From positions 180,001 through 212,000 of the forward strand of contig NZ_OMOH01000005.1 in the NCBI RefSeq assembly GCF_900289195.1: a stretch of 32,000 bases of DNA. The letters are read 5' to 3'. Positions 1 through 32,000 of the stretch are shown one piece after another. A program made the translations under genes and the position numbers. The DNA comes from Propionibacterium ruminifibrarum. GTDB taxonomy: Bacteria; Actinomycetota; Actinomycetes; Propionibacteriales; Propionibacteriaceae. Each line of letters opens with the position of its first letter. The first letter of the stretch is position 1. The notes under the pieces are model-generated. The model had not been told where the DNA came from and searched no databases. It saw only the letters and a list, made by a program, of their open reading frames with translations.

Positions 1-281
1 CGGCGCCGGTCCGCCTCGTCCTCGCCCGGGAGTGACGAGCGGTCCAGATGGACCAGTTCCGTGTCCTCCTGTCGGTCGCGGTCCTCGCCGTCCGGGGCGT
101 CCCGGGGCCGCCGGCCGAGGATGACCGTCACGGTCCCGCAGATCAGCAGGGTGATGGCGAGGACCGCGTGAAGCGGGTCGTGCCGTTGACTCCAGCTGAA
201 CCCGAGTGCCACACCCATGGCGAGTTCGATGACACCAGTCGCCAGGAGGACAGCTGCACGTGGCGGCGGCAGATGTCTCAT
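1..281 (-). CDS. hypothetical small membrane protein, partial (runs off the window start)
   Basis: Reverse-strand ATG at 281-279 opens a frame with no stop before position 1: MRHLPPPRAAVLLATGVIELAMGVALGFSWSQRHDPLHAVLAITLLICGTVTVILGRRPRDAPDGEDRDRQED... It has two hydrophobic helices, then an acidic tail, and mostly G/C-ending codons. It is absent from the ORF track because no stop lies in the window. The overlapping + ORF 48-449 looks like antisense noise. Confidence 0.35.
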   Translation of the reverse strand, partial: MRHLPPPRAAVLLATGVIELAMGVALGFSWSQRHDPLHAVLAITLLICGTVTVILGRRPRDAPDGEDRDRQEDTELVHLDRSSLPGEDEADRR

Positions 282-467
282 GGCCGCCAGTATGCCCCGG
301 TGCCTCCTGCGGCATCCGGTCGGCCGTGGGCCGTCCGGCTCCCTGGACGTATGCCGAGGGAGAAACCGACACCCACACGTTGTAATTCATTTTTCAATGA
401 AATATGTTTCGTCGGGTCGTTGTGCCCAGTGGTCCCGGCCAACGCATGAGCAGCGGGAGGAAGACCC

Positions 468-1136
468 ATGAAGATCGGTGTCGTGAGCGGCAGCATCCGC
501 GAGGGCCGCGTGGGCGAGTCCATCTCCCGGTGGGTGCTTGCCGGGGCGAGGGCCCATGGCGGAGCCGACTTCGAGCTCATCGACCTGAGGTTCTTCGACC
601 TTCCGCTCTTCACCGATGCACGTATGCCGATGGCCGCGGGGAAGAGATACGACAACCCCGTCGTCCAGGCCTGGAGCAACGCCATCGACAGGTGCCACGG
701 TTTCATCATTGTGACACCCGAGTACAACCACTCCGTGCCGGGCGCCCTGAAGAACGCCGTCGATCACCTGGCGAACGAGTGGGTGGGCAAGCCGGTTGCC
801 TTCATCGGCTATGGCCCCGATGGGGCCGTGCATGCGATCGAGCACTGGCGTCAGATCTTCAGCACCTTCGAGGCCAGGAGCGTCAGTGCTCAGTTGTCAA
901 TCAATTCCCCCGCGGGGACGGGCGGCGGGAACGGATTCGCCCCGGATGAGCACCATGTCGGTGAACTGAACGACCTGCTGGACGTGCTCATCGACAGTGC
1001 CGCCGAGATCCCAGCCGGACACCGGCAATGGCGCATCGGGAACAGGTACGGTCCGTGCCCGCCCGTTGCCTGGTCCACGACCGCCGCGCAGGAGATGCCA
1101 GAACCCGCGCGTCGTCTCACGGGGTGCCGCACTTGA
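468..1136 (+). CDS. NAD(P)H-dependent FMN reductase family oxidoreductase
   Basis: ATG start preceded by GGGAGGAAG. Flavodoxin-like FMN-reductase motifs KIGVVSGSIREGR and IIVTPEYNHSVPGALKNAVD are present. The last ~40 aa look non-conserved, and the 3' end overlaps convergent msrA by 20 nt. Confidence 0.85.
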   Translation: MKIGVVSGSIREGRVGESISRWVLAGARAHGGADFELIDLRFFDLPLFTDARMPMAAGKRYDNPVVQAWSNAIDRCHGFIIVTPEYNHSVPGALKNAVDHLANEWVGKPVAFIGYGPDGAVHAIEHWRQIFSTFEARSVSAQLSINSPAGTGGGNGFAPDEHHVGELNDLLDVLIDSAAEIPAGHRQWRIGNRYGPCPPVAWSTTAAQEMPEPARRLTGCRT

Positions 1137-1752
1137 CACCGGTTGCGTGAACCGGGCAGTAGCCGTACGGGTTCGCCTCGAGGTACTGCTGGTGGTAGTC
1201 CTCTGCGTAGTACCAGTCACCGGCAGGGACGATGTCGGTGACGAGCCTGCCGTAACCCGCTCGGGTCAGTGCCGCCTGGTAGTCCTCGCAGAGCGCCGCC
1301 GCAGTGGCCTCCTGTTCGGGACCGGTGTAGAAGATCGACGAGCGGTACTGGGTGCCGACATCGGCGCCCTGTCTGTTGAGTTGGGTGGGGTCGTGGTTCT
1401 CGAGGAAGATCCTCACGAGCTCGGCGAACGAGGTCACAGCAGGGTCGAAGACGACACGCACGGTCTCGGCGTGCCCGGTCTGGCCGGTGCAGACCTCCTC
1501 GTACGTCGGGTTCGGCGTGAAGCCGCCCATGTAGCCGACGGCGGTGCTCAGCACCCCGGGCCGGCTCCAGTAGAGCTTCTCAACGCCCCAGAAGCAACCG
1601 GCCGCCAGGTAGGCGGTCTGCGATCCGGGGAACTCACGATCGAGCCGGTCCCCCGTGACACGGTGGAAGAACGGCATGGTCAGGACGGGTTTGCTGCGCC
1701 CGGTCAAGGCGTTCTCGGCGTCAACCATGGTGGTTTTCTCGAAACGCAACAT
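1117..1752 (-). CDS. msrA: peptide-methionine (S)-S-oxide reductase MsrA
   Basis: Catalytic GCFWGVEKLYW motif. Long-form N-terminus (ENALTGRSKPV...) parallels E. coli MsrA. 211 aa. Confidence 0.95.
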   Translation of the reverse strand: MLRFEKTTMVDAENALTGRSKPVLTMPFFHRVTGDRLDREFPGSQTAYLAAGCFWGVEKLYWSRPGVLSTAVGYMGGFTPNPTYEEVCTGQTGHAETVRVVFDPAVTSFAELVRIFLENHDPTQLNRQGADVGTQYRSSIFYTGPEQEATAAALCEDYQAALTRAGYGRLVTDIVPAGDWYYAEDYHQQYLEANPYGYCPVHATGVKCGTP

Positions 1753-1805
1753 TGCATCAGCCTAACGCGGCGCTGAAGGCCCCACCCGGGTCCGCGGTCC
1801 GGCCC

Positions 1806-2498
1806 TCAGGCGCGCTCGTTCAGGTCCCAGTCGATCGGCTGCGCCCCGGCGGCGGTCAGGAACTGGTTGGCCCGGCTGAACGGGCGGGAACCGAAGAAGC
1901 CCGAACGGGCGGACAGCGGGCTCGGGTGAGCCGATTCGATCACCGGGATGCCGCCCGCGGTGAGTGCCGGGGCCAGCGACCGGGCGTCGCGGCCCCACAG
2001 GATCGCCACGAGCGGACCGCCGCGGGCGATGAGGGCGTCGATGGCGGCGCCGGTTACCTGCTCCCAGCCCTTGCCGCGGTGGGCGGCGGGCTTGCCGGGC
2101 TGGACCGTCAGGCACCTGTTGAGCAGCAGGACCCCTTGTTCGAACCAGCCGGTCAGGTCGCCGTGCGGGGCCGGCGTGACATCCAGGTCGTCCTGAAGCT
2201 CCTTGTAGATGTTGCCAAGACTCTTCGGCAGCGGCCGCACGGCACGGTCCACCGCGAAACTCAGGCCGATCGGATGACCGGGCGTCGGGTAGGGGTCCTG
2301 GCCGACGATGAGGACGCGCACATCGGCGAGCGGACGGCTGAAGGCGCGCAGCACCTTGTCCCCGGCGGGCAGGTAGCCGCGGCCCGCGGCGATCTCGGAA
2401 CGCAGGAACTCGCCCATGGCGTGGACCTGGTCCTCCTGGTCGGCCAGCGCCTGCGCCCAGTCCGGCGCCATGAGTTCACTGATCGGGTGAACCGTCAT
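1806..2498 (-). CDS. ung: uracil-DNA glycosylase (family 1)
   Basis: Internal ATG at 2498-2496 ([14 protein letters not shown]...) gives 230 aa. Motifs GQDPYP, VLLLN and ESAHPSPLS are present. The upstream extension of the 412-aa ORF overlaps the opposite-strand transporter gene and is low-complexity. Confidence 0.95.
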
Positions 2499-2666
2499 GA
2501 TCGAAAGTCTCCTTGCGCGCCCTCGGTACTTCTCCATCCACAGGTTAGCGGCAGCGCGGCACGTCCCGAGACCATGCTGGGAGCACGGCCACGGCATGGG
2601 TGAGTTCCCCGACCCGGCGCTCAGGGTCCCCATTTCCCGCCTGAACCGCATGGCACACTGGCCGAC

Positions 2667-4091
2667 ATGGCAGCTTCGACCAGCGACACCAGTCCTCACC
2701 GCCGCAGGAGCGCGTTCTCGGGCCTCACCATCGGCCGGCGCATCCCGCGCCGGCCCGGCACCCAAGGCGAACGTCAGGAGCAGCCAGATGCCCAGGCCCC
2801 CGACGCGATCACGCTCACCGCAGAGCAGCTCACCGCCCTGCGCGGCGCCAGCGTCGAGAGTTTCGTGCCCCGCCCGCTGCGCATCTTCGCCGCCTGGAGC
2901 TGGCGGCTCCTCCTCGTGGCGGCCTTCATCGCCCTGCTGTGGTGGCTCGGTTCCCGGCTGTCCGAAGTCGTCATCCCGCTGGCCGTCGCCCTGCTCCTCA
3001 CCGCCGCCCTGCACCCGCTCAACGCGCGCCTGGTCCGGCACCACTGGCCCAGATGGCTCGCCGCGCTGAGCTGCCTGCTGCTCGTCGTCGTCATCGTGCT
3101 CGGCCTGCTCAGTCTCGTCGGTGCCCAGATCGCCACCCAGTGGTCACAGCTCGTCGACCAGGCCATCGCCGGGGCGCGCGGTTTCGTGACGTGGCTCGAC
3201 AGCAGCTTCCTGCACATCAATGCGGAACAGGTCAATTCGCTCATCTCGCAGGCCACCGAGTGGGTGCAGAATTCGCGGGAGAGCATCGCCTCGGCCGCCG
3301 CCACCGCCGGTTCCGGCGTCGGAAAATTCCTCGCCGGCGCCGCGATGGCCCTGTTCGCCACCTTCTTCTTCCTCAAGGACGGCCAGCGCTTCGTCGACGC
3401 GGGCGTGAACCTCATGCCGCGGGCGAGCCGTCTCACCGTGATGCCCGCCGTCGTCTCGGGGTGGGCCTCACTGTCCAACTACGTGCGCGCCGCCATCGCC
3501 GTTGCAGCGGTTGACGGCATCGGCGCCGGCATCGGCGCAGCCGTCCTCGGCTCGAACCTGTGGCTGGCCATCACGGCCCTCACCTTCGTCTGCGCCTTCG
3601 TGCCGCTCATCGGCGCCATCGCCTCGGGCGTCGTCGCCGTCGCCGTCACCCTCGTGACCCTCGGCTTCTGGAAGGCCGTCATCATGCTGGCCATCTTCGT
3701 CGCCGTCATGCAGCTCGAATCCCATCTGCTGCAGCCGCTGCTGCTCGGCAGGGCGGTCTCGATCCATCCGCTGACCGTGCTGGTCGGCATAGCAGTGGGC
3801 ATCACGGTGGCCGGGATCGTCGGCGGTGTCTTCGCCATCCCGATCGTCGCCTTCGTGACCGGCGTGCTGCGCAGCGGGCATGCCGGCCGGGAGGCCGACG
3901 AGGATGGCGTGACGTGCGACGAGTCGCCCGATGCCGGCGAGCAGCTCACCGACACGGACGAGGGCCTTGAGGGGCGGGTGGGCGTCGCACTCGGCGACGG
4001 TCCCGAGGTAGTGCCGGCGGATCAGCCCGCCGGCCCTGATGACGGCGGCGAACCGGCCCGGGGGAACGAGCCGTCCCCCGACGTGCCCTGA
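2667..4091 (+). CDS. AI-2E family transporter (PerM/YhhT-like permease)
   Basis: Multi-TM protein with the [10 protein letters not shown] signature region and C-terminal TM bundle typical of the AI-2E family. It has Arg-rich N-terminal and acidic C-terminal cytoplasmic tails. Start codon choice is uncertain. Confidence 0.85.
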
Positions 4092-4153
4092 GCGGTGTTC
4101 CGTATGCGTGGCGCAACGGTCGGGAACCTGCGGTGACCCCATATATTGACGTC

Positions 4154-5092
4154 ATGAGCGATTCCCCGAAGCTTGACGCGATCCTGTCGGAACTCGCCGG
4201 TGGGGTCATTGACACCGCTGAGGCCTCGCGGCGGATCGCTGCGCTGAGGCAGGGCGGCGACGAGCCGGCGGCCCTGCCCGCCACGGAGGGGCTCGAACCC
4301 ATCCCGGAGCTGACCGGTAGCGGCGGTATGAGGTCGGTCACCATCACCGCCACCGGGCAGCGGGTGCGTGTCATCGGGGACGAGGCGGTCACCACTGTCA
4401 CCATCAGCGGCCCCCACACCGTCCGCCGCACCGCCGACGGACTCGCCATCACAGCCACCGGCCGTCTCGGACCGAGCGTGAAGGGTTTCTCCCCGGTCCA
4501 CCCGCCCAGGACCGCGAGCGACCTCAAACAACTCGGCCTCGGTCCGGCCCTCGAGGTGCGGGTCAACCCGCACATCCAGGTCAACGCCCAGCTGTCGGGC
4601 GGTTCCCTGCGGAGCCAGGACGTTCCGCACTGGGGGCGTGTGCGCGTCAGCGCCGGCGCCACCCGCCTGCGTGGTGTTGCCCAACTCAACGACGGTCTGT
4701 TCCAGGCCGGTTCGGCGACCGTCAACGGCCCCGTCAGTCTGGGGCTGAACACCATCCGCGTCGAGTCGGGCAGCCTGATCGTCGAACTCACCGAGCGTGC
4801 GGACGTCTCACTCAGCGCCACGAACCAGCTCGGTGTCGTGCGCTGGCCCGGCGAGAAGGGCGGGCACTTCGACGAATACGTCGTCGGCCACGGTCTGGCC
4901 CGTCTGGAACTGTCGGGCGTCATGAGCCGCATCGCCATACGCGACCTGGTCGCCTTCCCCGAGGAGGCCGACCGGCCCACCGCCAGTGAACGCGTGCGTG
5001 ACGGGGCCCGTGTCGTCGTCACGAAGATTCGCGACGCCCAGGCCGCGCACACGGACGGCGGACAGGACGCTGCCGGGGCCGAGGAGGAATAG
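4154..5092 (+). CDS. hypothetical beta-strand-rich protein (possibly DUF4097-like beta-solenoid)
   Basis: ATG at 4154 lies 6 nt downstream of TATATT (4142-4147), a leaderless-type arrangement. An alternative GTG start is at 4133. An N-terminal helix (LDAILSELAGGVIDTAEASRRIAAL) is followed by repetitive short strands (VTITATGQRVRVIGDEAVTTVTISGPHTV...). Family assignment is tentative. Confidence 0.6.
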   Translation: MSDSPKLDAILSELAGGVIDTAEASRRIAALRQGGDEPAALPATEGLEPIPELTGSGGMRSVTITATGQRVRVIGDEAVTTVTISGPHTVRRTADGLAITATGRLGPSVKGFSPVHPPRTASDLKQLGLGPALEVRVNPHIQVNAQLSGGSLRSQDVPHWGRVRVSAGATRLRGVAQLNDGLFQAGSATVNGPVSLGLNTIRVESGSLIVELTERADVSLSATNQLGVVRWPGEKGGHFDEYVVGHGLARLELSGVMSRIAIRDLVAFPEEADRPTASERVRDGARVVVTKIRDAQAAHTDGGQDAAGAEEE

Positions 5093-5125
5093 CGCCTTCC
5101 CGCCCCGGCGGCGTGGCTCGTCGCC

Positions 5126-5554
5126 TCAGCCCTTCTTGCGCGCCCGCTTGCCCTTCTGGGGGCCGAGGGCGACCCCCAGAAGACCTCCGGCCAGGGCCAC
5201 GTTGGTGATGAAGGAACTCCTGGTCGAGGCCTTCTTCTCGGCCGGGGCGGACCAGAAGGGGTGCCCCGCCAGGGTCGTCGGCACGAGCTGGGCGGCCAGC
5301 ACGCCCGAGGCGAGCCTGGGCAGCACGCCCAGCGCGAGCGCCGACCCGGCGCCCACCATCGTCCAGCCGTTGACGCGGATCAGGTCGGCCGCCCTCACCT
5401 GGTCGGGAAGCATTCCGGTGACCCGGTGAGGCAGCTTCTCGAGGAAGCGGTCGACCGTCGGGACCAGGGCCTCGGCGTTCTTGGCTGCGTTGTACCCGCC
5501 GGTGACGAATGCCGAGGCGAGCATCGAACGCGATGCGAAGCGGGCGAGTGACAT
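5126..5554 (-). CDS. DoxX family membrane protein
   Basis: ATG at 5554 is preceded by GAAAGGGG; an alternative GTG is at 5575. It is hydrophobic with ...TTLAGHPFW... and a K/R-rich C-terminus. Its position next to greA matches the Mtb Rv1081c-like membrane protein. Confidence 0.7.
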   Translation of the reverse strand: MSLARFASRSMLASAFVTGGYNAAKNAEALVPTVDRFLEKLPHRVTGMLPDQVRAADLIRVNGWTMVGAGSALALGVLPRLASGVLAAQLVPTTLAGHPFWSAPAEKKASTRSSFITNVALAGGLLGVALGPQKGKRARKKG

Positions 5555-5634
5555 GTCAGAGCCCCTTTCTGCCACCCCAAGTGGCGTTCATCGGAGGAAC
5601 TTCTGGTGGTCCTGGGCGGGGTGCTCGGCGCCGG

Positions 5635-6135
5635 TCAGGCGCGCGATTCGATCTTGACGATCGTGACGTGGATTCTCTTGCCGTTGGGAGTCTCGTAGGA
5701 GACGTCGTCGCCGACCCCATGACCGAGCACCGCGGCGCCGAGCGGGGACTGGGGGCTGTAGACCTGGGTGTCCAGCGAGTCGTCCACGCCGAGCATCTCA
5801 CGGCTGCCCAGCAGGAAGACATCCGTGTCATCGGGGTCGCCGTCGTAGGCGACCGTGACGGTGGCGCCGGCGACGACCTCCTCGGGAGCCTCGTGCGCGA
5901 CACCGACCTCGGCGTTCTGCAGCATCTGCTCGAGCTGACGGATGCGGGCCTCCATCTGACCCTGCTCCTCGCGGGCGGCGTGGTAGCCGCCGTTCTCGGA
6001 CAGGTCACCCTCGGCCTTCGCAGCGCCGATCTTCCCCGCGATCTCCGTGCGACCCTCGTCCTTCAGATGGTCGAGTTCATCAGTGAGCTTGTCGTACGCG
6101 TCCTGCGTTATCCAGATCGTCTGCTTGTCAGTCAT
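5635..6135 (-). CDS. greA: transcription elongation factor GreA
   Basis: 166 aa. Coiled-coil tip motif AKAEGDLSENGGYHAAREEQG, with a C-terminal globular domain. Confidence 0.95.
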   Translation of the reverse strand: MTDKQTIWITQDAYDKLTDELDHLKDEGRTEIAGKIGAAKAEGDLSENGGYHAAREEQGQMEARIRQLEQMLQNAEVGVAHEAPEEVVAGATVTVAYDGDPDDTDVFLLGSREMLGVDDSLDTQVYSPQSPLGAAVLGHGVGDDVSYETPNGKRIHVTIVKIESRA

Positions 6136-6204
6136 TTCTTCATTTTACCGAGTGCGTGTCAGCGACCCCGGAGACGCTTCGACTCGTTGCGCGGGGCGTG
6201 CAGA

Positions 6205-7140
6205 ATGAAAGACATGTCAGTGCCGGTCGCTCAATCGAGAGCGGGCGAGAACCTCCGCCTGCTGAACGTGCACGCCCACCCCGACGACGAGTCGAGCAAG
6301 GGCGCTGCGACAACGTTGAAGTACGTCGCCCAGGGGGCGCGGGTCATGGTCGCGACCTGTACCGGCGGCGAACGCGGCAGCGTGCTCAACCCCAAGATGG
6401 ACCGTCCTGAGATCTGGGAGAACCTCACCGAGGTGCGCCGCCACGAGATGGAGACCGCCCGGGAGATTCTGGGAGTGGAACACCGCTCGCTCGGCTACGT
6501 CGATTCCGGCCTGCCCGAGGACCCCACCGAGCAGTTGCCCGACGGGTGCTTCGGCCTGACCGATCCGGTCGAGGCAGCCGCGCCACTCGTGCGGATCATC
6601 CGCTCCTTCCGCCCACAGGTGATGACCACGTACGACGAGAACGGCGGCTACCCTCACCCCGACCACATCCAGTGCCACCGCGTGTCAGTGGCCGCCTTCC
6701 GCATGGCCGCCGATCCCACGGCGCTCCCCGACGCCGGTCCCGCCTGGCAGGTCAGCAAGCTCTACTACCAGGTGGGTTTCCACCGGGCCCGGTTCGCGGC
6801 GCTCGACGACGCGATGGATGAGGCCGGTCTGGGACGCCCGTACGCCGAACGGCTGGCCGGCTGGGACAACCACGACTACGAGTTGCGTGTCACGACGCGC
6901 GTACCGTGCGGCGAGTACTTCGAACGCAGCGACGACGCCCTGCGGGCACACGCCTCGCAAATCGATCCCGACGGATTCTGGTTCGAAGTGCCGATCGAGA
7001 TACGCCGTCGGGCCTGGCCGACCGAGGACTACCAGCTGGTCTACTCGGCCGTGCCGACCCGCATGCCCGAGAGGGACCTGTTCGCAGGTCTGCGGGTCGG
7101 CGAGAAGGCCCCCGACCCGGCGGATACCTGGATCATCTGA
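6205..7140 (+). CDS. mca: mycothiol conjugate amidase Mca (LmbE/MshB-family deacetylase)
   Basis: Motifs VHAHPDDESSKGAAT, TGGERG, TTYDENGGYPHPDHI and RAHASQIDP closely track Mtb Mca as I remember it. greA adjacency matches Rv1080c-Rv1082. The ORF portion upstream of 6205 is antisense to greA. An MshB paralog cannot be fully excluded. Confidence 0.85.
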   Translation: MKDMSVPVAQSRAGENLRLLNVHAHPDDESSKGAATTLKYVAQGARVMVATCTGGERGSVLNPKMDRPEIWENLTEVRRHEMETAREILGVEHRSLGYVDSGLPEDPTEQLPDGCFGLTDPVEAAAPLVRIIRSFRPQVMTTYDENGGYPHPDHIQCHRVSVAAFRMAADPTALPDAGPAWQVSKLYYQVGFHRARFAALDDAMDEAGLGRPYAERLAGWDNHDYELRVTTRVPCGEYFERSDDALRAHASQIDPDGFWFEVPIEIRRRAWPTEDYQLVYSAVPTRMPERDLFAGLRVGEKAPDPADTWII

Positions 7141-7201
7141 GATCCCTGCGGGATCGGATCATCTGAGATCCCTGCGGGATCGGATCATCTGAGATCCCTG
7201 C
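7130..7201. repeat. 26-bp tandem direct repeat, about 2.8 copies, starting inside the last codons and stop of mca
   Basis: Unit GGATCATCTGAGATCCCTGCGGGATC occurs at 7130-7155 and 7156-7181, with a partial third copy at 7182-7201. Each unit contains the hairpin GATCCC-TGC-GGGATC and three GATC sites. Confidence 0.9.
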
Positions 7202-7306
7202 CCGCAGGACCATCCGAGACCCCGCGGGGAAGGACCGTCCGCGTCATAGACACCGTGCGGTTCGGGCGGGCCGAACCGCCGACAGCCCGGGCCCAGTGGC
7301 CGGCCC

Positions 7307-8116
7307 TCACTTGCCGAAACGTCGTTCACGCTGCTGGTAGGAACGCAGGGCCCGGAAGAAGTCGATCTTGCGGAAGTCGGGCCACAGGGCCTCGCAGAAG
7401 TACAGCTCGGAGTGGGCGCTCTGCCAGGGCAGGAAACCGCTGAGACGCTGCTCACCTGAGGTCCTGATGAGCAGGTCCGGGTCGGGCTGGCCGCGGGTGT
7501 AGAGGTGCTCCGAGATCTGGTCGACCTCAAGGGTCTTGGCCAAGTCCCCGAGCGTCGTGCCCCGTTCGGCCTCGGCGGCCAGGAGCGAGCGGACCGCGTC
7601 GCGCAGCTCATGCCTGCCCCCATAGGCCACGGCCATGTTCACCTGGGTTCCGCAGTGACCGGTGCTGGCCTTCTCGGCGGCGTGCAGGCGCTCGGTGATG
7701 GGGCGGGGGAGCAGCGCAAGATCGCCGACGATCATGACACGGTGCCCCGAGTCCGCGGCAAGATCGTCCGTGAGCCGGGTGATGACGTCCATGAGGGGAT
7801 TCAGTTCGTCCTCGGCCGAGCGTTGCAGGTTCTCCGTGGACAGCACCCACAACGTGACCGTGCCGATGCCGATCTCATCGCACCAGCCGACGAAGTCACG
7901 CAGCTTGTCGGCGCCGGCCCGATAGCCGACCTCGAGGGGGCGTCCGGGTGCGTTGAGGCGGGCCCAGCGGCGGTTGCCGTCGGCTAGGACCGCGACATGG
8001 CGGGGGAGCGAGCGCGGGTCGAGGCCGTCCCGCAGGCGGTTCTGGTAGACCGTGTAGATGAGGCCATCAGGGCTGAGGCGGTCCATCACCCTGTTCACCA
8101 TGTTCAGGCGCGCCAT
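7307..8116 (-). CDS. uppS: cis-prenyltransferase (UppS family; Rv1086-like short-chain Z-isoprenyl diphosphate synthase)
   Basis: Motifs DGNRRWA, LSTENLQR and RTSGEQRLSGFLPWQSA. Overall similarity to Mtb Rv1086 and adjacency to a hemolysin-III gene (Rv1085c-like). Product chain length is not determinable from sequence. Confidence 0.9.
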   Translation of the reverse strand: MARLNMVNRVMDRLSPDGLIYTVYQNRLRDGLDPRSLPRHVAVLADGNRRWARLNAPGRPLEVGYRAGADKLRDFVGWCDEIGIGTVTLWVLSTENLQRSAEDELNPLMDVITRLTDDLAADSGHRVMIVGDLALLPRPITERLHAAEKASTGHCGTQVNMAVAYGGRHELRDAVRSLLAAEAERGTTLGDLAKTLEVDQISEHLYTRGQPDPDLLIRTSGEQRLSGFLPWQSAHSELYFCEALWPDFRKIDFFRALRSYQQRERRFGK

Positions 8117-8219
8117 GGGCCAAGACTACAAGCCGGGCCGGTTCCCGGAGCGCCCGAGGAAGGAGTGCCCGGTGGCGGGAGGATTCCCAAACCCATGAAC
8201 CTATGTTACGGTAGGTTAA

Positions 8220-8930
8220 ATGACGTCCCATGGCGAGCAGAGAGTCCCGCTCCGTGGCCCGGGCCATGACGATGCCGGACACGGTGTGCCCGTTTCGCGC
8301 GAGACCAAACCGCGGCTGCGCGGCTGGCTCCACGCCGTCACAGCGCCGCTGCTGCTGCTGGCCGGCCTCACCCTCATCGTCCTGACGCATTCGATGGCCG
8401 GCCGCGTCGGGGAGGCGATCTACCTGCTCACCGGGCTCATGCTCTTCGGCAACTCCGCCGTGTACCACCGCGGGCGCTGGCCGGCGAGGGTCGACGCCGT
8501 GCTGCGCCGGTTCGATCACTCGAACATCGCGATCTTCATCGCAGGCACCTATACGCCCCTGGCCGTCATGCTGCTGCAAGGCGGTTCACGGGTGACGCTG
8601 CTGTCGATCATCTGGGGGTGCGCGGTTCTTGAGGTCGCCTGCCGCAACATGTGGATGGGCGCCCCCCGCATGCTGTACACGGTGCTGTACGTCGTCATGG
8701 GTTGGACGGCCCTGTTCTGGCTGGCGCAGTTCTGGCGGACAGGCGGACCGGCCATCGTCTGGCTCCTGCTGGCCGGTGGCCTGTGCTACACGGCGGGCGC
8801 CGTCTGTTACGCCCTCAAGAGGCCCAACCCATGGCCCGAATGGTTCGGCTTCCACGAGTTCTTCCACGCGGGCACGGTGCTCGGCGCCATGTGCCATCTC
8901 GTGGCGATCTGGATGGCTGCGAACGTCTGA
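8220..8930 (+). CDS. hemolysin III / PAQR family membrane protein
   Basis: Seven-TM-like profile with HSNIAIFIAGTYTP and FHEFFH motifs. Confidence 0.9.
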   Translation: MTSHGEQRVPLRGPGHDDAGHGVPVSRETKPRLRGWLHAVTAPLLLLAGLTLIVLTHSMAGRVGEAIYLLTGLMLFGNSAVYHRGRWPARVDAVLRRFDHSNIAIFIAGTYTPLAVMLLQGGSRVTLLSIIWGCAVLEVACRNMWMGAPRMLYTVLYVVMGWTALFWLAQFWRTGGPAIVWLLLAGGLCYTAGAVCYALKRPNPWPEWFGFHEFFHAGTVLGAMCHLVAIWMAANV

Positions 8931-9094
8931 TCGGCTGTCCTTGCCCGGTGCGTTTCATGTCTGCTGGCTGCGAATCGGGCAGAGGATTTCCCCCGCGCCG
9001 CCACACGCCCGGCCACTCGGGCTAATGTGAATGTGTCCGATGAAATGTGCCCCGGGCAGGAGGGGGCCTCGCGGACAGGACCAGTGAGGGGACG

Positions 9095-9421
9095 ATGTCC
9101 ACCAACGGCGATGAGCCACGCAACACGACCACTGACACGAAGGATGAGGACGAGGCCGTCGACTGGCGGCATCCGACACCCGAGCAGGGCGCGGAGAAGG
9201 TGCCGAACGGGCTCATCTGGAACAATCCCGGATTCATTCCGCAGACGCGCCGTCCCGTGCCAACGCACAAGCTCGACGAGGACCTGGAGCGCCACCTCTC
9301 AGACGACTCCGCTCAGCAGGACGACTTGGACGACGAGATCACCGAGCGCATCTGCCTCGATGAGACGCGGTGGGCAGACCCCGCCGACGAGGTGGAACCC
9401 GACGAGGACATCCTCGACTAG
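9095..9421 (+). CDS. hypothetical acidic protein
   Basis: ATG at 9095 preceded by GAGGGGA. Highly acidic, low-complexity 108-aa product (…DDLDDEITERICLDETRWADPADEVEPDEDILD). Its stop overlaps the xseB stop within CTAG (9418-9421). No recognisable family. Confidence 0.5.
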   Translation: MSTNGDEPRNTTTDTKDEDEAVDWRHPTPEQGAEKVPNGLIWNNPGFIPQTRRPVPTHKLDEDLERHLSDDSAQQDDLDDEITERICLDETRWADPADEVEPDEDILD

Positions 9422-9669
9422 GCGAGCGGCTCCGCGCTCGGCTGCCCGAGATCTGCGGGCGGCTCGCCGCCGGTCTGCGACTGCTGGCGCGCCTCGTCGA
9501 TGAGCTGGCGTGCGCCGTCGAGTTCCTCCTGGCAGCGGGCCGCCAGTTCCTCCCCGCGCTTCCACAGCTGCATCGACTCGGCCAGCGGCACACCGCCCGA
9601 CTCGAGTTTCGCGACGATCTCGGCGAGTTCGGCGCGGGCCTGCTCGTAGCTGGGTTTCTCATCCGCCAT
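9418..9669 (-). CDS. xseB: exodeoxyribonuclease VII small subunit
   Basis: MADEKPSYEQARAELAEIVAKLESGGVPLAESMQLWKRGEELA is canonical XseB. The ATG at 9669 has an upstream GGAAGGAG. A longer 115-aa form starts at 9765 in an ATGA overlap with the xseA stop. Confidence 0.9.
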   Translation of the reverse strand: MADEKPSYEQARAELAEIVAKLESGGVPLAESMQLWKRGEELAARCQEELDGARQLIDEARQQSQTGGEPPADLGQPSAEPLA

Positions 9670-9761
9670 GGTGGTGGCTCCTTCCGTCTGATTCCAGGTT
9701 GACCGGCCCACTCGGCCCAGCCGTGCTGGCGACCCCGGGCGTCGGCTGCGTGGCGCGGGCG

Positions 9762-11033
9762 TCATGGCCGGTCATCGGTTCCTCCGGCGCTGGGTATCGC
9801 GTCGTCGACCTCGACGACCAGGCGGCCGTCGGACAGGAAAACCATGAGCTGCTCGCCGGGCTCGGTGTCGGCGACCGAGGTGACCGAGGTGTTGTCGGAG
9901 TCGGCGAGGATCGCGTACCCGCGCTCCAGGGTCGCCTTCGGCGACATGGCCCGTACCCGGTCGAGTGCGTGGGCGATCGTCTGCTCCTCGTCGGAGACGA
10001 TGCGGTCGATCGTGCTGCGCAGCCGGTAGCGTGCCATCTGCAGCTGCTGCACGTGACCCTCGAGCGCCGAGACCGGGTCGCGCAGCACCGGGTGTGAGGT
10101 GAGGCGGCCGAGCTCGTAGTACTCGGACTTCACGCGCGCGGTGATGGCCGTGCGCGCCCGGCCCAGCAGCTCGGCGAGATACTGCTGCTCGGCCGCGGCA
10201 TCCGGGACGATGCGCTTGGCCGCGTCGGTGGGGGTGGAGGCGCGAAGATCGGCGACCAGGTCGAGGATCGGGGTGTCCGGCTCGTGGCCGATCGCGCTGA
10301 CCACGGGAGTGCGCGCCGCCGCCACCGCCCGGACCAGGTCCTCGTCGCTGAACGGCAGGAGGTCCTCGAGTGAGCCGCCGCCGCGGGCGATGACGATGAG
10401 GTCGACCCGCGGGTCCACGTCCAGCTCGGCCAGCGCAGCGGCGACCTCGGCGGCGCTGCGCGGCCCCTGCATGAGGGCGTGGCGCACCTCGAACCGAGCC
10501 GACGGCCAGCGGTGCAGCGTGTTGGTGAGCACATCGCGCTCGGCCGCCGAGTCGGCCCCGGTGATCAGGCCGATGCAGGCCGGGACGAACGGCAGCGGTT
10601 TCTTGCGTGCCGGGTCGAACAGGCCCTCCGCCTGCAGGGCGCGTTTGCGCTGCTCCAGCTCGGCGAGCAGGCGTCCCTCCCCGGCGATCTGGATGACGGA
10701 GCACTCGAAGGACAGTCGGGCCGTCTTGTTCCACACGCGGGGACGCAGGCAGGCCAGGACGGTGGTGCCCTCGGTGATCGGTCCGGCGGCGTCGAGCACG
10801 GCGCTGGTCGCGGTGGCCTGCGCCGAGACCTCCTGGGAGGTGTCACGCAGCGTCAGGAACTGGACGGCGTAGTTCGCCCGGCGACGGAGCTCGATGACCT
10901 GGGCCTCGACCCAGATCCAGCCGCAGCGCTCGACCCAGCCCTTGAGCATGCCGACGACCTGCCCCAGGGGCTGGGCGGTCTCGGGGCTGTTGCGCGGGCC
11001 CTGCGCGGTCTGTGTTCCAGGCATGCCCTCCAC
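9762..11033 (-). CDS. xseA: exodeoxyribonuclease VII large subunit
   Basis: N-terminal OB-fold region (IWVEAQVIEL) and catalytic region IARGGGSLEDLLPFSDE. The start is GTG at 11033 or ATG at 11024. Confidence 0.93.
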   Translation of the reverse strand: MEGMPGTQTAQGPRNSPETAQPLGQVVGMLKGWVERCGWIWVEAQVIELRRRANYAVQFLTLRDTSQEVSAQATATSAVLDAAGPITEGTTVLACLRPRVWNKTARLSFECSVIQIAGEGRLLAELEQRKRALQAEGLFDPARKKPLPFVPACIGLITGADSAAERDVLTNTLHRWPSARFEVRHALMQGPRSAAEVAAALAELDVDPRVDLIVIARGGGSLEDLLPFSDEDLVRAVAAARTPVVSAIGHEPDTPILDLVADLRASTPTDAAKRIVPDAAAEQQYLAELLGRARTAITARVKSEYYELGRLTSHPVLRDPVSALEGHVQQLQMARYRLRSTIDRIVSDEEQTIAHALDRVRAMSPKATLERGYAILADSDNTSVTSVADTEPGEQLMVFLSDGRLVVEVDDAIPSAGGTDDRP

Positions 11034-11080
11034 GGTAGCCGGGCCCGCCGACGATTCCGGCCTGCCAGGGGGAGGGCGGC

Positions 11081-12061
11081 TCAGATCAGCCGGGCGGCGA
11101 GCTCGGCATACATGCCGAGCTTCGCCTCGACGTCGGGCAGGTAGCTGATGAGCATGATCTCGTCGCAGCCGTGCGCATCGGCGAAGGTGCGCACACGGGT
11201 CGCCACCTCGTCGTAGGTCCCGATGATCGGTGCGTGGTCATGGGCGAGGAAGGTGCGCGCATTGGCCAGTTGCTCGGGTGTCATCTGTTCTGGCGTCGCG
11301 AACCCCAGCGGCAGCCCCAGGCGCTGCGCCATGCGGAAACCCTCGCCGGCCAGGGCGCGGCGCTCGGCCTTCTCGGCCGTGCCGGCCGCCGAGACGAGCA
11401 GGGCGGACAGGGTACGGCCACTGGTGTGCCCATCGGGCAGGTGCCGGCGGTAGTGGTCCATGACCTCCGGGTCCTGGTGGCCGGAGAAGAACTGGGCGTA
11501 GGCGTAGTTGAGATCGTTGACGCCGGCCCAGGCGGCGCTCTGGCCGCTCGACCCGAGCAGCCAGGCCTGCGGCAGCACCTCGGCCCGGGGCGAGACCGTG
11601 AGGCCCGCGTAGCGGTGGTCCTCGGGCAGCGTGCCGCGCAGCAGCCCCACTGCTTCGAGGATGAGCCGGTTGATGTCGTCGGGGGCGAGGACCCGGCCCT
11701 GGTTGAGGGCGGCGCTGGCGACCACGTCCCCGCCCGGCGCGCGGCCCAGGCCCATGTCGATGCGGTCGCCGTACAGGGCGGCCATCGTGGCGAAGCGTTC
11801 GGCGATCTGCAGGGAGCCGTAGTGCATGGCCATGACGCCGCCGCTGCCGATGCGGATGCGCGAGGTCGCGCCCAGCAGGTGGGTCATGACGATGTCGGGT
11901 GCGCTCGACAGGAAGTGCGGGGAGTTGTGGTGCTCGGCGACCCAGAAACGGTCGAAACCCAGCTCCTCCACGCCACGGGCCAGTCGGGCGGCGTCGTGAA
12001 GGGTGTCCGTCTCGGTGTGCTCCTGGAAGAGGGGGAGCTGCTCGAGTGCGCTGAGTCTCAT
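11081..12061 (-). CDS. LLM-class (luciferase-like) flavin-dependent oxidoreductase
   Basis: ATG at 12061 preceded by [17 protein letters not shown]...[12 protein letters not shown]...[13 protein letters not shown]...GLGRAPGGD is typical of the luciferase-like monooxygenase family. Confidence 0.88.
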
Positions 12062-12168
12062 GGTGGCCTCCTTGCCGGCTCGATGGATGGCGCAGCCGGT
12101 CAGTGCCAGCACAGCGTGCGCCGTGCGCGAAAGCAAGGGGGACGGGTTCAGCTCATAGACTGGTGGCC

Positions 12169-13206
12169 ATGAGTGATGCGACCGATCCCGGAGCCGCCAA
12201 ACGTGTCGTCGTGGCGGCTCCCCGCGGTTACTGCGCGGGCGTCGACCGTGCCGTCGTCACCGTGCAGAAGGCGCTGGCCGCCTACGGCGCGCCCGTCTAC
12301 GTGCGCAAGCAGATCGTCCACAACAGGCACGTCGTGGAGACCCTCGAGCAGGAGGGCGCCGTCTTCGTCGACGAGCTCGCCGAGGTGCCGTCCGGTTCGC
12401 TGGTGATCTTCTCGGCCCATGGCGTCTCCCCGGCGGTGCGCGCCGAGGCCAGGGAACGCGGCCTGCGAACCATCGACGCGACCTGCCCACTGGTGACCAA
12501 GGTGCACCACGAGGCGAAGCGCTTCGCGAAGCAGGGCGTGCCGATCATCCTCATCGGCCACGCCGGTCACGAGGAGGTCGAGGGCACCACGGGCGAGGCT
12601 CCCGACGCCATCACGCTCGTGCAGACCCCCGATGACGTCGACGGGCTCGACATCGACCCGAACACGCCGCTGGCCTGGCTCACCCAGACGACCCTGAGCG
12701 TGGACGAGACACGCGAAACCGTCGAGCGGCTCCACCAGCGCTTCCCGAACCTGATCGACCCGCCGAGCGACGACATCTGCTACGCCACCCAGAACCGTCA
12801 GGGCGCGGTCAAGCAGATCGCCCAGCACTCCGACCTCGTCATCGTCGTCGGCTCGCGTAACTCGTCGAATTCGGTGCGTCTGGTCGAGGTGGCGCTCGAG
12901 AACGGCGCCCGCCGAGCCGAGCGCGTCGACAATGCCGGCGAGATCGACCCGGCCTGGCTCGAGGGCGTGACGACGGTCGGCATCACCTCGGGCGCCTCGG
13001 TGCCCGAACGCCTGGTGGACGGCGTGCTCGACCGGCTCGCCGAGCTCGGCTACCCGAGGGCCGGTGAGGAGCGCCTGGTCGAGGAGTCGCTGAGCTTCGC
13101 CCTGCCCCCCGAGCTGCGGTCGCGCCGCGCCGGCAAACCTGTCCGCAAGCCCGGCACCCCGCTGGAGCCCGAGGAGACCGGGGCCCCCGCCGCCGTCCGC
13201 TCCTGA
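12169..13206 (+). CDS. ispH: 4-hydroxy-3-methylbut-2-enyl diphosphate reductase
   Basis: Motifs [40 protein letters not shown] and SNSVRLVE. Start taken at ATG 12169 (MSDATD...), because the longer ORF start would overlap the divergent gene region. Confidence 0.95.
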
Positions 13207-13216
13207 GCTCAGGAGC
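13199..13216. terminator. perfect 18-bp palindrome spanning the convergent ispH and rmuC stop codons (possible bidirectional hairpin)
   Basis: GCTCCTGAGCTCAGGAGC equals its own reverse complement. It contains the ispH TGA (13204-13206) and the rmuC TGA (complement of 13209-13211). Both genes end ...GCTCCTGA. Confidence 0.4.
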
Positions 13217-14498
13217 CCTCGCCGAGGCCGGGGGTACTCGTCACCGCCCCGGCCGTGCCCGGTGCGTCATCTGCACCGGGCGGTTCGTCTGAGACCAGCT
13301 CCGGCGCCGTCATGACGCGCGGGCTGGCCCGGACCGCGCGGGGGGTTTCGAGGGAACCCTCGGCCAGCTGCAGTTCGTTGATCCTGCGGGCGCTGACGAG
13401 GACACGCTGCTCCAGCGAACCCACCGTCTTGTTGTAGGCCTCGACGGCTCCCGACAGCGACCTGCCCAGCTTGTCCACGTGCCCGCTCATCGTCGCCAGC
13501 CGCTGGTACAGCTCGCTGCCGAGGGCGGCGACCTCCTGCGCCGACTGCGTGAACGCCGCCTGCTTCCACCCGTGCTGCACGGCGCGCAGCATCGGGATGA
13601 GGATCGACGGGCTGGCCAGGAAGATCGAGTGGTTCGCCGCGTACTCGTGCAGATCGGGGCGCTGGTCGAGCGCCACCTGCAGCAGCGCGTCCGAGGGCAG
13701 GAAGAGCACCACCATCTCGGGACTGCCGGCATCCAGCCGCCAGTAGTTCTTGGCGCCCAGCTGGTTGATGTGCACCGTGACGTTCTTGACGTACTGGCCG
13801 AGCAGGGCGGTGCGCCGGTCGGGGTCGTCGGTGGCGAAGGCGTCGATGAAATTGCCGAGCGGGGTCTTGGCGTCGACGAAGATCACCTTGCCGTCGGCCA
13901 TGTTCACCCGCATGTCGGGGCGCAACCCGCCGTCCTCGGTGGCGACGGCCACCTGCGTGTCGAAGTCGCAGCGCTCCACCAGGCCGGCGATCTCGACGAC
14001 ACGCTTCAGCTGGGTCTCGCCCCAGGCGCCCCGCACCTGCGGCTGGCGCAGCGCCGTGACGAGGGCCGCGGTCTCCTTGCGCAGCGACTCGCTGCTCGAG
14101 GCCACGGCAGCCACCTGGCGGCGCAGGTCGGCGGCGCCCTGGGCGCGGTCGCGCTCGACCTGGAGCAGCCGGTCGTTCATCGCCTGAAGGCTCCGGCTGA
14201 TGGGTTCGAGCAGCACCCGCGTCTGGTCGAACCGGGCCTTGGCCGTGCGGTCGACCGTGGCGGCCTGCTGCTCGGCGGCCGTCGCCGACAGCCGCTGGAA
14301 CTCGTGGGCCATCGAGGTGCGATCGTTCGTGAGGGCCTCGAGCCGGGCGAGAGAGGCGTCACGCTCGGCCTTGGCGCGGGCGAGCTCGGCCTGCTGGCCC
14401 CCGGCCTGCGACCGCGCCTGGGAGCGGCCCAGCAGGAAACCGATCACCAGGCCGGCGGCGACCAGCACGAGGGCCAGGATGAGTGTGGTGGCGTCCAT
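13209..14498 (-). CDS. rmuC: DNA recombination protein RmuC
   Basis: ATG at 14498 (MDATTLILALVLVAAGLVIGFLLG, an N-terminal TM anchor), then a long coiled coil and the conserved RGAWGETQLKRVVE / PDMRVNMADGKVIFVDAKTP nuclease-like core. Confidence 0.9.
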   Translation of the reverse strand: MDATTLILALVLVAAGLVIGFLLGRSQARSQAGGQQAELARAKAERDASLARLEALTNDRTSMAHEFQRLSATAAEQQAATVDRTAKARFDQTRVLLEPISRSLQAMNDRLLQVERDRAQGAADLRRQVAAVASSSESLRKETAALVTALRQPQVRGAWGETQLKRVVEIAGLVERCDFDTQVAVATEDGGLRPDMRVNMADGKVIFVDAKTPLGNFIDAFATDDPDRRTALLGQYVKNVTVHINQLGAKNYWRLDAGSPEMVVLFLPSDALLQVALDQRPDLHEYAANHSIFLASPSILIPMLRAVQHGWKQAAFTQSAQEVAALGSELYQRLATMSGHVDKLGRSLSGAVEAYNKTVGSLEQRVLVSARRINELQLAEGSLETPRAVRASPRVMTAPELVSDEPPGADDAPGTAGAVTSTPGLGEGS

Positions 14499-14737
14499 GA
14501 CGGCAAGTCTTGCGTCCGCCACCGACGTTTTCCGGCGGAACGGGCGCGACACGCCGGGCCGGCGGCCCGCGGGACGGCCCGGTCCGCCGGCTCCGTCACC
14601 TGTTGCAGGGCCTGGCCGCAGAACCGAACGGGCCGGCCCGGGGGAGGGCAACTCCGCGCCGTCTCAGCCCCAGTGATCGCTGACTGGCATGTGTCGGTTC
14701 GGTCCTCGCCGCCGGGGCGGACTGCTTGAATGGGGCC

Positions 14738-16000
14738 ATGGCGGATCCAACGCAGTTCATGCCGGGTTTCGCCGAGTTCATCTCGGCGAGCCCCACCAGC
14801 TATCACGCCGCGGCAACCATGGCCGAGGGCCTTGCCCAGGCCGGGTTCGAACGCCTCGACGAGCGCAGGCGGTGGGGGAACGTCGCCGGCAGGAGGTTCT
14901 TCGTGCGCGGCGGGGCACTGGTCGCCTGGGTCGGGCCCGAGCAGCCGGCGCCCGACGCCGGGGTGCGCATCGTCGGCACCCACACCGACTCCCCGGCCCT
15001 CAAGCTCAAACCCAATCCGTCCTTCACCCGGGCCGGCTGGCGGCAGGCCAACGTCGAGATCTACGGCGGGCCGCTCATCAACTCCTGGCTCGACCGCGAA
15101 CTCGGGCTGGCCGGCCGCCTCGTCACCCTCGACGGCACCGAGCACCTCGTACACACCGGTCCGGTCCTGCGCATCAGCCAGATAGCGCCCCACTTCGACC
15201 GCAGCGTCAACGAGCGTCTCACCATCGACCGGCAGTACGAGCTGATGCCCAGCTACGGCCTCGGCGAGGGCCCCGACATCGCCGAGTGGGTGTGCGAGCA
15301 GGCGGGCCTCCCGGCCGGTGAGGTCGCCTTCGGCGACATCCACGCCTACCCGACGCAGGCCCCGGCCGTCTTCGGCATCGACGGCGAGTTCTTCGCCTCC
15401 AGCAGGCTCGACAACCTCTCGTCCACCTACCCCGCCTACCGGGCCCTCCTGGGCGCCCGGCCCGGCCGCGACATCGCCCTGTTCGTCGCCTTCGACCACG
15501 AGGAGGTCGGCTCGGGCACCAGCAGCGGCGCGGCAGGGCCCCTGCTGTCCGATGCGCTGGTGCGCATCGCCGACGGCTACGGCCTGCACGGCGACGCCTA
15601 CCAGGCGCTGCTGGCGCGCAGTTCGTGCGTCTCGGCCGACGCGTCGCACGCGGTGAACCCGAACCACGTGGGCAAGTACGATCCCGTCGTCCAGCCGGCG
15701 ATGAACCAGGGCCCGGCCCTCAAGGTGAACGCCCAGCAGCGCTACGCGAGCGACGCCGTCTCGGCCGCGCAGTGGGAGCGGGCCTGCCGTGCCGCCGGGG
15801 TGCCGCACCAGGCGTTCGTCTCGAACAACGACGTCGCCTGCGGCACGACGATCGGCCCGCTCACCGCGCAGCGGCTGGGCATCGCCACCGTCGACGTCGG
15901 CGTGCCGATCCTGTCGATGCACTCCACCCGAGAGATGTGCGGCACGAGCGACCCCGGCTACCTGTGCGCGGCCCTGGCCGCATACTGGGCCGGTGCCTGA
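14738..16000 (+). CDS. M18 family aminopeptidase (aspartyl aminopeptidase-like)
   Basis: Motifs SPTSYHA, GTHTDSPALKLKP, FDHEEVGS and LSMHSTRE. First ATG is at 14738; the track start at 14726 is a TTG. Confidence 0.9.
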   Translation: MADPTQFMPGFAEFISASPTSYHAAATMAEGLAQAGFERLDERRRWGNVAGRRFFVRGGALVAWVGPEQPAPDAGVRIVGTHTDSPALKLKPNPSFTRAGWRQANVEIYGGPLINSWLDRELGLAGRLVTLDGTEHLVHTGPVLRISQIAPHFDRSVNERLTIDRQYELMPSYGLGEGPDIAEWVCEQAGLPAGEVAFGDIHAYPTQAPAVFGIDGEFFASSRLDNLSSTYPAYRALLGARPGRDIALFVAFDHEEVGSGTSSGAAGPLLSDALVRIADGYGLHGDAYQALLARSSCVSADASHAVNPNHVGKYDPVVQPAMNQGPALKVNAQQRYASDAVSAAQWERACRAAGVPHQAFVSNNDVACGTTIGPLTAQRLGIATVDVGVPILSMHSTREMCGTSDPGYLCAALAAYWAGA

Positions 16001-16131
16001 CCAGGGTTGTTGTCAGCCCGCCACGGCGTACTGGGCGGTCGCTGTACTTTCCGCCAGGTGACCGGGAGCTGTCCGCGACGGGGCGGGCGGCGATACAGTG
16101 ACGTCAGTCGTCAACGCGAAAGGCGGGCCGC

Positions 16132-19100
16132 ATGTCGCGCATCAGGGTTGGCAGTGGCGGCATGTTCGGTTATTCCTTCGCCCAGGCGGTCGCCGCCTCG
16201 AAGAGGGGCGATGAGCTCGTCCTCGCCGAGGGCGTGTACACCCTCGGCGAGAGCATCGAGCTGCGGGATCTGCGTCTGACAGGAACAGGTGACCCGTCCC
16301 GGACGGTGATCGACTCCCGCGTCGACGTCACCGGCAGAGCAGTGCTCACCAATCTGACCATCAGGGCGGCTGCCTTCAACAATGCCCTCAAGGTGATGCC
16401 GGGCTGCCGCGTCGAGATGCGCGGGGTGATGCTGATCGGGGATCCTGCGGAGAAGTACCCGGCGCTCTATGTCGACGCCGGTGAGGTCATCTTGGCGGGG
16501 TGCCGCATGGTGCAGGGCCCGACCTGGGTGTCCTCGGTGTTCACCGCCGACTCGCGTCTCGTGGCGCAGTCCAGTGAGCTCGGCTGGTTGGAGTTGACCG
16601 GCACCCGGGCTGAGTTCCACGGGTGCGCTGTTGCCACGGTGCAGGTCCTCAAACGGTCGGCTGTGCGCTCCACCGGGTGGCTGATCTGCACCCCGGCGCC
16701 TGGCAAACGCCTGCTCGCCGTCGGGGGCGAGTCGGTGGTACAGATCGATGGCCTTGCGCTGCGAGGAGCCGCCGACCCCTTGGAGATTTCCTGCGAGGAG
16801 AGCCTGCTCGGCATCGGTGCCGTCGACCTCGACGAAGGCCAGCGTCCCTACATCCTGCGCAAGGGCGCAGGGCGTGTTCAGGTGCCCGACGGCGTGTTCG
16901 AGGTCGTCGACGAGGACGAGCAGAAGGAGGCCGCACCGCCCGCCCTGCTCATGGAACTGCACTGGTCTGTCTCCGACGCCCATCGCTTCACGGACGTCAT
17001 CCTTCCCAGGGCTGCGAGTGGGGCCACCATCACCATGGACGCCGGCGAGTACTTCCTCGATGGTCTCAAGGAGGAGACCGCGTGCTTCGACTGCACACTC
17101 GTCGGGGTCTCCCCGGAACGGACGGTCATCCACGGCACGCTGACCCCGAACGGCTCGGGCGAGTTGAGGCTGCGTGACCTCACCGTCCGGACGGCCACGG
17201 GTCGCAACTGCGTTGTCGCCAAGTCTGGCAGCGTCGCGCTGAGCAACGTCGTCCTCGAGCAGCTCGGCGAACCGATGAGCTATCCCGCGCTCTCGGCCAC
17301 GGACGTCGTCGTCACGATGGAGGACTCACGAGTGGCCGCTGCACCCGGGTCGACCATCGAGGGGATTGTCGAGCTGTGCGGGACTGCCCGGCTGGAGGCC
17401 AGCCGCAGTGATCTGGGCTGGTTCTACGCCAACGACCAGTCGGTGCTGGTCGCAGACGACTGTTCCGCGTACGGGCTCTTCCTCTCCGGTTCCCCCACGA
17501 TCCGGTCGACCGGTGTGTTCGCCATTCGCGGCAACACCTGCCAGACTCGGGGACTGGTGCTCAACCCCGGGACGCGTGCCAGTTTCGAGAAGATCCAGAT
17601 CGGCGGGGGAGCCCATGAGGGCTACGCCGAGGACGCGGTCCTCGAAGTGAGGGAGTTGCGCCACGGTGAGGGCGGCAGCTTCTCGCTCTGCGTCGCAGGT
17701 GAGAACACCCTCTCCGTGCCCGGCGAGCCCTGGTACGTCATCGAGACGGCCCGTGCCGGAGCCTCGACCGGGGAACAGCGCGAACCCGAAGCAGCCCCCG
17801 GGCCGGACGATCGTGCCGCCGACGAGGCGCCGAGGGCCGACGAGGAGGCACCCGAATCGGGTGTTGACGACCCGATGGCCGAGATCATGCTGCTCACCGG
17901 CCTGGAGGGGGTCAAGGAGCAGATCGCCTCATTCCTGAACGTCGTGAAGTTCAACGAGCTGCGCCGTCGTCAGGGGCTCAAGACCTCGGGCACGACGATG
18001 CACAGCCTGTTCCTCGGCAATCCCGGCACCGGGAAAACCACTGTCGCGAGGCTGCTGGGCAAGGCCCTGTACCAGGCCGGCGCCGTCGCGAAGGACGTCT
18101 TCGTCGAAGTGGGGCGCAGGGATCTCGTGAGCGAGAACATCGGCGGGTCGGCCATCCGTACGGGCAAGGTGCTCGAACGGGCCCGTGGCGGCGTGCTCTT
18201 CATCGACGAGGCCTACTCGCTGTACCAGAAGGAGCACAACCAGTTCGCCCAGGAGGCGGTGGACACGATCCTGTCCTTCATGGAGAACGAACGCGACGAG
18301 ATCGTCGTCATCTTCGCCGGATACGACGAACCGATGCAGGACTTCCTCCGCATGAACCCGGGTCTGGCCTCGCGCGTGCCGAACACCTTCACCTTCGAGG
18401 ACTACACGCCGGACGAGATCGCCACGATCGGTGTCGAGGCGCTCCACGGCGACGACTACCGCATCGCCGATGAGGACCTCTACCGGCGCATCGCGAGCCA
18501 GCAGTACGAACGCTCGATCTCCGGCGGCAACGGGCGGTGGGTGCGCAACTTCAACGAGGCCCTCATCATGAAGACCGCAGAGCGCGTGCTGAGGGAGGCC
18601 GAGCAGGGGCGGGTCGACGGGGCCGATCCCGGTCTCATCACCACCGACGACCTCTACGAGTTGGCCGGTGGCGACGAGGACCAGCGCCAGGACGCCGTCA
18701 ACACGCTGCTGTCGCAGCTCGACGACCTGGTGGGGCTCGCCCCGGTGAAGGCATGGGTGCACGAGCTCATCGACGAGGCCAGGGCCAACAAGCTGCTCGC
18801 CGAGCAGGGACTGGCGGTCGAACACCCGACCTACCACATGGTGTTCGCGGGGCGTCCGGGTACGGGCAAGACGACGGTCGCCTCAATCATCGCGCAGCTC
18901 TTCCACAATCTTGGCCTGCTGGAACGCCCGACGGTCCACGAGGTCGACCGCTCCGATCTCGTCGGAGCATATTTCGGTCACACCGAGGAGAAGACCACGC
19001 GTGCCGTGGACAACGCCATGGGTGGTGTGCTGTTCATCGACGAGGCGTACCAGTTGTACGGCGCCTCGGAGAACGACTTCGGTCGGATGGCCATCGAGAC

Positions 19101-19515
19101 GCTCATCACCCGGTTGGAGAACGACCGGGACAAGTTCGTGGTGATCTTCGCCGGTTACACCAAGGAGATGGAGCGCTTCCTCGACGCCAACGAGGGCCTG
19201 CGTTCCCGTGTTCCCCGGATGATCGAGTTCCCCGACTACAGCCCCGACGAGATCGGTGACATGGTCGTGGCGCGGCTGTCGCGGTCGTGGACGATCGACC
19301 GGGCGGCTGTCCACGACATCGCGGCCAGGTCATACGCGGGCCTGCCGGCCCAGGACCGCTCCAACGGCCGGTGGGCGCGCACCTTCGCAGACGCCGTCGT
19401 CACACGGCACAAGAGATGGATCGTGAAGAACCAGCCGACGGGCGAGGCGGTGCTGGCCATCGACACCGAGATGGTGAGATCACTCGCCCAGGAGATGGGA
19501 GCAGATCCGCGCTGA
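16132..19515 (+). CDS. large cytoplasmic fusion protein: duplicated beta-helix-like N-terminal modules + two CbbX/SpoVK/EccA-class AAA+ ATPase domains
   Basis: Single uninterrupted 1127-aa ORF with an ATG start. Residues 1-273 and 274-~545 are paralogous (details in findings). An acidic/Pro linker sits at ~17755-17875. AAA+ module 1 has Walker A GNPGTGKTT (18016-18042) and Walker B VLFIDEAY (18193-18216). Module 2 has GRPGTGKTT (18850-18876) and VLFIDEAY (19027-19050). Both have the FAGY and GLxSRVP motifs. No signal peptide or TM segment. Confidence 0.85.
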   Translation: MSRIRVGSGGMFGYSFAQAVAASKRGDELVLAEGVYTLGESIELRDLRLTGTGDPSRTVIDSRVDVTGRAVLTNLTIRAAAFNNALKVMPGCRVEMRGVMLIGDPAEKYPALYVDAGEVILAGCRMVQGPTWVSSVFTADSRLVAQSSELGWLELTGTRAEFHGCAVATVQVLKRSAVRSTGWLICTPAPGKRLLAVGGESVVQIDGLALRGAADPLEISCEESLLGIGAVDLDEGQRPYILRKGAGRVQVPDGVFEVVDEDEQKEAAPPALLMELHWSVSDAHRFTDVILPRAASGATITMDAGEYFLDGLKEETACFDCTLVGVSPERTVIHGTLTPNGSGELRLRDLTVRTATGRNCVVAKSGSVALSNVVLEQLGEPMSYPALSATDVVVTMEDSRVAAAPGSTIEGIVELCGTARLEASRSDLGWFYANDQSVLVADDCSAYGLFLSGSPTIRSTGVFAIRGNTCQTRGLVLNPGTRASFEKIQIGGGAHEGYAEDAVLEVRELRHGEGGSFSLCVAGENTLSVPGEPWYVIETARAGASTGEQREPEAAPGPDDRAADEAPRADEEAPESGVDDPMAEIMLLTGLEGVKEQIASFLNVVKFNELRRRQGLKTSGTTMHSLFLGNPGTGKTTVARLLGKALYQAGAVAKDVFVEVGRRDLVSENIGGSAIRTGKVLERARGGVLFIDEAYSLYQKEHNQFAQEAVDTILSFMENERDEIVVIFAGYDEPMQDFLRMNPGLASRVPNTFTFEDYTPDEIATIGVEALHGDDYRIADEDLYRRIASQQYERSISGGNGRWVRNFNEALIMKTAERVLREAEQGRVDGADPGLITTDDLYELAGGDEDQRQDAVNTLLSQLDDLVGLAPVKAWVHELIDEARANKLLAEQGLAVEHPTYHMVFAGRPGTGKTTVASIIAQLFHNLGLLERPTVHEVDRSDLVGAYFGHTEEKTTRAVDNAMGGVLFIDEAYQLYGASENDFGRMAIETLITRLENDRDKFVVIFAGYTKEMERFLDANEGLRSRVPRMIEFPDYSPDEIGDMVVARLSRSWTIDRAAVHDIAARSYAGLPAQDRSNGRWARTFADAVVTRHKRWIVKNQPTGEAVLAIDTEMVRSLAQEMGADPR

Positions 19516-19615
19516 GGGCGGTGCCGCCCGGTTGGGTCCCCCTCCGCGTTCGGCCGCAGGTGCCCGGCGGCGCCGGCTGGGGTGCGGGGGCCGGCGAACG
19601 GTAATCTGGGTGGAC

Positions 19616-20689
19616 GTGGCACTCACCATCGGAATCGTCGGCCTGCCCAACGCCGGAAAATCGACCCTGTTCAACGCGCTGACCCGCAACGACGTGCTCG
19701 CGGCGAACTACCCGTTCGCGACGATCGAACCCAACGTCGGCGTGGTCGGGGTGCCCGAGCCCCGCCTCGAGGTGCTGGGGAGGATGTTCAACTCCCAGCG
19801 CCTCGTGCCCGCCACGGTGAGCTTCGTCGACATCGCCGGCATCGTCAAGGGCGCCAGCCAGGGTGAGGGCATGGGCAACGCCTTCCTCGCCAACATCCGC
19901 GAGGCCGACGCCATCTGCCAGGTCACCCGCATGTTCAACGACGCCGACGTCTCGCACGTCGCGGGTTCGATCGACCCGGCATCCGATCTGGAGACGATCA
20001 CCACCGAGCTGGTGCTCGCCGACCTGCAGACCCTGGAGAAGGCGCTGCCCAAGGTCGAGAAGGAGGCGGCGATCAAGAAGGAGGCGCGCCCCCGGGCGGC
20101 CGCCTACCGCGAGGCCTACGAGACGCTCAGCAAGGGCGTCGGCGTCTTCCAGGCCGGCCTGGATCCCGAGCCGCTGCGCGACCTGTGGCTGCTCACCGCC
20201 AAACCGTACATCTACGTCTTCAACTGCGACCAGGACGAGCTGGCCGACGAGGAGCTGAAGGCCCGCACCCGCGAACTCGTTGCCCCGGCCGAGGCCATCT
20301 TCCTCGACGCCAAGTTCGAGGCCGAGCTGGTCGAGATGGAGCCGGACGAGGCCCGCGAGTTCCTCACCGAGATGGGCGTCGACGAGCCCGGCCTCGACAA
20401 GCTGGCCCGGGTGGGCTACGACACCCTCGGCCTGCAGAGCTTCCTCACCGCCGGCGAGAAGGAGGCCCGCGCCTGGACGATCCGCAAGGGCTGGACCGCC
20501 CCGCAGGCCGCCGGCGTCATCCACACCGATTTCGAGAAGGGCTTCATCAAGGCCGAGGTCGTCTCCTACGACGACCTGGTCGAGTACGGCTCGAAGAAGG
20601 AGTGCCAGGCGGCCGGGAAGGTGCGGCTCGAGGGCAAGGACTACGTCATGGCCGACGGGGACGTCGTCGAATTCCGGTTCAACGTGTGA
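19616..20689 (+). CDS. ychF: redox-regulated ATPase YchF
   Basis: GTG at 19616 gives (M)ALTIGIVGLPNAGKSTLFNALT, the canonical YchF N-terminus. Also DIAGIVKGAS and a C-terminal TGS-like end ...DGDVVEFRFNV. 357 aa. Confidence 0.95.
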   Translation: MALTIGIVGLPNAGKSTLFNALTRNDVLAANYPFATIEPNVGVVGVPEPRLEVLGRMFNSQRLVPATVSFVDIAGIVKGASQGEGMGNAFLANIREADAICQVTRMFNDADVSHVAGSIDPASDLETITTELVLADLQTLEKALPKVEKEAAIKKEARPRAAAYREAYETLSKGVGVFQAGLDPEPLRDLWLLTAKPYIYVFNCDQDELADEELKARTRELVAPAEAIFLDAKFEAELVEMEPDEAREFLTEMGVDEPGLDKLARVGYDTLGLQSFLTAGEKEARAWTIRKGWTAPQAAGVIHTDFEKGFIKAEVVSYDDLVEYGSKKECQAAGKVRLEGKDYVMADGDVVEFRFNV

Positions 20690-20691
20690 CG

Positions 20692-20745
20692 TCATTGACG
20701 CCTTCGGCATCACGCGGCACGAACTCGCCGTGTCCCCCCGGCCAT
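20692..20745 (+). pseudogene. relic fragment of a higA-like antitoxin gene (HTH region only)
   Basis: GTCATTGACGCCTTCGGCATCACGCGGCACGAACTCGCCGTGTC aligns with intact higA at 21817-21860 (TTCATCAATGCCTTCGGCATCACGCAACACAAGCTCGCAGTGTC), about 35 of 44 nt by eye. It encodes VIDAFGITRHELAV versus FINAFGITQHKLAV. There is no start codon, and homology ends after ~50 nt. Confidence 0.55.
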
Positions 20746-20777
20746 GGCCGCGGGTCGCGGCGGGAGGACTGGCGGAG

Positions 20778-21200
20778 TCACGCTACCTCCCACGGGCTGA
20801 CGACCGCTATGCCCAGCGCCGCGAAGTCCTTGGTGTTGCGCGTGACCACGGTCAGGCCGTTGACCGCCGCGGTGGCTGCGATGAGTGCGTCGCGCTCTGG
20901 CCGCGGGTCCGGGACGTGCTGACGTGCGGCCCGGCGGGCCGCGGCGAGATCGATGGGGAGGATCCGGCCGGTGAAGGCGTCGAGGAGCTGCCCGTCCAAC
21001 CATGACTGGAGCCGCTGCGCCTGGGCGTGATCCCGCCTGTCCAGCCTGGCTATGCCCAGTTCCACCTCAAGGATTGTGATCACCGACAGGTACATGTCCG
21101 ACGGCCTTCGTGAAGCCACCCATGAGCGCACTCGGGGGTCGGCTCTGCGCACGGGCTTGCGGAGCTCGCTGACCACATTGGTGTCCAGGAGAAAGCTCAT
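20778..21200 (-). CDS. vapC: type II toxin VapC (PIN-domain ribonuclease, FitB-like)
   Basis: MSFLLDTNVVSELRKP... is a PIN N-terminal acidic motif. 140 aa. The ATG overlaps the upstream antitoxin stop (ATGA at 21197-21200). Confidence 0.9.
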   Translation of the reverse strand: MSFLLDTNVVSELRKPVRRADPRVRSWVASRRPSDMYLSVITILEVELGIARLDRRDHAQAQRLQSWLDGQLLDAFTGRILPIDLAAARRAARQHVPDPRPERDALIAATAAVNGLTVVTRNTKDFAALGIAVVSPWEVA

Positions 21201-21436
21201 AACTCTGGAACCCTCAGGCCGATGGATGCCGGCTCGAACTCGACATCGACGTCGTCATCCATGCTCAGCCTGTCGACCAGTGAGGCGCCCGTCTCCCCGA
21301 GCCTGCGGTAGTCGTCAATGGTCAGCAGGACGTACGCCGGTTCGCCGCGGTCGGTGATGATGACCGGCCCGTCATTGGCCGCCCGTTTGGCGGCACTGAC
21401 GTCGTGGTTGAAGTCGCGGGCGGTGATCGAGGTCAT
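21197..21436 (-). CDS. type II antitoxin, Phd/YefM (prevent-host-death) family, partner of VapC
   Basis: MTSITARDFNHDVSAAKRAANDGPVIITDRGEPAYVLLTIDDYRRL is a typical Phd/YefM N-terminal domain. 79 aa, translationally coupled to vapC. Confidence 0.88.
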   Translation of the reverse strand: MTSITARDFNHDVSAAKRAANDGPVIITDRGEPAYVLLTIDDYRRLGETGASLVDRLSMDDDVDVEFEPASIGLRVPEL

Positions 21437-21484
21437 GCCGACACCTCCTGTGTAGGTACATGCCTACGGTATCTTCGGTACATG
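21437..21484. promoter_or_regulatory. candidate shared operator/promoter region between divergent antitoxin gene and higB
   Basis: Only 23 nt separate the two start codons. Inverted repeat GTAGG-N6-CCTAC lies at 21452-21467. Direct repeat GGTACATG occurs at 21455-21462 and 21477-21484. The function is inferred, not shown. Confidence 0.3.
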
Positions 21485-21759
21485 TGGCGGACAAGGGGTG
21501 GGCGCGCTGCACCCGCCGGGCCATGGAGTGGGGCATAGGATGTTGCTGCGGCGCGTGGCAGCATCGATACCTGAGGCTGCTGAAGCTCGATGCCGCTGTG
21601 TCGCTCAACTCGCTTCGAGTCCAGCCCGGGAATCATTTGGAAGCATTGAAGGGTGACCGGAAGGGTCAGCACAGTATCCGGATCAATGACCAGTGGCGGA
21701 TCTGCTTCGTGTGGACCGATGCCGGCCCCGAGAACGTGATCATTGAGGACTACCACTGA
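21460..21759 (+). CDS. higB: type II toxin HigB (RelE/ParE superfamily, plasmid-maintenance killer type)
   Basis: The C-terminal two thirds, LDAAVSLNSLRVQPGNHLEALKGDRKGQHSIRINDQWRICFVWTDAGPENVIIEDYH, is the HigB signature. The N-terminal ~35 aa are atypical (Cys/Trp-rich), so the true start or intactness is uncertain. Confidence 0.78.
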   Translation: MPTVSSVHVADKGWARCTRRAMEWGIGCCCGAWQHRYLRLLKLDAAVSLNSLRVQPGNHLEALKGDRKGQHSIRINDQWRICFVWTDAGPENVIIEDYH

Positions 21760-21767
21760 GGTGCACC

Positions 21768-22067
21768 ATGGCAGAAAAGCTCTACGCGCCGATCCATCCG
21801 GGCGAGGTCCTGATGGAGGACTTCATCAATGCCTTCGGCATCACGCAACACAAGCTCGCAGTGTCGATCGGCGTGCCCCCGCGTCGGATCAATGAGATCG
21901 TGCACGGCAAGCGGGCGATCACTGCTGACACGGCGCTGCGCCTGGGGCGTTACTTCGACGTCGAGCCGCAGTTCTGGCTCAATCTGCAGTCACGGTACGA
22001 GCTGGAGCTGGCGGAAGATCGCGCTGCCGGTGAGTTCGACGCCATCAAGCCCATCCACGCCTCATGA
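21768..22067 (+). CDS. higA: type II antitoxin HigA (HTH, Xre-like)
   Basis: HPGEVLMEDFINAFGITQHKLAVSIGVPPRRINEIVHGKRAITADTALRLGRYFDVEPQFWLNLQ is the canonical HigA-family sequence. It starts 8 nt after the higB stop, with GAGG upstream. Confidence 0.92.
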   Translation: MAEKLYAPIHPGEVLMEDFINAFGITQHKLAVSIGVPPRRINEIVHGKRAITADTALRLGRYFDVEPQFWLNLQSRYELELAEDRAAGEFDAIKPIHAS

Positions 22068-22110
22068 CGGCGGGGCCGAGCATCGACGTGGTGATCGCGG
22101 CGATGTCTAC

Positions 22111-22312
22111 GCCGGGGTGGGTGATTGCCACCTCGCAGCTGGCTGGAGTGTCGAGGTGGTCGTGTTCGGCATGACGGCGAGGCGTTGGCGCGACGGCCTC
22201 ATCGAGCACGGCTCGACGAAGGAGTGCCAGGCCGCCGGGAAGGTGCGGCTCCGAGGGCAAGGACTACGTGATGGCCGACGGGGACGTGGTGGAGTTCCGG
22301 TTCAGTGTGCGA
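22111..22312 (+). pseudogene. decayed duplicate of the ychF 3' end
   Basis: Core 22191-22309 aligns with ychF 20571-20689. By my hand count there are about 13 substitutions plus a 1-nt insertion (CTCCGAGGG vs CTCGAGGG) over ~120 nt. The insertion shifts the frame, and the stop TGA has become CGA. Weaker protein-level similarity (AGV...EVVVF vs AGVIHTDFEKGFIKAEVVSY) extends back to ~22111. Confidence 0.8.
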
Positions 22313-22327
22313 TGCCCGGGTGGACGC

Positions 22328-22419
22328 GGACAAGAAGTAGCGTATCGGCCCTCCAAAAAGTATCGTATTGAATCTCCAAAAGGTAGCGTAGAGATCAGCT
22401 AAAAAGTAGTCTTCATGCA
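22328..22419. repeat. four imperfect 23-bp AT-rich tandem repeats ending at the start codon of the DUF4143 ATPase gene
   Basis: Phased units begin at 22328, 22351, 22374 and 22397: GGACAAGAAGTAGCGTATCGGCC / CTCCAAAAAGTATCGTATTGAAT / CTCCAAAAGGTAGCGTAGAGATC / AGCTAAAAAGTAGTCTTCATGCA. Conserved core is AAAAAGTAGCGTA. This is the lowest-GC stretch in the window. Confidence 0.8.
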
Positions 22420-23672
22420 TGGAATACCTTGTCAGGACACTTGACCGCGAGTTGGATGCTCTTCTGGCCGATGCCCCTGCCGTCGCGATCGACGGACCCA
22501 AGGGTGTGGGGAAGACCGACACCGCGGCTCGCAGAGCGGGGCAGGCCTGGTTCCTCGATGACCCGGCCCAGCGAGAACTGCTTCGTGCCGACTTCGCACT
22601 TGACGCCATCGCCCCGCAGGGGGCGGTGCTGCTCGATGAGTGGCAGCAGCTGCCTCAGGTGTGGGATTCTGTGCGGCGCGCAGTGGACAGAGGGGCTGCT
22701 CCGGGAAGATTCCTTCTCACCGGGTCGGCCACGCCTGCTTCGGCATCGGGCACGCACAGCGGAGCGGGTCGCATCCTGTCGCTCCGGATGCGCCCGATGG
22801 GTCTGCACGAGCGAGGTGTGACCCGTCCAGCGGTCTCACTGGCAGCGCTTCTCACCGGTACCGCAGGAGAACTCGGGTCAACGACTGAGTTCGGCCTACG
22901 CGATTATGTCGGAGCGATCGTGTCAAGCGGCTTCCCCGGCACGCTCGGCATGTCGCCCCGAATGCGTCGTGGCTTCCTGGACTCCTACCTCTCCCGCGTC
23001 ATCGATCGTGATCTCCCGGATCAGGGCTACGAGGTTCGCCGCCCCGAGACGCTGAGACGCTGGCTCGCCGCCTACGCGGCGGCGTCATCGACGACGACCG
23101 CCTATTCACGACTCCTTGACGCCACAACCGGTGGCGACGGGGCGCAGCCGGCGAAGACAACGACCATCGCGTATCGGGATCACCTCAGCAGGCTGTGGCT
23201 GCTGGACCCCGTCCCCGCCTGGATGCCAGCGAGCAGTCCCTTCACCGCGTTGCGGCAGGCTCCCAAGCATCAGCTGGCCGATCCGGCGCTGGCGGCCCGC
23301 CTGCTGCGATTGACAGAGTCAACACTGCTTGCCCCTGAGGGCTCGGTGATGCTCGGCCACCTCTTCGAATCCCTGGTCACCCTTGGGATCCGCATCATGG
23401 CACAGGCCGCTGAGGCCACTGTCGGCCATCTGCGTACCAAGGCCGGTGAGCACGAAGTCGATCTCATCGTGGAGTCAGTGGACGGGGGAGTGCTCGGTAT
23501 CGAGGTCAAACTCGCGCCGGGGGTCCAGGACCCGGACGTGCGTCATCTCCTCTGGTTGCACGATCAGATTCCGGATCGGGTCGTGGACCTCGCCGTCATC
23601 ACCACGGGTCCAGCCGCGTACCGACGCCCCGACGGGGTCGCAGTGATCCCGCTCGCCCTGCTCGGTGCGTGA
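22419..23672 (+). CDS. AAA-type ATP-binding protein with DUF4143-like C-terminal domain
   Basis: Walker A AIDGPKGVGKTDTA, Walker B VLLDEWQ, and C-terminal HEVDLIVES...GIEVKL resembling a PD-(D/E)xK core. Many A/T-ending codons at the 5' end (gaa tac ctt gtc agg aca ctt). TAGTCT (22407-22412) sits 6 nt before the ATG, a possible leaderless arrangement. Confidence 0.85.
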   Translation: MEYLVRTLDRELDALLADAPAVAIDGPKGVGKTDTAARRAGQAWFLDDPAQRELLRADFALDAIAPQGAVLLDEWQQLPQVWDSVRRAVDRGAAPGRFLLTGSATPASASGTHSGAGRILSLRMRPMGLHERGVTRPAVSLAALLTGTAGELGSTTEFGLRDYVGAIVSSGFPGTLGMSPRMRRGFLDSYLSRVIDRDLPDQGYEVRRPETLRRWLAAYAAASSTTTAYSRLLDATTGGDGAQPAKTTTIAYRDHLSRLWLLDPVPAWMPASSPFTALRQAPKHQLADPALAARLLRLTESTLLAPEGSVMLGHLFESLVTLGIRIMAQAAEATVGHLRTKAGEHEVDLIVESVDGGVLGIEVKLAPGVQDPDVRHLLWLHDQIPDRVVDLAVITTGPAAYRRPDGVAVIPLALLGA

Positions 23673-24253
23673 CCGAGTTTCGTTCGACATCTCCACAGAC
23701 CGGCTTGACGAGGCTGTCGGGAGATTTCCCAATCTGCAAGTCATCGCTGAGGGCAGCGTCAAACGTCCTGATGTGCAACCGACCGTTGTTCCGCCGACGA
23801 TGGCCCAGTTGCTGCGCGTCCCCCCGAACAGCGCTCTGGGAGACATGTCATCGTCGCAACCGAGTGTCTGCCCACCCAAGGGCTCCGGCCCGGCTGGAGA
23901 CGGTGAGTGGGGACGGCTCCGTTGAGCAGTTCTTTCTCATGCCGAGATCCCCGACCTGTGACGTCCTCACCTCGGCCGTGGTTGAGTCCCGTAGTGGCTC
24001 ATGCCGTATTCGACCGGGCACATTGCTCGTGCTCCGCTCGTCCGGGCCCCTTCTGGACTTCCATCCGCCACACTGCTGCAACACGGTGCGATCGTCTTCT
24101 GCCCCGAGGCCATGACGACGATCCGCACTGGCCTCACAACTGTCGCGCTACCGCCCCAGCAGTCGGCTCGCCCGGGAAATGTCAGTGGCGGGCTGCAAGA
24201 TGGTTCATGGCCGGCGACACGGGCAGCGATCATGTCCCGAAGAAGGAGGGGGA

Positions 24254-25129
24254 GTGCACGACACCTGGAACCCCTGGCACGGCTGCCGCCGCGTCTCAGA
24301 GGGCTGTGACAACTGCTTCATGATGCACCGCGACGCCTCGTGGGGCGTCGACGGCGAGGTCATCCGCCGTGTCGCGCCCGCCGGTTTCACCTACCCGCTC
24401 AGCGTGGACCGCAACGGGGCCTACAAGGTGCGCGCCGGCGAGATGCTGCGCGTGTGCATGACCAGTGACTTCTTCCTGCGCCAGGCCGATCCCTGGCGCG
24501 AGGAGGCCTGGGACGTCATCCGGGCTCGCCCCGACGTGAAGTTCTTCCTGCTCACCAAGCGCCCGCACCGGGTCGCCCGCTGCCTGCCCGGCGACTGGGG
24601 CGACGGCTGGGACAACGTCATGCTCTCGGTCTCCGTCGAGAACCAGCGGCGCGCCGACCAGCGCATGCCCGTCCTGCTCGACCTGCCCTTCGCCCACAAG
24701 GGCGCCATGGCCGCGCCCCTCATCGGTCCCCTCGACGTGGCCCCGTACCTCGCCGACGGGCAGGTCGAGCAGATCCTCGTCGGCGGTGAGAACTACGGCG
24801 GCACCAGGCCGCTCGACATCGACTGGGTCCGCTCCCTGCGCGCCCAGTGCGAGGCCGCCGACGTGTCCATGACCTTCATCGAGACCGGCTCGGTCCTCGT
24901 CAAGGACGGCCGCACCTACCGGATGGGCTCCAAACGCCACCAGTCCGTGCAGGCCCACCGCTCCGGACTGTCCTACCAGGCCCGCGCCCGCCGGCCATGG
25001 CACCTGCGCGCACCGCTCGGCTGGGAGATCCCCGCCGGTGAACTACACGTTCCCGAGTTCTCCGGCGACTGCCTCACCTGCGGCTCCCGGCCCATCTGCA
25101 ATGGCCTCTACCAGGGGCGCTGCGCCTGA
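24254..25129 (+). CDS. DUF5131 family protein (phage Gp37/Gp68-like, three-Cys motif)
   Basis: GTG at 24254 preceded by AAGGAGGGGGA. The N-terminus (M)HDTWNPWHGCRRVSEGCDNCFMM matches the family signature WNPxxGCxxxSxGCxxC. An extra C-terminal Cys cluster is CLTCGSRPICNGLYQGRC. Confidence 0.85.
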   Translation: MHDTWNPWHGCRRVSEGCDNCFMMHRDASWGVDGEVIRRVAPAGFTYPLSVDRNGAYKVRAGEMLRVCMTSDFFLRQADPWREEAWDVIRARPDVKFFLLTKRPHRVARCLPGDWGDGWDNVMLSVSVENQRRADQRMPVLLDLPFAHKGAMAAPLIGPLDVAPYLADGQVEQILVGGENYGGTRPLDIDWVRSLRAQCEAADVSMTFIETGSVLVKDGRTYRMGSKRHQSVQAHRSGLSYQARARRPWHLRAPLGWEIPAGELHVPEFSGDCLTCGSRPICNGLYQGRCA

Positions 25130-25244
25130 CCAGGAACCATCCGCTCAGCCCGGCGTCACCGGCCGTTCTTCACTGCGACAACACCTGAGTTCCGGTCGGC
25201 CACACGATGATCCGCGTCAACGGCCCTGGACCGGAGGGGTCACT

Positions 25245-25276
25245 GGGGCCGGCCGTATGACGACTCGGCCGGCCCC
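25245..25276. terminator. GC-rich stem-loop between convergent genes (likely bidirectional intrinsic terminator)
   Basis: GGGGCCGGCCG (25245-25255), a 10-nt loop, then CGGCCGGCCCC (25266-25276), giving a perfect 11-bp stem. It lies between the DUF5131 stop (25129) and the lipoprotein stop (25298). There is no U-tract, as is common in high-GC actinobacteria. Confidence 0.7.
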
Positions 25277-25297
25277 AGCGGATGGTCGTCCATGCGC

Positions 25298-25795
25298 TCA
25301 ACCGCAGGTGGCGGTCATCTCGAAGCTCCGCAGCGGGACGGAGGGGTCCGTCGCGACCTCGGCGGGCGCTTCGCCGGTGACGGTGTAGGTCGAGCCGTCG
25401 ACCGTCGCCTCGGCATGGCCAATGCCACCGACGTCTATGAAGGAGAGCACCGATTCGCCCTCCCGGCCGGCATTGATCATGGCCACCTGGCCATTCTCGT
25501 CGAGAGTCACTGTGAAGGAGCTGGCCGTTGTCGTTGTCGACGCGGCGTGGACAGTGGTCATGCCATCCTCCGTGCCGCACGCCACGATCGGCTGGTCGAT
25601 GGTGAAGGGTTCACCGTCGATTGTCGCCGAGAAGTCGCCGCCGGTGGTCGCCTCGGGTGCGCTGCTCGTCGTGGCGGCCTCGGCGGGAGAGGAACTCTCG
25701 GTGGTGTTCGACTGGCCGCTGCACGCGCCCAGGCTCAGCGCCAGGGCAGGGGCCAGAATCAGGGTCATGACGGTCTTGGTGGTGGGGTTCTTCAT
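25298..25795 (-). CDS. secreted lipoprotein (LpqH / 19-kDa-antigen-like)
   Basis: Signal peptide with lipobox LSLGAC, a Ser/Thr/Ala/Glu-rich linker after the lipidated Cys, and a beta-rich mature domain with a conserved Cys pair (…IVACGTEDG…MTATCG). Assignment to the LpqH family is tentative. Confidence 0.8.
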   Translation of the reverse strand: MKNPTTKTVMTLILAPALALSLGACSGQSNTTESSSPAEAATTSSAPEATTGGDFSATIDGEPFTIDQPIVACGTEDGMTTVHAASTTTTASSFTVTLDENGQVAMINAGREGESVLSFIDVGGIGHAEATVDGSTYTVTGEAPAEVATDPSVPLRSFEMTATCG

Positions 25796-26071
25796 GGTGC
25801 GTCCTCACTTCGTACGCGGTCGTGATCGAGGGGTGCCGATCCTGCGCCGAGGCGGGACCGGTGACCGACGACGGGCATCAGCCCTCATCAGTATAGGAAT
25901 CGTCGTCCCCATCCCGGAAACCGGTCGAAGACCTCATCGGTGATCCGGGCCCGGGCGGGGCCAAGGTTCCGCAAGGCCTGGGCCTGCGCAGGCTCGTTGC
26001 CGTGCCGGATCGTGCCGGACGATTCGTCCAACGCGGCCACTCGGGCTTCAGTGTCGCCTCCTGTCGGATGC

Positions 26072-27019
26072 TCACGGCACCTCGTGCCCGGCGGCCCGGA
26101 CGAGCCCGTACCACTCACCGCGGGTGAGCGGGGTGTCGGAGCCGGCCGCGGCCTCTGTCACCCGCTGGGGCGTCGTCGTGCCGAGGACGACCTGGATTCT
26201 GGCCGGGTGGCGGGTGATCCAGGCGACCGCGATCGCTGTCGGGGTGACGCCGTACTTGGCGGCGAGCCGGTCGAGCTCGGCGTTCAGCTTCGGATGGTCC
26301 GCCGCGCCGAGGAAGACCCCGTCGCGGGTGGTCTTCTGGAACGGGCTCCACGCCTGAAGGGTGATCCGGTTGATGCGCGCGTACTCGACGATGCCGCCGC
26401 CGTCGCGGGTGATCGCGTCATCGGTGGTGGTCATGTTCGCAGCCAGACCCTGGGTGATGATCGATGCGTGCGCGACCGACAGCTGCATCTGGTTGACGCT
26501 GATCGGCTGGGTCACAGCCGTGCGCAGCAGGTCGATCTGGCGCGGGGTGTGGTTGGACACCCCGAATGCGCGGACCTTCCCGCTGGACTCCAGGTGGTCG
26601 AAGGCCCGGGCCACTTCCTCCGGCTCGACGAGCGCGTCCGGGCGGTGCAGCAGCAGGACGTCGAGGTAGTCGGTGCCCAGTGCCCTCAGCGACTCCTCGA
26701 CGGAGCCGACGATGTGCTCGTAGGACTGGTCGTAGCCCCACGGGTCGGCGACGATGCCGGTCTTGGTCTGCAGGATGATCTGCTCGCGTTCGGACGGGCT
26801 GAGGTGCAGCGCCTGCGCGAACCGTCGTTCGCACAGGTGAATGCCGTTCGGGCGGTCGAAGCCGTACAGGTCGGCATGGTCGAAGAAGTCGATGCCCGCC
26901 TCACGCGCCGCCGTGTACAGGGCGCGGATCTGCTCATCGGTGTCGTCCGCGATGCGCATCATGCCCGAGATGATGTTGGACGAAGTGGTGCCGGTGGTTC
27001 CGATGGGGATGGTCTTCAT
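26072..27019 (-). CDS. aldo/keto reductase family oxidoreductase
   Basis: AAGGAG upstream of the ATG. Motifs GIDFFDHADLYG, LDVLLLHRPD and FGVSNH. Confidence 0.92.
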   Translation of the reverse strand: MKTIPIGTTGTTSSNIISGMMRIADDTDEQIRALYTAAREAGIDFFDHADLYGFDRPNGIHLCERRFAQALHLSPSEREQIILQTKTGIVADPWGYDQSYEHIVGSVEESLRALGTDYLDVLLLHRPDALVEPEEVARAFDHLESSGKVRAFGVSNHTPRQIDLLRTAVTQPISVNQMQLSVAHASIITQGLAANMTTTDDAITRDGGGIVEYARINRITLQAWSPFQKTTRDGVFLGAADHPKLNAELDRLAAKYGVTPTAIAVAWITRHPARIQVVLGTTTPQRVTEAAAGSDTPLTRGEWYGLVRAAGHEVP

Positions 27020-27166
27020 GGGAGGTCTCCTTGGGGCCCGGAGGGCCGACGAGTTCGTTCCGGCTCGATCCTAGGGCGACACGGCCCTGACCTGGTGGTC
27101 CTCGGCGGACAAGCCGGTCCGACGGGTGTCGTGCGGCCCGTTCCGAACCGGCTCGTCGAGCCGGGG

Positions 27167-27766
27167 TCAGCCCGGCCGGCCCACCGCCCAGCCGCAGCGG
27201 AGCAGCCGCAGCAGGTCGTCGCCGGTCCTGCCGTCGGGAGGCTCTGTGCCGGGAGAGGACGCGGTGGACGCCCAGGCGGTACCGAGTGCGCCGAGGAAGA
27301 GGTCGAGCCCCTGGACGTCCGGGCGTGCCGCCCCCGCCCGCTGAGCGGCACCGAGGAAGTGATCGGTCACGGCGATCACCGTCTCGCACGTCATCCCCAG
27401 TGGCGTCGAGCGGGCGTCGACCGCCGCGCGCAGGGACCCGGGCAGGCCGTTGTACGCCCGCATCCATGACACGAGGACGGCCAGCCACCGGTCCAGGGCC
27501 GCGTCCGGTTCGAGGCGCTCGGCCTCGATGCCCGCGCGCTCGCGGTCGAGGTCCGGCTGACGGCCCTCGAGGACGGCCGCGACGAGATCCTCGCGGGTGG
27601 GGAAATGGCGGTACAGGGTGCCGGCCCCCACCCCGGCTCGCTTCGCCACCGAGTCCAACGGGACGTCCAGTCCTTCGGCGGCGAAGGCCTGCTCGGCCAC
27701 GTCGATGATGCGCGCCCGGTTTCGTTGCGCGTCGCGCCGGGGCGCCCTCGTCCGTGCCGCGGACAT
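27167..27766 (-). CDS. TetR/AcrR family transcriptional regulator
   Basis: ATG at 27766. N-terminal HTH RNRARIIDVAEQAFAAEGLDVPLDSVAKRAGVGAGTLYRHFPTREDL. Confidence 0.9.
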   Translation of the reverse strand: MSAARTRAPRRDAQRNRARIIDVAEQAFAAEGLDVPLDSVAKRAGVGAGTLYRHFPTREDLVAAVLEGRQPDLDRERAGIEAERLEPDAALDRWLAVLVSWMRAYNGLPGSLRAAVDARSTPLGMTCETVIAVTDHFLGAAQRAGAARPDVQGLDLFLGALGTAWASTASSPGTEPPDGRTGDDLLRLLRCGWAVGRPG

Positions 27767-27793
27767 GTTCACCCCCTTGTTATCCGGAGACTC

Positions 27794-27812
27794 CCTCCGT
27801 ATCATGCGGAGG
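27794..27812. promoter_or_regulatory. inverted repeat in the TetR / oxidoreductase divergent intergenic region (candidate operator)
   Basis: CCTCCG-TATCATG-CGGAGG lies between divergent start codons at 27766 and 27900. The operator role is inferred only. Confidence 0.25.
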
Positions 27813-27899
27813 CAGTGGCTTGGTCAGATGGTACGGCAGCCAGGGCCGGGCGCTGTCAGGACCAGCCGGGCATCCGGCGGCACGAGCAAGGAGCGGGAA

Positions 27900-28643
27900 A
27901 TGCGCATTGGAATCATCGGGGTCGGCAACATCGGCAGGTCGCTGGCTCGCAATCTCGGCCGGAGCGGCCACGACGTCAAGGTGGCGAACTCACGTGGGCC
28001 GCAGACCATCCCGGCGGACGTGCTCACCGAGGGGGTGCGCGCCGTGACGGTCGCCGAGGCCGCGGCCGACGTCGATGCGCTCATCCTGTCCATTCCCCTG
28101 AGCTCGATCCCGAGGATCGCTCCCGCAGTGGCGGGTCTTCCCTCGTCGGTGACCGTCATCGACACATCGAACTACTACCCGCTCCGTGACGGCGAGGACC
28201 TTCTGCAGCCTGGCCGGGTGGAGAGCGAGTGGGTCATCGGCCAGCTGGGGCGCCCGGTCGCCAAGGCCTGGAACTCGATCGGTTCGGCCTCGCTGGCCGA
28301 GAAGGGCCGCCCGAGCGGGGCGGCGGATCGCGTCGCACTGCCGGTGGCGGCCGATCGGCCCCAGGATCGGGAACTCGCCATGGCCCTGGTCGACGACAGC
28401 GGGTTCGACGCCTACGACGCGGGTCCGATCGCGCAGTCATGGCGCCAGCAGCCCGGAACCCCCTGCTACGGCACCGATCTCACGCTCGACGAGCTCCCCG
28501 GCGCCCTTGCAGCCGCCGACCCCGAGCGAGCCCCCAGGCGCCGGGACCTGATCGTCGCCGCAATCCAGGAGAAGGTGGGGGACAGCACGACCAACCCCAG
28601 CAGCGACTGGAGCGTCGCACTCGCCCGGCTCATCAACATGTAA
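27900..28643 (+). CDS. NADP oxidoreductase, coenzyme F420-dependent-like / NAD(P)-binding Rossmann protein
   Basis: ATG at 27900 preceded by AAGGAGCGGGAA. MRIGIIGVGNIGRSLARNLGRSGHDV is a dinucleotide-binding fold. Overall resemblance to the NADPH-dependent F420 reductase-like family. Confidence 0.82.
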   Translation: MRIGIIGVGNIGRSLARNLGRSGHDVKVANSRGPQTIPADVLTEGVRAVTVAEAAADVDALILSIPLSSIPRIAPAVAGLPSSVTVIDTSNYYPLRDGEDLLQPGRVESEWVIGQLGRPVAKAWNSIGSASLAEKGRPSGAADRVALPVAADRPQDRELAMALVDDSGFDAYDAGPIAQSWRQQPGTPCYGTDLTLDELPGALAAADPERAPRRRDLIVAAIQEKVGDSTTNPSSDWSVALARLINM

Positions 28644-28666
28644 GCGGACGCGTCCCCGGCCAGGGG

Positions 28667-29317
28667 TTACGTTCTGCCGGGGACGCACCCCGCCTCGTGG
28701 GCGATGATCACCAGCTGGGGCCGGTCACGGGCATCCAGCTTGGTGAGCAGGTGCGCGATGTGGGTCTTCAGCGTGCTGCGCGAGATGAACAGCTCACGCT
28801 CGATCTCGGCGTTGTTGAGCCCCTGCCCGATGAGCCCGAGCACCTCACGTTCGCGGGCCGTGATCTGCGGCAGCTCACGCACCGGATGCTGCGCGGTCAA
28901 CGACTGCTCGATGACGCGCCTGAGAACCGACGGCGCGAGGATCTGCTCCCCGCGCGCCAGTCTGCGGACCGCATCGGCCACGACCTCGGGTTCGGCGTCC
29001 TTGAGCAGGAAGCCCGAGGCCCCGGCGCGCAGCGCGCCGAAGACGTACTCGTCCAGTTCGAACATGGTCAGGACGCAGACCCTCGTGCGCTCCAGTGCCG
29101 GCTCGGCGAGGATGCGCCGGGTGGCCTCCAAACCGTCGACCTCGGGCATCCGCAGATCCATGAGGACGACATCGGGCCGGCTCGACCGGGCGAGCGCGAC
29201 CGCCTGTTCGCCGTCGGACGCCTCCGCGACCACGTCGATGTCGGGCTCGTCGCCGATGAGGCTGGCCAGGCTGCGGCGCACGAGCGCCTGATCGTCGACG
29301 ACGAGGACGCGGATCAT
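28667..29317 (-). CDS. response regulator, NarL/LuxR family
   Basis: ATG at 29317 overlaps the kinase stop (ATGA). Receiver motifs VLVVDDQ and DVVLMDLRMPEVDG. C-terminal HTH LTAREREVLGLIGQGLNNAEIERELFISRSTLKTHIAHLLTKL. Confidence 0.93.
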   Translation of the reverse strand: MIRVLVVDDQALVRRSLASLIGDEPDIDVVAEASDGEQAVALARSSRPDVVLMDLRMPEVDGLEATRRILAEPALERTRVCVLTMFELDEYVFGALRAGASGFLLKDAEPEVVADAVRRLARGEQILAPSVLRRVIEQSLTAQHPVRELPQITAREREVLGLIGQGLNNAEIERELFISRSTLKTHIAHLLTKLDARDRPQLVIIAHEAGCVPGRT

Positions 29318-30159
29318 GCTGCCGGCCCCTCGTCGGGGATGCTCGCCGCCACCACGAATCCGTTCCCCGAGGGGCCATGGGTCAGCGTGCCGCCCGCAAG
29401 GCGGACACGCTGCTCGAGCAGGCCGAGGCCATGGCCGGCGCCGGGAACGGAGACGGCCTGGTCGTGCGGCCCCTCGTCCTCGACGCGCACGGTGACGTGA
29501 TCCCCGCGTCGCGCGATGGTGCACTCGGCGCCGGTGGGGCCGACGTGGCGCATGATGTTCCGCAGCGCCTCACGGACGACGTGGTGCACGACGAGCCCGG
29601 TCGCGCTGCTGCACCGGGTGTCCAGCCCGCTGACCCGCAGCGCCACCCCGGAGGCCCGGGCCTGCTCGATGACATCGGCCAGCTCGGTGATCCCGGCGGT
29701 CGGGGACAGGGGAGCGGCGGCGCCGGGCTCGCGCAGCACCGTGAGCACCTGGCGCAGCTCGGCCGTCGCCTGCCGGCTGAGCCCGATGACATCGTCGAGT
29801 GCCGCGTGCGCCTCGGCCGGCTCGCTGCTGCGCGCGCCGACCCGCGCCCGCAGCGTGATCGTCCCCAGCCCGTGGCTGATGATGTCGTGAAGCTGGCCGG
29901 CAAGAACCAGCCGGTCCTTCAGAACGGCCTCGGCCGCGGCGGCCGCGATCATCTGGCGGCGGTGCGACCGCTGCTCGGCCAGAGCCATCACGGCCAGCCA
30001 GCAGCCCAGCGCGGCGACGGCCGCCACGACGAGCAGGGTCATGGTGCCACCTGACCCGTTCTCCGGAGCGCGGCCGGTCACCGTGAAGGACAGCGCGCCG
30101 AAGGCGACTGCCCCCAGGGTGAGGGCCCAGCGGTGCCAGGACCGTTCCCGCTTCTCCAT
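29314..30159 (-). CDS. sensor histidine kinase (HisKA_3 / DesK-LiaS type, intramembrane-sensing architecture)
   Basis: Two N-terminal TM helices are joined by a ~12-aa loop. They lead directly into the H-box LAGQLHDIISHGL, then REALRNIMRH (N-box) and GHGLGLLEQR (G-box). 281 aa. Confidence 0.9.
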   Translation of the reverse strand: MEKRERSWHRWALTLGAVAFGALSFTVTGRAPENGSGGTMTLLVVAAVAALGCWLAVMALAEQRSHRRQMIAAAAAEAVLKDRLVLAGQLHDIISHGLGTITLRARVGARSSEPAEAHAALDDVIGLSRQATAELRQVLTVLREPGAAAPLSPTAGITELADVIEQARASGVALRVSGLDTRCSSATGLVVHHVVREALRNIMRHVGPTGAECTIARRGDHVTVRVEDEGPHDQAVSVPGAGHGLGLLEQRVRLAGGTLTHGPSGNGFVVAASIPDEGPAA

Positions 30160-30257
30160 GCGGCAATCCTAGGGGCCTGCCCGGGGCCGCGCATCGGCCC
30201 TGGGGCCGAGCCCGGCGGGCCGATGCGCGCTCAGCCGGAACACCCGACCATGGGGCC

Positions 30258-30962
30258 ATGATCACCTTCGACCACGTGGTGAAGCGCCGTGGCGCGGCCA
30301 CGATCCTCGACGACGTCGGTTTCGAGGCCAGGGCTGGCAGGGTCACCGGTTTCGTCGGGCGCAACGGCGCCGGCAAGTCCTCGGCACTGCGCATCCTCCT
30401 GGGACTCGACCGCGCCACCGCAGGCGCCGCGACGATCGGTGGCGCGCCCTACGCGTCACTGAGACGCCCCCTCACGAGGGTCGGGGTGAGCCTGGGCGGC
30501 GCCGGCGCCCATCCCGGGCGCACCGCTGCCGGCCACCTGGGTTGGCTCGCGTCGAGCAACGGCATATCCCGCTCGCGGGTGGGGCGGGTGCTCGACGAGC
30601 TCGGGCTCGCCGCCGCGGGGCGGCGCAGGGTCGGCACGTTCAGCCTCGGCATGGCCCAGCGTCTTGGTCTCGCTGCCGCCCTGCTCGGCGAGCCGGAGGT
30701 CCTCGTCCTCGACGAGCCGGTCAACGGGCTCGACCCGGACGGCATCCGCTGGCTGCGAGGACTCGTCCGTCGCCACGCGGCAGACGGCGGCACCGTCCTC
30801 ATGTCCAGCCACCTCATCACCGAGCTGGCCGAGGTCGCCGACGACGTCGTCATCATCGACGGCGGACGAATCCGTGCCTCCGCCCCGGTGGAGCACCTCG
30901 TCGCGGCCCACGGGGGCCTCGAGACCGCCTTCTTCGCCGTGGCGGGGGAGGGCTCGGCATGA
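30258..30962 (+). CDS. ABC transporter ATP-binding protein
   Basis: Walker A GRNGAGKSS, signature FSLGMAQRL, Walker B VLVLDEPVNGLD, H-loop MSSH. Confidence 0.93.
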   Translation: MITFDHVVKRRGAATILDDVGFEARAGRVTGFVGRNGAGKSSALRILLGLDRATAGAATIGGAPYASLRRPLTRVGVSLGGAGAHPGRTAAGHLGWLASSNGISRSRVGRVLDELGLAAAGRRRVGTFSLGMAQRLGLAAALLGEPEVLVLDEPVNGLDPDGIRWLRGLVRRHAADGGTVLMSSHLITELAEVADDVVIIDGGRIRASAPVEHLVAAHGGLETAFFAVAGEGSA

Positions 30963-31726
30963 GGGTTTTCGTGACGGAGACCCGCAAACTCCTCGGGCTG
31001 CGTCCCGCCGTCGGTGCGGTCGTCGCCGCGCTGGTGCTCACCCCGCTCCTGACATGGGTGAACGCGCGCAGCGTCCGCGCCGCGATCGAAGGAGTCCGGG
31101 CCGACGTGGACGCCGACCCGGCCGGGCTCGGGGTGAGCGAGGCGCTGCTGTCGGTCGCCGCGTCCGCCGCGCTCGGGGTCTTGGTGGTCTGGCAGGAGTA
31201 CCGGCCGATGCCCGAGGAACTCGGCGGCGGACACCAGGCCGCCATGAGCGAGCTGGCGGTGCCCGCACGCATCAGAAGATGCCTCGCCAAGTACGTGCTG
31301 GCGGCCCTGGCCGGCGGGCTCGTGACGAGCCTGGCCCTGGCCGAGGGCACCATCACCGCCCGCCGCGTCCTCGGTCCGCACGCCCCGGCCATGACCACCG
31401 CCCAGTGGCAGCAGGACGGCCGGGTGGTGCTCTACGCGGTCTTCCTCTCGCTGTTCGCAGCCGGGGCGACGCTGGTCCTGCGCAACGGGCTGGTGCCCAT
31501 GGTCTACCTCGTCGCGAGCTCGACGGTCGTCTCGGTGGGCTTCCTCCTCGCCATGCGCTGGTCGTGGGCCTGGTACCTGCTGCCGGACGCCCTCGGCCCG
31601 GCGCTGATCCGCGCCGGCGAGGAGCCCGGGATGCCGTCGATCCCGGCCGCGGCGGCCGCAATGGCCGGCTGGGTGCTCCTCGGATGTGGCGCGGGAGCCG
31701 TGTTCGACCGGTACCGGGACGTCTGA
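30959..31726 (+). CDS. ABC-2 type transporter permease
   Basis: ATG at 30959 overlaps the ATPase stop (ATGA). The N-terminus ETRKLLGLRPAVGAVVAAL and the QEY motif region are typical of ABC-2 permeases. Multiple hydrophobic segments. Confidence 0.7.
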   Translation: MRVFVTETRKLLGLRPAVGAVVAALVLTPLLTWVNARSVRAAIEGVRADVDADPAGLGVSEALLSVAASAALGVLVVWQEYRPMPEELGGGHQAAMSELAVPARIRRCLAKYVLAALAGGLVTSLALAEGTITARRVLGPHAPAMTTAQWQQDGRVVLYAVFLSLFAAGATLVLRNGLVPMVYLVASSTVVSVGFLLAMRWSWAWYLLPDALGPALIRAGEEPGMPSIPAAAAAMAGWVLLGCGAGAVFDRYRDV

Positions 31727-32000
31727 TGGGCGTCATGGTCGCCGAGTTCGGCAAGATCGGCGGGCTGCGCAGGAGCTGGGTGTTGCTCGCCGTGTCCGTC
31801 GGCTGGGCCGTGGTCCTGGGGCTCGCGGTCCGCAGCGCGAACGGGGCCGGCGGCGCATCCCTGGCCACGGTCATGCCCCTTGTCCTGGCCGGCAGCGTCG
31901 TGTGCGGGGCGGGTCTCGCCGGCCAGGAGTACGTCCGTCAGCACCGCAGCACCCTGCTCGCAATGCCCGCTCGCCTGCGGTGGGCAGGTGCCCGCGTGGT
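31726..32000 (+). CDS. second ABC-2 type transporter permease, partial (runs off the window end)
   Basis: ATG at 31726 overlaps the previous stop (TGATG). MGVMVAEFGKIGGLRRSWVLLAVSVGW... and GQEYVRQHRSTLLAMPARLRW match the ABC-2 permease N-terminal pattern. No stop in the window, so it is not in the ORF track. Confidence 0.65.
   Translation, partial: MGVMVAEFGKIGGLRRSWVLLAVSVGWAVVLGLAVRSANGAGGASLATVMPLVLAGSVVCGAGLAGQEYVRQHRSTLLAMPARLRWAGARV

Follow-up and report, generated by a model that had tools for sequence, protein, structure and literature searches.

The closest described relatives of the protein considered here belong to the SpoVK-EccA-like group, a higher-order clade of classical AAA+ ATPases marked by a sensor-1 tyrosine (GY), an Asn-4-Arg feature and a sensor-2 arginine (PMC11513918). 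SpoVK itself is a sporulation chaperone that promotes MurG function, and it has been modelled as a dedicated chaperone that uses a variable N-domain to recruit a narrow client at a given subcellular site (PMC11513918). The SpoVK/CbbX/EccA clade includes dedicated chaperones with one client each (Rubisco, type VII secretion substrates and MurG). In type II double-ring unfoldases labour is often divided, one ring being degenerate and the other translocating. The combination of a beta-helix with AAA+ modules has been touched on once, in a 2024 paper that notes in passing a beta-helix N-domain within the EccA-like branch (PMC11513918), and our literature search found no functional work on such a protein. 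An earlier note on the DNA studied here did not recognise the protein as a described system; this holds as far as function goes, but the deposited record was already named ‘Pectin lyase fold’ (its public label is also ‘AAA family ATPase’) and the passing mention predates our analysis. The Toastrack beta-helix of the PSP paper was considered and is unrelated.

The window analysed, a stretch of 32,000 nucleotides from Propionibacterium ruminifibrarum, contains a single ORF of 1127 aa with an ATG start at 16132–19515 on the + strand, uninterrupted as the earlier note had described it. The start is backed by the homolog alignment, in which N-termini read MSRIRVG, MTRIRVG or MAKIHVG. The features of the locus, all on the + strand and in window coordinates, are as follows.

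16001..16131 (+): left junction, a 131-bp spacer from the apeB stop to the ATG, missing in empty-site relatives
16132..19515 (+): complete ORF with two beta-helix modules, linker and two AAA+ modules (SPF68590.1 / WP_119715741.1)
16132..16917 (+): beta-helix module 1, residues 1–262, N-terminal cap motif GDELVLAEGVY (AF2 model, Foldseek, hhalign)
16918..16947 (+): short inter-module linker, residues 263–272, modelled with low confidence (pLDDT <50 at residues 263–271)
16948..17742 (+): beta-helix module 2, residues 273–537, paralog of module 1, motif DAGEYFLD (alignment, model, hhalign)
17767..17874 (+): acidic, Pro-rich linker, residues 546–581, presumably disordered (translation, homolog alignment)
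17881..18651 (+): AAA+ module 1 (AAA1), residues 584–840 (profile matches, CbbX/EccA1 alignment)
18016–18039 (+): AAA1 Walker A, GNPGTGKT
18124–18150 (+): AAA1 pore loop, LVSENIGGS, without an aromatic residue
18193–18213 (+): AAA1 Walker B, VLFIDEA
18355–18375 (+): AAA1 SRH, NPGLASR, with Ala in place of the first Arg
18700..19485 (+): AAA+ module 2 (AAA2), residues 857–1118 (profile matches, CbbX/EccA1 alignment)
18850–18873 (+): AAA2 Walker A, GRPGTGKT
18958–18984 (+): AAA2 pore loop, LVGAYFGHT, with the CbbX-type Tyr kept
19027–19047 (+): AAA2 Walker B, VLFIDEA
19189–19209 (+): AAA2 SRH, NEGLRSR, with both Arg kept
19516..19615 (+): right junction, spacer ahead of the conserved ychF start (GTG at 19616)

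The landmarks picked out in the earlier note are all present in the translation, both in the N-terminal half (GDELVLAEGVY/GATITMDAGEY, PSRTVI/PERTVI, KYPALY/SYPALS, SSELGW/RSDLGW and RSTG twice) and in the AAA+ modules (GNPGTGKTT/GRPGTGKTT, VLFIDEAY twice, FAGY twice and GLASRVP/GLRSRVP). The acidic, Pro-rich linker that it placed before the AAA+ modules was located at residues 546–581; in the homolog alignment its length varies and its conservation is poor, and DAGEYFLD of module 2 is invariant. The 1127-aa protein has no signal peptide and no predicted TM segment (maximum 19-residue Kyte–Doolittle value 1.12), again in agreement with the note.

The gene lies between the M18 aminopeptidase gene apeB and ychF, and both neighbours named in the earlier note were identified. 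When the apeB–ychF interval was compared among related genomes, as that note had proposed, apeB was found to adjoin ychF directly in relatives with the same synteny (eight syntenic empty sites), so that the gene is an insertion of roughly 3.5 kb; from about position 19595 on the sequence matches the relatives' empty site, and in the sister species P. australiense the gene is a decayed pseudogene. This series of insertion, empty sites and pseudogene shows that the gene is accessory in Propionibacterium, and its accessory status points to a niche-specific rather than a housekeeping function. No convincing terminal repeats were found around the insertion, and promoter and terminator scans at the gene were uninformative. 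GC content of the gene is below that of its locus in 9 of 10 loci. A higher use of A/T-ending codons had been claimed for its 5′ part, and GC3 of the beta-helix half (0.85) is indeed lower than that of apeB and ychF (0.94), but values of 0.87–0.89 are reached by other core genes of the window, and it is the AAA half, not the beta-helix half, that has the lowest total GC, which leaves the claim weakly supported. The gene had also been placed just upstream of an integration hot spot; an island does lie downstream, but it is a separate insertion at the 3′ end of ychF with its own 122-bp duplication. This toxin–antitoxin island and a PADLOC PDC-S01 candidate are found 1–3 kb downstream of the gene in the window.

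An exhaustive profile search with the N-terminal part returned 354 representatives. The architecture is distributed patchily across many Actinomycetota, the Bacillota have a version with one beta-helix, and module number varies in the family from one to two beta-helices and from one to three AAA+ modules; tandem or triple AAA+ modules are in fact common among relatives, contrary to the earlier statement that members of the clade normally carry one. Family members occur in Staphylococcus lugdunensis, Streptococcus mitis, S. oralis and S. suis, lactobacilli and corynebacteria. Neighbours are unrelated in every genus, and no conserved neighbours of the actinobacterial genes were found. A patchy, cross-phylum family with signs of horizontal transfer, together with decay in the sister species of a lineage-specific insertion, would fit a role in conflict too, for example an anti-phage system in which the beta-helix senses part of an invader, such as a capsid or tailspike-like protein, whereupon the AAA+ rings either take it apart or set off a response. 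The fast evolution of the recognition region, the proximity of the downstream toxin–antitoxin island and PDC-S01 candidate, and partial, weak matches in PADLOC to ATPases of the IetA type (E 1.4e-15, about 100 residues) could be read in the same way. However, matches in PADLOC-DB v2, among them one to TRIP13, reach the generic AAA core only and none is full-length, the protein has no nuclease, toxin or other effector domain, no known defence genes adjoin the gene, the flanks in all other genera are housekeeping genes and not defence islands, tblastn with the beta-helix part found no plasmid or phage copies, and the downstream island arrived separately, as described above. We therefore consider a conflict system unlikely.

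The earlier note took residues 1–273 and 274–~545 to be paralogs. BLASTP sees this duplication weakly (30% identity over 123 aa, E 3e-6), whereas profile-to-profile comparison is decisive (hhalign probability 99.7%, E 3.2e-26, 234 columns aligned end to end). As Pfam gave no significant match for the N-terminal part of the window protein, the fold had to come from modelling, which the note had also suggested. The AlphaFold2 model of the N-terminal 537 aa (pLDDT 85.7) consists of two all-beta domains with short strands only, and every significant Foldseek match to it is a right-handed parallel beta-helix (19 of 19 PDB and 30 of 30 BFVD matches at E <=1e-3), including PL6 alginate lyases (E 8e-9), pectin methylesterases, GH55 glucanases, GH87 and phage tailspikes; owing to the two-domain query, the TM-scores stay modest (TMt up to 0.39). 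When PDB sequences were searched with a profile of the N-terminal part, all matches were to beta-helix proteins and fell below threshold, and the N-module of a Levilactobacillus (Lactobacillaceae) homolog passes the PF12708 threshold (28.2 versus 27) and just misses that of PF13229 (24.6 versus 25.9). The model and the Foldseek matches thus bear out the prediction that both N-modules adopt the right-handed beta-helix fold.

Since the closest structural matches are enzymes (the PL6 lyases also having two beta-helix domains), one homolog matches PF12708, and SpoVK and EccA1 have been linked to envelope-synthesis enzymes (PMC11513918), the beta-helix modules might be catalytic carbohydrate-active domains (lyase, hydrolase, esterase or epimerase) working on a cytoplasmic glycan or envelope precursor that the AAA+ rings feed or regulate. 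Across 32 diverse members, however, the beta-helix region is fast-evolving (only 20–30% identical), conservation in it is confined to structural positions (Gly, Ala, Pro, an Asn ladder and the cap motifs) and it contains no conserved acidic/basic catalytic constellation; moreover no sequence match to the enzymes reaches significance (E >=0.06), the protein is cytoplasmic, and polysaccharide or cell-wall genes are linked to it in none of the loci examined. A fast-evolving beta-helix that lacks such a constellation may still be compatible with enzymatic activity, but we regard a catalytic role as improbable. Judging from the low identity, the structural-only conservation and the lack of a signal peptide or TM segment, binding rather than catalysis is the most likely role.

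The two AAA+ modules are related to each other (37% identity over 252 aa, E 3e-54) and both match CbbX and EccA1 best, with NCBIfam, PDB and Pfam all pointing to the SpoVK/EccA/CbbX group, the class to which the earlier note had assigned them. Walker A, Walker B, the GY sensor-1 signature (A729-G730-Y731 in AAA1 and A1007-G1008-Y1009 in AAA2, invariant in the family alignment) and the sensor-2 Arg (NGRWVRNF in AAA1 and NGRWARTF in AAA2, aligning with CbbX NARSIRN) are present in both; the invariant residues of the sensor-2 region are N800, G801, R802 and R805 and N1078, G1079, R1080 and R1083. The Asn-4-Arg feature of the clade is found in AAA2 only, where N1020-E-G-L-R1024-S-R1026 aligns with CbbX N-P-G-F-R-S-R; AAA1 keeps N742 but has Ala746 where the clade has Arg. 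AAA1 lacks both the pore-loop aromatic and the first SRH arginine, whereas in AAA2 the CbbX pore-loop tyrosine is retained, as are both arginines of the SRH. The earlier view that both modules look catalytically competent is right for the nucleotide-binding and sensor motifs but overlooks this asymmetry. Without the pore-loop tyrosine and the full pair of SRH arginines AAA1 may not translocate substrate, although it should be noted that loss of the pore-loop aromatic is no proof of inactivity. Throughout the family one ring usually has an aromatic pore loop, and this is usually AAA2, with the arrangement swapped in Corynebacterium. The AlphaFold2 model of the AAA1–AAA2 tandem (pLDDT 87.9, pTM 0.70) superposes on D1–D2 protomers of double-ring unfoldases with TMq 0.55–0.62 over ~580–600 columns (substrate-engaged protomers: Drg1 0.59–0.62, Rix7 0.55–0.60, Pex1/6 0.59, Cdc48/p97 about 0.55), the inter-domain geometry being that of a monomer model built from a 6-sequence alignment. 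In the model the pair resembles a stacked D1–D2 protomer, which agrees with the double-ring remodeller suggested earlier.

The whole protein reaches 393.9 bits against the CbbX model TIGR02880 (cut-off 459.25) and 415 bits against the EccA model TIGR03922 (cut-off 466.65), below the cut-off in each case even with two modules summed, and it exceeds the cut-off of the SpoVK model TIGR02881 (437.9 versus 422.95 bits) only when its two matched stretches are counted together. That the protein serves type VII secretion as a chaperone of the EccA type, its TPR domain replaced by beta-helix modules, might be suspected from the matches of the modules to EccA1 (152 and 167 bits), from the placing of beta-helix N-domains in the ‘EccA’ branch (PMC11513918) and from the actinobacterial host. 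CbbX nevertheless scores slightly higher for both modules (157 and 178 bits, 38–39% identity, TMt 0.68–0.74), the protein has no TPR match and its N-terminal region models as beta-helix, and synteny is unchanged in close relatives without the gene. The earlier note had also proposed a search of the gene neighbourhoods for type VII secretion genes: EccB–E, MycP and WXG100 genes are absent from the 32-kb window and from every related locus examined, and tblastn with an EsxA query found no WXG100 match near homologs. We hold this reading to be very improbable. Finally, the earlier note had allowed that the ORF could be an assembly fusion, and an assembly or annotation artefact joining separate beta-helix and AAA genes, for which nothing speaks apart from the unusual length, can be rejected with near certainty as the same unbroken architecture is shared by over 30 clusters at 50% identity and recurs across independent genomes, complete chromosomes among them (Paramicrobacterium sp. 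CJ85, S. lugdunensis), and the 1127-aa protein has eight further copies from other assemblies.

A hint to the client comes from the Bacillota. At 16 loci a protein of 190–242 aa is encoded 10–14 bp upstream of the ATPase gene, with 2–3 TM helices and a disordered tail that bears one to five xxFG[TAVP] motifs; at one locus (L019) the partner gene adjoins the ATPase gene on the opposite strand, and in Granulicatella, S. suis and Anaerococcus the loci encode a partner that is not homologous but of like design, with DYVAPPKR repeats. Homology searches with the FG-repeat partner returned close relatives only, with no name and no Pfam domain. A scan near the actinobacterial twin-module genes found no repeat-tail/TM partner, and no client or partner gene adjoins them. 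The repeat-tailed small membrane protein of Bacillota is a candidate client or anchor, and it provides a concrete, testable binding hypothesis.

Taking these results together we favour, as on balance probable, a cytoplasmic AAA+ remodeller of the SpoVK/CbbX/EccA clade, probably a hexamer with two stacked ATPase tiers and beta-helix recognition modules, acquired as a single dispensable gene. As its CbbX-type pore-loop tyrosine and its pair of SRH arginines are intact, AAA2 would be the likely ring to grip and pull polypeptide by threading, and AAA1, which lacks the pore-loop aromatic and the first SRH Arg, would bind nucleotide and more likely serve in assembly or regulation. The twin beta-helix modules atop the ring would most likely be rigid platforms that select a client or adaptor, rather than enzymes. 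If the Bacillota relatives are a guide, the modules probably take as client a short linear motif within a protein tail that is disordered and possibly membrane-anchored. In P. ruminifibrarum the gene represents a horizontal acquisition between apeB and ychF that the cell can do without. A wider and distinctly more tentative suggestion is that the beta-helix-AAA+ proteins and their small partners form a Gram-positive remodelling or extraction system near the membrane, in which the beta-helix might read xFG or DYVAPPKR motifs and AAA2 pull the tail, the actinobacterial twin form being self-contained with its client encoded elsewhere.

Compared with known systems, CbbX (red-type Rubisco activase; PDB 3SYL, 3ZUH) matches each AAA+ module best in both sequence and structure, sharing Walker A/B, the GY sensor-1 and the sensor-2 Arg, and with AAA2 also the pore-loop Tyr and RSR arginines; however, it is a single, Rubisco-linked AAA+ module of ~300 aa without a beta-helix, whereas the window protein has two AAA+ modules and twin beta-helices, scores below the CbbX cut-off, and has no Rubisco genes in the window. 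EccA1 (ESX-1 type VII secretion ATPase, PDB 9LUR) shares the AAA+ clade, an N-terminal recognition domain ahead of a CbbX-like motor and occurrence in Actinomycetota, but its TPR N-domain, single AAA+ module and ESX locus have no counterpart here. SpoVK belongs to the same higher-order clade but is single-module, with a short N-domain of ~40 aa, and is confined to sporulating Bacillota, whereas the host here is Propionibacterium. The PL6 alginate lyase AlyGC (PDB 5GKD, 5GKQ), the top fold match (E 8e-9, probability 1.0), likewise has two consecutive right-handed beta-helix domains, and it and other pectin-lyase-fold proteins share an N-terminal cap motif of the type GDxIxLxxGxY; these proteins are secreted, with defined catalytic sites and 9–13% identity to the window protein, which is cytoplasmic, shows no conserved catalytic constellation among the 32 members compared and has its beta-helices fused to ATPase modules. 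The type II double-ring unfoldases (Cdc48/p97, Drg1/AFG2, Rix7, Pex1/Pex6) are alike in that their D1–D2 protomers fit the modelled AAA1–AAA2 pair, but identity is only 16–20%, the modules here are CbbX-type and independently duplicated, and the N-domains are unrelated. To the clade of SpoVK, CbbX and EccA the beta-helix-AAA+ family would bring a cytoplasmic beta-helix recognition module and a two-tier motor.

Translation of window 16132-19515 (+) confirmed the single unbroken ORF of 1127 aa described in the earlier note, together with every sequence landmark quoted there, and the start of the ORF is backed by the alignment of full-length homologs that share its initial MxRIRVG motif. The proposed paralogy of the N-terminal halves is a real duplication, since profiles built for each half from four orthologs align end to end (hhalign probability 99.7%, E 3.2e-26, 234 columns); by BLASTP the halves are 30% identical over 123 aa (E 3e-6). 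The two AAA+ modules that follow (AAA1 and AAA2) are 37% identical (E 3e-54). As the note stated, the protein lacks a TM helix or signal-peptide core, because its peak 19-residue hydropathy is only 1.12. An identical protein stands in the public records as SPF68590.1 ('Pectin lyase fold') and WP_119715741.1 ('AAA family ATPase', P. ruminifibrarum), so that the beta-helix was already visible in automated annotation. A beta-helix N-domain in the EccA-like branch is also touched on in PMC11513918; no functional study of a beta-helix-AAA+ protein was found in the literature.

The neighbouring genes in the window are ispH, rmuC, apeB (M18) and ychF; the other genes of the window have housekeeping roles, and neither T7SS nor Rubisco genes are among them. 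The order ispH-rmuC-apeB-ychF is kept in eight metagenome loci (apeB 58–83% identical), in all of which ychF lies directly after apeB at ~70–115 bp with no intervening gene. Because these empty sites agree with the junction sequences on both sides of the gene, it is evidently a single-gene insertion of ~3.5 kb; no terminal repeats bounding the insertion were recognisable. P. australiense NML98A072, in which the flanking genes are 93–96% identical to those of the window (apeB 95.6%), carries a remnant of the gene (locus L070, 10001-11023) that reads as residues 1–62, a frameshift, 63–108, a deletion of ~200 bp and 170–410 (77% identity), truncated after residue 410; beyond the truncation, on the opposite strand, are S9-peptidase-like and FtsX-permease-like genes. 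In other genera the gene is flanked by unrelated housekeeping genes, and its GC is lower than that of the locus in nine of ten loci. No plasmid or phage copies were found. Taken together, the empty sites, the P. australiense remnant, the unrelated flanks and the low GC mark this as a dispensable accessory gene with horizontal spread. The mechanical start of the ychF ORF is TTG at 19532; to judge by homolog alignments and by the sequence conserved at the empty sites, the true start is GTG at 19616 (VALTIGIVG).

A role in defence would fit both this accessory behaviour and the fast-evolving N-domain, but it draws no support from PADLOC, effector domains or defence-island context and we consider it unlikely. 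The integration hot spot that the earlier note placed just downstream corresponds to an insert bracketed by repeats, an event separate from the insertion of the beta-helix-AAA+ gene. The features of the 1.6-kb insert are:

20569-20689 and 22191-22312, direct repeat of ~122 bp, a copy of the ychF 3' end; ~90% identical, flanking the insert
20778-21200, minus strand, PIN/VapC-like gene, inside the insert
21197-21436, minus strand, Phd/YefM antitoxin, inside the insert
21460-21759, plus strand, HigB-like toxin, inside the insert
21768-22067, plus strand, HigA-like HTH antitoxin, inside the insert

Just past the ychF stop there is also a higA-like fragment (20688-20734, 81% identical to 21819-21865). 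Further on, a DUF4143/AAA_14 ATPase (22419-23672, +) gives a full-length match to the PADLOC candidate defence model PDC-S01 (E 5e-73), the GC3 of its gene (0.74) being well under that of the core genes, and a DUF5131 protein (24116-25129, +), which weakly matches phage GP88 (PF17338), adjoins the low-GC island.

When a profile of the beta-helix part was searched exhaustively, 354 representatives (50% clustering) came up at E <= 1e-3, 38 of them at E <= 1e-30. A word-indexed protein search with the beta-helix half (16132-17811) as query returned no match, missing even the 99%-identical cluster representative; as the exhaustive HMM search found hundreds, negatives from word-indexed searches on beta-helix-type sequence are untrustworthy. 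Full-length twin-module genes are present at loci in Gulosibacter, Yaniella, Arthrobacter citreus, Janibacter, Paramicrobacterium, Corynebacterium and Propionibacterium. Forms of ~840–930 aa, in which a single beta-helix is combined with two AAA+ modules, are found in many Lactobacillaceae, Staphylococcus, Streptococcus, Granulicatella, Anaerococcus and further taxa. The number of modules is combinatorial (beta-helix + AAA+: 2+1, 1+2, 2+2 and 2+3), and tandem modules of the CbbX/SpoVK/EccA AAA class are not exceptional among the relatives. This recurrence in other genomes rules out an assembly fusion of separate genes. In one related protein, P0026, an E/R/A-rich coiled-coil-like insert of ~80 aa separates the two beta-helix modules (residues ~270–345). 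In another, P0018, a third AAA+ module (residues ~870–1388) is almost identical to the second, a sign of very recent internal duplication.

The N-terminal part of the window protein has no Pfam match, and sub-threshold matches in a PDB sequence search were all to beta-helix proteins; in a Levilactobacillus homolog the equivalent module passes PF12708. An AF2 model of residues 1–537 (pLDDT 85.7) has two domains (1–262 and 273–537) of short strands only, with a single capping helix apiece. Every significant Foldseek match to this model is a right-handed parallel beta-helix, in keeping with the fold predicted for it. The best PDB matches include PL6 alginate lyases (E 8e-9), themselves two-beta-helix proteins like the model; others are pectin methylesterases, GH55, tailspikes and autotransporters, and BFVD gives tailspikes and proteins named 'right handed beta helix'. 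Catalytic modules would be consistent with those fold matches that are enzymes, but there are no conserved catalytic residues and no glycan-related gene context, making this distinctly unlikely. In 32 diverse family members the identity of the beta-helix region is just 20–30%, and no catalytic constellation is conserved; what is conserved is structural (Gly, Ala, Pro, an Asn ladder and GDxLxLxxGxY-type caps), and for this reason a binding or scaffold role would be favoured over catalysis.

A possible client is suggested by neighbouring genes. At 16 Bacillota loci in Lactobacillaceae and Staphylococcus (L013-L024, L028, L029, L071 and L072; e.g. L014 9373-9963 and L023 8332-9060) a companion of the ATPase gene encodes a 190–242-aa protein (FG partner), in which a disordered tail of 71–136 aa with one to five xxFG[TAVP] motifs precedes 2–3 TM helices; that of S. 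lugdunensis has an extra N-terminal zinc ribbon. Where its start can be located the partner gene lies 10–14 bp upstream of the ATPase gene, and at L019 the two genes are adjacent on opposite strands. Granulicatella, S. suis and Anaerococcus loci have instead a translationally coupled gene immediately downstream:

L038 (Granulicatella), 11622-12386, downstream partner gene
L030, 11602-12444, downstream partner gene
L059, 11615-12268, downstream partner gene
L067, 11782-12456, downstream partner gene

The Granulicatella product is unrelated in sequence to the FG partner but of the same design (DYVAPPKR repeats plus TM helices). No Pfam domain or name was found for the FG or downstream partners; that of S. 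suis matches Pfam 'Mucin-like'. That two unrelated partners share one design suggests a disordered, repeat-bearing tail at the membrane as either the target or the anchor of the beta-helix-AAA+ machine. A scan of the actinobacterial twin-module loci found no such partner gene nearby.

Both AAA modules match NCBIfam SpoVK, EccA and CbbX and Pfam AAA and AAA_lid_6, and their nearest solved structures are CbbX (157 and 178 bits for AAA1 and AAA2) and EccA1 (152 and 167 bits). Of the clade signatures (GY sensor-1, sensor-2 Arg and Asn-4-Arg spacing; PMC11513918) the first two occur in both modules and the third in AAA2. The protein scores below the NCBIfam equivalog cut-offs for CbbX (393.9 vs 459.25) and EccA (415 vs 466.65), and exceeds that for SpoVK (437.9 vs 422.95) only by summing of the two modules; it belongs to none of these curated equivalogs. 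An EccA-type role, for which every tested defining feature failed, is very improbable. In residue-level alignment AAA2 LVGAYFGHT and NEGLRSR correspond to CbbX LVGQYIGHT and NPGFRSR, whereas AAA1 differs in having Asn in place of the pore-loop Tyr (LVSENIGGS) and Ala in place of the first Arg (NPGLASR). Family-wide, the aromatic pore loop is usually in one ring, mostly AAA2; two Corynebacterium loci (L010 and L011) swap the pattern, AAA1 being aromatic (SEYIGK, AEFIGK) and AAA2 having Val (GSVIGA). We know of no earlier description of this ring asymmetry, the twin beta-helix, the series of module combinations, the insertion/empty-site/pseudogene series or the partners with repeat tails. In an AF2 model of residues 578–1127 (pLDDT 87.9, pTM 0.70) each module matches the CbbX structure at TMt 0.68–0.74, and the AAA1-AAA2 unit superposes over ~580–600 columns on the D1-D2 protomers of Drg1/AFG2 (TMq 0.59–0.62). 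At the level of the model this alignment supports a stacked two-tier motor, and the predicted unit likewise aligns over ~580–600 columns with the protomers of Rix7, Pex1/6 and substrate-engaged Cdc48/p97.

What the first reader, a model, noticed from the sequence alone, without database searches (positions are those of the whole stretch)
20571..22312. ychF 3' end is duplicated around a 1.5-kb toxin-antitoxin islet: integration/accretion scar at a protein-coding attachment site
Seen in sequence: the last ~120 nt of ychF (20571-20689) recur at 22191-22309 in the same orientation. My hand count gives about 13 substitutions and one 1-nt insertion. The insertion breaks the frame and the stop codon is mutated to CGA. 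Fainter protein-level similarity reaches back to ~22111. Between the two copies lie only accessory genes (Phd/YefM-VapC and HigB-HigA). Established knowledge: elements that integrate into the 3' end of a gene carry a replacement 3' end. The displaced original is left as a decaying direct repeat at the far junction. Inference: the TA islet entered, or accreted in steps, at the ychF 3' end. No integrase is present between the repeats, so the element is either decayed or was mobilised in trans. ychF is not a site I know to be commonly used for integration.
Basis: partly seen in the sequence, partly recalled or inferred. Interest (0 to 1): 0.6.

Follow-up and report, generated by a model that had tools for sequence, protein, structure and literature searches.

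The report
Insertion scars at the ychF gene end
The repeated end of the ychF gene is a real scar of foreign DNA inserted behind this housekeeping gene, at a spot where related bacteria use a serine integrase to stack toxin-antitoxin and defence genes, although this genome no longer has that enzyme.

Summary
Window 20569-20689 (the ychF 3' end) recurs at 22191-22312 at about 90% identity, with one extra C and TGA changed to CGA (BLASTN E 3e-38).

- **Nested history.** The sister species G004 has four ychF ends separating higA-relic/VapBC, HigBA, a DUF4143 ATPase and a Wadjet system. G000 lost one ychF end, plus the 5' end of higB, in a ~280-bp deletion.
- **Empty-site variants.** Seven other same-genus genomes show only the ychF gene itself and none of the islet. 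Other strains of the same species carry an extra 750-bp one-gene cassette between ychF and a 30-nt ychF tail.
- **Family-wide hotspot.** Most of the ~25 Propionibacteriaceae loci examined carry extra short ychF tails, up to seven in a row, between defence or TA modules. Many have a palindromic hybrid site, CCGGAAC-N8-GTTCCGG.
- **Recombinase.** One large serine recombinase (LSR) family sits just downstream of ychF in at least 7 of 9 genomes that have it.
- **Other users of the site.** Streptomyces elements and phages with tyrosine integrases also target the ychF tail.

G000 has no such recombinase. Its 121-nt repeat is a duplicated attB-like (bacterial attachment) site, not a canonical recombinase product, so this junction was probably made by a homology-driven insertion. 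It is a new member of a known kind.

The parts
19610..20689 (+). ychF, intact, 359 aa, with the canonical 'type A' C-terminus ...EFRFNV*
   Evidence: Pfam MMR_HSR1 plus YchF-GTPase_C, 2.7e-40. It is 74-96% nt identical to ychF of 40 relatives.
20654..20689 (+). attB-like site inside the ychF tail (GACGGGGACGTCGTCGAATTCCGGTTCAACGTGTGA). The 12-nt core GGTSGARTTCCG is shared with the repeats seen in relatives.
   Evidence: Alignment of about 50 tails from about 25 loci. A 16-bp core flanks a tyrosine-integrase element in a provirus record whose integrase relatives are all in Streptomyces.
20688..20734 (+). higA relic (codons ~18-33) abutting the ychF stop. It is the remnant of an older ychF-higBA junction.
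   Evidence: It is 81% identical to 21819-21865 (D3). The relic is 128 nt long in G004 and 212 nt long in other strains of the species.
20778..21200 (-). vapC (PIN toxin)
   Evidence: Pfam PIN, 2e-13.
21197..21436 (-). phd/yefM antitoxin
   Evidence: Pfam PhdYeFM_antitox, 1e-11.
21544..21569 (.). Deletion scar. About 280 bp present in G004 is missing here: a third ychF remnant, the higBA operator and the first ~30 codons of higB.
   Evidence: Pairwise alignment of G000 and G004.
21569..21759 (+). higB 3' remnant. The toxin gene has lost its native N-terminus. Gene callers extend it to a chimeric 91-99 aa ORF.
   Evidence: The Pfam HigB-like_toxin match covers only profile positions 32-91 of 91. 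G004 has the full VIRSFGDRDTE... N-terminus.
21768..22067 (+). higA antitoxin (HTH_3), intact
   Evidence: Pfam HTH_3, 2e-09. It is 97% aa identical to the G004 protein.
22068..22190 (.). Spacer with no ychF similarity. It holds a ~25-aa minus-strand gene relic that has a paralogue 9 kb further into the G004 island.
   Evidence: BLASTN 22109-22183 vs G004, 79%. ORF comparison. No match in other genera.
22191..22312 (+). ychF' pseudo-fragment (ychF nt 960-1080). It is frameshifted by an extra C and its stop reads CGA. It contains a second complete attB-like site.
   Evidence: The G004 orthologue is unbroken and identical to G004's own ychF end.
22328..23672 (+). AT-rich 23-bp repeats followed by the AAA_14/DUF4143 ATPase gene (22419-23672). 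This is the next, older module of the array.
   Evidence: Pfam. In G004 this gene is followed by a fourth ychF remnant, aa 298-330, E 1e-6.
24179..25129 (+). DUF5131 (phage Gp37/Gp68-like) gene, the last cargo of the variable interval. It is absent from G004 at this place.
   Evidence: Pfam, 1.5e-38..
25286..25804 (-). Right border of the variable interval. Synteny with G004 and G005 resumes at the 19-kDa lipoprotein (LpqH-like) gene.
   Evidence: G004:C1:100929-102682 and G005:C4:25208-25555. Pfam Myco_19_kDa.

Best explanation
The ychF repeat is a true insertion scar.

The interval between ychF and the lpqH-like gene is a recombination hotspot. Accessory modules have been stacked there one after another, always at the extreme 3' end of ychF, and each event pushed an older ychF end downstream. 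Inferred order for the G000/G004 lineage, oldest to newest:
1. The cargo now lying distal to the ATPase.
2. The DUF4143 ATPase module.
3. HigBA.
4. The higA-relic/VapBC module.

G000 then decayed further. A ~280-bp deletion removed one ychF remnant and the 5' end of higB. The relic higA shrank. ychF' acquired a frameshift and lost its stop.

Across Propionibacteriaceae the hotspot is served by a large serine recombinase (LSR). Its attB is an imperfect palindrome about 20 nt before the ychF stop, with core GGTSGARTTCCG. The LSR-linked elements supply a replacement YchF C-terminus ('type B', ...EFRTGLTSGGKK*). Its stop often overlaps the (A/G)TG of the first cargo gene. They leave hybrid sites of the form CCGGAAC-N8-GTTCCGG plus the old tail.

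G000 has lost every such recombinase, so its islet is an immobile, recombinase-less remnant.

Shown here: the repeat, the nesting, the polymorphism, the family-wide tails and the LSR linkage.

Inferred: the 121-nt junction itself was made by homology-dependent insertion of DNA that carried a ychF 3' piece from a close relative. This could have been Campbell-type or homology-facilitated illegitimate recombination. It was not made by LSR crossover at the core.
For: **Repeat and nesting**
- The repeat is significant and unique in the genome.
- G004 has ychF plus three remnants, each at a module boundary. Its island ends with DUF3375, DUF4194 and SMC-like genes, which together make a Wadjet system.

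**Variability**
- Seven same-genus genomes lack the islet. Synteny resumes only at the lpqH-like gene.
- Three assemblies of the same species (L061-L063, ~99% identical) add a type-B tail, a 232-aa zinc-ribbon gene and a 30-nt type-A tail.
- A Pfam scan of 251 family genomes found long extra YchF C-terminal fragments in 6 genomes of 5 genera.

**Short tails in relatives**
- Short tails lie in the same orientation downstream of ychF in G008, G009, G010, G012, G013, G014, G016, G017, G018, G020, G054 (seven tails), G067, G110 and G131.
- The prediction that genomes with type-B ends hold a displaced type-A tail was met in 4 of the 5 newly tested genomes. G009 and strain L061, which prompted the prediction, also show one.

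**Recombinase linkage**
- The LSR (Pfam Resolvase plus Recombinase) lies 35 nt to 10 kb downstream of ychF, on the same strand, in G010, G014, G020, G054, G065, G096 and G131.
- It is 36-42% identical to actinophage serine integrases.
- G000 has no homologue of this LSR and no match over the cut-off to serine-recombinase domains. It has only Xer-like tyrosine recombinases.

**Nature of ychF'**
- ychF' has ychF sequence on both sides of the core and no CCGGAAC arm.
- Both copies are of the G000/G004 lineage type.
Against: - No exact empty site for the whole islet was found (ychF joined directly to the sequence right of 22312).
- The order of insertions is inferred from topology alone. The remnant nearest to ychF (ychF'' in G004, 83% aa) is more diverged than the next one (ychF', 95-100%). 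This requires either gene conversion or import from a more distant donor.
- The homology-driven origin of the 121-nt junction is an argument by exclusion. An element whose attP arm carried a long captured ychF piece would give the same topology.
- No LSR activity, circular form or excision has been observed.
- Genome counts come from a sample of about 25 loci that I chose partly because they had hits.
Confidence: 0.7

Rival explanations
1. This would be a classical site-specific island. A single integrative element, encoding a tyrosine or serine integrase, carried a 121-nt replacement ychF 3' end in its attP. It integrated, displaced the original end to 22191-22312, and later lost its integrase and most of its genes. 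Only the addictive TA modules remain.
For: - Phages L040, L041 and L045 carry 14-21 ychF codons next to a PF00589 integrase.
- A 9-kb element in a provirus record, and related Streptomyces elements, are flanked by a 16-bp ychF-tail core next to a tyrosine integrase, some in tandem.
- LSR elements sit at ychF within the family.
- The G009 functional ychF has a foreign type-B end, while its remnant keeps type A.
Against: - All recombinase-linked repeats seen are 12-63 nt long, not 121-290 nt.
- ychF' lacks an element-derived arm at the core.
- None of the six long-repeat cargos holds an integrase.
- Both G000/G004 copies are of the same lineage type, so nothing marks either as foreign.
- The islet is nested, not one element.
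Confidence: 0.22
2. This would be a purely local rearrangement. A segmental duplication of the ychF end, followed by deletions or gene conversion, produced the second copy. No foreign DNA entered at this point, and the TA genes are old residents.
For: - The two copies are identical in G004 and of the same lineage type.
- ychF-higBA adjacency is old and widespread in the family.
Against: - The sequence after each copy differs immediately after the stop codon.
- The islet is absent from seven same-genus genomes.
- The VapBC block has no homologue near ychF in the relatives searched.
- Cargo differs between genomes and even between strains.
Confidence: 0.05
3. The second copy would be part of a functional, independently conserved small gene or regulatory element, for example a leader or promoter for the ATPase gene.
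For: - It sits directly upstream of the 23-bp repeats and the ATPase start.
- The sequence is retained in both G000 and G004.
Against: - It is frameshifted and has lost its stop in G000, yet it is intact in G004, so no reading frame is conserved.
- It evolves at about 8-9% between the species, like the neutral islet. The functional tail differs by about 4%.
Confidence: 0.03

Closest known systems
SCCmec / psi-SCC composite islands at the 3' end of orfX (rlmH) in staphylococci (from my own knowledge, not tested here)
   Same: - Large serine recombinases target a short core at the extreme 3' end of a conserved housekeeping gene.
- The gene stays intact.
- Direct repeats of the core separate tandemly stacked elements.
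- Many units lack the recombinase and depend on one supplied in trans.
- The cargo is accessory or defence genes.
   Different: - The target is ychF, not rlmH, and the host is Actinomycetota.
- The elements here supply a replacement C-terminus. Its stop overlaps the start codon of the first cargo gene.
- G000 itself has no recombinase.
- Its repeat is 121 nt long rather than a ~15-nt core.
Pipolins encoding large serine recombinases integrated at ychF in Actinomycetota (bioRxiv 10.1101/2024.05.22.595293)
   Same: The same target gene, the same phylum, the same recombinase class and defence-rich cargo.
   Different: - No piPolB was seen or specifically searched for in the loci examined.
- The paper gives no att sequence in the text I could read, so identity of the site is untested.
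- G000 has no LSR.
Integrative elements and temperate phages that integrate into the 3' end of a gene or tRNA and carry a replacement end (tyrosine integrases)
   Same: - Direct repeats of the gene's 3' end flank the insert.
- The functional copy is kept.
- This was shown here for ychF in phages L040 and L045, and in the Streptomyces-type elements G267 and L051-L056.
   Different: - Those repeats are 16-63 nt long and adjoin an integrase gene.
- The G000 islet has no integrase and a longer repeat.
- No ychF-associated tyrosine integrase was found in the 15 family and order genomes checked.
Type II toxin-antitoxin modules VapBC (Phd/YefM-PIN hybrid) and HigBA as stabilising cargo of islands and cassette arrays, for example the Vibrio superintegron (from my own knowledge)
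   Same: Small TA pairs persist in otherwise decayed mobile DNA. HigBA sits directly at the attachment site in many relatives.
   Different: Here higB is 5'-truncated, so only VapBC looks complete. No attC or integron integrase is involved.

Membership tests
Serine-integrase (LSR) integrative element / SCC-like array at the ychF tail | A large serine recombinase encoded in or next to the element | tested here: not met
   G000 has no PF07508 match, only a sub-threshold PF00239 match elsewhere in the genome, and no tblastn hit to the G010 LSR. The feature is met in relatives G010, G014, G020 (pseudogene), G054 (partial), G065, G096 and G131.
Serine-integrase (LSR) integrative element / SCC-like array at the ychF tail | Hybrid attR made of an element arm (CCGGAAC-type) plus the core plus the old ychF tail | tested here: not met
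   The ychF' copy at 22191-22312 has ychF sequence on both sides of the core. No CCGGAAC arm occurs anywhere in 20500-25400.
Serine-integrase (LSR) integrative element / SCC-like array at the ychF tail | Occupied and empty forms of the site among close relatives | tested here: met
   Strains L061-L063 carry a 750-bp cassette between a type-B ychF end and a 30-nt type-A tail. G000, L060 and G004 lack it. For the whole TA islet, only islet-free species with other cargo were found, not an exact empty site.
Serine-integrase (LSR) integrative element / SCC-like array at the ychF tail | Demonstrated recombination (circular form, attP, excision) | not testable with these tools
No attP-bearing free element was found in the plasmid or phage collections.
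Tyrosine-integrase island with a replacement 3' end | A tyrosine integrase adjacent to one repeat | tested here: not met
   G000 has only two Xer-like matches and one weak PF00589 match, all on other contigs. tblastn with the two ychF-linked integrases found nothing.
Tyrosine-integrase island with a replacement 3' end | Direct repeats of the target gene's 3' end flanking the insert, with the functional gene preserved | tested here: met
Type II TA module HigBA | A full-length HigB/RelE-fold toxin with its adjacent HTH antitoxin | tested here: not met
   HigA is intact. HigB matches only profile positions 32-91 of 91, and its native N-terminus was removed by the deletion seen against G004.
Type II TA module VapBC (Phd/YefM antitoxin + PIN toxin) | Overlapping antitoxin-toxin gene pair with both domains complete | tested here: met
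   Phd is 79 aa (profile positions 1-61 of 74). PIN is 140 aa (profile positions 2-117 of 120). The genes overlap by 4 nt at 21197-21200. Toxin activity was not tested.

The most novel reading that the evidence does not exclude
In Propionibacteriaceae the ychF tail may be a cassette platform, functionally between SCC and an integron.
- A serine integrase, often acting in trans, would insert single-gene or few-gene promoterless cassettes.
- Each cassette would bring a replacement YchF C-terminus (TGLTSGGKK*) carrying a Shine-Dalgarno sequence and an (A/G)TGA stop/start overlap.
- The newest cassette would then be transcribed and translationally coupled to the constitutive ychF gene.
- Older cassettes, ending in HigBA, would be pushed downstream.

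The G000 islet would be a fossil of such an array.
Probability: 0.3. Interest if true: 0.7.

Novelty: new member of a known kind. Interest (0 to 1): 0.45.

Why it matters
For this genome the result is modest. It explains why a TA islet with a broken higB, an orphan ATPase and a phage-like gene sit behind ychF, and it shows that they are decaying, immobile cargo.

The wider context is more useful.
- The last ~35 nt of ychF are nearly invariant across Actinomycetota. At least three unrelated recombinase lineages have adopted them as an attachment site: a serine integrase family in Propionibacteriaceae, tyrosine integrases of Streptomyces elements, and small tyrosine integrases of mid-GC phages.
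- In Propionibacteriaceae, which includes dairy Propionibacterium and relatives, the ychF-to-higBA interval is a predictable place to look for defence systems. Those seen here include type I restriction-modification, GmrSD and Wadjet.
- The site offers a candidate serine-integrase/attB pair for genetic tools in this family.
- The translationally coupled replacement tail would be a new way for cargo to borrow the expression of a housekeeping gene, if it proves real.

Tried and rejected
- **Faint similarity left of 22191.** tblastn and MAFFT show none.
- **tRNA or tmRNA as the true target.** There are none in the window.
- **Integrase hidden in or near the islet or elsewhere in G000.** Pfam PF00589, PF00239 and PF07508 scans and tblastn were all negative, apart from Xer-like genes.
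- **Tyrosine integrases near ychF in 15 related genomes.** None was found.
- **Exact empty site.** ychF joined directly to the 23-bp repeats and the ATPase was not found. The ATPase lies 3-10 kb from ychF in G011 and G016.
- **Conservation of the higA-spacer-ychF' unit in other genera.** The spacer matches nothing outside the species and G004.
- **A distal, fully decayed tail at 25187 (GAGTTCCGGT).** G004 has no counterpart, so this is probably chance.
- **Extra PF06071 hits.** Those in G094, G124, G211, G237 and G254 are contig splits or frameshifts. Those in G196 and G230 are second full copies in 5%-contaminated assemblies. None is a true extra fragment.
- **Free elements carrying the LSR.** Plasmid and phage collections held only distant (31-42%) serine integrases.


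Full report
**1. Observation**

The last 121 nt of ychF (window 20569-20689, TGA included) recur in direct orientation at 22191-22312.
- BLASTN gives 90.4% identity over its best 114 columns, E = 3e-38. The next best hit between ychF and the rest of the window has E = 0.011.
- The repeat finder reports the same pair, split at a 1-nt insertion.
- The second copy has an extra C near 22251, and its stop reads CGA.
- A scan of the whole 2.78-Mb assembly finds only these two ychF tails.

Pfam confirms ychF, a PIN/VapC gene, a Phd/YefM gene, a HigB-like gene, an HTH_3 HigA gene, and then an AAA_14/DUF4143 ATPase and a DUF5131 gene. There is no tRNA in the window.

A 47-nt relic of higA abuts the ychF stop at 20688-20734 and is 81% identical to 21819-21865.

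**2. The sister species shows a nested history**

G004 is in the same genus (ychF 96% nt identical, islet ~91%). It has the same layout but is less decayed. In order, it reads:
- intact ychF;
- a higA relic of 128 nt;
- vapC-phd;
- a third ychF remnant (ychF nt 795-917, then an internal deletion and a tail reading ADGDVVKVRMT), followed at the usual ~40-nt spacing by the higBA operator and an intact higB (VIRSFGDRDTE...) and higA;
- a spacer;
- ychF' (nt 960-1080, unbroken, and 100% identical to G004's own ychF end);
- the 23-bp repeats and the ATPase gene;
- a fourth, strongly decayed remnant (aa 298-330, 58% aa identity, E 1e-6);
- about 17 kb that includes DUF3375, DUF4194 and SMC-like genes, which together make a Wadjet system.

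G000 lacks about 280 bp at 21544/21569. That deletion removed the third remnant, the operator and the first ~30 codons of higB. This explains why Pfam matches only positions 32-91 of the HigB profile. Each module is therefore followed by a ychF end, which is the signature of serial insertion at one site.

**3. The interval is variable between species and within the species**
- Seven other genomes of the genus (G001-G003 and G005-G008) match only the ychF gene in a 5.6-kb query and carry none of the islet.
- The 1127-aa AAA+ gene upstream (16001-19587) is also absent from them. This agrees with note e1-2746976.
- Downstream synteny resumes only at the lpqH-like gene, at window ~25286.
- Looking up the exact HigA protein returned other assemblies of the same species. 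One (L060) is identical to the window.
- Three others (L061 from GCA_040307615.1, and L062 and L063) are ~99% identical but hold an extra ~750 bp. In them ychF ends ...EFRAGLTSGGNK*. Its stop overlaps the GTG of a 232-aa double-zinc-ribbon membrane gene. A 30-nt canonical ychF tail (GACGTCGTCGCGTTCCGGTTCAACGTGTGA) follows, and then a longer higA relic of 212 nt.
- The functional tail of G000 carries the same GTCGTCG variants as that displaced tail. The repeats at the ychF tail have therefore been recombinationally active within the species.

**4. The same site is used across the family**

A Pfam YchF-GTPase_C scan of 251 family genomes found long extra fragments in six genomes of five genera: G000, G004, G009, G018, G110 and G135. 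Other double hits were contig splits, frameshifts or contamination.

Their cargos differ, and none holds an integrase:
- G009 has DUF6998, HTH, DUF998 and TetR genes.
- G110 has an rpiR-murQ-PTS-mupG operon.
- G135 has 13 kb, with an inverted remnant.

Reading the ychF ends showed two natural C-termini:
- type A, the canonical ...EFRFNV*;
- type B, ...EFR(T/S)GLTSGGKK*.

I predicted that genomes with type-B ends should hold a displaced type-A tail further downstream. That was met in G008 (+14.4 kb), G010 (+18.8 kb), G012 (+5.0 kb) and G017 (+5.3 and +6.3 kb). G009 and strain L061, which prompted the prediction, also show one. It was not met in G005.

A wider listing found tails in most of the ~25 loci examined, all on the ychF strand. 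G054 has seven within 19 kb. Many share an element-derived arm, so the site reads CCGGAAC-N8-GTTCCGG followed by TTCAACGTNTGA. That is a perfect 7-nt inverted repeat around GGTSGA. The ychF sequence itself is an imperfect version of it.

In G013, G016, G054, G067 and G110 the last such site is followed by higBA or a higB-like fragment. In G018 and G024, higBA follows the functional ychF directly. ychF-higBA is therefore the old junction, and later cargo went in between.

In G010 the GmrSD gene itself ends in a second type-B tail...GDVVEFRSGLTSGGKK*. Its stop overlaps the GTG of hsdM. The same (A/G)TGA overlap is seen in L061 and G054. The islands have lower GC than their flanks and carry GmrSD, type I restriction-modification, ArdA, IS elements and ATPases.

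**5. The recombinase**

The G010 island encodes a 518-aa large serine recombinase (Resolvase plus Recombinase domains). It is 36-42% identical to serine integrases of Microbacterium and Mycobacterium phages.

Searching 121 family genomes found close relatives in nine. In seven of them the gene lies on the ychF strand, 35 nt to 10 kb downstream of ychF:
- G131 and G096, immediately after a TGLTSKK* tail;
- G020, as a pseudogene after an EFRHS* tail, which also occurs in G110;
- G014, G065, G054 and G010.

This agrees with a report that LSR-encoding pipolins in Actinomycetota integrate at ychF (bioRxiv 10.1101/2024.05.22.595293).

Other recombinases use the same tail.
- Three IMG/VR phage contigs carry 14-21 ychF codons beside a small PF00589 integrase.
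- A 9-kb element in a provirus record is bounded by AGTTCCGCTTCAACGT, with a tyrosine integrase next to the distal copy.
- The relatives of that integrase are all in Streptomyces. Six of the eight Streptomyces loci show the core, five of them about 100 nt after the integrase gene and two with a second core in tandem.

**6. What this means for the G000 repeat**

G000 and G004 have none of these recombinases.

The ychF' copy has genuine ychF sequence on both sides of the core, and no CCGGAAC arm exists in the islet. It is a duplicated attB-like site, not a hybrid product. The long remnants in G009, G110, G018 and G135, and the 36-nt one in G040, are the same.

Both G000/G004 copies are of the same lineage type. 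Both read CTCGAGGGC and ATGGCCGAC, whereas G002 and G005 differ. The incoming ychF piece therefore came from a close relative, or the resident end was itself copied.

I therefore favour a homology-dependent insertion for this junction. The candidates are Campbell-type integration of a circularised fragment that contained a ychF 3' piece, or homology-facilitated illegitimate recombination anchored in ychF. It happened inside a hotspot whose diversity is otherwise generated by the serine integrase. This step is inference. An element whose attP arm had captured ~105 nt of ychF would give the same map.

**7. Comparison and verdict**

The closest analogue is the SCCmec/psi-SCC arrangement at the 3' end of rlmH. 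That comparison rests on my own knowledge and was not tested. The shared features are a serine recombinase, a short core in the tail of a housekeeping gene, tandem units, and many units without a recombinase.

The G000 islet fails the membership tests for an active element. It has no recombinase and no hybrid site. It is best filed as a decayed, recombinase-less member of a known kind of island at a known kind of site.

The family-wide picture is the part worth following up: arrays of ychF tails, a palindromic site, a linked LSR, and a replacement C-terminus with a stop/start overlap. I found no description of it in the searchable literature beyond the pipolin paper.

Limits:
- The loci were sampled, not exhaustive.
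- No recombination was observed.

Noticed in passing
window 16001-19587: The 1127-aa twin-AAA+ gene upstream of ychF is absent from five same-genus genomes. In them ychF directly follows the gene at 14684-16000. ychF is therefore flanked by insertions on both sides.
   Followed up: partly
window 21460-21759: higB is a 5'-truncated remnant fused to unrelated upstream sequence. Gene callers still call a 78-100 aa 'HigB-like toxin' in all strains. Annotation of this pair as an intact TA module is probably wrong.
   Followed up: partly
L061:3983-4731 (GCA_040307615.1 JAWRJE010000215.1); also L075 (G054), oriented 9509-10192: The 232-aa double-zinc-ribbon membrane gene of the strain-specific cassette has a 37%-identical homologue in the G054 array. 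There too it sits directly behind a type-B tail with an ATGA overlap. The same cassette type therefore occurs in two genera.
   Followed up: partly
L028 (G004:C1:110000-125500), about 3596-9148: A Wadjet system (DUF3375 JetA, DUF4194 JetB, SMC-like JetC) lies in the G004 version of the hotspot, after the ATPase gene and the fourth ychF remnant.
   Followed up: partly
L024 (G009:C10:198500-208500), 5912 and 7878: Two ychF tails in G009 are followed by identical sequence for at least 34 nt (cttcaacgtgtagcggaagctccgggcagtttgc). The DUF998-TetR segment between them is thus flanked by a longer repeat than the tail alone.
   Followed up: no
L031 (G040, another family of the order), 1546-1641: A 36-nt copy of exactly the attB-like ychF tail sits 24 nt after the ychF stop, with nothing else between. 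It may be an excision or deletion footprint.
   Followed up: no
L039 (G011), 1731-1790: After a type-A stop, G011 has TTTCTGGAGGTAAGAAAGCGA, which resembles the end of type-B tails. The type-B C-terminus may have arisen from sequence downstream of a type-A stop, or this may be a scar of a lost cassette.
   Followed up: no
window 22068-22190 (minus strand): The spacer encodes about 25 aa (..HAEHDHLDTPASCEVAITHPGV..) similar to a 69-aa ORF 9 kb further into the G004 island. It is a relic of an unidentified gene.
   Followed up: no
window 22328-22419: Four 23-bp AT-rich repeats lie between ychF' and the ATPase start and are conserved in G004. They were noted earlier in this scan as e1-2746980. 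Their function is unknown.
   Followed up: no
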